Shown here: piece after piece, positions 1 through 64,000 of the stretch | Numbering within the stretch: position 1 is the stretch's first letter | How the letters are laid out: each line of letters starts with the position of its first letter | From: Haplodiscus bocki | Lineage: Eukaryota | NCBI GenBank assembly: GCA_965655095.1 | Contig: OZ296658.1 | Location: 69,130,001-69,194,000, forward strand | Reading direction: 5' to 3' | Length of the DNA: 64,000 bases | The notes under the pieces: model-generated | Database searches by the model: none | Told to the model about the DNA's origin: nothing | Seen by the model: the letters and a program-made list of their open reading frames with translations, nothing else | Program-made: the position numbers and the translations under genes

Positions 1-1830
1 TTCATTTATATATTTATACATTTCATCCTCATCTATATCTCGATAATCATTAAATTTACTGTCATATTTTCTTTAATAACTTCAAGATGTTTGTTTTTGT
101 AATTCATATATGCTTCTGTGATATCAAAAATATTTCCTTCAACATCTGATTGTTCTGATATGATTCCCAAAATATCATCACAAAACTTTGGAGTCATAAT
201 ATTGAGTAAAAGCAAAAACTTTTTCTCTTTTAACACTTTGTCTATCATACCAGCGTATGTATTTGTCATTAAATGAGTAAAATAGCTCATCTCCTTCTGT
301 CCTTGACAAATTGAAATACTTGAACCCCTATCAAGGCACGGACAAGCAGTTTTTCATTCCAAATCCACCAATTTCGTCCATTGGTTCACTACATCAAGAG
401 TGTAAATAAGCAGTACATAATAAAATGTTTTTAACATAATCCAGTCACTAATCTTTTTTAATCACTCCAAGTAACAGCAAAAATTTCATCATGCTTCATT
501 TCAGTTTTGAACAATTCTCTGCGTAATTTGAAAATCTTTTCCTAATTTTTTTATCGAGTATTTCAAATGAGAGATAATAGATCTAATAAATAGATATTGA
601 GGAGTTTGATTTTTTTTGCTACAAGCCTAACCAATATTTTTTTTAAAATAAATAAATCCTATTCCATTTTTTATTATATCCACTATTCTTTCATCGCAAG
701 TAAAGTTTTTTAAATTTATCCAGGTATAAAATCCACTCTCAATATAGGCGTGAAGCTGTAAATCATTCAACAACTTATTACCAATGCTTTGTTCTTCACC
801 GTTTAATTTTAACAAATAATCTAACATCTTAATAATGCAGTTTTCCTCATCAAATACAGTTGTGTGTTCTTACAACTATCTATTTCATCTGGGGTTAAAT
901 AATAATTGTCCTTAGCAGCTAATTAACTTATTCAATAAATTGAAATATTGTAAGGTCTTGCCCTATCTCTCTTATATGTTTCTAAGTCATATACAACAAA
1001 ATTAGTCAATTGCGATTCTACTTTTTTTTAGGTGTGTATTCATGTTTGAAATAACTTTCAACATTTTCTTCTGTTATGTAATTATCAATAATTTTGAATT
1101 TTGCTTTCAATTCACTGATAGCGTTTAAGAAGCTTATTCCTCCAGATTTCGAAATAAGACAAAAGTGATTTTTGTATGAATATAACACTATATTTGTTTC
1201 TATAATGTTCCTAGGTTTTATTCTCGATCCATCAAAATAACTAAGTTCAACGCACAGTTTTATCAAAAATGGTTGAACACGAGCCCTTGTCTTAGTTTTT
1301 TTGTCTTTTTTAATTTCTAATAAAATCTAGATATTGTTGTTTATAGTCTCCGCCAGTTAATTAGTTTATATATTTAATAAAACAATGTCGTTTTGTTGGA
1401 ATGAAACAGTTTTTGCCTCGATGTTCGAAATTTTCATGTTTGAAATCACTCCTTTTTCCGTTTTGAGATTTTTAAATCACACTGAACACAGAAGTATCTG
1501 TTTTATAAAAATAACCTTTGAAAATTACACCTTTAGGATCATAATCATCATCACTTATGGTATTTTTTTGCTCATAATCATCCTTATTTCTGAAGCTAAT
1601 ATGAGTTTTTCCAATTTTTTCACCGTTAATTAAACTACCAAACATTTGAAATTCCCCAGTGTAATCTGCCAAAAAATCATGTTAAATATCATGTAAAAAT
1701 ATATCAATAGTTTGTTTTTCATTTAACCCCTTTAGTTCATATTTTAATTCATCAAGTTTGTTGGCGTATGTTAGTTTAATCGATCCAATCTCTAATTCTA
1801 TAATCTTATCGATAATTTCCCTTTTTAGCT
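1..1830 (-). pseudogene. Protein-primed family B DNA polymerase (pPolB), N-terminal/exonuclease part, disrupted
   Basis: Exo I motif NFVVYDLETY (~970-1010); Exo II-like QLHAYIESGFYTW (HNGxxFD-type, ORF 627-827); FNDKYIRWYDRQSVK near 230-280; ORF 1472-1672 is homologous to 60156-60430. Confidence 0.8.
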
Positions 1831-3349
1831 TGTTTAATAGCAGTTCTCAAAGTAAAAATTTTTCTACTGGTTTTTAAGTTTCGTTTACCCCTTCGTATAT
1901 AGTTTTTCTAGGTAAAATATGATTTTTGTTCCTTATATTTTCTTTTTATATAGGATAAAAGGCTTGAAATGAATTATCCAAGATCTCACTTTTCTCAAAC
2001 TCAATAGTATATTATCCCTATGAGTGTTTTTTAATACGCCAAAATCATCAAAATTTTATTTAAGATTTTTATTATCTACTTCAACATCCTCTTTTTCAAC
2101 TCTCTTGTTAATAATTGGAAAATACAAATCAAAATAATTGATAATCATGTTTTTAACTGAGGCTTAGTCTGCTAAATTATCATTAATGATGATACTTCAT
2201 GCATAATCTTACATATATCTTCTGCATTTATAGCAAATGAGTTTTCTTCAAATTGAAAACTATCATTTTGTCTTTGATATTACATTTCATCATAATAATT
2301 ACTAATTTATTGATAAAATTGTTTCATTATGTTTTACCTTTTAACTGTTGTATTTTATCAATCTGTTGTTGTGTTGTGTTTAGTTTTAACCAGAGGAGAA
2401 AAATTTCTCTACTTTTTTTATTAGCATAGGGTAATCTCGTAGAAAAATAGCGATTTTGTCGAAGAACCTTTTCATCTATCTGATGATTTTGTTTTTTAAT
2501 AATGATTTCACACCCTGGGCAATATTATCCAAGGGTGTTTTCAACCCAAATATTCTGTTTACGACAAGGATAATTGGGTAAATTACTTTTTGGTTTCTCA
2601 AAAAAGTGGTTTTTCGTTTTTGGGATAAGGTGTAACTTCTGATTCATCAATGTTTTTTTTCAAAAACTTTCTGATTTATCCATATATGCGTTTTTTTTCG
2701 TACATGAATTTGAGTTTTCTATAATTTTAGTGAATCAAATTTTTCAAAATTACTTTTTCCTTTGGATGTGTAAAATATCGTTTGTCTTTTGCTTCAACGT
2801 AATAATCTTCATTAGGATAATCCATATACACATGTTAAAAAATTAGATATCGTTTGTCAATAGATCAAATAATTTATGTTTCCATAGTTTTTATCATGAT
2901 AAGCTAACCATGTTACAATTCTTATAATAACATGGCCAATTCTAAAATTACCAATAGCTGTTCTTGAATAGTAGTTTTGCTCAAAATCAGGAACTTTCAT
3001 CATCTTTTCATAATTTTCAATTGAGATGTTATTAGTTTTTAATTTTTTGATTTCTGATTTTGGATAAAACCTCAAAAATTTTGTTATTATCATCACCATC
3101 CTTTTTTTATAGGTCAATGCAAATCCAAGATAGTTTTAGTTGAGAGTTTTCTAATCAATTCATGAAGTTTTTTTCCCGTGAAACTTTTGAAAGTTCATTT
3201 TGTTGTTTAATATCATTGTTTTTACAACCAATACAAATCCATTCATGTTCTTTTGGTAATTTTGTACTTCAAGTACAATGCACACATAGTTTAGATTACT
3301 TTTGAATAAATTCATCATCAGATAACTCCTTCTTTTATCAGTGTTTTTA

Positions 3350-4203
3350 TTGAATTATGTTTAGTCTCTTCATAACTTGGATGTCTTCATCAAGAATTAA
3401 ATTTGTAGATCCTAACAGAGTTTCGTTGTATCTCTCGGGTAAAAAGTTGATTCTATAGCTAAGGTTTGTATCGTGTACGGCTTCAGTCATTGTGTTTAAA
3501 AAATTTTGACCAATTTGCTGAATCTCCTTCGGAGAAAACTTTTTGAATATCAGTCGTTCTAACTAACTGTCCCTGTTTGATTTTTCGTAGAATTTTCTCT
3601 CTGTTGTTTCTGATATTGGAAAACACTATTTTTTTGTTAATTCTCCAAGAAACTTGAACTGGTGTCAATTTCGTTGAGCTGTGAGTGGTATTCTTATTTT
3701 GTTTAATGACAAATGGAAGTTCAAATCAGCAATCAGGAATTCTTTTTTTCTAAATCTGATTTCTTTAAAAATTACGTATCGTTATAAGAACCCTTTCTGC
3801 AATGCTTGGACCTTTGTCAGTAAAACTTGCTCAATGACGTGTTTTTTCAACTTTCAAAAAGTTTTGAAAACTATAAATAAAAAATTCTGCTTCTCGATCA
3901 GATTTTTGAATAACAAACGATCGATTTGATGTTGTTAGATGACTTGAAAATTTATCTGTTCCTTTCTGAGCATTTTTATCTTTAAATGGTACAGACCAAC
4001 TACAGTTCGAGATTTTATCGTTTATGATGAAAATGTATCTATATCCTATTTAATTGAATTTTTGAAATATTAAAAGTCAGCTAAATCGATGCTCCATGTT
4101 TCATCATTGTGATTATATGTTAGTCTGTTTGCTGGATGTTTTTTTAATTGATGTGGAATATTTCTCATCATCGAAAATCTCGGTTAGGTCTCTCTTGGGC
4201 ATT
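3350..4203 (-). pseudogene. Polinton-type rve integrase, disrupted
   Basis: HNDETWSIDL at ~4085-4110, W-S-V-P-F-K near 3985-4000, and C-terminal MTP...GQLVRTTDIQKVFSEGDSANWS typical of Polinton integrases. Homologous to 62032-62890. Confidence 0.85.
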
Positions 4204-4800
4204 TTTTTCAAAAAACGTTTTGTTTTAATTTCTTGTAGCAGATATAGATAGTGATTAATTTTAGCTTTTTTCGAGTTACTCTCATTACAATACATTGGTC
4301 AAAAATTAATCCAATGAGTAGGTTTTAGTTTGTCTTTTTCATTCGCTAAGTTAGTTATAGAAAAGGGACAACAGTGATCAAATAGTCCATACACTACCAT
4401 AGTTTCCAAGAGTCATATTCCCACAGAGTTGATGAATCAGCCATTTTTGAAAAAAAGAATTCGAACATCCTATTAAATTAAAAGTTTTGTTTGGTTTTTT
4501 AATATTCTGAACTTTGAGTTTTTGACAAGTTCTGACTTTTATATTGTAAGCTGAAATAAAATTAAAATCAGTCTGTCTTCCTTTTTCCTCATAAAGTGTA
4601 TCTTGGCTCTGTTTTCTCTTTTATGTAAGTTCTTATTGTTACTTATTCGATCTCGAATATTTACAAAATTTTTTGTTTTTCAAAGGTAGAACTTTTACAC
4701 CGTTTCTGTAATCCAGCTTTACATTTTCAATTTTTTTGATTTTTTTTTGATTGAAATTTTATCTACAATTCGAACCTTTCTTCATGTCTTCCATTATCTT
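4200..4800 (-). pseudogene. HNH-like endonuclease of the Polinton/NCLDV type, disrupted
   Basis: Minus strand reads MTLGNYGSVWT.DHCCPFS...THWINF*PMYCNESNSKKAK, matching the NYG..W.IDH..P...NL.P....N..K pattern. Confidence 0.65.
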
Positions 4801-4829
4801 ATGAAAAGAATATTTGAAAAACATTCACA

Positions 4830-5240
4830 TGACTTTCAATCTCAATCCATTACCATGCATGTCAGTTGAGTTTAAATTTTTTACCACCTGATATACTCTT
4901 TATTACATTTGTAGTAGCCTAAGCAACCTGAGATTGTTTAATTTTGCCGCCAAAAGCCGTTCCTATATCAGGTGCTACAGTTTGTACTGATGGCTTAAGA
5001 AACGAATCCTAAACTTTTTGATTGCGTTCGAACCTTTCTTCCTTTGTATTTTCAATTTCTGCTCCCTCGAGTCCATTTTGTCTTGGAGTAAAATTAACTT
5101 GTTTCTGACATTTGCATTTATGATTATGACAATAGATTATGTACTTTAAATATATCACCCTTGCTATTTAAATCACACCATGTTGAATTTGACATTGGTG
5201 AAAAGTGTATTTTTTTGCAATTTCTCCTTTTGATGAAATC
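4830..5240 (-). pseudogene. Small basic amphipathic virion-core-like protein
   Basis: Homologous to ORF 63467-63715; FLKPSVQTVAPDIG and SISGGK...LNSTDMHGNGLRLKV readable. Confidence 0.5.
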
Positions 5241-5639
5241 GTCTACTCGCGTTTTTTACTGAGAAGAAACTTGTGATTCGATTTGTCCGCAAATAATACC
5301 TTTACCATTTTTAATTCCAACAGTTTTGTTTGTTTTAGGATTAACTTTTTAATATTCTACAACGTTTTATGTATTACTCATATGTTGAGAAAAACCACAC
5401 AAAAAGCTCATTCTGAATCTGTTTATATTCACTAAAAAGTTGAACATTCACTTGGAGCACTCAATTCATTACCAATGTTATTTTTCTTTCCAGGTTTAAA
5501 AAAAATCAAAAGTGATATTTGTGTTTATGTTCACATCACTTTGACTAAAAATTTATTTATGCTAATTATCTGGTCATGAGTAGTATTATCTTTTTTTAAT
5601 AATTGTCCCCGAAATTATCCTCGACTTTGAAATGGGTAT

Positions 5640-6090
5640 TTTTCATTTTATCAGATTGTTTATGAAGGTAGTGATAATGAATCTTTTTCAATTCCTGTGC
5701 TTCTTTATCATCTATCTTCTTATCTAACATTGATTGTTTATATGTTTTCTCTTAGAGTAGCGTAATTAAAATCGTCCAACTTTTAAACTTGGCATAACTT
5801 TTTTTTGCTTCTTTAAAATATTCATTTGGAATCAAAGTTGATATACCAGATAGGAACGAAAAACTACTGGGACACATAATTCCGACAGGATCTAATCCTG
5901 ATACTGTCAAACCCATCCAAGTCCTACTCCAACCGTACCAATCAAAAATTCTAAAACAATCATAAAAGTTTTCTTTTTTTTTAAAATTCGTATATTTTTT
6001 TGTAACTTTCACCAGCAATTTAGAGAGACTTTAGAATGTTGTCATAATCATGCTTTTCTGTTTTAAATTCCATTTCTTAAGTCTTTTTGT
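5640..6090 (-). pseudogene. Hydrophobic membrane-active Polinton/adintovirus accessory protein (gasderminX-like), disrupted
   Basis: Gly-rich hydrophobic helices (IGTVGVGLG...GLTVSGLDPVGIMCPSSFSFLSGISTLI) followed by QSMLDKKIDDKEAQEL. Family name inferred from pattern only. Confidence 0.45.
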
Positions 6091-6699
6091 CTTATGTCGT
6101 TCTTTTCAACTGAGTTGGATATTGATTTTTCAAATCTGAAAAGCCAATATTTTTTGATTAGAAAAACCCAAAGTGTACAAAAACTCTATAAAAACGGAAA
6201 ACACTTTTGTAATATTGATATAGCACTGTATTCTTGTAAAATTCTCTGTCTGTGTACTTTTTCAAGAGCAAGACTTTTCATTATAAGAATTTCATGATCT
6301 GTAATTTTGGACTGTTTTAACACATCTGGATCTCTTAATGATAGTAAAAACATTAGCGAGCGTTCATGTCTAAAGTCTTCAAGGAAAAATTTTGTTCCAT
6401 CTAATGGGTTTGGAATCCAGAGAGTAGTAATTCTCAGTTGTTCAGAATCTATTCAAATATTGATGCTTCTTCATTTTTAATATAATCAGGATAGTCTTCG
6501 TTTTGTTCTATTGAATATTTCTGCAAAGTCCATACATAGATCATTAATACCATTTTTTATATAACCACATTCATGTCAAAAATCAATATCGTTTTTAATT
6601 AAAAGCAATGATAACACAATCTTTCTATAGTCTGGAATTGATTTGAGCAAATCTTTCAATCAATTTGTTTCATTTATTGTTTCTGAAAGAGTCAGAGTG

Positions 6700-8060
6700 T
6701 TTTAACTTCTCAGTATACAGAATGTGTTATTATAATAATATTAGGAGACCTATCTGCTAGGGTTGTATCTATTTCATCGTAACATAATATAATGCCATAA
6801 TTCTCTTTGAAAATTTTAAGCCAAATGAAATCCATTGTGTTGACGAATCGCTAAATCTATTAGTTTTGGGTATTTTTTTTGAGTGCTCCAAGTATTATAA
6901 CCTATTGTTGGTTGAATTCTGAAATTACCCATTGACTTACTACTTCCTGCTGAAAAAATTTTGTAGTCGAAAGCGTTTTTAATAATTTGTATATTATCTG
7001 TTCTTTCGAAACTACAAAAGACGTTCGGTCCATGATTTTTAGATCTTGTTTCGATATAGATGAATGAATCACCAATGGGATGTGTGCTTGTTGCTCCACT
7101 GTTTCCTGTTGGAGAGATTGTTTTAGTTGATTTTAAAAACTTTTGCAATTTTCCATTTTTATTTGTTTATCATTAAATTTCATATTCCATCGTTGTAATA
7201 AAGAGCCAACAAGGTTAGGATATTTGATACTTGTTGTATCTAAAATTTGTATTTTATCATTTTCAGCATGATCAAATACATCATTTTCAACAGATATTTT
7301 GAGATAGTTTTCTAGTGTTTGGTTGAATTGAAGTATAGTATTTTTGTTTAGTTCATCAACAATATAATTTTTGTCTGCTAATTCATTATTTGAATTAGGA
7401 TTTCTGCTCACAGGAAAACTCTCTAAAGTCGTTATTTTATTATTGTTATATTTATTAATTTCTTTGTTTTTTACTGAATTACTTGATTCGTTATAAATGT
7501 TTATTCTCAATTTTTGTCGAATCTGTTCGTTTTCCTGATGAGATTGCTTTAAATATGATTCACTAATGACTTGGTTATCAATAACTGCTTGAGCATTGAA
7601 CGTAAATTTTTTTTTATTTTAGTTAGTTAGGTTTTAATTATTAAAATCTTTATGTTGATTGTTTCTCACCAATATAGGTTCATCTCCACTATTTGAAATA
7701 GCTCGATCAACAAAATTTTTAGCTGTTAAAAGTACTCCAGCGGCTGGCACTGAGTTTACTTCAACAAATCTAACGTTATCAAGTTTTTTATCATTGAAAT
7801 CAACATGAGCTGAGTTTTTTGTTTTTGATGGATCATTGAATGTGTGATCAAGAAAAATTTTTGAAGTTGCTTCCCTGATGCTAATAACATTGGGTAAATT
7901 TTTTGTTGAAAGGATTTTCTAAGTCTATATCTTCTTCTGAATTACTTTCTAAAAAGTTAGTTCTCCACTGAAGTTTTTGTACAAAGAGTGATGTGTCAAC
8001 TTTAATTTCAGTCTTTCCTGAAGTACTACCAATTAGATTAATAGTTTTAATTGTTTTTTT
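6700..8060 (-). pseudogene. Fibre/minor virion-like protein with repeated K-x-(Y/F)-V-D motifs
   Basis: Repeats REATSKNFLD (~7850-7875), LTAKNFVD (~7705-7730) and NELADKNYI (ORF 7133-7510); beta-rich C-terminal part in ORF 6816-7148. Confidence 0.45.
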
Positions 8061-8129
8061 AATTGTTTTAAGAAAACAGCCAGACGAATGTTTCACAATA
8101 GCCGACCACATTATGTTTCCAAAATAGTG

Positions 8130-8520
8130 TTGTAATAATCCATTTTTTCTTTTACATAGAAAAAGTATAAACAATAGGTTCGACATAATCTAGAATTTGT
8201 ATTTTGTATTTTATATCTATGATAATTTAATGGTTTAGGTAATTGGTTGAGTGGAAGATTGTCTGGAGCTCCTCCAAAACTACCAGAAAAGAATTATTTC
8301 TTGGCAGAGCCAGCGTGACTTGTAGAGACTGCATTGTCTTTGATGTAAAAACAAGTCCAATGATTTCCACCTAGTGTTCCATTATCAATTTTTACGGAAT
8401 TTTTGTGTGAAAATATTTTTGAGTCTTCGGGATATTTACAAAAATTATAATTTCTTTGTTATTGACTTTCTGACATATTATCATCTTTCAAATTATATTT
8501 CTTCATAAGTTCTTTTATAT
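8130..8520 (-). pseudogene. Adenain-like (C5) cysteine maturation protease, disrupted
   Basis: IDNGTLGGNHWTCFYI (catalytic His-Trp, ~8345-8390) and KIQNTNSRLCRTYCLYFF (Q-xxx-S-xx-C catalytic motif, CG changed to CR, ~8155-8212). Confidence 0.85.
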
Positions 8521-8579
8521 TTAGAATCTTAATTTTTTTATTTGTATATTTTTAATTTCCTTATTTTTATCTCAAATAA

Positions 8580-9850
8580 AAGAAATTTCAGCTTTTTTAT
8601 TAACATCCGATATCATTTTCTAATTTGTCTATGTCTGATTAGTATTAAAAACAATCTAGCAATTTTAGTAGCACTTCTCTATTCCTCGAGAATATGAAGT
8701 TTCTTGGGATTAATATGATCAACTTGAAATCTTAAGTCAATGACTTGAATAAAATATTTTTTTTTCATGTCAGTTTATTTTTGAAAAAAATTAAGTACTT
8801 CTTCCCACACAAACTCTCCAAAAATAACTTAGGATCTCTATATTGTTCAAGATAGTCTTTCGAAGCAAAATCGATACTAACACCATCCGGTGGTTATCTC
8901 ACCCTATCAGTTTCAACATACATTTCCTTACATCCAAATTATCGAAAACTGCTATATTTTTTGCTTTGTTTGGAACTCCCATTCTAGCAGCTGTTTGGTG
9001 AACTACTATTAGATACTTTGGACTGTTAATATTTTGTGCAGAGCCTATCTCAATTTCATATTCCAACTGGGCATCAAAAGTTTTTCTGCCACTAGTCCAA
9101 CAATCAAATGATAAAGTAAAGCTACTTTTGGTTGAGTTATAAAAGTTTATTTGTGTTTCAGCATCGGGGAAGAATATTGGAACATATAAAAACAAATTAT
9201 AAATTTTTACTGTATCATTATTAGCTAATGTTGTGTGAATAATTTCCTGTAAATCAGCTGTTTTGAAAGTTAGATCAAAACCTAATTGTTTTAAATTTTT
9301 CAAAAGTTCAACAAAAACCAAAAAATTGTTCCATTGGAAGTTGCCAATTTATTTTTGCTTTGTTTGTAACTATGTCGTGGTTGTTAAGAAGAAGTTGTTT
9401 TAGTGATGTATTATTTATTTTTGCCCGAGATTCATCATTTTTATCGAAGTGAGACATTAAAACACCATCCTTAATTGTTGAAGCTCTCATAATTGTTGAA
9501 ACTTGTCCTACATATTTAAAATGCTCAATATCTGAACCACCCGCCGTTGATAATGTAGCTTCTTTGAAACAAAATGCTAAAGCCCTATTTACCAATCTAA
9601 TAGTATCACCATCAAGGAAGGTGCGATCTGCTTGGTTAGCTTCACCTTTTTCAACGATTTTTCGTTTTTGAAGGTATACATTACCTATTTGGTGATAGTT
9701 AGTATTCCCTCAAAAAATGACTTACATATTTTGATAAGAGTTGTCTAGATTTGCTCCTTGTTGATGAAAATTTTTAAAAAAGTCTTCTTTATCAATGAAA
9801 TATCAATCATTTCGTTATCTTTTAATTGAGAATTTTCAAGGCTCTTTTAT
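8580..9850 (-). pseudogene. Double-jelly-roll major capsid protein, frameshifted
   Basis: FHQQGANLDNS near the N-terminus, NRALAFCFKEATLST..DIEH..YVGQVSTIMR, LFLYVPIFFPD, SPKYLIVVHQT, AVFDNLDVRK and IQVIDLRFQ. Located between protease and ATPase. Confidence 0.8.
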
Positions 9851-10049
9851 TGGGTAAAAAAATCTATTCAAGTTTTTAAAGAATCATCTTGTATTATAAA
9901 TCCATTTCTTGACAAAAACTTACAATTATACAATTCTATTTTTGGAGGTAAATTTGATTTAGTATTACTCAATTCAAGTTTAAATTTGGCTTTCTTTTCC
10001 TTAGGAAAAAACGTGATTTTATAGGTGTCTCTGACATTTATAAGGTATT

Positions 10050-10260
10050 AATTTTTCTTAATTGATATTATAAATGTAAGCCTGTGGCCATTAAACGGTA
10101 CTAATTTTCCATTTTCGTTTTTTAATTTAAAACTAGTATTTGACATGAAGTCTTCACTTTCCATCGTAAACCATCTAATATCTCCAGTAAACTATAAATA
10201 TATATCTAGTTGATTTAATTTCACCAGGTTTAGGTTTATTAACTATCATAATTGCGACTT
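10050..10260 (-). pseudogene. Possible penton/minor capsid C-terminal fragment
   Basis: SNTSFKLKNENGKLVPFNGHRLTF resembles the C-terminal strands of Polinton minor capsid proteins. Confidence 0.35.
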
Positions 10261-10819
10261 TTTAAAATATTTTGATACATTACTCTACCTACAAAGTTTA
10301 ACTTTTTTAAAATTGTTCTGTTGCATCAGTAAAAACATTTTAAAGACTAGTGGTTATATCAAACAAATCCTCCTTAATTTTCAGTGTTGAATCGCCTAGT
10401 TTTTCAATAGGTACTTTATTCCGGAAAATAGCACCACTAGCTCTTTCTTCTGTTTTGAAAAAATTGTTTGCTTTCTTCATAAGTGACTATATATTTTCTA
10501 AACATTTAGCATCTCTTACACGTGGATGTGAAAAACTTTAAGTTTTTTTATAGCTATTTGTTGTGTCTTCTTTCAGGAATTTTACTTTTCTAATATATTT
10601 CGTAATATTGTAGTAGACTTATGAACCTCATTTGAGTTCCTTGTTATACGGGAAAGATTTCCTTCTTTTTTTATCATGTGTTTCTCTGAAAATTCATTTT
10701 TTAATTTTATTGGTTGGTTTTTTTCGGTTGTTCAGCTACTTTAGCTGAATTAATCAAATCTTTTTCAGTTACATTGGGATAATTACTCATTTAGTTAAAC
10801 TGAAAAGGAGAGCTATTTG

Positions 10820-11530
10820 GAACGGATAAACTATCTAATCCTAATCTATAATGGCCTCTAATTTATCTTTGGTCTTATCAATTGTTATTGGTTTTCATTG
10901 TTTATCCCAATAAGTACTGGTTATGTATTTGATTTCGTTAAATGACTTATCCATGCTTCTTCTGACTTCAAAGATGCTTTTTATACCTCTATAAGTATTT
11001 GGTCTGCAGATATGATAGATAATTCCATTGGCTCGGATACTTTGTTTCGGTAATTCGTAGTAATCTTGACTGATTATGACAATAGTTAAACTATTATGTC
11101 TAAATCTTCTGAACATTGCTTGTACCGGATGATCAATCTTTTCTTTCTCATTTAAATCCTCCAAAAAAAATACCCCCAACTTCGTATTCTTGAGTAAAAT
11201 TTAATTCTTCTATTGATACATATGTTTCTATTTAAGTATCTGATTTTTGAGAGTTTTTATTATTAACTATCTCAAAAATCACCAAATCTCAATCTTTTTC
11301 CTTTAGGATATTGTGGTTTGTACGAATTGGTATAGAGTTACTAAGAGATTCATTCACTTTTTGTTGAAACTTTTGATGTAGACTTGGTGAGTAGATGTTT
11401 ATTTTTTCATGTTAATTTAATAATACTTCAAAAGAGTTTTTCTAAATTAATGTTTTTCCACAGTAGCTAGATCCGGTAATAATTAACCTCACTTAATGAG
11501 TTCGGTATAGAAATATCCCCATTGTCTTTC
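10820..11530 (-). pseudogene. A32/FtsK-HerA family genome-packaging ATPase, disrupted
   Basis: Walker A RLIITGSSYCGKT (11451-11489), Walker B FFLEDL, and A32 motif RFRHNSLTIVIISQDYYELPKQSIRAN. Confidence 0.9.
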
Positions 11531-12729
11531 ATTGGATTGGAAATCCACAGAATATTATCTCTCATTAGTTTTTAAAGGTTCAAGAAGTGTCCATTTAGTT
11601 AAACTAATAAGACAGACTAAAAGTATACTAGATGGGATTGATAAAAAAATATGATGATTATATTAACATCATCGTTGTCATTACCTGTGCAAAGGAGAGA
11701 CTTTTGTAGTCATCAGTTATCTTTAATGTAAACATTTACTTTGAAGGAAACGTAAACATTTTTTTCACCTATATAAATGAATAACTTCGCTGAATTTTTA
11801 AATATTATCAATCAATTTGATTTTATATCAATTAAAAAATTTTAACACTCAAGATTTTGTGAAAGACTTTGAAATGATCAAAAATTGGTTACTTAAAAAC
11901 GATAAAAAAAATTTTGAGTTTCTCTTCGCCGGTTTTTGAAAAAAATAACTCAAACAAATAATTGGCGATTTTTGATTTAATGTTATATTACCTTTAATTG
12001 GTTGTGAGAGATAAACTAATTCGTGAAAAAAATTTCAATAATCTTTGAAATGTAAATATTATTTTTTTGTGATGTGAAATTTTTGTCTTTTATGATTATT
12101 ACTATTATAAGTTCATGATTTAGGGTGTTTCTTATATTATTTTTCTATAACAGGATTATCACAAATATTACAATACTATCTATATTCATCAGCAACGCCA
12201 CTGTATATAATTTTTCGATTGTCATCTCTATCAAAATCATTGTCCATTTATCTAGTCAAAATTATTTGAAATAATTTTTGAAGGATCTTTTTGTTGTCCT
12301 TATCAACAAGAATGTGATAACTTTTTACTTCGTTCAATTAATCATGAATTGTATCTTCAGCGAGTAACTAAAAATTCACTTTCTTCATTTGAAATAAATT
12401 CAAACATTTCCAATTATCATAGTGTATAAGCTGCATTTGTCATGTATGAGTTTTCATTCTGTTATAAAATGCTTGATAAACAAAAGGACAGTTGAGTATC
12501 CCACGAGCTTCAATGAAGTGAGTCAAAAAAGGCAACGCTCAAAGAGCTGCGCAATAAAATTAGTGACCTGAGCGAAGCGTAGAGAACGGGTATATTGTCG
12601 GGTTTTCCTACTGGCTCGAACGAATGCGAGAGTTGGTGGCAAAGCAGCAAAATATTATATTATTCATGGAAAGACTTCATCAGACTCGTACCAGCAGGTG
12701 TATATCGCGGAAAAGCTGTAGAAACCTAT

Positions 12730-15600
12730 GGTTTCGAATTTTGATCCATTACCAGTAACAGTTGAACTTTTTTGCATTTCGGCTTTTAGGGAAAAGTCTG
12801 TTAGTTGTGCAAAAAGGAGGGTTTTCCTATTTAAACCCTTCTAAACATAAACTCTGAGATAGAATGCTTTGACGGAAAACTGAGGCCGCTACTTACGGAA
12901 AATTGAGAATTTTTTTTCAGGGATATGTCTAGAGAGACACATTTTTTTGTCTTTTTTGGACTATCAAGATTCCGACGCACTTGTCAAGATCCATCGTTTT
13001 CATAAAGAAAAACCCTCATCAGATAAAAAAATATCGCCCCGGATTTTACTGTAACAATACAGGTAGGTAGTTGTGGAATATTATGACTTCAAAAACATAG
13101 ATGAACTTGTTGATAATTTTTTGGCCTTTTCGGCAATGAATCGGAAACAAAAAACGTCCGCAGTGAGTGCTCAGTGCTGCAAGAAGTTCTAGCAAAATTT
13201 CACTGCCACTGTTTTTTTAGACTTCTATGGGTTACGGATTTGACATAAGTCTAAGTTTTAAAAAGATTTTCAGAAGTGAGGGTTAAAATTTTTTCCACCG
13301 AAAATTTATAGAAAAAAAACTGACAGAAACTAAAAGATATTTGGCGATACATATCGAGCGCTTTTGTTTATGCAATGCTTAACTGAGCTTTTTTTAGTCC
13401 GCACCTCCAAGATTCAGGATTAGGAACTCACAAAACAAGGAAACGGCCGCCATAAACTTCGTTCTAAAAGAACTTTCTGAAAAACGTTTTGACAAAAGAA
13501 AATGGAAAATGAATGGAACCTTCTAGTAACATTCTTCTAGATTTCTGGACTTCTTAAAAGGTAAGGGAAACAGAGTACTGAACTTTGACAAGAAGATCAA
13601 TTTATCAAAATAGCTTTGTTGTCACGTTCTACTGCCAAAAAACACAGCAAAACGTCCAAAGTCAACTTTCACATGGTATTAGATTAAAGGTTGAATTCTT
13701 GTCGCTAATCGCTGACACGGCTTGCACTTTTGTAGCGCTATGGTTGTAAGACTTAATAACAACCATAACAACAAAAGATCAAAAGTATTGAAAACAGCTC
13801 GTTTTTCAAGTGTCTTCTAAAAGAAAACCTATCGAAAAGCCATATAAACTTGGCCGTAGCAAACGTAAAAGTACATTCAACTGAGGTCTTTCATTGTTCC
13901 TGTGGAAAATAGGAAATATTTTGAACTCCGTTCCCATTTGTAAAACTTTAAAATTTCGAATAGTTTTTAAAAATCTCCTTTTTTAAAAACTGTTGAAAAA
14001 GGTACGCAATGAAAAATCGTCACTCCAATGAAACTTAATATTTCAGACATGGGAGCTTTTGACTAAGGCTCTCATTCGAGACTTTGGCTGGAAGAAATTG
14101 ATGGTTCAGGGGCCGAGATATAGGACTCCACTTTGACATGTTTTTTCTGAAGACCATTTTAAGCTCATAGCTGAAATTTTGTTGTCAAAAAAGCCCAACG
14201 TAAAAAATTTCTTCAGTTCAAAACTTAGTGATATAAAATTTAATTTCGTCAAGTTTTTTTTTGCCGTGGAGAATGGAGGGTTTTTCTCGGAGTTGCTTCA
14301 TTTGCAAAAAAATTTATCTGACGTATTGTGTTGAAATTAACTCCATCCTCAAGTTATGTCAAAAAAACTTTCGAAAATCTTCGTCACTGAAACCTAAATT
14401 GACCCTTTGATAGATTTGATTTTTACTGTTATTGTTGTCTGATAGCAAAGCAATTTGAGGTGCTAAGTGTTGAGATAATAGCTCTGAAGGTCACAAAAAT
14501 TTTAATCTACACAAAATTGGTCGATTTTTTGGATGTTTTACAAAGAAGCACTGGACCCAACTGATGTTTTGTATGTGATAGCAGAGAAGGTTTTCATAAG
14601 TTTTGACTATATTTGTGGCCATTCGGAGCCGGTAATGCAAAAATGAACGAAATAAATTGAGACACTTATCGTGGAATGAGTTGAAGTTTGCTAGATTTGC
14701 AAATCTCTCCAGCGAAAAAACAAGCAAACTTTTTGGTTAGGAATCAAAATTTATTATGTGATAGAAGGGATAATTTTTGTTAGGTGTTTTTAAAAATCAA
14801 TCAGTTTGCAGCCCCACATGAGGAGGACAATGCTAATGGTAGGAGAAAGGAACGCCTCCAGGTTGTCAAATTCAGCTCAATTTTGAACCTTTTTCGCAGA
14901 AGTAGTTTTGAAAAAAGTGGGACCACAGCCGAAATTATTGCGTGATAGATCAAGATTTTTTTGCCAATCCTGAGTAAGTAAAAGTGAGCTAATTTTGAGG
15001 CTACATTTGGAAGTTGAGATCCTATATAACGAAAACTTGGTCAAATTAACCAAAATCATTCAACTTTCTCGAGCAAAGAATACTATAAATTTATCCGGAC
15101 ACCAATAACACGGATTTCGAGGGAAAAAGTTTTGGACTATAACCAAAAACGTTTGTCGGCTGGGTCATCATAACCGCCTTCCACGTGACCAGATGTGTTG
15201 GAGTTTTCAAAAATGTGAACTTGATTACTTAGATTTAGGAAACTCCGGAATAAAATCAACCTACTGAGGGAACGATTTTGCTTTTGTAAAAAAGTTCAGA
15301 TGAAAATAATAACTGGTTTCAGCTCGCAAGCCAGTTTAGCGGATGGAGTTCAATCAAGTGTAACAGGAAGTAATGTAATCGATGGTGTACCGCAATGAAG
15401 TGAAACAGTTAGGCGATCGAAACAAAGATAGAAACTATTTCTTTTTCGTTGTCAACGTTGAAGTCAGAAACTAAAGCTTTATCATTTTGGTTTCGTTTAT
15501 TAAGATCCTAGGATGTCTCCTAAATAAATTTCCAGAATAAAATCGTTTTGGTACAGTTCCTTAAAAAACAAGTGTTGTTCATTAGCTTCTGGAATTGTTG
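12730..15600 (-). pseudogene. Heavily eroded second pPolB-like relic (Polinton-like element B)
   Basis: Faint motifs in pPolB order: TWKA..TNVFGYSPK (~15130-15195), FLKTPNKNYPFY (~14760-14800), DNKISAM (~14165-14187), GFK and TVTGNG near 12740-12840. No long ORF. Confidence 0.4.
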
Positions 15601-16979
15601 CCGATGAACCATCATCATTCCACACCATCGTCTTCAAATTACAGTTGGTTCGTTTTCTTTTCTAGCATCAGGATCCTCGATTTCTTTCTTTTTTTTGTTT
15701 TTTTTCCTCAATGAGTGGTAATCATCTTCAAACATCATCTTTGACTTGTGTTTTTTCGAACGCTTTAGGATGCAATTCGTATACTTCCCAGTTTTTTGTA
15801 TTGTAGTATGCAAGCTCAATATTCTTCTGTTTTATTTTGACGCAGAACGTTCATGTAAACACGGAAAGTACCATTCTTAACATTTTCACCATCCAATTGT
15901 TTGAGGGTATCAACAAAAAACATTCTGAGAAGGATAGTTTTTTTCCCTGATGTAATACATTTGTGGAGGATCGGCAAATTTTTGGAGTGCTTTTTAAAGT
16001 TTTAAGGTTGATATATCATCTTTGTTTTTTAATTTGGAAGTTCCACTGTTTTTTGATAGTCTGTTTTGATTGTTCCCCAGTTCGTAAGACTTCATTCAAA
16101 GATCCAGAAGCTTGCCGATAAGCACTTGCAGTTTCAGTTTTTGATTCACCCACCTAATTTTCTTGAAGTTCAAGTAGTATATTAGGATCTGTTGATAGAA
16201 ATATAAAGCGGAGACTACTTCCGTGCATGTTTTCAACATAATCATTTGCAAGTCTGCTTTTGAATTGTGCGCTTCAGCCCATTTAAAAGCAATATACTTG
16301 TGAACCCTACCTACCCAACTAGCGTATTTTACCAATGTTGGGAGGGTTAGCTTTTTTGTATGATAGCTGGGCATAATCCTTTTATTAGCACCTAGGAAAG
16401 AGTTAAAAAACAGCTCGCATATCTTCTAGTTCCAGTAAATTGTTGTATATTTCGAATGATTGGCCATATAGCGTGTAGTTTTTCGGTGGTCCCTCGTGAG
16501 TTTATATTTTTATATACCTTATGTATCTATCGCAATTGAGGTTTTGAATCTGAATTGTCACTATTGATAGGTTGAATTGAACTCTTTGTCATGGACGAGT
16601 CTATTGCTCATGGATCAGCTGGTTTCTGCAGCTGCATCTTTTGCAGGGACAACCAGTGTTTTGATGTTTTTGTCTGCTCTTCAGTTGCCTTTGCTTGGTC
16701 TTCCTGAGCTTTGGTTTGATGTTGTACTTGCTTCACAATGTCTGCAGAATTAGTTAACAAATTCTCTTCCATTGATGTGTTTTTCTCTTCCATTGATAAT
16801 TCAACACAATTTTTTTCCGTTCCTCTGCTTTATATTATCTTTCAACGTTGCTGAATCTTGAAGCTTAGTCGTTGTGTAGTAGATCTTTATTCAATCAGAA
16901 TTTGTTGTCAAAGTTTGATTCAAGGAAAGGAAATTTTTTTTCTTGAAAATTGAAATCTTGATGAGAAAAACTCAATATT

Positions 16980-17700
16980 TGAATGGTTTTGCAGATAGTC
17001 TTTTGTGACATGCAGCATTGATACTGTTTTGTGTTAGATCATTAATGATAAAGTTATGGCCTTCTTCCTGAGTAGGAAGACAGAATTTTCGAAAACTTTA
17101 CCGTTTTTGCTAATGCAACTTGCCAGGCAATTAGTTCTTTTTTTTTGAATTGTTAATAGTTAAAAAGTGATGGTTGATTGACGAAATGTCTCTAACGGTA
17201 GCCTTAGAAAGTTTGGAAAACCCATGATTTGTTCCAAAGACTGATCAAGATCAATTGATATGGCGACCTCTCTTGAAGAGCATCTGAAGGTTTTATCTTT
17301 TAAATTTCACCTAACATATTAAGTACTAACCCATTCTGTTGATTTTGTAGGTAATTTTACGGAGCTTTTGAATCGTTTATATTTTCAGAGCTCTCTTATT
17401 TTTTTCTCATAAATGAAAAAATTTAAGCGTTACTTGTTTTCTCATGACATCAATTAATTCTTCGAGTGAAGTGTTTGTCGTCATAGTGTTTTGTATAAGT
17501 TTGAATCGTATAAAGTTGTCACTGCATTTCAAAAATGGTTTCATAACCTGGTTGGTGCAGTTTTGCTGGAAAGGCTCGATTTTCTCAATGTTACCGAGAT
17601 TTCTACGGAGTATTTCAGAAAGTAAACTTCTCTTTTCATTAGCCTCCTTCCCGCAAACAATAACTCGATTTCGACCTTGGGTTTTTTAAGACTTTCATAA
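16980..17700 (-). pseudogene. Second, eroded A32-like packaging ATPase (element B)
   Basis: Decayed Walker A RVIVCGKEANEKR (17630-17667), LVLNML (Walker B-like), and FKRGRHIN...RDISSINHHFL (GRHxN...RxISLNxHY-type) at ~17160-17278. Confidence 0.55.
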
Positions 17701-17856
17701 ATCCTTTTTTGTAAGAATAATGCTGTCAAGTTTATATAATTAAAAATGTTTTTTTTTTCGTTTTCCTTTTTTTAAATATGGAAGGAAAATGATCCACTCA
17801 AAACCGAAATTGGACTTTTTAGTCTGTATGCCAAATGATACTGTCTAAAGGTACGA
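17662..17856 (+). repeat. ~195-bp direct repeat, left copy, flanking the LINE
   Basis: aactcgatttcgacctt...gatactgtctaaaggtacga recurs at 23318-23517 with a few substitutions and indels. Confidence 0.95.
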
Positions 17857-18055
17857 CTGAAATATTGAAATAGTGTAATTGAAATATTGAATTAATTTAG
17901 TTGGATTGTACTTATCACACAACAAATAAAGTAGTTAAATCGGAGAGTCTGTACATCCTACAAGGACATTTGATGTGTCGTATCCGACTCTTCGAGCCAA
18001 TGCCCAGGAAAGCCTCTTATTGTTCGAAATCTAAATCCTAAGGTCTCTGAAGTTA

Positions 18056-19120
18056 CTAAAAGAACAGTTGATGAAGAACTTGATTATCAGCAATATAGAG
18101 TTGTGTAAATTCAGCGAATTTTTGCCTTAAATTTACGCTATTCAAGCCTTCAGGTATTAAGTTATTGGTCATGAGCCAGTTATGTATTCTTAAGAGTCTA
18201 GTTTCTAGTGAGTTCCTCATGATAAGGGTTCGCGTTATCTTGGGCATTAGGCAATTTAGCTTGGTTCTTCTGGTTTTCATTATGTGCTGTTCTGGTAGTT
18301 CAGCCTTGAGAAAAATGCTAGGTGAGTTACCAGTCCGCTCTTCAAAATATTGCCGAAGTAGGCTCTGAATAAGTAGTTCGTAAACAGTTAGCAAATTAAA
18401 CTTTTTAAAGTGCCCAGAGACTGAGTCACAGTTTTTCATGAAAAAGATAGCGCGTGCAATACGTTTTTGTGCCTGATATATTGGGTGCAAACTAGTTTTA
18501 TTGGTACAACCGTATACTAAAATGCCGTTTTGAATCACCGATTGAGCAAAGGAAAAATAAAATCTAAGAAGTGTTTTTCTGCTATAATAGTGACGAGTTC
18601 TGTAAATCCGGCCACAAAATTTGGAAAGTTTTTTGCAAATGGCATCAGCATGTCCTTTGAAATTCAATTTTTTGTCCAAAATGACACCCAGATATTTACA
18701 GGAGTCATTTGGACTCATTGTGTCACGCAGGAGTTCAATGGAGTTCAACATGGGTTTCCCATGGCTCATAAAATGACTCTTCTTTGTGTTCAAGGTCAGT
18801 TTATTACTTTCAAACCATTTTGCCGTTTTATCAATGTCAAAAGAAAAATCAGAAGCGCAATCGATTCCAACTGTCGTAATATTGGTGTCGTCAGCAAACA
18901 AGATTATATTGCTTTTTTCGGCAACTTTTGGTAGATCATTAATGAAAAGAAGAAACAGGAGTGGACCTAGCACAGAACCTTGCGGAACACCGCAATTTAC
19001 TGGTTTCAATTCAGAAGTTTTTGAGCCAAACTTAATGTATTGAAATCGATCTTTCAAATAGTTTTTTAAAATGTCGAAAACTTTACCTCTCAATCCATAT
19101 TTCTCAATCTTATAGAGCAA
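18056..19120 (-). pseudogene. Duplicated C-terminal RT portion of LINE ORF2 (copy 1)
   Basis: GVPQGSVLGPLLF, LFADDT, KYLGV; near identical to the C-terminus of 20672-23080. Confidence 0.92.
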
Positions 19121-19363
19121 AATCTTATAGTCTGTATGCCAAATGATACTGTCTAAAGGTACGACTGAAATATTGAAATAGTGTAATTGAAATATTGAAT
19201 TAATTTAGTTGGATTGTACTTATCACACAACAAATAAAGTAGTTAAATCGGAGAGTCTGTACATCCTACAAGGACATTTGATGTGTCGTATCCGACTCTT
19301 CGAGCCAATGCCCAGGAAAGCCTCTTATTGTTCGAAATCTAAATCCTAAGGTCTCTGAAGTTA

Positions 19364-20428
19364 CTAAAAGAACAGTTGATGAAGAACTTGATTATCAGCA
19401 ATATAGAGTTGTGTAAATTCAGCGAATTTTTGCCTTAAATTTACGCTATTCAAGCCTTCAGGTATTAAGTTATTGGTCATGAGCCAGTTATGTATTCTTA
19501 AGAGTCTAGTTTCTAGTGAGTTCCTCATGATAAGGGTTCGCGTTATCTTGGGCATTAGGCAATTTAGCTTGGTTCTTCTGGTTTTCATTATGTGCTGTTC
19601 TGGTAGTTCAGCCTTGAGAAAAATGCTAGGTGAGTTACCAGTCCGCTCTTCAAAATATTGCCGAAGTAGGCTCTGAATAAGTAGTTCGTAAACAGTTAGC
19701 AAATTAAACTTTTTAAAGTGCCCAGAGACTGAGTCACAGTTTTTCATGAAAAAGATAGCGCGTGCAATACGTTTTTGTGCCTGATATATTGGGTGCAAAC
19801 TAGTTTTATTGGTACAACCGTATACTAAAATGCCGTTTTGAATCACCGATTGAGCAAAGGAAAAATAAAATCTAAGAAGTATTTTTCTGCTATAATAGTG
19901 ACGAGTTCTGTAAATCAGGCCACAAAATTTGGAAAGTTTTTTGCAAATGGCGTCAACATGTCCTTTGAAATTCAATTTTTTGTCCAAAATGACACCCAGA
20001 TATTTACAGGAGTCATTTGGACTCATTGTGTCACGCAGGAGTTCAATGGAGTTCAACATGGGTTTCCCATGGCTCATAAAATGACTCTTCTTTGTGTTCA
20101 AGGTCAATTTATTACTTTCAAACCATTTTGCCGTTTTATCAATGTCAAAAGAAAAATCAGAAGCGCAATCGATTCCAACTGTCGTAATATTGGTGTCGTC
20201 AGCAAACAAGATTATATTGCTTTTTTCGGCAACTTTTGGTAAATCATTAATGAAAAGAAGAAACATGAGTGGACCTAGCACAGAACCTTGCGGAACACCG
20301 CAATTTACTGGTTTCAATTCAGAAGTTTTTGACCCAAACTTAATGTATTGAAATCGATCTTTCAAATAGTTTTTTAAAATGTCGAAAACTTTACCTCTCA
20401 ATCCATATTTCTCAATCTTATAGAGCAA
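19364..20428 (-). pseudogene. Duplicated C-terminal RT portion of LINE ORF2 (copy 2)
   Basis: As copy 1, with a private change PLLF to PLMF. Confidence 0.92.
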
Positions 20429-20671
20429 AATCTTATAGTCTGTATGCCAAATGATACTGTCTAAAGGTACGACTGAAATATTGAAATAGTGTAATTGAAA
20501 TATTGAATTAATTTAGTTGGATTGTACTTATCACACAACAAATAAAGTAGTTAAATCGGAGAGTCTGTACATCCTACAAGGACATTTGATGTGTCGTATC
20601 CGACTCTTCGAGCCAATGCCCAGGAAAGCCTCTTATTGTTCGAAATCTAAATCCTAAGGTCTCTGAAGTTA

Positions 20672-23317
20672 CTAAAAGAACAGTTGATGAAGAACTTGAT
20701 TATCAGCAATATAGAGTTGTGTAAATTCAGCGAATTTTTGCCTTAAATTTACGCTATTCAAGCCTTCAGGTATTAAGTTATTGGTCATGAGCCAGTTATG
20801 TATTCTTAAGAGTCTAGTTTCTAGTGAGTTCCTCATGATAAGGGTTCGCGTTATCTTGGGCATTAGGCAATTTAGCTTGGTTCTTCTGGTTTTCATTATG
20901 TGCTGTTCTGGTAGTTCAGCCTTGAGAAAAATGCTAGGTGAGTTACCAGTCCGCTCTTCAAAATATTGCCGAAGTAGGCTCTGAATAAGTAGTTCGTAAA
21001 CAGTTAGCAAATTAAACTTTTTAAAGTGCCCAGAGACTGAGTCACAGTTTTTCATGAAAAAGATAGCGCGTGCAATACGTTTTTGTGCCTGATATATTGG
21101 GTGCAAACTAGTTTTATTGGTACAACCGTATACTAAAATGCCGTTTTGAATCACCGATTGAGCAAAGGAAAAATAAAATCTAAGAAGTATTTTTCTGCCA
21201 TAATAGTGACGAGTTCTGTAAATCAGGCCACAAAATTTGGAAAGTTTTTTGCAAATGGCATCAACATGTCCTTTGAAATTCAATTTTTTGTCCAAAATGA
21301 CACCCAGATATTTACAGGAGTCATTTGGACTCATTGTGTCACGCAGGAGTTCAATGGAGTTCAACATGGGTTTCCCATGGCTCATAAAATGACTCTTCTT
21401 TGTGTTCAAGGTCAATTTATTACTTTCAAACCATTTTGCCGTTTTATCAATGTCAAAAGAAGAATCAGAAGCGCAATCGATTCCAACTGTCGTAATATTG
21501 GTGTCGTCAGCAAACAAGATTATATTGCTTTTTTCGGCAACTTTTGGTAAATCATTAATGAAAAGAAGAAACAGGAGTGGACCTAGCACAGAACCTTGCG
21601 GAACACCGCAATTTACTGGTTTCAATTCAGAAGTTTTTGACCCAAACTTAATGTATTGAAATCGATCTTTCAAATAGTTTTTTAAAAAGTCGAAAACTTT
21701 ACCTCTCAATCCATATTTCTCAATCTTATAGAGCAAAATTTGGCGATCGACTATGTCAAATGCTTTGCTTAAATCCATAAAACAGGAGAATGCTTCTTTT
21801 CGAGCATCTAATCCTTTTCGCATTTCCTCAGTATTTTCAGCAATGGCATGCACGCATGAACGTTTTGATCGCAATCCAAATTGATTTTTATGCAGTTGAT
21901 TAGTCGTTTCAATGAAATGTGATATACGATTGAAGAGCAGCCGTTCGAAGACTTTTGATACAGAAGACAAAATACTTATGGGTCGATAACTATTGGGATC
22001 CGTTTTTTCACCCGATTTCCACAAAGGATTTATGGTAGCAACTTTAAGACAGGATGGGAAAACGCCCGAGTTGGTCATCGAGTTGAAAATGCTAGTTAAA
22101 TAGGGAACTAAAACTATTGCAGAAATTTTCAAAATTCTGTCATTGATACCATCGATCGAGCTACTTGTTTTATTTTGTAGGCTGGAGATGACTTTCAGTA
22201 TTTCGGAATCAATTGCGGGAAAGCAAAACATCGTTGTCGGACAATCATTCATCGAATTTGTGAATTCTTCACTGCTTGTCTTAAATTGGTCCAAATGATG
22301 TTGGCCAATTTGAGATAAGTGCAAATTCATTTCATCGATATCAATCGGAAAGTCATTTTTCATTTGGGTTTTTGTTATTTGTCTCAAGGAATCGAAGATC
22401 TGCTTGCTGGTTGGTTTTGATCCAATTTTTTTATTCAACTCTTGCCTTTTGCATGTTCTAATTGATTTTGTTACTTCATTACGAATGCTAGCGTATGCTT
22501 TTTTTTCCGGTGAAGGATGCTTCAAATACCTTTGGAACAGTTTATCTCGCTTCCTAATTTGTTTACTAATTTCAGGATTTACTGTCTTCCGATATCGTGT
22601 CACTGAAATCACAAACAAAGGAGCAAATCGCTCAATTGTTTCTAGAACAATTTTTGATATGCTTTCAAGTGTTTCATTTATGTCAATGGTCATATAGCAC
22701 ATTTGAGTTTTTGATCCAAAAGAAACAGATATTTGAGATTGAGTTTCTTCGTTTGAAAATACGCTATATTTGCGAACTTCAATTGTCTCGAACGATGTGG
22801 TGCTTTTACTTTGAAAATAGGCCGGCAATTCTGCTAGGACAATGTAATGATCGCTAATTTTGTTCAATAAAGTTACGGCAGATGTCATATATTTCATGGA
22901 AATATGATCGATGCAAGATTTAGAACTAGGAGTTTCTCTAGTTGGTAAATTATTGAGAACATAAAGACCATAACTACCCAAAAGATCAATGTAGGAGCTA
23001 GCTGATTTATCGGGACAGAATACATTAATATTGAAATCACCGCAAAAAATCAAATCCTTTTTGGAGTCATGTTGCAACAATAGAAGTTCAAGTTGATTGA
23101 GAAACGATTGGACTTGAGACTATGGGGTACGATATACCACCCAAATCAAACCCAGGACTCTTTTGTGCAGTGTTATTTCCACCGTGAGTGATTCAAATTC
23201 AGTGACAGTTCGGACCTCCGAGTATTGCAACGATTCAGCAATGTAAACTGCAATGCCTCCTCCTCTTTTTCCATCGCGATGTTTCCCTGTACTGGGATGA
23301 TAGCCGGGTAAATTAAA
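20672..23317 (-). pseudogene. LINE ORF2 (APE endonuclease + reverse transcriptase); 802-codon open stretch, disrupted 5' part
   Basis: APE motifs RGGGIAVYI (~23245-23270), VYRTP, CGDFN, CIDH, SDH; RT motifs YRPISIL, QFGLR, DLSKAFD, PQGSVLGP, FADD. Confidence 0.95.
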
Positions 23318-23517
23318 AACTCGGTTTCGACCTTAGGTTTTAGGTTTTTTAAGACTTTCAAAAATCCTTTTTTGTAAGAATAATGCTGTCAGGTTTATAT
23401 AATTAAAAATGTTTTTTTTTTCGTTTTTTTTTCTAAATATGGAAGGAAAATGATCCACTCAAAACCGAAATTGGACTTTTTAGTCTGTATGCCAAATGAT
23501 ACTGTCTAAAGGTACGA
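23318..23517 (+). repeat. ~200-bp direct repeat, right copy, flanking the LINE
   Basis: Matches 17662-17856; begins where LINE endonuclease homology ends. Confidence 0.95.
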
Positions 23518-25030
23518 TTTTTCTGACGGCTGAAAAATTTGATTACCAAACTTGAGCATCTTAGCCGTGGAATGCTACTTAAATAGTAAAGATTTCTCAG
23601 AACGCACAAAACATCGTTTTTCTTCTTGAAAGGAACCATTGGTTTCTCTTAGAAATGAACAGCCCGAACTTTTTCAAGATCGGGAAGGCGTGTCGAATAT
23701 TATCTTTTCATATGTTTGTTTTTTTCAAACTTAATTGAGGGTTCTTTTTGCAAAAATCAGCATAGTTGTAATTTTGAAAAAAATATATCAGAAAATGCAG
23801 AACACAATATTGTTTCGAAAGAAAATATTGGTTTCATTCTTGTAAAATGTATCTGCAGCAAAAATAGGGAGGCGAAAAATGCGACGGGTTTAACAGACCG
23901 TCCTGTTATAAGTTCAAAACTGATAAAGGCAGCAGAGGTGGATTTTTACTGAGAAGACGAACATGGATAATCAGTTTAATTCAAAAGGTAAGTGTACAAG
24001 TTTGTTAAAACGATGTAAAATACAGTTATAATTTAACTGTTTTGTATAACTCAGCCATTATCATTTTGAGGTGCAATGTTTTCCGTAAATTTTTCTTATA
24101 AAATAGGATGCTAGTTTGTGTAGTGAGCAGTTTCCTTCAATTGCTCTTCAGATATTAGGTTGGAGGATACTAAATTCTTATGATTCAATTCAATTCTATG
24201 CAACTCATATCTGGAGTTTTTACAAAATTCTACATAATATTTTATATCTTGATACGAAACTAATCATAGTTTGTCCTAAAAAATATGTGTCAAATTCCTA
24301 CCTTACTTTAGTTTCTTTCATGTGTCCTATCAGTACTTTTTCTTTCTTCAATGCTGAAGAGTCTCGACTCTTTTCGTTATGACAATTTTTGCTTTCTAAG
24401 CCATCCCCATTTTCATTCGTTTTCTGTTTCTGAATTACTTTCGAATTTTTGTCCAATACACTATTGCTACAAGTCTGGCTCATTCATTAAGTAGATTTTT
24501 CTAAAGGTTTTTTTAAGGAAGAGGAATTTACTCTTTTGAGTTATTATAATAACGTTTGCTATCGATGTTCTTGGAGAACCTGTTTACCTTCTTTCGAAGG
24601 CGCATCTCGTGAACAACCTTTCTTATACAAACAATATCTGTTACTTCTTCAAAATTACCTGTTCCGATTGAACAACTTTATTATCTTTGGACTAATTAGC
24701 TAAACTTGGAGCTTCAGTTCTTGTTCGTCTGATTTTCCTTCGTCCTGGCATCTTCTAAGAGCAAACATTTTGTTAATCAGTGATACAATTTCAACGGCAA
24801 GAACAGTTTTTGCTGTTTTGACTTTGAAGCGAAAAACAAGGTCTTGGTTTGCTTCGTTATGTATTCCAAGCGATTTGTTTATTTTGTTCGAGCCAAAAAG
24901 TTGTTTCAAGTGTTTTGAAACTCTAATGACAAAATCAGTTTTCTTAAATAAAATGACAGAACCGCAATCAATTCAGCGAATTTTAGTTGTTTTCATTATA
25001 GTCAGCTTTAACGTAGTCATAATGGGTCTC

Positions 25031-25238
25031 GGATTTTTTCTGTTAACCCCCCCCCCCCACTGATTTAACTCCCCCCACACCATAATGGATATGCGAAATA
25101 ATAAGCGGCGTAATGTTTTAACTCACGCGCGAGTCAGATTAGCCAATCAGAGACGAGTTCGCTTGTGCGTGGGGGGGGGGGGGGGGGGGAGTTAAATTTT
25201 GAGCTTCTACTGTGGTTGGGAATTAACAGAAAAGATCC
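25031..25238. repeat. Nested inverted-repeat module with poly-C/poly-G arms and a central CCAAT box
   Basis: Outer IR ggattttttctgttaa (25031-25046) / ttaacagaaaagatcc (25223-25238), 15/16 match; inner IR atttaactcccccc / ggggggagttaaat; agccaatcag at 25141. Confidence 0.75.
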
Positions 25239-26686
25239 TGGATCTCGTATACTAAAACCTACTGATTTCCAACACACTAAAACATAAAAGGAAAAGATTA
25301 TGCAATAAAATGACTTCCGTGAACTTATAACAACCATAATTTCAATATTCTGATAGACAACAAACTTAGCCTAATTTACTGTGCTTCATAACAAGTTTTA
25401 ATCTTGATTAGCATTAACCACTTAACACCCAATCGATTTCTAATGTTTTGCGAAGATTGCCAAAAAAACTAATATTCAGCAGCTTGTAAAAATTTTACTG
25501 AACATAATTTTTAACTTCATTAAATCTTTCGAATGAATAGAGTTCGAATGAATGTTTTTTTAAAAAAATTTTTAATTTGGTTTGAAGGACTTAACTTTCA
25601 AAATTTTTTTGATTTCGGTTTCCATTGTAGCGTAAAACTACAGGATGCTTTATTGAAATAAAAATGAGGATGGTTTTTATCAGTTTTCACTGAGTTCAAG
25701 AAGTGTGCGAATTTCTTACAATAGGCTTGTCTTCCGGCGGTTTTTTGATGTTGTTTGTTTTTTGTTCACCGTTGTTATGTTCTTTTCAATCAGCTTCAAC
25801 AACTTATCCTCCTTCCACATGATCAGGTGTATTGAAAATCTTGGTATAGGCGCATCTCTATCCTTTTTTCTTAAGATGCAATCGTAATTGACACGTTGCC
25901 TAGCCATATAAAATTTTAGCATTCACATATAATGACCTAGTGTTTTTTATTGGATATAACATATATATCGTTCACAAAACTTGGGGTACCTCCTCTATTA
26001 CTTTTTAAATTACTAGTAGAAGATCATCTGTTTTCCCCTGAGAGTTTTGTAGATTTTCAGTTTTCGGTTTTAAGCCAGCTTGCCAATTGTAACCAGGTAT
26101 AGTGGAACAACATAGAGGGTTGATTAAAAGTTTTGATAGGAGACCTTATTGTATTTCTCAAAATGTATGCTTGAAGTTTAATATATGATTTCAACGAAAA
26201 ACTGTAAGAGTTTTAGAATATTCAATTTTCAGCTTTCGCTCTAGTTTCATTGGTTGTCCCGGTTTATCCATAATTTGGATATTTCTGTTAAATGTGAATG
26301 AAGTTTTTCTTTCGTTAGTTTATTGCATTTTGATATGATTAAAACGATGTACTTTTTTCATGCGTAATTGCTGACTTTTTTTTGAAAAGTTGCTGTGAGA
26401 TTTGTGCCATCGTTTTTTTTATTAGAGAGGCTAGCAAAATGAATAGTTTGAAGATTTAAAAAAAATTCGATTTTAAAGCAAGAAAGAATTTCGACTTAAC
26501 GCAACGAAAACTGAGTATCAACTGATGGCGAAAATAAATTTTCTTACTACAGCGGCGGATTTCTATCCAGGGAACATGATTCACTTTTTAACGGTTCAAC
26601 ACGAATGTTTTTCTTCCTTTCATCTTACGCAACATCAAAAAAACTAATTTAGCAACCCAGGAAAAGTAGTCCGTCTCCAGGGTGAA

Positions 26687-26893
26687 TGTTATAAAATGAC
26701 AGCTGATTTGCTTTGTTTTAGCACAGGCAAATAAATAAAAGAGGGGGTGATGAAAGCAACATCAGATAACATAACATCAATAACAAACAGATCTTACGTT
26801 TTACGGGAGGAGTTTGATGACTAGTTTTTCGGCAGCGACTTTTTGGAACTCGTTTCTCCCTGGGAGATATTCGGGGGAGCAGACTTTTTTGCA
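26687..26893 (-). repeat. Possible 3' LTR (or part) preceded by a (GA)n polypurine tract
   Basis: On the minus strand GAGAGAGAGAGAGAGAG is followed by TG...; a candidate ...TAACA end is at 26687. No second copy to confirm. Confidence 0.3.
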
Positions 26894-29094
26894 CTCTCTC
26901 TCTCTCTCTCGCTCTAACACACTTTCTTCCTGTGCTGCGTCGATGTTGCTCAATTCCAATGCAGCGACAGCGGCAGTCTCTTCATCGTTGTGTCTGAATC
27001 GTTCCACATAGTTCTTCATTGCATATAGTTTCCCCATTTTTAGGGCCCAGCCTAACGATAACAAAAATCCCAAAGTAATCAAAGTGGCCCCACACGGCAG
27101 AATAACATCTTTCCAGATTTTCATCATAATTATTGTGTGCACTTCCTCGACCTCTTGCATAAATGGCCGTACTACTGCTGCTAACATTTCCTCAGTGATA
27201 CGGCGATCAGGCGAACCTGTTAAATTCAGCTTTAAGTGCGATAGCAAATTTTGATGGACATCTCCCATCAGTTCAGGAGGGATAACATCTTCTAATTCTT
27301 TCAGTCCTTCGAATAAGGGACGCAGCAAGGGGGTGGGTAATATTCGTACAATATCACTGGATTCTTGAATACATGTAAGGGGATCTGGGGTTAGGATTAA
27401 GCCAGCGTTCGGAAGTTGCAATCTACTTTTACAAGAGGGCTTGACTAGGCAACTTTGGCATCCCCGGGACGCGAATTTCTCCTTGCTCTGTCAAATTTTG
27501 CATTGTAAAATCTCCCTTCGCGGATGTTAAAAGATACGTCGAATCGAACAAATACAGGGCCTGCGGATGTTGAGGTAGCGCGACAACTTCTTGGGCACAC
27601 ATTTTCAGGACGGTAGCTGGAAGCTTAAAATATAAGCCGGTTAAGCAAGTCGTCTTCTGCGATTTAGTTGTTGAAAACGGTTGTTTGCAAAGTCTTAACC
27701 GGTGCGAGCCCCAGCAATGGGTAGAGAGTTCTTGCTCGGTGACTTCCGCAAAATTCGGTTTGTCCCAGGACATATGTAAGTGCGTTTTCTACAGATGGTA
27801 TTGTGTCGCACGTTCGGTCTGCGGTATCGGTTGGGGAATAGGTGTTGCTCGGAATACGTCGTGTACCCCGTGTCCCGTATAGAGAGGAATCTCAATTAGC
27901 AAATGCAACCTCTCGTCCGATATATAAGCGTCTCTCACAACTTCAAAGGTATAATACGCGGCTATTAGTTTTCTCGGAATCGCCTCGTTCAATCCGTACA
28001 CCTCAAACGTGTCTAAAATTTTCCAAGGGATTGTCGGAGGAATCAACGCTATCGGCAAGTATCCATGAAGTAACGAAGCCATCGCATCTTGCATTAAAGA
28101 AGCCAAATGGGCCAGCGAAATACGTTGCTGGTTTACATCGTTTACTAATCGACGATATTGAATCGTTAAATTCTGAAGAAACGCTGCTATGACAAGTGTG
28201 TTGCGGTGTCGGTCTTGTATATGTCTAGCGACGCACTCTCCTTTTCCTACGTAATCTTTAATCTCTTCAAGTACTCCTCTAATTGTCTCATTTAACATTT
28301 TTACATTCTTTTGAAGGCTTCTTTTCAAGATAGGGAGCCTTCTCTTCTCAACGTCGGCCGGCATTCTAACCATTATTGCTTCTAACAGCTTAGACTTCAA
28401 ATAGAAAACATTTTCTTCTAAATCTTTAACTTGCCTGGCAAAGGCTTCTATTTTCTTCCGCTCGTCTTCCTTACAAAGTGAACCAAAAGGGACTAATTTG
28501 TCAACAAAACATGAAAATTTGTCTGCAATCGGGGCCGTAAATGGTCTGAGGAAAATTCTGGATAGTTCACTTCCTAGCCCGGTTCCAACAATTGGCACTA
28601 ACAGAGATCTCTTGTACCTATTCGGTCTTTCAAACGTTTGATCTTGCAAAGAGCTATTCAAAAACACAGTCAGCGATTGTCTCATAATCTCGAGATCCGT
28701 TTTGAAAATCTGATGACTTTGAAAAACCTCAGCTAAATTATCTCGCAACAATTGCTTCCAATACGAAAACAAATGCGTGTCGGCGCATTCGTGTTGGAAC
28801 ATCCTAAGGTCTAGGTCATTCAATTCAAACAAAGCTTGATCCAAGATCTGATTCAAGGGTTTGGGATCAAGCTGGGGTATCTCGGGAAAAGAAATGTAAG
28901 TGCACAAGGTTTTAAGAGCTTTTACTAACACTACCGGAGGCTCAAGTGTAAACGCAGCGCCTGAAAATGAGTGGTATCCATTAACAATTCCCAGAGTGTC
29001 TTGTCGTCTCTGGAAGTCCCACTCATCGAAATCATCAACGGGATTGGTAGCTCCTATCGCCGCAAAAACTAGGAAAAACAACAAATCTCCTCAT
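26801..29094 (-). pseudogene. env: env: class I fusion glycoprotein of the F type (baculovirus F/errantivirus env-like), ~750 aa when repaired
   Basis: Signal peptide LLFFLVFAAIGA, furin site RYKR|SLLVPIVGTGLG, heptad-rich segment, HGYLPIALIPP, Cys-rich region, TM VILPCGATLITLGFLLSLGWAL, several N-x-S/T sites. One in-frame stop at 27789, a frameshift near 27465, and a probable 1-nt shift just after the ATG at 29094. Confidence 0.88.
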
Positions 29095-29150
29095 CCTAAA
29101 AGTTAGAAGAAGTTAAGGAAAACGAAACATAAAGGAAAATTGAGGTAGTT
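29095..29150 (-). promoter_or_regulatory. Putative env splice acceptor
   Basis: Minus strand ...ttccttaacttcttctaacttttAG|G ATG: polypyrimidine tract, YTAAC branch-like motifs and AG immediately before the env start. Confidence 0.6.
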
Positions 29151-29420
29151 CAGGTGAATTATAATAGTAAAGACCGTGGACAGTTTAAAGCGACTGTTCA
29201 CTAATTTGGTCGGCAGGTGACTGACGGGAAGAGCGTGAGTGGATCGCCAATCTGTTTCGATTGTGGTGTCTCGTACCACGACAATTGTGGAACAGGCTTG
29301 GTCAACACGAACCATTAGTTATTCGCTCGATCGGTTCGCCTAATCGGAACGAATGGTGAGCTTGCATTACTTCAGGCAACTCTGCTCACCGGGAAGAGTC
29401 ATGCCCGAAGTCTATGTTCG

Positions 29421-31282
29421 TTATTTACTTTCATTAATAAATTCGTCTATCCCAAATCGAACAGGTGGTCTCCTAACTCTACGCTTTCCGCCTGTCGGGA
29501 CATCCGAATCTCGTTGCGATTCATTTTGTGAATCATGGTCAGTGTCTAAAAGTCTCTCGGGTGCATCGTTACGCACGGTACTCTTTTCAATCTCGCTGTT
29601 TTCTGAGTCATCGCCCGGTATTGTTTCGTAGGCGGTCAATTGCGGCGAAGTCTGGCGTTCAATATTCTCGTCAGATGATACATTTTCAAATTCCGACTCG
29701 GAGTATTGTTCTACGATCTCTGGTAATTGGCTAAGCGTTACTTTAAGCCTATTTCTCGCGGCTCGCGACTCTGCCGTCGTCGGTTTACGTACATGGAACG
29801 GGCGGTCTTCAATTTTCTCCTCAGTTTCTATTTCGTTCAGAATCTCTTCGTAAATCGGAGGGGGTCGGTCTTTAAGCCTAACGGATTGTCGTACTTCGGG
29901 ATCTCCTCTATACAGTTTCAAGCAGTTAAAATGTACTTTCTGCCATTTTTCCTTATTTCCTCGCTTGCAAGTCATGTAAGTGACTTCACTCGTTCGGCTA
30001 AGAACCTCGAAAGGACCGTGCCAAGGCAAATAGAACTTTCTGGACTTCGCCTTGTGAGGTTCGAACAACCAAACAAGGTCTCCTTTTTTAAACGGTTCGC
30101 CATGTATTTCTCTATTAAAATACTCTCTTTGTCGTCTTTGTTCGGTTCCCATCGTCATTTGCGCTTTTCTATGAATTTCATATAAGCGTTCGCTTAACTC
30201 CTCTGCGTTCTCGCCTAACTTCAATCTCGGGTCTCCCGGAGGTTTTGGGACAAATAAATCTATGGGGTATTGCGCTTCCCTCCCGAAAATCATGGAGTAC
30301 GGCGTCGCTCCAATAGTTCGGTGAATGGTGGTGTTATACACAAAAGAAATATAAGGCAAATACACGTCCCACTCCTGCGGTTTTTCAGCACAATACTTTG
30401 AAAGCGTGTCGGCAATGACTCTATTAAATTTCTCGACCTGTCCATTTCCTTGGGGATGGTACGGCATTGTTATCGTTTTCTCAATCATAAAATTTTGGCA
30501 AATGACGTGCATTGATTCACTATTAAAATTCTAACCTTGATCAGTATGAATCACGTCCGGCGCTCCAACTTTCATTATCCACTCGTCTATGATGGCGCTC
30601 GCCACCGTTGCAGCTGTCATGTCTTGTAAAGCCACCGTTACGGCGTATTTCGTAAACAAATCACTCATAACTAGAATATATCTGGCCCTGGACTTCCTAG
30701 CTAACATCACTGGTCCCAAAATATCTGCCGCCATTGTTCTAAAGGCTCCGTGAACCAAAAAATTTTGCAATTCCGCTTTTCGTTTAATTCCTGCGGTTGA
30801 CCTGGCTGGACAACGATCACAATTAGCTACATGTCTTTCTACACTCGTCTTAAGCGATGGCCACCAAAATCTCTGTTTTATCCTTGCTAATGTTTTCTCG
30901 ACGCCAAAATGTCCACCACTTATTGGAGAATCGTGCAATTAAAACAAAATTTTGTTTCTCATTTCTTTAGGAATAATCGCTTGCCAGGATTCAATTACTT
31001 GGATACTAGGTTTCCATTTCCTATACAAAACTCCGTTAGATGTCGCAAGATCCTCCCAGTTACTCCAAAGTTTAACGCTTCGAGGTTCCCCCAAGATAAG
31101 GCCTCCTCCTTGGAGATTGGGTTCTTTCCAAAGGTACAATGTGAATCTTCTAAGTTCACACCGTATCGTTCGGGTGCACAAATAATGATCGTAATTGCGG
31201 AGTCGGCCCGCTGTCGTTTCGCAAGTTCACTGTCGGACCTAGTCCACGAAATTCGTTCTTTTACACTTTTAGTCATTAACAT
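29421..31282 (-). pseudogene. Gypsy integrase (HHCC zinc finger, DDE core, GPY/F module), disrupted
   Basis: HDSPISGGHFG...C..C, ADILGP, HTDQG, PYHPQGNGQVEKFN, WHGPFEV, VHFN, RRPPVRFG. Confidence 0.95.
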
Positions 31283-31379
31283 TTCCTATTGTGTTACTAC
31301 TGCGCAATGATTCCGTTTGCTAGAGGTCTTTTCACGGGAGTTAGAGGGGATTGGATAAAAATCTTGTTCGGTTTCGGGA

Positions 31380-31795
31380 GTATATACAGTTAAGGTGCAG
31401 TAAACATCTTGAAAAATCGACTAGAGACAAATAGCAACGTTCGTCCACTCCAATCGGTCATCAACAACTCCGATTCTAGGCACTGCGAAACACGTAACGC
31501 CTTTCAGCGCCGCATGCACAATCATTTCTTCTAGACATGATTTCAAAACATCATATTTTGCAACGTCGGTATACTTTTCTTTAGTCATCATTAAATAGAT
31601 ATATCTCGAATGCTCGCTGTCCCAATACACTAACATTCCTCCAACGCGATTTACAGAGTTTTCCGCCGGCCTTAAATGCGAATATCTAACAACAAAGTCC
31701 GTCATTGGCGAAGATTTAACTCGCATGTCGCCTGAGACGCGAAAAATCAACTAACTAGACGATTCCATAAAATTTCCCGTTGCATATTTCACTTC
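31380..31795 (-). pseudogene. TARG1/OARD1 (Poa1p-like) macrodomain embedded in pol
   Basis: RYIYLMMTKEKYTDVAKYDVLKSCLEEMIVHAALKGVTCFAVPRIGVVDDRLEWTNVAICL*SIFQDVYCTLTVY parallels the TARG1 pattern RYIYYLITK...TYENLQKSLEAM..HC..NGVT.LSMPRIGCGLDRLQW..V...I..VF.....ITVY. In frame with the downstream pol segment (31282). Confidence 0.88.
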
Positions 31796-31979
31796 TTCCC
31801 TCGGAGGATGTGGGATGTGCATTCTAGCGTGCGCTATTACATCGTCATTTTTTTTTTCGAGAAACTACCGCTATCTAAATCTTCTTGAGCACCACCGAGT
31901 GCTTTTTCCATAGTTTGAAACTCCGGGATTTGACCTCGCAACTCTTCTTCTTCACCTTCTTTCCATTCTGGCTTCTCAT

Positions 31980-33338
31980 TGGGCCTTCTACTAAGACCGT
32001 CAACGTTACAATGTTTTTCTCCCGGCCTATGAAGTATTCGGTAATTTTACTCTTGCATCTTCTGAATCATTCGGAACGTCATTCCATCGGCGTTTTGTCT
32101 AAATAGCCACTGGAGGCTCGCGTGATCGGTCCGGACTTTACATTGTGACCCGTAAAAATAAGGACGGAACCATTGCATCATTTGTAAAATACCTAGCGAT
32201 TCACGTTTTGTTGTGGCGTAATTTACTTCCGTTTTAGTCAAAACTCTCGACTCAAAAGCTATCGGACGCTCTTCTCCATCAATTATTTGCAACAGAACAG
32301 CACCGAGTGCCGTTTCGCTTGCGTCTGTATCAATCACAAAGGGATGGCGAAAATTTGGGAACGCTAAAATTGCGGCTTGCAACAATCTCGTTTTTAATAA
32401 CTGGAACGCATCTTGATGTTGTTTTTCCCACGTAAATTTTACTCCTTTACTAGTCAATCTGTACAGAGGTTTGGAGACTTCTGCGAAATTTTTCACAAAC
32501 TTCCGATAGTAATTAGAAAACGCCGTTAAGGATCTCACTTGGGTCACCGTCTTCGGACGCTCTCAATCTCTGACTGCTTCCAGTTTCTTCGGATTTGGTT
32601 TAATCCCCGTTTTATCTAATACATGGCCCGATAATTCACTTGACTTTGAAACAAATCGCATTTCTTGGGCTTCAATTTCAATCCGGCCGCGCGCAATTTC
32701 AGAAAAACCTTCTCTAAGTGCTCTAGGTGTTCCGCTGGCGTCTCACTATACACTAATAAATCATCCAGGAAAATGAAGACATGTTTAAAGAGGTCCTCTT
32801 TGAAAATTTCATTCATGAGTCGTTGAAAAGTTGCCGGCGCATTCGTCAATCCAAACGGCATTTTCACAAATTCGTAAAGACCACCCTCCGGGGTACAAAA
32901 AGCAGTTTTATGACTGTCCTTTTCTGCTAATGGCACTTGCCGATAGCCACTGGCTAAATCAAGCGACGAAAAATATCCTGCGCCTTGCAATGCGTCAATC
33001 GTCTCTCCTATTCGTGGAAGGGGATACGCGTCCTTCGTCGTTATCTCGTTCAACTTACGATAATCTATACACATTCGGTTCGTTCCGTCTTTCTTGGGGA
33101 CCAATAAAATCGGATTACTATACGAACTTTTACTAGGGACGATTACTCCTTTGTCTAACATTTCCTTGATTTCTTCCTGCACCGCAGGCAATTTATATAA
33201 AGCGACTTTGTAGGAAGCAATTTTAAAAGGCGGGTTGTCGTTAGTATCTATAAAATGTTCCGTTCCAATAGCAGTTCCGAGCGGATCCTTTGCCTGCGCA
33301 AAAACGTCGCGGTAAATACCAATCAAGTTAAATATCAA
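31980..33338 (-). pseudogene. Gypsy reverse transcriptase and RNase H, disrupted
   Basis: RMCIDYRKLN, YPLPRI, LDLASGY, KTAF, MPFGLTNAPATFQRLM, FLDDLL; RNase H IDTDAS, NYATTKRE, RTDH, HRPG..H.NVDGLSR. Confidence 0.96.
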
Positions 33339-34639
33339 TCATTTCAGCATCAATTTAAAAAGAGTGGCAATTAGTCGAGGGGCAGTTGATGGAGTCGTAG
33401 CTTGCGTACAAAACTTGTACGGGATCCTTTATTTACGCAAACGAGCTTCTTCTCTGACAGTCGTGTGGCGATGTTAAAGGATGTTGTGGCTTTTGCCGAC
33501 AGTGTCATAGTGAGTGGAGACTCTGACCCATTGTCTGAGTTTGGGGATGGCTGCAGTCAGCAGGATGTGACAGATTTGCAATCTTGCTGGGAGAAAACAG
33601 TTGTGCGACGCAACATGCCCAAAGATACTAGTGAGCGTTGGTTTGCGGCCCAGATTGCAAGTTTTCCATCAGCGAGTCCATCTGTTGCACGTACTGGTGT
33701 CCGAATTTCTCATATCGTGGAGGAGGGACAAGTGGAGTACGTTGCTGGTCCGGAGCGTGCTGCCGGCTCATCATGCGCAGTCAAAAGTCCCGTGATCGAT
33801 TGAGAGAGGAAGGCACACTTGATGTCTTCACGTATAGCACGCAAGTGTTTTTAGGTGACCAGCCGTTTCTATCCCTCGTAAGCAGAACATTATAGAGGAT
33901 CTTTCGTTCAGTGCTGCTCTCGGTGGTGAGGCTTCCGTCGACCAGCCCCTGTGTATGAATTTGGAAAAAAATGTAAATTCCCATCAAAGACTACCTCTTG
34001 CTCTTTTGACTGCCATTCTTTTTCCGTAAGTTTTTATTTTGTTTGGATTTGGAATCGTATTATTTAGTTTGATTTTACCATAGAAAGCCGTGTTTTCGTG
34101 GCAGCTAATAGTGATGAGCAAGTTAATAAGTTGCTGGGGAGTATCCACAAAGAGATAGAAGAAAATCAGTAGTTGCTCCTTATTGGTACCGTAACACGTT
34201 CTTAGGTACCCCTGGAATGTTTACGTATGCGTTTCGTAGTATGTACTCGGGTAAATTGGAGTGTCATTGGTATATTATCAGACGGTTGATATATGTAGTC
34301 ATCGTTCAAATTTCGCTTAGACATATAACGTAGACGAAATTTTGTACTGTGCGGGTTGCTAGGAGTTGGTTTAAGTTGCACCGAACTCATTTCCATATCA
34401 AGTTCTGCGTAATGATCCGTATCCGTTACGTCACGTGATCCGGCTCGTCGAGGGAAATGTTCTGGGTATTTTCTGGTTCTGATCATCGTGTACTGCACGT
34501 TCCGGCATTCTAGCGCTCAGAATCGATTGTCACTTCACGTGGGTTAGGTGGGCTCGGTTCGTTTTGATCATTGTCAAAAAACAGGTTTTCGAAAATCAGA
34601 CGCCCATACCTGGCGTACAAATCATCATGTTTGATGATA

Positions 34640-36900
34640 ACTTCGGTATAGGATTTCCGTTTTTGTCACGTGGTTTGAACGTCAGGTATGGTTTCTCGAG
34701 GCGTGAACGGTCGCAGTTGCCTGAGATGAAGGACCTGCGTTTCGTTCGTTCCGATCTTGCGCACTAAAAGTTTGTTATTTGGTAAAGACTTCTCAACGAT
34801 GTAGGGCCCAATCCAACTTAATACTGTGAAATTTAATTTACTACCTTGATTGTCTGATTCAAGTTGCAGCACATAGACCTAATCGCGGTCTTTGGGATCA
34901 GTGGCAGTTGCTTTTTTGTCGTAGTAGGATTTGTACTTGCATTACATTTTCCCCGGCATCTAGAAAAAGCATTTCTGTTTTTTCAAGGACGTCTTGGGCA
35001 ATCTGTGACTGAAGTGTAGATGGTGTCTGCATGCGGTTGTCGATTTTTCATTCCAGGACTTTGAACGAAACACATCTGCGGAACACTTGCTTGCACCCAA
35101 TGCTTGTGTCATAGGATTTGCTGTAGTGTAGGACAGCCAGGTTGATGTACTTGTGCCACATTGATCTTGGTTTAATTGTTTCTATTTTCAATGCCTTTTT
35201 GAGTGCTGCATGTAATCTTTTGAGCGAGCCAAAGGTCTCTGCAACTTGATTGTGGCATTTTCTACGGTTTTGTTGCGAGCATTTGCTACTTCGTGTATCA
35301 TTTGGGACACAAAAGCTGATCCTTCAATAGAAAGGATCGTCCCCGACAAGTATGTATGCTTAGTCACGATATTGATTATGACTCTGGGAACTGCTTTAAC
35401 AACTTGGTTCGTTGTAGAGTAGGAAAACAAAAATCTAGAGAACACGACCTCGGTTGTAACGATGTTTTAGTAGCCATTGGACGGAGGTAGTTCCGGAACC
35501 AAATCAATTTGCATGGCAGCTTCTGGCCCTGTGATGTGTTGACTAGGGTTCTGCAGGAATCGGCGGGTGAGTCTGTTATAGATTCTTGATTCCATGATGC
35601 ATTGCACACAGGAAATGACCCAGTGTCTGTCTAATTAGGCCATGTTTGGGTAGAAGTACTTGTATGTGTACGCTGTTATTGTCTCGTTGATTCCAGGGTC
35701 TCTAAAAAATTCTCCGTGGAGGCTTCGATGAACTTCCTAAACAAGGTGCTTTGATCTGAGAAATTGGTAGTATTTGAGGCTTCCAGTTTGGTGGTAGTAG
35801 GCCTTCTTTGAGGATTGGTAAGCTTTGGCTGTAAATAGTTTTTACCGTCTTTGGCTGTGAGTTCCACCTCAAACTCCCTGTTCATCCCAATGTTCATTCT
35901 GTGTCTGACAATAACCATATGCTAATCAACCAGATTAACCTAAATTACGTGTTTTTCAGCTGCCGTGAACAGTGTGTCTTTTCAATCAATTCCTCAAGCA
36001 ATCTCATTCTGCAGTCGGCATTGTCTGTGGGGTTAATTTCTTCGTTTTCTTGTATACCATTCTATTCCTTAAGGATTCGTGTCTGAATTGATGTATCACT
36101 TGTATCACGAAATTCAGTTGTCGGAAACCAGAAGGTATTGATTTCCTGTTCTGGTTCGTTCGTTCGATGGTTTTTATTAAGGTAGGTAATCAAATCAGTA
36201 TCACCCTCTGCAATCATACTGAGGGTTGCCGAGGCCACAGGTTTGATGAACTTAAATCGCTCCGGAATGACGAGGAAAAACTCGGAAATTTGTTTGTTTC
36301 TTTTGATCAAATAAGGTAATTCCGTTGTGTTAGTTACTCTGACTGCCATCTTTTCGTCAAGGATTTTTGACATTGAATGAAAAATCAACAAAGTTGCTGT
36401 TTCAGTGCACTTATAGGGTGGGGTCACAGTGCCTGTTGTGTTCCATTCTGATGAATGATCAACAAAAACTGTGATTGTTTTTGTTAACATGGGTGGAGCT
36501 GCCATGGTGTCGCCAGTAAGGACAGATTCAGCTTTAGCACTTCTTTCGCCCGCGGCGGTTTTGACTTGCAATGTCAAGTGGGGAAAATGAATGAGACCTT
36601 ACGCAGTGTTCATGCTTACAGTGTTGGGTCTTATGAAGTGCAAACCTGTTTTTGGCCCTGTCAAACTCTTTATAACGACAAAATGTTTTGCAAAATGTTG
36701 TTGCCAAAGTCATACTTAAGTGTGCCTCTTGGAAAGGGTTTCCCAAACTGGCCATTTGCTACTTGTATTCAAAAGTTTGAAGAGTCGTCAATTTTGAATG
36801 TAGTGAGTTGGGTTTGTGGCTTGATCCAGTCCAATTCATTTGGGCGATTGCACTGATTCAAGTTCTTGAGTCTACTTGGGCATTTATAAATAGGCCACTT
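34640..36900 (-). pseudogene. pol remnants of second gypsy element (protease, beta-rich linker, truncated RT, integrase)
   Basis: ORFs 36062-36577, 35676-35918, 35188-35445 (FSRFLFSY...GSAFVSQ) and 34666-34872 (WIGPY). Confidence 0.75.
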
Positions 36901-37499
36901 TTTAAGTCCAGAAGAATTTAAAGACCTTCTTTTTTGCCTTTCCAAAGTGTAGTGGAGGTCAATGGGAGATTCAATTCATTGGTCTACTCGTCCCTCATCG
37001 ACCATTCTTCGATGCGTGGGTTTGTTTTTGTGAGAGAAAGAATAATGTTAACTTAGTTAAGGGTAGTCATGATGTGCTTATCTGTTCCTTGGATGTTGGT
37101 TTTACAACTGTTGGAGCTGTTGAGGAACGGTACTGGTCCGTTTCCAGTTTTTCCTCCGTACTGTTACTTAGTGTTTCTGGAGTTTTGAAAATGGAGTCCC
37201 CTTGGCGGCGACGTTTGACTTGTTACGTCACATAGCTGCATGTTTTCAAGTATTTGAGTCCTTTGAGTAGTTTGGTTTGCTAAATCAGTACTAATAGTGG
37301 ATAATTTGAGGTGGTTAATATTCTTTGCGAGGGTTGCTGCCAGACCACTTCGGGAATCGGTGGAAGTTCTGTATCATTGGTGGTCTTCGGTCTGGCAAAT
37401 GGAATTCCGAAGCAAGAACGTGGGGTTTACACTTTAATTTTTGGGCCACAGACTAGACAGTTTCGTTTGTATTGTCTTGTGTGTCCTGTTGTTAATTTT

Positions 37500-38999
37500 G
37501 GCCCTGTCATATGGGTTTTTTATGCCAAATAAGCGGTATATTTGCTGAAATGGCTCAAAAATAGCATTTCTTTTTGGAGTGGTTGGTTTTGCCTAAAGTT
37601 TCAGAGGGTGGGTAGACAAGTCTTGGCTTTTTGTCATTTCGGTGGTTAGTTCTGTTAGCGTTCTTAATAATGGCAATCTTGTTGCTAGGTTTAGAGTTTG
37701 TTTGACTAGTGGCATGTTTTTCACCATTGTCGCCAGCAATTTTTTTGTAACATTCGTTTTTTTCTTTCTCTCTTCTGGGTTGAGGGTATTGATTCCGGTA
37801 GTGGCCTGGCTTTTTGAAGTGATGACAGGTTGGCTTGGGTTTTTAAGGAGTTGGTTTTGCGGCATGTACGTCACAGTATTCATTTGCAGTTCATCTGGGG
37901 CTTCCAAACTGTTCAACTTCAACTCTTTTTCACGGTGTAACACACTCTGTTCATAGGTGCCATTCTCCGAACCAGCCTAATTTATAGAATTTTCCAGGAG
38001 AAGAGGCATTCTGGCATACGTGAACTTTTGAAAAAGTGCGTGGGCATCAACTCTGAATGCGTTGTTGGCAAATTTCTTGTGTTCCTCCAAAAAATCAATT
38101 AACTTTTGGTTCGCTGGGTTGAAGACTAGTCGTTGAAAGTTGTGTTATGCTGTAGCAATTGACTAAAGTTTCAGACTTTTTCATGGGAACACAGTGAAAA
38201 TTGCTCCCACATTCTCTCTGCTTGTGCTGCTGATTTTTTTTCAACCTGTGCAGCGAGTCACCGCACATGAGAGAGTGGAAATGTTTCCTTCATCTTGTTC
38301 TTTGAGCTAATTGTGGATTTCTATACTTGTTTGGAACAAACCTTCGAACATTTCGATCTTCTTTGACTTCTCTTCGCAGGTGGGCATTGTTGTCGTGAGC
38401 GATTTAGGCATTTTGGAAAACATGATAACGTTATTGTTGAAGTTGTCAAAGTTGCTGTTGCTTGCCAACTGTTAATTAGTCAAAAAAATCTCGTCTGCTT
38501 CAATGGCGCAGGGGTGTTCTCACTGCGGAATTGTGGACGAATTGTGGAGCGCGCCTTAATGTGTTTGTCTGAAGACGTCCCCGGGGCAAAAAGCAATCCC
38601 TTCTTCAACTTCTGTCACCACGTGAGAGGTCTCGTCTGAGTCTGAATCTTAAAATACTGGTGCGACAGGCAGTGAACTCCAATTCCGGATGCCGAACAAT
38701 CTGCGAGCGATCTCCAATTGGTTCCTGGTTGTCTACGTCAGTGTTCCGGAATGTTTCTGGCACAGTTCGGGAAGTGTCCGTATTTACAGGTGCATGATAA
38801 ATCCGTCTAATTAGGACAGAACTCACAAGATGCGGGACCATTTTTTCAGTGACCCAGCCCTCAATCCCCTCAGAAACGTGCGCGATGTAACCCTCAGTAA
38901 GTTCAGGAACGGATGTGTTCTGTGAATCGCTGCTTCTAAGATGTTCCTATAATTCCTTGAAACAGCTGCCAACTTTCCTTTGTTTCCCAATGTTGCCAT
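37500..38999 (-). pseudogene. gag of second gypsy element, disrupted
   Basis: TTMPTCEEKSKKIEMFEGLFQT, FHSLMCGD, FQRLVFNPANQKLIDFLEE, NGTYEQSVLHREKELKLNSLEAPDEL, TCHHFKKPGHY. Confidence 0.7.
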
Positions 39000-40149
39000 C
39001 TTGTATGTCAAAAAAGTTCAAGAGTGGTTAGGACTAAAATTTACTCCTATTTTAACTTAATCCTTGAGTGCAACAAAATCTAGTTTTTTCTTCAATGGAG
39101 AACTCGCTTTCAGTCAATAACAGTCAATTGAGTTACAAAAATGGTATTCTATTTGTCACTACAAGCAATAATAACATTAGTATTTTCGTTTTTTGTTTTC
39201 ATACCTTTTCCTTGGCGGTAAACATAATTGTTTACACGCCCAGTCAAGGTAAAAACAGAGAAAAGTACTTCAATCAAAATAACTTTAAGTGAAGAGATGC
39301 CGACTCTGGCGGGAATTCAACACTTTTCAATCCATTTCCTCCCTCACAGACTGCTTCTTTTCCACCTCTTGACGGAAAATGTACGGGTCTAATCCGTCAG
39401 AAAGCAAAATGGTCATTCCCGCGTCGACACAATAGTTTTAAGTATGAGTGAAATATCGAAGTTTGCCCATAAAAAAGAATTGATAGAAAAGTTCATAGGA
39501 TTAAAAACAAAACAAACGAAATTCATGAGTACATTTTAAAAATGTACATATGATCTCACTGCCCATCGTCTAAGGACATTTTGGACCAGAACTGAGCTTG
39601 ATCCTATTCCGGTTCTCATTTTCACTGCTCTGTTCCTCGTTTCTACTAGGCCGTTCCGGTACGGTTCCGTATTCTTTCGTAGCACTGCTTGTAGCAGCGC
39701 TGCTATCGTAATGAAAATGAGTGAAAACGGAGTTGTTCCGTATTTAGCTAGAACGGCTCAGCTTATTAGCACAGCGGATTGGAATGAAATTTAAGTGAAA
39801 TCACCAGATTAGTGGCGGCGGAACACGTACGGAACAAATGTTCAAATTCAAAGTCACGCTATATATATATTGCAGCGGTTTATTAAGCAAAGTCGTTGAC
39901 TTTCTCAATTTCATTTTTAATTACTGCTCTAGTTTTCCAAAAAGTGGATTTTTTATTACTAAGTACATAATTTGAAGATAGCTGTGGCACTTTCAAAGAA
40001 TATAAGAAGGCGAGTAGAAAATTGGTGATAATCCGTTTTGTTCCGTAACGGCTCTGTCCCAATCTGGATCAGTACACCGGAGTAATACGTAGACACTACG
40101 TATCATTTACATGGAATACTTTTACTTTGTAGATAAAACATAAAGTTCA

Positions 40150-40340
40150 GTGTTTGTTGAGTCTGATTTAATCCCTAGACGATCCGGGGATGTCCTTTCT
40201 TTCTGGCAGCACTTGCCCGCAGGCTTCGCAGACATGCTGCGCCAATACCTACAGGAGAATTACCCAAATTGTTGGCTTGTAGAAGGTATAAAGTTTGAGG
40301 GCGTGATTCGCGTACTGGATAGACGTGGTTTTTCTGGTAT
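40150..40340 (+). pseudogene. Possible Tc1/mariner transposase fragment
   Basis: FWQHLPAGFADMLRQYLQENYPNCWLVEG resembles FQQDGAPxH...VRxYL...FPxRWIGRG; catalytic D not retained. Confidence 0.35.
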
Positions 40341-40786
40341 TGGATTTCCACTTTATAATATAAAGCAAAATAGCTCATGTAAGAGCTGAATGTAGAATCT
40401 AAATTTGGGACCATTTCCCGTTTCCATTTTTATCGGACGTTCGTGTTGGAATTTTTGTTCACTATCAAAACTTTTAGTTCTCGTCAAGGAGTGACTTGAT
40501 TGGCTAAAAAAATCGTTTCTTTGACGAATGCATTTATACCGGTGAGGAAACGAAAAGTTACCAGTTGGTTTAATTGGTGTCAAATACCACGTGGTATTAA
40601 TTTTCCAAATAACTCATCTTGTAGAGTTAATTACTTAAAAAGGTGTAATTAAAACCAATCTCAAATCGATTCTCAATCGACAGAGATCTCCAATTGATGT
40701 CAATGAGATGTAACCTCGGGTAAGATGTGCCATTTTTCAAAGAAAATCGTTCTGAAATCCGAGTATCAAATTCATGGAAATTACTG

Positions 40787-42744
40787 CCCGGGTCGAACTT
40801 TTTTGGGTAAACGCCGCTATTTTTCCGGTAGAGTGGCGTAAACGCCGCTAACGCTGTTAACTTACAAGCAAAACGCCGTTAACGCCTTTATACCGACAAG
40901 GAACGCCGTTAACGCCGTTAGCGTTCCGGTTGAACGCCGTTAACGCTGTTATACCAGAAAAAAACTTGTGTCTACAAAAAATCTGATCTTCTCACTCCAT
41001 GAAGAATGAGAAACTCATGGTCAATCATTTACTTGACAAAGGATTACGAAGCTTTTGGAGCCTATTTCCTCGAAAGTGTGGGAGAACTGCAGGGGACTGG
41101 AGTCTGGGCCTGAACGTGGTGGCATTGGTAGTGTCATTGAACTTGCTATGGCCAAGCAAGTTCACAAAAATATTGATCATTTTACGATTTGACTAGTTGG
41201 AGTCTTGCAGAAGTTTTGTCAGTTTTAACCTGGAGGCTTCTCTCAAAAAAATTTCAGTTTATTTCTTCATAGTTACAAGATCCATCTTCAGTTGTTGCCT
41301 TTGAGGTTTTGCGGTTCCTTTGTTTTGTTCTCTAATGCCAAACGTGCAAGTTATGAGTTTTTGGTCTGAAATAATCAAACAGTTATTAGGTGAAACCCGT
41401 GTTTTCGGAAGGACCTTCATTTTTTGTATTTTTTTGTAATGGTGGAGCTCTGGATTTGCTCTGGCACGTGGTAGAACTGTCAGTGTCCTTGACCATGCCA
41501 CGACCAGCTGAGACTACATCAAAGTTGAACATGTCAAGACTTGATTTCTTAATTCTGGTTTTGCAAAGTTCCACCGGTTTTGATCCGATTTCCTTTTTTT
41601 AAAGTTTTGTTAAGTTTAACTCTTACTGTTTACCAAGGCCATATCCAATTTTTGTATTTAGAATCCTTGTGTTCGACTGGGTTTTTTTTGAAAGGTCGAG
41701 AAAAATGTTTCTGTTCTTTTTATCGTCCTAAATCTTCAAACTGTTTTCCCGTTAAAACCCATGTTTTCGATAGGTCCTTCTGTTCTTGTACTTTTTGTTC
41801 GTAATGATGGGGCTATGAATTTGCGCCTGCACGTGGTAGCCCTTCCAGCGTCATTGTCCTTGTCATGACCAGCCAAGACTACATAAAAGTTGAACATGTC
41901 AGGGCTTGCTTTCTTAGTTCTAGTCTTGCCAAATTCCAACAGTTTTAATTTCAATTGTTGCATTCAGGGGCCGTGTGTGTCACGATGTTGTTTGGTCTAG
42001 GCTAGAAATGTATTACTTTTTTTCGTCTGAAATGTTCAAATTGTTTTTTCGTGAAACTAAATTTCGGAAGGCCCTTCATTTTTTGTACTTTTGTTTGTAA
42101 TCATAGGGCTTTGACTTTGCGCCTGAAACTATTTGCTCTGCCAGCGTAAGTGACCGTGGCGCGACCAAAAAAGACTTCACAAAATTGAACATTTACAGAC
42201 TGGATTTGCGAGATCGAATTTTTCGACAGTTATAAGTTCAACAATGTTTTTTTTTCGCTTTACATTTTATTATTTTGGTGCTATAATTCATAGTTTTTCC
42301 TTTTTAGGAGCTGTTGTTCGCTGTGGCTGATTTCATTTGGGAAGTTGGAGCTTCCAGATGTTGCGAGTTTACTTACGGAGAAAATGGTCCCCGTTTTTTT
42401 CCGATATACCAGCGTTAAAACTCGGCTGGTATTTTACTGGTATAGCAACGGAAGCTACCGCCGCTATTTTTCCAGTTAAACGCCGCTGACCCCACTATTT
42501 TTCCGGTTCAACGCCGTTAACGCCATTTTTTTCCGGTTCAACTCCGTTAACGCCGCTATTTTTCCGGTTCAACGCCGTTAACGTCGCTATTTTTCCGGTT
42601 CAACGACGTTAACGCCGCTATTTTTTCCGGTTCAACGCCGTTAACGCCACTATTTTTTTTGGTTAATAACGGCTTCTGTGGCTAATTTTGACCGCCGTTA
42701 ACGCCTTTATACCGGAAAAATTTGGGCTATTATTTCGACCCGGG
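40787..42744. mobile_element. Non-autonomous TIR DNA transposon (CACTA/EnSpm-like architecture)
   Basis: Perfect 11-bp TIR cccgggtcgaa...ttcgacccggg, with many aacgccgttaacgc subterminal repeats at both ends. No clear TSD. Confidence 0.75.
42455..42715. repeat. ~30-bp subterminal tandem repeat (ttttccggttcaacgccgttaacgccgcta)n
   Basis: About 6-7 adjacent copies without spacers; related motifs at 40810-40950. Confidence 0.9.
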
Positions 42745-43230
42745 ACGTCATACCTACTTAATTACGTGTTGAGTTTGTTTACGTGTTGAGCAGAGCGGAA
42801 GCGAAGGCAATGTTTAATTTACTGTAGCTAAATAGTAATATTACTTAATAAAAGGAAATTTTCTAGCCACGAAAAGTTTTTGGAAAGGAATATGTCCAAA
42901 AGAAAGGTCTAGGAACTTCTTTCACGTTCAAAGTTTTTTCGAAAATAACTCTGGAAACAACAGTAAGACATACAAAAGCTATCAGCAGCTTAGCATCCGC
43001 ATCAAATCCTTTTTGGCGGAGACGTTGCTTCTGAAATGCTATTCGATTACGTCTACTTATCTAGGGATGACGATTCTGCTTCTTGCGGTTTTTGCTCAGA
43101 ATGCAAAACTGATACTGAAAAACGACATCTGACATTTCATGTGGAACAATTGTGTGACGACGCGACTCAACGTCCACCAACCCAAATTTTTTCAACGCTG
43201 ACAAATGTCTCATTCCTTTTTATCCTAGTA

Positions 43231-44140
43231 GGCACGGGTTGTAACAAAAACCAATGCAAAACATGCATAATATGCAACTCAGGGCCTTCATCCCTTTGAA
43301 AAGGGTAGAATTTCAACACGGATACCTGAGAAGACTAATTCACCCCCACTGGACTCGGTTGCTGGCACAGGCACAAGAAGGGATATTTTTCGGTTTTATG
43401 ACCTTCACGGGTCGAGTACTACATAACAGGTACGTTTCTTGATAATTAAGTTGCTGAACTTGTTGCTCCTTGGATACTGATGGAATCTAGCATCTAAACA
43501 GAATGTCTGGTAGGCGAAACAGTATGATCGGGTTATCGAAGAGACGGTCTCCTCCACTTCTTTCTACAGCAGACGGCCTCTCCATGGAAAGGAAAACAAA
43601 AGCGTCAAATCAAAAATGGTTTTTTCATCTTTTTGGCACTTAGAAGTTTTGTTCTCATATTTGTCTTTAGGTGGGTGGTGGGGGTGGCCGCTTTCGACGG
43701 AGCAGTACGAACTGGAATTTACTTTCAAAATGCCGGACGTGATAGCCGCATCGTACCTACCAGTTTTTCAAGATTGATCAAACAAAAACTTGACACTTAT
43801 AAACATTTTGCATTGTTTTTTTTTGTATATCGTAAATTCAAATCCATTTAGTTTTGAGTAAATGATGAACTTTTCATAAAGATGATTGTAACTCTTTACT
43901 CTTTCAGTGTTTAACAAAGGTAAAGACTTTCATCAAATGATATCGGTTCTGGAAGTTGAACCATATTTGCGCGTAACGTTGATCGATCCTGTAACTCTAC
44001 AACTGCAAGTTTACTTGTTTTGGGGCTTAACCTATTTCTGAAAATTTGAAAGAGCGTTCAAATGCATTTTGCCAATTTTTGGCATTGATCCTTAGTCGTA
44101 CCCGAATATGAAACCCTGAACAAGTAGCTTATCTCATGTT
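43231..44140 (+). pseudogene. Exon-like segments of an unidentified spliced gene
   Basis: Phase-compatible AG/GT junction 43429/43671 gives ...GIFFGFMTFTGRVLHNR-WVVGVAAFDGAVRTGIYFQ; another tttcag-acceptor exon at 43908 contains stops. Confidence 0.4.
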
Positions 44141-47100
44141 GAGGTTTGAGAATCAGGTTCAGACTATAGTTTTGGCAGTCAGTAGCAATATAGTTGCCAG
44201 AGTTTAAGTGGTGGCTAGGTGTAACCAATATGCTTCTTCTACGTGACGGGAAAGCCTAGTTAATAATATTTAGGAGGGTGATTTACCAAGAGTAATCTGA
44301 AAATGATAATTTTGGTTGCTTTGAGCAAAAATAATGCTGACCAAACTGTTTATGAAAATGATGACTACCATGTTGCGGAAACTTTGGGGAATGTTGACCA
44401 AAATACCTTTTAAACTGATTGTAACTCTCAGTTTGAGCATAAGCATCAAAAACAGCCTGTATCTCGTAAGCGTTTTTTCATGATAACCCTCAAGTGTAGT
44501 TAATGTAACCCTTAGGACGCGTTACATGTGATGCCGTGAGTAAATAAGGTAAAGTTCTCTGCAACTTCAGGCATCGCAGGTAACCACGATATAGAACGTT
44601 TTTACCTGTGGTTTGCAGACAAAATTGCTTGCGCTTGCAGCTATTTTCACCTGCCAGATTTTCACAGTGTTCACTTTTTTTATGTATTTGACATTTAAAG
44701 AATTAGAAAATCACTGGCTCATTTGTCGCTCTTCCAAAATATTTGCATTGGAGGGAGAAAGGCAACCAATCATACCAATCATTTCATTCATGGCATGGGT
44801 TTCTTTATGCAGTTTCTCTAATTTCACTTTTTGTTTTTGTGCATAGGCGAAAATAGCAATGAAAGATGTATGAGGAAAAGAAAATGCTGTTTGAATTTGA
44901 CCACTTTCACGGATTTGCCGCCAATTTTCGTGCATCACTATAACTTGTTGCGGAGCCGATTTCCTGAGAAATTCAAATGCGTACCCATTAAACTGTAATA
45001 AATATTGATGCAGCTCATATTTCGCTGCCGTAAAATTTCTGAAACGTGGCAAACTTCTGGCGCATCAAAATTTCCAACTGTCTGTCATTTTTAACGCATA
45101 CATTTGACATTGGTTGAAACACAGTTGAGTGTTGAAATGAGATACTTTTCTACATGAAGAGGAAGCACATTTTATAATTTATAGGACAAAACCAAGCTAA
45201 AGCTTGTGTCTTAGACAACTTATAAGTCGAGATGATAATTGGAAAGCATCTGGAACGCAGGAGATGAATACTAAGAGAAAGCATACTGGATACGACAGCT
45301 ACTATATCGTGCAAAAATTTTAAAAATTTTATCCGTAATTTTACATTCCGCTCCGTAACTGAATAGTTTGAAATGGGGTGAGTAAATTAACATCCTTCTA
45401 ACTTTTTCTGAGGAAAATTGATTTCCCTTAACTTAATTCGTTCGAACAGGTGTAAAAATAATTTTACGCGGGATCGGCTTCTGTTGTGATGCTGGAAACA
45501 TTCAACAAATTTTTTGTGAAGCAAACATCGGCCATTCTCGATTGTTATCACATTAATGTGGTCTACGTAGGGTTTTGACATTGCGGACCACTTGATACAC
45601 ATGTTGATTCTCGGAAAATTATTGCCTTGATTGACAAAACTTGCTAAACTTTCAAACACCTCGGACATTCAAAGAATCAATTAAAATGCGTTTTTGAGCT
45701 CTATCGTTTGTTTTTTTTAGAAAATAGAAGAATATGCTTCTAATTCAGTAATGAAACATGACATATTTTCTCATTTTAAACTTTCAACGCTTTTTTAACG
45801 ACATATTAACTGTTAACTCAAACAGAAGTGGTGTACGTTCATTACAAAGCAATTGGAGAGTTGTCGCTTTTTTAGCTATAGACAGATAATGGCGTTGGGT
45901 TGCTCCGGGAGGACGAAAAGGTAATCACCAGTCAATATTACATCAGTAACATCGACGACGTGCCAATTCTGCATTGAATATTGTAAACATTTATGAATCA
46001 TTGGTGTTACATCAGTAAATCATCCATGTTTCTATTTTAGCATCTACAATTAAGCCATAGATGATCTACTGAGTCAAAATAGTCATGATAAAGTGGAAGA
46101 GTAGTTTATGACAAACTGAGTCAGGGAACGCTTTCCATAAGATTTTTTGAAAAAACATTACAAATTCTAACTTGGATTGTAATATTTTGAATTTTGAATT
46201 TTCTGGTCTGGTTGTGTTAGTTTTCTTTCTCAGCAGGAGCTGCTAATAAAGCTTTTTCACGGACTTGGTTTCCTCAAACTCCTCCTCTTCAAAATTACTG
46301 ATCAACTCGCGGGGTTCTGAAGTAATAGCTAATGCATAAGACTTAGTAACTTCACTCAAAGCAGATTTAGCTAAATTTATACGGGCTGATTTTCAAGGCT
46401 ATTGCACAAACAAGCACTTAGTATCCTGACGAGTATTGTTTTAAGATGAAATGATGGCTAATGATCCGTTATTATCGTTTTACAATATCTGAAGCGCAAA
46501 AGGCAATCTACTCACTAACGTACCAGAAACAAATCAGTTTGTTATAAATTTTATGAGTTCTTCATTCTGTTCATTTAGCACAAGTTTTGCAGTGACGAAT
46601 GGTCATTCAAATACCCATTTTGGAATGTTTGTCGTCATTTCTCGAACAGGCATCTGAGCTTTACTATCGTTCATTGTATCGTTCATGGCTAATATCTTTT
46701 TCTGCTGGAGGCCCCTAAGAGCTGGAGCCCCGAAGTAGGCCCCTCTCAGTGATATTAGTCTCATCTTTGTGCAGTTTTTGATGGTTTTCATTTAGATTCT
46801 CGGTTTTCAAAGACAAGCGGCGAGTTGAAGAAAAGCAAGAATTCACTTCAACTTTGTATGGGAAAGCAAGTTTTTCTACTGTTTAATTTTTCAGAGTGGT
46901 TCAGATTGTGATCTGCTGCCCTTTTGCCCTTTTGACCAATCGTGTGACACCTTCTGAACACGGTTGCCGTTTTTATGTGGAAAAATTACAGTTAAATATT
47001 CGTCCCGGCTATCAATGCTTCATCAGAGCTCCTTCGTTGTTCCATCTGTATTAAATAGTTGACTCTGTCTTTGAAGAATCATCAACGAAACATCAATGCA

Positions 47101-48104
47101 ACATCGGTGCTTCAGATTATTGCATTGCAGTCGTTGATCATCTATAATACTGGCATAGAAAATGACAAATGGGCATAAATTTTGCATCGATGCCACATTG
47201 ATGTCTTCTTTAAAAGGTGTAATATTTTTTTGATGACGATATCTTTGACTCATCAATGCTGTCACTGTTCGGACAACTGTGAAGCAGAACCAGATTGGAG
47301 GAAAAATATGAGCCGAAACTAAAGCTTAAAATCTGTTTCTGAGAATAGAGCTTTCTTAACAGGAGATTCAATACTTTCTAATAAGTTTGACGGTTTAAAG
47401 GACTTGTTATTGCAAGTTTCTGGAACTAACAAAAATGAAATTTCGTTGGCAGCGAACAGTTTGGAAACCAACTGAGCCAAGGAGAAAGCAGAGACTTCAG
47501 TCAGGTGGTGATCAATGCAGAAATGAAGAGAAAGCTGCTATCTTTGAACGTTGAAAGCTTGTAAGTTTTTTAACATTTCGATCTTAATAGTTTCTTATCT
47601 TCTTAATAGTGATATTATCTTTCACACAAGTTGAAAAAGTTGAACCTTCTATTTTTGCGGAACGGCAGTTATGCTATTCTACTAAAACACCAAAACTTTC
47701 AAGCTCTGTGTTGATGTCAGATTGAGGTTTTTTTTATTTCAATCCGGTGAGATTGGAAGATGCATCGGATCAGCAACCAATTCAGCGTCCACTGGAAAAA
47801 TAAATATTCATACTGCCCATGTTCTTTTGCCATTAAACCTTCTTCACAAGCTTCTGCAGAAAGTTAAGGCCACAGGAAATACTTTTATGACAATCCCCAA
47901 TTATAAGGTTACTCATGAAAATTTCATGAGATTAAATTTCATTATTCATATACTCATTTGACTTCAACTTGGTTTCCAAAAAACCTAAAGCACGTTTCAG
48001 ATTTCTCAATTTCGCTGCATTCACTGAGATAGAGGAAACCGGACGGTTGCAGTCACTGCTACTGCCAGAATTGCGTTTCAGATGCCATACCTGTAATGAA
48101 TACC

Positions 48105-50385
48105 CATCGCGTTACACATAACGCTTAAACGTTAATTAATTAAAACATGATTAATTAATTAAAACTAACCTTTGTTTGGAGATATGCCGATAAAAAACAA
48201 TAGAAAAGCTGATGGAATAAATAAAACGTTGGAGTTGCACAAATAGTTTTTACAAAAAATTTCTAAAGGGAGCTATTTTCTTATTGGCTCCAGCTGCCAA
48301 TCATGCTTCGTACAATCTAATTTTTTATTGGTTGCAAGAATTGGCAGCATGCTGTTATTTTGGAGTCCATCTGGGAAAGGGACTCGATCATTATTCACTT
48401 TCCCGCTTAACGAACGGGACTCCTCACTCCTCTTCTGACTTGCTTTACTTTACTCTCCTCCCTTTTACTTGGACAAAATTATTCTAAGTCCAACTCCCTT
48501 TCTCTTTTTTGCTTTTTTGGACAAAAATTTTCTAAGTCCAAATCCTCTTCTCTTTTCTCTTCGGGCAAAAATATTCTAAGTCCAACTCCAATTCTGCAAA
48601 AATATTCTAAGACAATTCCAAACTCTGTCATAGCCGCAAAATCATTATAATCTCACAAAAATAATCTAAGACAATTCCAAAATCTGTCTTAGCCGCAAAA
48701 TCACTCCAATTCTACAAAAATGGTCTACGTCCTATTTTCTTTCTGACTTACAAAAAAATTCCCTCTTTCTGCCTACAAATTCTATACTCTTACCGCTGGA
48801 GTCTAAACAGTGTCCACTGACGCTAGCTTCGGTATTAGCGTGTGTGGATTCCGCTGACGAGCTCCGGTTCTGGAGCATGAGTGGATCTTAAACTGCACGA
48901 GCCCCTAGAGGTTCCTAGGAACAGAGAATTGACATTACATAGATCAAATCTCACCTCGTCTGCTTCCGTTTTAATTTAGAATTCGTTCTAAGTTCCGAGT
49001 TACGGATTAAATAAACAGAAACCGTACCCTTTTTCAACACTCAGATAATTCCATTCTTTGCATTGATTTGGAATTTCTTTTTCAATTCCTTCGAAAGTCA
49101 GATTCAAAAGAGGAGAGTCCCAGAGTTACCAACAGATCATCCGACTCCATCAACGGTATCCGTTAGTTAAAGAGTTTTCTAGTTCAGGATGAGTACCTCT
49201 TTCTGATCAATTCTAATTTTCTATAAATCCCTTCCATAAAATCCGCCAGACAAAACTCTTGGTTGGAAGGAAAGAGAACTAATAGAACATCACCAGGGTG
49301 CCGTTGTAAACGAGCTTTTACTTGAGTAAAAGACAAAATTCAAAACGAATCAAACCCCGCCAATATATCCTGAGATTTATTCACGGTTCGGAAAACCGGG
49401 GAAATCAAGCAAGAGAACCAACCCGTAGACGGCGAATTGCCAGTTTTGGAGTGTAGACAAAAGAATAAAAGCTTATATATGAGATAAGATTAACAGCTAA
49501 GGATAAAACTAAAAAAAACTAAACCCTGCCATTAAAACAGTGCTAGAAAATTAGGAGAAACAAGGTCTCCTTCCTGGCCCAAATAAAATCAATTGTTCAC
49601 CATATTGGCCTACCTCTTTTTTTAATACACCCCAGACAACATTTATTGGGAGTTTTCTAGAGATTAACTTACATTTTGGTTCTTTGGAATATTCATGTTA
49701 TTCGCAAGTTTGGATTGATTTTGAAATGTTATAATAAACTGTAACTCTTAATTTCTGATTTTCTCTACACCCTATCATGATTTTTTATTATTTAGCCAGC
49801 ATTCTTCTACGTAGGATATCCTACGAGTATTTTTCGAATTTCTTGAATATATACTTTTGCGCTTCTATTGAAGAATTGTTGATAACTCTTCTAATGCAGG
49901 ATTTATTAGAATTTTGGGATAAGGGAATATATAAAGAGGAATTTTGATGAATTTTTAGACAACTGTTAAAACGGAGCTCTCTGGAAAAGATAACGCTTCT
50001 TTTCATTTCCCACGTCTATCACTCTCAACTCGACATGACTCAGTTCCCAAATTGCGCCGTTTCCTCTTCATTTCATTCACATATGTTTGATTTCCCCTGG
50101 TTGACTGAATAATTGATTACTTCATTTTCTATTCCCCTCTCATCGCTCATAAAGTCCTTGCTATTGAACTTACGCAATCTTTGTTCGCGGAGCCAGTAAG
50201 GCAATGAAAATAGAGAGAAAAGCTCTGGAGACTCTTTCTGGTTATTAACAAAACAATTGAAACGCGACGGCAGCTGCCTGAATGGGGCTTGGTCACGCAC
50301 CGCTCTAAGCGAGAAAGAAAATTAGAACCAAATAATAATTCCAATTTCAATCTCTATCTCTCTCAACTATCCATGCTCTGCGACA
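48105..50385. mobile_element. Solo LTR, 2281 bp, TSD TACC; opposite orientation to 51450-53790
   Basis: tacc|catcgcg...ctgcgaca|tacc (TSD at 48101-48104 and 50386-50389); reverse-complement homology to 51450-53790 over ~2.1 kb. Confidence 0.88.
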
Positions 50386-51449
50386 TACCGAACTCAGATG
50401 AGGCCTCCATGCAGAGCAGCCCTTTCAGAAGATTTTGGAGATTTTTTTTGAAAAACAACAACAACAACAACAACAACAGTAAGTCTCCACCTTAAAATCG
50501 TTCTTCCTTACACAGCTTCCATCTCTTTCGTTCTACGGCAAAGTAAGAATTTCGTTGCCAGTCGGCGCTTTCTATAAAAAAAGGTGACCGACTACTTCAA
50601 AGAGTTTTTATTTTTAAAGACTCTAATGACGAGCTATTCAAATTGTTTGGATATAATCTGACCTTTGACCAATCTCTGAGATCTGACATCCAAGAACTCA
50701 CTCAGCTTCGTTCTGAAAGAATTCCCGATAACCCTTTCACAAAAATCATTTTCCTTTGAGAAGCTCACAAAATTTTTGAACTTGAAGTTTTTGGATGCAC
50801 CGTATTTCCTGTGGAAGGGTCTCTCAAAAGTAAAACAACAATTTCTGCACTGTGAGCCAGAAGAATTTCACGACAAAAAAATTTTTTAGTCGGAGTAGCC
50901 TTAATCTTCCAAAAACGCCCCCATCCGAAATGTGAACCTAACGAGCGGCGCCGCTGGCTTGTGACTTGTTCCGTTTTTTTTGTTCTTCATTCTATATCAT
51001 TTTTTGTTATAGTGTGCCTGCTCTTGACGACAATCCTATTCAAAGATCTTTGTTAAGCAACAAAGTTACAGTTCCGAGACAGGTCATTTATGTCGAGAAC
51101 GATTTGGATCTTCTCCTGCGAACAACCATTAACAAACGCGGTAAGACGATAGAATTCAGAGCAGCGAGCAATTACAACGGTTTTCGAGGAAAAATTGAAG
51201 TAACTTTTCCAACTTTCTGTGTACTCGGGGAGGAAAGATTGTTTTTGAAAGTTGTTGCCGAGCCCTTGGTACTAGCATGGAATAAAAAATCTAAGGAATT
51301 GAACTCTAGAGCGTCTGCAATCATCACTCCAATACTGCATATCGACCGTGACACTGATTTTCCTTTCTTGCGAGATGTAGAAATTTCACTCCCAATTTTC
51401 CCAAGAGTAAATCCTAAAGAGTACAAGTTGCTCGACAATATTTCGGTGG

Positions 51450-53790
51450 TGTCGCAGGCCGAGTAGGGGGGAACATTATATTACTAATGCTTGAATTTAA
51501 TTCTTTTTCTACTTCCAATTTTCTTTCTAGTTGAGTGCTGCAGGTGATTAGTATTCCTTTTGTTAGCTCGATTAATACAGCGGTGGCGCCGAGGCAGTTG
51601 TTTTGTTTAATGAAAATAAGTCTCAGGGGCTTTTATTGATCTACTCTCAGGTGCCTTGCAGGCCTCGCGAACAAAGATTGCGTAAGTTCAAAGCAAGGAC
51701 TTTATGAGCGATGATGGGAAAATAGAAATTGAAATAATCAATTATTCAGTCAACCTGGGGAACAAATATACTTAAACGGGAAATGAAAGAACTGCGCTAA
51801 TGGATGATGATTCAGGCGTTAGAAGAGCGATAAAAGTGGGAAATAGAAATTGTAGTCATCTATTCCAGCTGGTTCAACGCGATACGGTTACACAAATTCC
51901 ACTGCAGATTTAAATAAAATTTTCTCATCTACAAAATTATCCCTCAAAAATTCTTACTTTAACTTCCAACCGTGTACAAAGTCCCAAAATTTATACAATT
52001 ATCCACTCAACAAGCACATCGACAAATGTAATCACAGAAAATGAAAAGATCGCTGATTATCATGGAATTGAGACCATTTAAAAGAAATTTAAAGACTTTT
52101 ACAAAATAATCGGCATAAATAGGATCAATCCAAAATACAAATGGCAAAAATGTAAGATGTCCGTTATAAATTCCTCAATTTTAATGACATACAAATAACA
52201 AGGATATAAGATATTCTTTATAAAACTCTCAATGATTGATTGAGATAATTCTTGGAGGTAAATTAACGTCTAGTAGTTCTTTTTTCTTTAGGCCAGATAG
52301 GAGACTTTTGTTCTTCTAGTTTTTCTGGGCCTGCTTTCTGGGGAATTTTTGGCTTTTTGTTGTTTTATTTTATTAATTAACGTTATGTCATATATAACCT
52401 TTTGTATTTTGGTCTACACTCAGTACTGGCATCAACACAGCAACTGGTTGCACTCCTATTTTCCCGATTGTCCAAACCGTGAATAAATCACCGGATTTAT
52501 TGGCGGGGTTTGATTTGTTTTAATTTTGTCTATTACTCAGGTGATAACTCGCTCTTTGGCGGTAACCTGGCGATGTTTTCTTAGTTCCCTTTCTTTCCAA
52601 CCGAGAACTTTGTCTAGCGGGTGTTACGGAAGGGATTTATGAAATATTAAAATTGATCAGAGAGATACATTCAGTCTGAACTAGGAAAACTGTTTAACTA
52701 ACGGTTACCGTCGATGGGACTGGATGATCGGCTGATAACTCAGGGACTCTCCTCTTTTTAGTCTGACTTGCGAAGGGATTGAGTAGGGAATTTTAAATCA
52801 AAGCAAAGAATGGAATTATGGAAATCAGGAATGGACGGTTTCTGCGTATTTAATCCATAACTCGGAATTTAGAATAAATTCTAAAGACCATGGAAGCAGA
52901 CGAGGTGAGAATGATCTATGAGTAATGTCAATTCTCTTTGCCTAAGAACCTCGTGGGGGGTCGTGCATATTTAAGATTCACTCAAGCTTCAGAACATAAG
53001 TTCATCCACGGAACCCGCACACGCCAATGCCGAAGCTAGCGTTAGTGGACATCGTTTAGACTCCAATGGCAAGAGTATGTAAAAGATAAATGAAAAGAAG
53101 GGAATTTTTCTAAGTCAGTAGAAAATTGGGACTTAGAATATTTTTGCAGTTTCGAATTGGTTTTGCGACTAAGACAGAATTTAGAATTGTCTTAGAAAAA
53201 TTTTGCAGAATTGAATCGGTTTTGCGACTAAGACAGAATTTAGAATTGTCTTAGAAAAATTTTGCGGAATTGGAGTTGGACTTAGAATAATTTCGTCCAA
53301 GAGGAGAGAGAAGAGGAATTGGACTTAGAAAATTTTCTCCAAGAGAGAAGAGGAGTTGGACTTAGAAAATTTTTTGTCCAAAGAAGTAAAAGGGAGAAAG
53401 GGAGTTGGACTTAGAATAATTTTGTCCAAGTAAAAGGGAGAAGTAAGGTAAGCAAGTCAGAAGAGGAGTAAGGCGTCCCGTCCGCTGAACGGGAAAGTGA
53501 GTTATCTTCAAGTCCGTTTCTCAGAGCGGCTCCGAAATAACATCATGCTGTCATGACATGCAACCAATCAGAAAAAAGCTTGTATCAGCCATAGATTGGC
53601 AGTGGGAGCCAATAAAAAAAAGGCTCGCGTTAGAATTTTTGTAAAAAATTATTTATGCAACTCCATTGGTTTATTTGTTTCTCCAGCTTTTTTATTTTTA
53701 TCATCAATCGACAGCCCCGCAACAGGTTAGCTTAAATTAATCAGTCATATTTTAATTAATTAGCGTTTTAGCGTTATGCGTAACGCGATA
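51450..53790. mobile_element. Solo LTR, 2341 bp, TSD GTGG
   Basis: gtgg|tgtcgcag...cgcgata|gtgg (TSD at 51446-51449 and 53791-53794); excision restores the exon reading frame. Confidence 0.9.
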
Positions 53791-54609
53791 GTGGTAAAAG
53801 GACGAGCTCATTGACGGGAGTCGAAAATCTCTCCGAAGGCTGTTTGTTATGATGACATTCAAGGCATTCTGAGAGCACTCACCCACTTCAGCTTGGCATT
53901 CAGAACACTTGGTGTGTATCTCTTAGTTGAACAGTTTCCCAGGAAAGAATTTTTGTTTGACTTACGACCTTTCCGAGATGAAGAAGAACACCGGTTGTAC
54001 CGAATGGATGAAAAGAAAACGTTCACAATGATCGTCAACCCCCAGCTGATAGATGAGTCAGTATATCGTTCTGGAGTCTCAATCATCGTTCAAGGTATTT
54101 ATTCCACACTTATTCTTTGCGACAGTAGTAACATAGAAACAGGATGTGCAGAAATGTTTCTGCAATGAATACGCACCAGCAGCACAAAAAACTGAGGCAA
54201 AAACAGACTTTTATTTTTGTATTCCGTATAAAACAACGGCGGTTGTTGGCTTTTCGTATGACAATTTGGCCAACAGCAGATTTAACGACCCAACCGCTTG
54301 ATTAATTTACATTTTGTTCTCTCTTTTGTTTCTATCTCTCTCAATTCTCTTGTGCATTACTCGTAGGATATCTTCTCGCCAGAGGTTGCTCAACAGAAGA
54401 GACGTTGACTCCAGTAAAACTACATGATTCAAGTTTTAAAGAATTGCAGCTTTTACATTTAAATAACAATCGGACATGATATCTAAAGCCCAATAGAAAT
54501 GGGACAAGACGACCGGCCAGCAATGGCATTTTTTTGCTCATTACAAAGTTTTTGATAAACTTTTGCAAATAATAAAAAAAAACGAGAAAAGTGTTTTCAA
54601 TCTAGTTTT

Positions 54610-57600
54610 CAAAGGTTTTCGACATACATCAATTCCATCAGTGGGTTTTGCAATTCTGGGCATTATCTACCTATTGAAGCAAAGTATAGGAGCATGGTAT
54701 TCCACGGCGTAGTACTAAGCCCAATGTACTTTTCTGACCACTCAAAAATATCTGGTGAGATTTTGATATTGGAAGTCCAGCTAGTACTTCTAGAGAAAAT
54801 GAGTTTGACTTAAGAGAAAAGCTACCACAAGTCGCACTTCTGCCAACTCAAAAGCGTACAATTCGTACGACTGCAAAGAAAAACTTCAGGCGAATTTTTT
54901 TATCGAGTAACAATATACACAGAACGAAATTTCAACTGACGTCTAGTTGAAAAAAGTCGAGTCGGTAGTTTTGGAGACAGATGATTTTTGATTTTCAAGA
55001 AGAAGCGCAAGTTTTGGAACTCCGAACCAAACAAGTTGCCATTGAGATGTTGATTTGATTACCTTTTTACAAATACAAAATTGTCAAATGAGACCTTAAC
55101 GGGAAAAATCCTGACAGTTGCTTTGAAGGAAACCGAGTTTGAGTAAAAAGACAAATCAAACCATTTTTCAGAATCTGGTTAGTTTGGCCCTTCAAGTTTT
55201 GGCTGAGGCAAACAAAATGCTTTAATAAACAATCGAATAAACGTCAATGAGTAAAGAGTAATGATTGACTCTGTTGGATGAAAAGCAGCCATTGGTTTTG
55301 AAGAACAATGTGTTTGAGTCTCAGGACAAAAACACAAAAACTTTTGAGCTTTCCGGCAATTTCGTTTCTTTCAAGTCTACAATGTCACAAACAGTTCTCA
55401 CAGCAAAATTATTGACTGATGCTCTACGTTCACAACTGTTTTGAGCAAGATCTCTTGTGCAAAATTCAACCTGTTTTTTGAAAAAATCGAAGTTGATCAT
55501 CAAGAAAAATCAAACAAAAATGCAACTTTTCGCAATTTCTGCCAATTTCAAGTCGCGGGTAAACAAACGCAACAACTTACATGCGCGTATTTTCATCAAG
55601 TAATGTTAAATACACTGATACCTGGATGAAAGAAATGCAGCCAATGGTTTTCGAGAGGAGCAAAGTTGTTTTTCAAAAGAAAGAGATTGACCTCCAAATT
55701 GTGGCATTTTCAAACAAATGAGGAAAACTTTTTTTCCCAAAACTTCAACATCGGAAGATGTTCTACAGATGAAGAATTGTTAATTAGGACCATTAGAGTA
55801 AAAATCCTGGAGGTTGTTTTGAAAGAAATCGATTATGTTTATCAAGACGAGTCGAACTAAATTGCATTTAATGACAAATTTCACGTATCAGGTTTTCAAT
55901 ATGAGGAAACGAACTCCAAATTAGACAGTTGAGTAGCAGTTTTGAATTGAAAACTGTCAACTTGAACATTGACTCAAGGAATGTAGACGATAAATTTTGA
56001 GAAATATAGGTTTCAACTTTAAAAAACTCACCTGTCTGAACTTATAGACTAATTACATCAAAGAAGAGTCAATTGCACAAACCGGTAGCGAATATAATAG
56101 TGCTGAAGGAAGTTTTTTAAGTAAAAAAAATGTTGATAGAGACATTGATGGATTGGTTATAGTAGATGGTTTTGGAGAAAAATTCGTTCGATTAACAAGT
56201 TTGAGATTATGAAAAGGTCGATTGATACACTGATGGACGAAACGACGCAGCCATTGGTTTTGGAGAATAAAAACTATGAGGCAAAGGAGAAGTCGAAAAA
56301 CTTTACATTTTTGGGCTATTCTGGTCAACAAAGTTTCCAGCATAAAAGAAATTTCCTAAAACTTCATATTCGACAGACGCTCTACGCTTTTAAAAATTGT
56401 TGACTGAGCACTTGACATAGAAAATTCAGCAGATGCTTTGGAAAAGAATCGAATTCGATCGTCGGGAAAACCGTACAATTTCACAACTTATGACTTTTTC
56501 GGCTAATCAGATATGCCTTGAGAGGCACCAAACAGAACATTGGATATCACCGTCTGTTTGAACAAGTATTATAGAATTCTACAGATACCTCGACCAAAAC
56601 AGTGCAGCGACTGATTTGAGAGAAAGGAAGGTTTGTTTTTCAGTAAAAACCAGACCTCTCCCAAAGTTCGGTTATATCTCTCCGTGGAGCTAGCAATGCA
56701 CGGATGTTTCCACGGAACATCATCTTCAGACGATGCTCTGCACTTGAAAATTTTTTGTCTAGGATCATAGAAACAGAAATGCAGAGAAATGCTACGAAAA
56801 TAGTCGAGCTGTTTATCAACACGCTACAAATTGAAATGCAATAATTGACATTTTCCGAGTGCCAAGTTTTCCTTCGGAGGAACCGAACGGTGGTGTAGCA
56901 TTTCCAAAGCCGAATAGTGGAATATTGTGGACTGACACTTGAAAAATAAATTTGGACTTTTTTTGTTTGAAATTTGAGAAAAATCAACCCAGTATGCATT
57001 TATTGGCTAATTGCATCCACAAACAATCCTCGGCAAGAACTAGTAAAGAAGACAATCAGTTTGGGGGATGGCTTGGAAAGAGAAAGAAATTGTATAATTT
57101 CCGGATGGAAGGTTGATAGGTGGTGGTTTGAAAAAAAAACTAGTGTCATCGTCAAGATTGATCGGACGTAGAATAATTTTTTGCTAAATTTGGCCAAAGG
57201 AGTTTCCATTGGAAAGGTCAAAAAACAGAAAACTTTTACTCTGAACTGCTTTTTGTGTTGATTTTTTGGCCGAGTCGGACGTTGATAAGTGAAAATTAGC
57301 AGTCAGTCTTTTAGAAAACTGGGTGTGATTTTGAACTTTAGTTGTACCTTTTTTTATTTTTCTCAGTAGAAATGCTCTTTCAGCAGAAATTTGGATGCCA
57401 AGTTTGGAAAGCAGTGTACTTCGATAACAAAGAACATTCTCCAAGTAAAAAGTTTTTTTTCGATTGTGGCTTTGAAGGAAGATGTCCGGAAGCTTTTCCA
57501 GGAGGTAAGTGACTTGAATTTTCAGAATGATTACTGCTTGATGTTATTTTAACCCTGTCTGAATGTAGTTATATCCAATGTAAACACTGATAAATTCCAG

Positions 57601-59900
57601 AAAAAAAACAATCTTTAGTTTTGTTTTTGATGCTTGACATTGGAAAACAAAATTCGGGTAGTCGAGGAATCTTTTTAGGAGAAACAAATCAGTTTTTCTA
57701 AACAGCTGCCATTTTTTTGATTGACGAAGTAATTTTTGGATAGTTGGGAAACATCAATTTTCCCAGAAACTATTGCCCATTTTTCTGGAAACTTGGAAAA
57801 ACATTGAGTTGATTGAGCTCTGTAGAAAATTGGAGTCTTTTCGGAAAATAGCAAATCACTGAAATATATGGACACAAAACTTTTGTGGGATGTGAAGAAT
57901 CAAAGTTGTATGAAAAATTCAGGGAACTAAAAAACAGCTTTTAAAATATTTGGTGCTTTATAAGTTGAGGCTACCTATCTGCCGTCACACCGCAAATATT
58001 TAGTATACGAGAAGTTTAAAAATCTGCTACCCGAAGTTTTCATGACATTGGCATATTCCGGAAAAGGAAAAAAACTGCAATGCTGAGGTTACTCTTTTCC
58101 TTTAGAATTTTTGTAGACCGACCCTCGAACACGTTGAGGACTGGCCACAGTTGTTTTTGCGTTTGTATCCCGTTTAAAAACTTTAGTGCACCATTGGATG
58201 GTATCGATAGCGTTTTCTCTCACGGTGACACAGTATCAGAAAATTAATAAAGGAGCCCTTCTTGTTGTTCTCTAGATTTCTAGTTTTTCTAAATGAGGTG
58301 TTGAAAACTTTTTTGTCTCCAAAAGAAGTTCGCGAAGGGGCCTTTTTGATGTTTTGTTAAATTTCCGGTATCGAAAAGCCATGCCTAACGGGGTTTCACG
58401 AGTTTATCTTCAAAGTTTTTTGTCTGATAGTATCAAAATTTTTTGTATGGTGATCACTTTTTGTGTTTCTAAAAGTTTTTGGTATTGAAGAACATTGAGT
58501 ATAAGAGGAGATATCACGTTTTATTGTCGAGTTTTTTTCTCACTGAACCCAAAGTTTTCCTAGAAGGGACGTTTTGGTGTTTGTGAGTACTTGCGTGTAC
58601 CTGGTATAGACTGCGCTCGTTTGCTTTAAAATAATATGCCCGGAATAACAAATAGGGAAATTGTGGAAAATTTGTTGAGATCTTGAAAGTAATAATAATA
58701 ATAGAAAGAAGAATAAAGTACCAAAAAGAGTCAGCTTTTTATTTCATAAAGGAGCAACGGGAACTCTGAAGAAAATACTTTTTTTGATGGGAATGGGAAT
58801 ATAGAAAATAGTCCTCAAAACTCCCAATCACATTGATAAATTAAAAAACAAGGTAAATAGTGGGATTCGAACCAGTTCCTAGCGCTTCAGAACCCGGTTG
58901 TCCTACAATTGGAATTTCTAACAAATGTCAGTGAAGCCTGAAAAATACGACACGACAGAGATTGGAACCTGTACCTACCGATTGAAAAAATTTGTCATAT
59001 CCCCACTGTTGAGACAAATTATATAATAAAAAAATGTCAAAAATGCGAAAAAAACAAAAGCAGAACGACCCTGCTGAATGAAAAATTTTTCTTACAAATT
59101 TAAAAATATGTAACGAAATATTAAAAAGTGCGTTCAGTATACCAAAAATTGAAACATCTATGCTCTGTGACTTTTCCCACAAGCGCATTCCTTGTTTCAG
59201 AAAAACAGTAGTGCATTAATTCAACTCATGTTCCAACTAACAATATCTGGGTTCACTTGTTGCATTTTTGTCTGAATAACCCTTTAAGTGACTTCCGGCC
59301 AGCGTTTCCTATAGTGAATTAGTGAAGCTTGTGTTTGAAGTCTTCCGATTCTTACCTCAGAAAAACTACCAGCTTCGTTGTATTTTCAAAATGTTCTCTA
59401 CGGACATTCAATCAAAATGATACAGACGAACCCAAATGTTAAATTTTGAAGCATGATTTGCATTAACACACTTCCATATTTCTGAAACAAGAATGTGCGT
59501 TGACAATTGTTCCAGCGCATTGGAATATCAGCATAGATACTTTCCTCAAAAAAATTAACGAAAGGAAGTATTCAATTCATTAGCGGAATTTTTTCCTAAA
59601 CCGCAAAATGTCCATGACATGGAGACTAAATATTTCCTTTATAAAAGAATTGCAGATGGTAGACATCAAGTGCGGCAACTAGGTCTCTTGCACGATGAAA
59701 AAGTGTGCTATAACCGCAAATAAATAGCCAATGAGAAGCTGCTTTGAATCTCTCTTTCTTGAAGCCGTTTACTTTGAAAGTTTTTACAAAATCTCACAAA
59801 CAATTTGAATTTTTTAGCCACAATGAGCGGAGTTTTCGCGATAAAATTCAACAATTTAATTGAAAAGTCGCCTCATTTTTTTGTCCAAAAATCATTTCTC
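54610..59900 (-). pseudogene. Heavily eroded pPolB/Polinton-like relic (element C)
   Basis: Faint motifs PTDGIDV (C-terminal DGIxT-like, ~54625-54650), NTLFFKTNGCF (~55280-55315) and HPEIIQ...CN (~57010-57110). No long ORF. Confidence 0.35.
58852..58925 (-). other. tRNA-like/SINE-head relic
   Basis: Perfect B-box GGTTCGAATCC on the minus strand (58863-58873) with an A-box-like stretch upstream; cloverleaf stems poor. Confidence 0.3.
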
Positions 59901-59955
59901 TAACACAATGTACGTTTTCAGTTTTTGAAAACTAGAATGTTCGTTTTTCGTCACT

Positions 59956-60155
59956 NNNNNNNNNNNNNNNNNNNNNNNNNNNNNNNNNNNNNNNNNNNNN
60001 NNNNNNNNNNNNNNNNNNNNNNNNNNNNNNNNNNNNNNNNNNNNNNNNNNNNNNNNNNNNNNNNNNNNNNNNNNNNNNNNNNNNNNNNNNNNNNNNNNNN
60101 NNNNNNNNNNNNNNNNNNNNNNNNNNNNNNNNNNNNNNNNNNNNNNNNNNNNNNN
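59956..60155. other. Assembly gap (200 N)
   Basis: Run of exactly 200 N. Confidence 1.
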
Positions 60156-62031
60156 TCCATATTGACTTCTGTTCACTTTATTAAATTGAGGAGTGTTTAA
60201 TTCATAAATACAACCTTCGAAAATAGCATCTTCCGCATCATAACCTTCATCAATAGCGTTAATATAAAATTCATAATCATCAATATTTCTAAATCTAATA
60301 TGTGTTTGTCGAATTTGATCACCAACTTTTAAATTACCGACCCTTTCAAATTCACCAGTATAGTCTTTTAAACATTCTTGTTTAAACTCATGTAAATTTT
60401 TATCAATAACCTGAATTTTGTTTGATTTTTTCAAAGCACTTTCTAATTTATCAGGTTTGTCTGCGTATTTAATTCTAACTGAAAGAATTTCTTTATGTTC
60501 AATTTTTTCATCGTTTTTATATTTCTTTTTTTTTCTGTTTTAATTTTATTCAATAATCTTTTGATATCATCATTCATTCTGTTTCTTCGGTCAATTCTTC
60601 GTTTTCTATTTCTTGATAACATTTTATTCTCATTAATTGTCATCATTTTTATATTGTAAAAATTACTTGAAAGGATTTATCCAAGATCTTGTTTTTCTCT
60701 ACCTTCAAATTTCATTATTATTTTTTCGTCCAATATAATGATTAGGAACAATATCAATAAATTTAATATAATCATTTTCAAATTGGTTGTCTACAATTTT
60801 TCATCTCTATTTTTAATAACAGTGTAATTTAAATCATAATAATTAATATTCATATTCTTAACCTGCGGCTGAGTCTGTAAAAATTTCATCAACAATAAGA
60901 CTTCAAGATAGATTTTACTAATACCTTGAGCATTTTTAGCAAAAGGATCTTCATCAAATCTAATATTAATATTATCATAATAAATACTTATATTTTTAAA
61001 AAAAATTAATTTTGTTTTACCTTTCAATTCTTGTAATTTATTAATCCTATCTTCTGTTGAAATTTATGTAGTATTAACCATATTCATCCAGTTTTCTCTT
61101 ATCTTTTCATTAGCATAATTTAATCTAGTAGAAAAATTTTGATCTTGTTTGAGAGTTGTTTTGTCAATCTGATGTTTTTGTTTTTTAATAATATCTTCGC
61201 TTTTCGACAATAAAATTCTTTATGAAATTCTAACCAAATGTTTTGTTTACAACTAGGACAATTAGGTGGTTTAAATTTTTGTTTTTGAATGATTGGTTGT
61301 TGATTTTTTGGAAAGTTTTTAACTATTATTCCATCATTATCATTTTTGATGACTTTCTGATTTCTCCTAATCTGAGTCTCATTTTGAACTTGATATTGAG
61401 TTCCGAGATATTGTGGTGGATCTCGTTTAGGTAATATTATATTTTCAGTAGGGTGATTTTTATATCGATGATCTTTTACTTCAAGGTAAAAATTACCATC
61501 AAGATATTTCCTTCAAATGTTTACTAACAGAACCCATTAGATCATAATAGTTTATCTTTTCATAATAAGATCTATCATAAAAACACATCCACTTCATTAA
61601 TCGATTACTATCACGAAGATTTATAACAGGAATTTTCTAAAGACCGGTTGAAGTTTTTGAATAATTGTTTTGTTCGAAATTAGGATTTTTTAACATATCT
61701 CTTTATTTCTCAATTAAGAAATTATTTAATTTTAATTTTTTATTTTTCAATGTGGATAAAACTTCATATAATTTATCAAAAACATCTTTTTCACAATTTT
61801 TTAATACATCTACACACATGGAAAATATTTCGACCTCAGCATATTTTAATCTATTTATAAAATTAATTCTTTCCGTTGTGTTTTAGAGAGTTCATGCTTT
61901 CGTTTGTTTACGTTATATCCGCATAAAACGCAAGTATATTTGTATTCATTTGGCAGGAGAGTTTTTCCATTGAAGTGACGGCGTTGTTTCCCGTATTTGT
62001 GTATAATTTCATCTTCTGTTAATTCCCTTTA

Positions 62032-62900
62032 TTATTTATTATATTTTTGAAACAAATTTAAATTTTTCATAACTTGTTTATTTTCTTCAAGGGTTAATTT
62101 TGTTGGTAAAAATAGATTTTGATTATATCTCTCGGGTAAGTAGTCTATTCTATAGCTAGGTATACTGTCGTGTATTACTTCTGTGATTGTATATAATTTG
62201 TAATTATAGTTTGTTGAATCACCTTTACTAAAGACTCTTTTAATATCAGCTGTTCTAACTAGTTGACCTAGATTAAAATTTGGTTTCTGAATTTCTCTTT
62301 TGTCTCTGAGATTTGAATAGACTTCTTTTTCATTTGATTTTTTAGAAGCCTGAAAAGGTATCATTTTAATACTATGGTGAAATGAATTATTGTATTGTTT
62401 AATAACAGATGGTAATTCAGATAAATAGTCAGCATTTCATGCTAAAAACACAGGTTTTTTAATAGATTACGTATAGTTCTAACGACCCGTTCGGCTATTG
62501 AAGGACCTTTATCAGTCTATTTTGAAAAATTTTGTATAATTTTAGCTTTCAAGAAGTTCAAGAAATACTATTATAAAATTCAGCTCCTCTACCGCTTTCT
62601 AATTTGAGTGGTGATCGTTTTGATGTTGTTAAATTATTTGATAATTCATCTGTTATTGTTTTACTATTCTTGTTTTTAAGTGGTATAGCCCACAAATATT
62701 TATTAAACTTAACGATTAATACAAATATTTAACTACATCGTTTGTTAATTGAGGTCTTATAGTCAAGCATATCAGCGAGATCATTACTCCAGATTTCATC
62801 GATATGATTATAAACTAGTTTATTGGTTTTATAACTTTTCTTTGGTGTAGTACTGTATTTCTCATCAATTAAAAATTTATTTTTATCCTACTTCGACATT
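62032..62900 (-). pseudogene. Polinton rve integrase, disrupted
   Basis: YNHIDEIWSNDLADM, KYLWAIPLKNK, LESGRGAEFYN, GPSIAERVVRT, MIPFQAS...GQLVRTADIKRVFSKG. Confidence 0.9.
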
Positions 62901-63438
62901 TGATTTCAAAAAATATTTTGCTCTTATCCCTTGTAGTAGATATAGATGATTATCAATTTTAGACCCTTTTGAAATATTTTCATTAAAAAACATAGGTCTT
63001 AAATTAATCCAATTTGTAGATTTATAAATATCGTTCTCATTAGATAAGTTAGTTTTTTAGAGAGGATAACGATGATCTAAACACCAAATCTTACCATAAT
63101 GTTTTATACTCATATCACCATAAAGTTGATGAAAAATCCATTCTTCAAGAAAGAATTAGAACTTTCTAATAAATCAATTGTTTTATTAGTTTTTCGATAT
63201 TTTGAGATTTGATTGCTTTGTTACTTCGTGTTCTTATATTACAAATTGAAATAAAAGTGAAATCTGTTTTCCTCTTCCGTCTTTCAAGAGCATTTCTTTG
63301 CTCTTTACGATTAATGTGATGTTGTTGAGTACAGAGTATGCATATTCCTTGTACACCATCCCTTCTTTTATTATCTTTATGAAAATTAGACTTTACACAA
63401 AAAATTCTACACTTACTACATCTTTTAAATTCACTCAT
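62900..63438 (-). pseudogene. HNH-like endonuclease with N-terminal CxxC..CxxC
   Basis: KRCSKC...ICILC (ORF 63166-63438); HYGKIWCLDHRYP...TNWINLRPMF.NENISKGSK. Confidence 0.7.
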
Positions 63439-63466
63439 TTACTTAAGAAACTTCAATTTACTTTTT

Positions 63467-63895
63467 TTACAAAACTTTGAATCTCAATCCTCGGCTGTGC
63501 ATATCAATTAGTGATAAAAATTCACCTCCTGATATACTCTTCAAGATATTAGTCGTTGCTTGTCCAATTTTAGGATTCTTTGTTTTGGCAGAAACAGCCA
63601 TGCCTATATATGGACTAGCTAAAGTCATTGCAGGCTTTAAAAATTTATTCCAAGCTTTTTCAGTACCTTTAAAAATTGATTTAAGTTTAGTTTTTATAGA
63701 ACCACCTTCGAGCATGTATTGGTTTGGACTGAAAGTTATTTGTTTTTGGCACTTTTATTTAGAATTAAGGCACATATCGTGTAAATTCAACACGGTACAA
63801 TTTTCATTCAAATCACACCAAGTTGAATTAGACATAGCTGATCTAAGAGCGTGTGCATATTTAGCGTTTTCAATAAAATCTTGGCCTCTAGTCAT
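63467..63895 (-). pseudogene. Basic amphipathic virion-core-like protein with putative adenain sites
   Basis: MLEGG|SIKTKLKSIFKGTEKAWNKFLKPA...SISGG|EFL; both fit (M/I/L)xGG|X. Confidence 0.55.
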
Positions 63896-64000
63896 TTACT
63901 TAGTAAAAATCTGACTTTTATTACGACCGCAAATACCACAAGTACCCTTAATAACTTTAACTAGTTTTTTAGTCTTGGGGTTTCTCTTTTCATATTGAGT
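63896..64000 (-). CDS. Small basic Zn-ribbon protein (DUF5679-like), 3' part
   Basis: KRNPKTKKLVKVIKGTCGICGRNKSQIFTK*; a decayed homologue lies at ~5250-5420. Confidence 0.55.
   Translation of the reverse strand, partial: TQYEKRNPKTKKLVKVIKGTCGICGRNKSQIFTK

Follow-up and report, generated by a model that had tools for sequence, protein, structure and literature searches.

An env-carrying Ty3/gypsy family whose Pol contains a TARG1-type macrodomain with a putatively remodelled ADP-ribose pocket

Introduction

A close counterpart of the domain reported here is the human ADP-ribose hydrolase TARG1/OARD1 (C6orf130; PDB 4j5q, 2lgr). According to the accessible sections of PMC9967889, K84 and D125 are its catalytic pair, K84 forming a covalent lysyl intermediate, and an equivalent catalytic Lys is found in the macrodomain of DarG (PDB 5m3i, 7omu). 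The available part of PMC6397177 divides the TARG1 pocket into a distal-ribose subsite (C33, S35, T83, K84 and D125) and a set of adenosine and pyrophosphate contacts (D20, L21, F22, I44 and the GxG loop), and the ligand loops referred to below are those defined there. Substitutions G43E, I44E and G123E abolish both ADP-ribose binding and catalysis, and RNA binding by TARG1 is independent of the ADP-ribose pocket, as stated in the accessible text of PMC5928194.

Macrodomains are also known from viruses and retroelements. The accessible part of PMC4977317 cites Basta et al. 2009 for macrodomains in fish epsilon-like endogenous retroviruses, which like the element described below are enveloped LTR retroelements with a macrodomain, but belong to the Retroviridae and not to Ty3/gypsy; they are compared here by citation alone. 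Loss of macrodomain activity is recurrent in viruses, and in the dead macrodomains of SARS-CoV-2 (Mac2/Mac3) and of some alphaviruses the fold is kept within a polyprotein and loop residues are lost (PMC10221186, in its accessible sections); these domains are of another macrodomain class and reside in RNA viruses, unlike the family studied here. Transposon macrodomains are unmentioned in the accessible portions of PMC7729036 and PMC10221186.

Regarding element architecture, the nearest systems are the 'ancient errantiviruses' of Chary and Hayashi (PMC13524379), in which pol is followed by env and RNase H by a small pre-integrase domain. As described in the available text, their RNase H-integrase bridge consists of pseudo-RNase H and mini domains, a macrodomain being absent from the survey, and their F-type env comprises a signal peptide, a furin site, a fusion peptide or fusion-peptide-like stretch and a membrane anchor. 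In the text of that paper 'macro' and 'ADP' occur 0 times; in 7 supplementary files 'OARD1' and 'ADP-ribose' occur 0 times and 'macro' 10 times, the 4 of these 10 that were inspected being species names. No report of an RT-RNase H-macrodomain-integrase order in Ty3/gypsy elements was found in the openly available literature, the search not extending to subscription journals or to the Repbase, Dfam and GyDB collections. Such macrodomain-bearing Pols may well have been annotated automatically. What we regard as new is that an env-carrying Ty3/gypsy family has fixed in its Pol a TARG1-derived macrodomain whose pocket is apparently remodelled.

Results and Discussion

The window, i.e. the whole stretch of 64,000 nucleotides of Haplodiscus bocki DNA analysed here (contig OZ296658.1, positions 69,130,001 to 69,194,000), carries on its minus strand a Ty3/gypsy element which encodes, in the standard code, a reverse transcriptase (RT), RNase H, a macrodomain, a pre-integrase region, an integrase and an env-like ORF. 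The Ty3/gypsy RT occupies positions 32616..33338 (Pfam RVT_1, E 1e-35; 91% to the natural Pol P0012) and is followed by the RT connection, RNase H and a linker at 31849..32628 (Pfam RT_RNaseH, E 3e-29, and tblastn), which lie in a frame of their own with two stops, RNase H reaching to about 31980 and ending at NVDGLSR. In this copy the reading frame changes from that of RNase H to that of the macrodomain at a 10-base A-run (31848..31857), and with an intact natural Pol as tblastn query the RNase H frame stops at 31849 and the macrodomain frame begins at 31861, in agreement with the original prediction of a shift at an A-run near 31850. The macrodomain itself spans 141 codons (31379..31801) and is interrupted by in-frame TAG stops at 31751-31753 and 31421-31423, which went unmentioned in that prediction. 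Downstream, a variable linker and a helical pre-integrase region (30940..31378; one stop, a frameshift near 31100), which likely corresponds to the 'mini' domain of PMC13524379, lead to the integrase at 29424..30938, with its HHCC, core and C-terminal domains and an acidic tail (Pfam Integrase_H2C2, rve and Integrase_p58_C), also broken by stops. The expectation that the macrodomain would be in frame with the downstream segment thus holds into the pre-integrase region, but a stop and the frameshift near 31100 precede the integrase frame.

The order RT-RNase H-integrase in the window is of the Ty3 type as judged by Pfam, and in the relative P0052, whose best PDB match is the Ty3 Gag-Pol (E 9e-121), a protease lies ahead of RT. 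In the window the element is truncated upstream of RT, at about 33340; tblastn with the protease region of the intact relative gave no match within the window, and no paired LTRs were found among its direct repeats. The reading frame of the Pol region shifts near 32630, again at the A-run (31848-31857) and once more near 31100, and there are stops in RNase H, the linker and the integrase. This copy is dead, with two stops inside the macrodomain and frameshifts on both sides of it.

The third ORF, env-like in keeping with the enveloped element originally proposed, is located at 26801..29110 on the minus strand, with one stop and two frameshifts in this copy and 91% to a natural 753-aa ORF (P0344). 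Its unbroken relatives, of 745-755 aa, account for 109 matches among 8000 scored candidates, P0344 standing for 472 members and P0352 for 206. Among five full-length relatives, a hydrophobic N-terminus exceeds the threshold in three, a C-terminal membrane segment is present in all five and an RxKR/RxRR furin site followed by an apolar stretch in two; conserved cysteines and N-glycosylation sites are also found. By these sequence features the ORF would match the F-type env anatomy of PMC13524379. Searches for its fold or family gave no Pfam or PDB match; ESM Atlas returned Baculo_F and Fusion_gly at 0.77-0.81, which we treat as a lead only, and a single-sequence model was unusable (pLDDT 37.8).

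The domain between RNase H and integrase is a TARG1/OARD1-type macrodomain, as originally proposed. A phmmer search of PDB with the window domain retrieved five TARG1 chains at E 2-3e-13 and no other chain below 0.5 (8 matches at E<=10), the best E value being 2e-13, and an 11-sequence profile matched TARG1 at E 2e-21. Pfam Macro gave E 0.09-0.26, below the cut-off; Pfam alone being insufficient, the assignment was made by PDB, profile and fold searches. An AlphaFold model built from a 61-row alignment (pLDDT 92.3) was compared with 48,161 chains, and the highest scores were those of TARG1 (Z 18.1, rmsd 2.6, 138 residues, 29% structural identity) and of the M. tuberculosis DarG (Z 18.1, rmsd 1.9, 135 residues; Z 16.0 with the second DarG structure), followed by Poa1p (Z 15.2) and the other macrodomain classes (Z at most 13.3). 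Because TARG1-like proteins from outside the family supplied 49 of the 61 rows, the model leans towards a TARG1-like fold and does not count as evidence separate from the sequence comparison. Kinship with DarG did not emerge by sequence (E 0.27-0.71 against DarG chains, and 1e-13 to 1e-21 against TARG1), and the window domain further differs from DarG in the loss of the phosphate loop and in not belonging to a toxin-antitoxin locus. In ESM Atlas the macrodomain query scored 0.91 with generic macro clusters from phages and bacteria.

The macrodomain is a trait of the family. As query it retrieved 72 of 132 longer candidates and 128 of 129 of similar length (120 of these 128 matches are listed), those listed all coming from ENA and all family matches being retrieved through the macrodomain itself. 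RT, RNase H, macrodomain and integrase occur in one unbroken frame in three natural Pol ORFs, one per subfamily: P0012 (512 member sequences, 85%), P0038 (207, 66%) and P0052 (624, 56%, with protease), the members being sequences and not genomes or species; in P0012 the macrodomain occupies residues 465-605. These candidate matches and unbroken ORFs rule out both a one-copy artefact or chance insertion and a separate host gene nested in the element. Among the three subfamilies the macrodomain is 57-67% identical, with 0 gap columns in 141 and 72 of the 141 positions invariant; the flanking linkers are 45-55% and 32-37% identical, with gaps, and RT, RNase H and the integrase core are 81-83%, 85-92% and 77-82% identical, respectively. 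The sites that do not vary among the subfamilies are also the conserved ones in outside homologues (68 versus 68 columns; Mann-Whitney p 5e-6). The mean BLOSUM score of differing pairs is -0.19 for the macrodomain, -0.01 and -0.51 for the linkers and +0.58 for RT; the macrodomain substitutions being no more conservative than those of the linkers, the constraint on the domain is modest. With 15-17 Lys and Arg against 18-21 Asp and Glu, the domain is slightly acidic.

In order to describe the pocket, residues are numbered as in TARG1, following the phmmer alignment of the window domain. The Lys of YIYLMMTK (31580..31582) and the Asp of PRIGVVDDRL do align with K84 and D125, as originally stated; that prediction weighed the catalytic dyad and not the binding loops. 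Loop 1, the equivalent of G41-A45 (31703..31717), has its glycine-rich motif replaced, with Pro at the I44 position, and loop 3 (31457..31465) has Val at G123 and Asp at L124, keeping Asp at D125, so that the GxG signature is lost. Similarity to TARG1 comprises K84, D125, C33, S35, P118 and G121, and the family departs from it in H32, G43, I44, G123 and L124, besides being embedded in a Pol polyprotein.

For comparison, 1.84 billion representatives were searched with a profile. This yielded 1453 matches at E<=0.001, and the best 150 of the 1453 were used; of the 148 new ones, 17 were placed in the family on visual inspection of motifs and flanks, a partly circular step, and 131 were left as outside homologues. 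Among the direct copies listed, the K84 equivalent is kept in 127/153 and that of D125 in 129/146 of those covering the sites, many of them decayed, and G43 is found in 0/126, I44 in 0/127 and G123 in 0/146. The same residues are missing from the family representatives (G43 0/10, I44 0/10, G123 0/14, H32 0/9) and prevail in outside homologues among the matches listed (G43 107/109, I44 99/109, G123 126/129, H32 104/109). Likewise, the TARG1 pattern TKx(30,35)Px[IL]GxGxD, taken from the accessible part of PMC6397177, fits 0/209 family proteins, 79 of which span the motif, and 117/131 outside homologues, 124 of which span it (among the matches listed in both cases); the window copy fails it too.

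The replacements are fixed, V123 and D124 being found in 14/14 family representatives, and at the G43 position one subfamily has Glu and the two others Ser, Ala or Thr. In one decayed copy, P0034, the Gly of loop 3 stands at position 122 and not 123. Among the 32 columns at least 85% conserved in the outside homologues listed, 19 are kept and 10 are lost in all three subfamilies, and 8 of these 10 fall in the three ligand loops (H32, G43, I44, A45, the Lys-Pro after K84, G123 and L124). The equivalents of C33, S35, D37, K84, G121 and D125 are invariant in the three subfamilies, T83 being Val in one; the distal-ribose set is largely kept and most of the adenosine and pyrophosphate set is lost. 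As judged from these alignments, the ADP-ribose pocket is rebuilt throughout the family with the Lys84/Asp125 dyad kept, and the hydrolase activity originally proposed finds no support, since G43, I44 and G123 are replaced family-wide.

Phylogenetic analysis was based on a quick tree of 118 domains and a careful tree of 30 of these, chosen by hand. In the careful tree the family is recovered as a single clade (100/100), whose stem measures 4.5 changes per column, against 0.3-0.6 within the clade; the long stem and short inner branches point to a burst of change followed by stabilisation. Both trees place the family on a very long stem, and neither gave a supported sister, or donor, of its macrodomain.

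Among the outside matches listed, 4 of 71 proteins of at least 200 aa (60 shorter ones were left out) carry clear LTR-retroelement domains by Pfam. These are P0268, a Ty3/gypsy Pol with the macrodomain at residues 599-742; P0246, with the macrodomain after the integrase (1346-1487); P0321, where it follows the integrase zinc finger (248-391); and P0340, where it precedes a retroviral-type protease (105-238). All four are single predicted ORFs from other retroelement lineages, differ in where the macrodomain sits in Gag-Pol and fit the intact TARG1 pattern. Since P0268 has the order RT-RNase H-macrodomain-integrase, this layout is not unique to the window's family, from which P0268 is set apart by its intact pocket pattern and an identity of 36-38%. 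In the careful tree two starred branches place its macrodomain among TARG1-like proteins that do not belong to retroelements, which suggests an independent capture, although a tree in which it is held with the window's family is not rejected (AU p 0.167). Repeated capture of TARG1-type domains by LTR elements is likely on this comparison, and, judging by their predicted pockets, an active eraser is rather to be sought in these four proteins than in the window's family.

Other architectures were seen among the outside homologues. In DNA ligase III-like proteins (P0219, P0272, P0235, P0214, P0325, P0329 and others) an inserted TARG1-like macrodomain separates the ligase core from the LIG3 BRCT domain, and they cluster in the quick tree. 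In long proteins such as P0199, P0204, P0249, P0311, P0320 and relatives the TARG1-like domain precedes a second macro-like domain that is degenerate, and some of these proteins have a PAM2 motif; it is among them that the P0268 domain nests. In single predicted ORFs (P0335, P0269, P0279, P0271, P0341) a TARG1-like domain appears to be fused to uracil-DNA glycosylase, NADAR, TBP, an HMG box or a GDSL esterase.

The explanation that we favour, with barely better than an even chance, is that a captured hydrolase turned into a pseudo-enzyme, which Pol has kept as a module without catalysis. On this view, a TARG1-type hydrolase would have been taken into the pol of an ancestor of the family, after RNase H and ahead of the pre-integrase domain; the captured domain would have changed fast, losing the loops by which the AMP-pyrophosphate half of ADP-ribose is held, and the new form of the pocket would then have been fixed and conserved. 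The unbroken natural ORFs show that the domain is made as part of Pol, and for this reason its packaging with RT and integrase is expected; protease may release it at the variable linkers. Its role would most likely be that of a folded, non-catalytic binder of RNA, cDNA or a partner protein, in the particle or the pre-integration complex, and presumably not that of an eraser of host ADP-ribose marks. In favour of the pseudo-enzyme we count its presence in three unbroken subfamilies, its gap-free alignment among them, the agreement of its invariant sites with those conserved outside, the complete failure of the TARG1 pattern, the fixed and loop-centred replacements, the long stem, the pocket-independent RNA binding of TARG1 and the recurrent loss of macrodomain activity in viruses. 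Against it count the retention of K84 and D125, the fact that the published inactivating mutants are to Glu, so that Ser, Ala or Thr at 43 and Val at 123 might be tolerated, the slightly acidic charge, atypical for a nucleic-acid binder, and the modest constraint.

The same modest constraint would also fit a domain without present function that survives in frame inside Pol because deletions, stops or unfolding changes would damage RT or integrase, selection keeping the fold alone. Conservation that follows the structural core, amino-acid changes that are not conservative and an identity far below that of RT, RNase H and the integrase core (77-92%) agree with such a passenger, to which we give a small but real probability; nevertheless, it accounts poorly for an unvarying length of 141 residues across three subfamilies with RT differences of 17-19%, for new ligand-loop residues that are fixed and not drifting, and for the retention of K84 and D125 at the surface. 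That retention, together with the invariant C33, S35, D37 and G121, the split of the pocket into distal-ribose and adenosine/pyrophosphate subsites (accessible part of PMC6397177) and the covalent lysyl intermediate of K84 (PMC9967889, likewise), would be accommodated by a re-purposed enzyme in which the catalytic half is kept and the AMP-pyrophosphate half closed, the Lys attacking a ring-opened, ADP-less ribose-like substrate, for example an abasic site or a 5'-deoxyribose phosphate, either in newly made cDNA or at the gaps left by integration. We find this improbable: T83 is Val in one subfamily, and with 72/141 positions invariant chance alone would leave any four given sites unchanged in about 7 of 100 cases.

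A hydrolase still active in the manner of TARG1 or DarG, stripping host ADP-ribose from cDNA or element proteins and countering a PARP-type defence, would be consistent with the TARG1 fold, the Lys/Asp dyad and the family-wide retention, and with the intact pattern of the same domain type in P0268, P0246, P0321 and P0340, which also renders ADP-ribosylation pressure on LTR elements plausible. This reading is nonetheless improbable for the window's family, in which all three residues needed for ADP-ribose binding are replaced throughout, the TARG1 pattern is found in 0/209 proteins among the matches listed, Asp124 would place a negative charge beside the phosphate site and Pro44 would remove a backbone amide, as general knowledge of macrodomains suggests. 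An anti-PARP enzyme in this family is thus unlikely, and the counter-PARP story would fit the four other retroelement proteins better. A long shot combines both ideas: the repeated capture of TARG1-type domains by LTR Pols would mark an unrecognised ADP-ribosylation front on which retroelements and their animal hosts meet, and here would have yielded a new dyad-keeping catalyst acting on ADP-less ribose in damaged cDNA or integration intermediates.

With the macrodomain, the stretch that bridges RNase H and integrase in env-carrying Ty3/gypsy elements gains a domain absent from the latest survey, as far as the accessible parts of PMC13524379 go, and a captured ADP-ribose eraser was probably disarmed, yet kept in a successful family. 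The rebuilt pocket removes the main ground for deducing a PARP-type host defence from this family, and the ADP-ribosylation defence originally proposed for the host is left unsupported by it, the binding loops being replaced. Taken with P0268, P0246, P0321 and P0340, the family offers a natural pair, active and disarmed by predicted pocket, that lets one ask whether ADP-ribosylation restricts retrotransposons and what ligand-less macrodomains do.

The window contains further repeats. On the minus strand, pieces at about 34000-38900 look by eye like integrase and zinc-knuckle fragments of another LTR element in advanced decay, and are without Pfam or tblastn support. On the plus strand, 17700-23500 holds a LINE-type element with endonuclease and RT, including an 815-aa ORF at 20672-23119 (Pfam RVT_1, E 8e-36); ahead of the element its own 3' part is present twice in tandem, as near-identical copies of 1308 bp. 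AT-rich regions at 1900-9700 and 59900-63100 have in common segments 72-77% identical, about 58.7 kb apart; they gave no Pfam match, and their broken ORFs we take to resemble a Polinton-type DNA element. A run of 200 N lies at 59956-60155. Finally, 40800-42660 contains palindrome-rich repeats of 30-31 bp, clustered at two places 1.5 kb apart.
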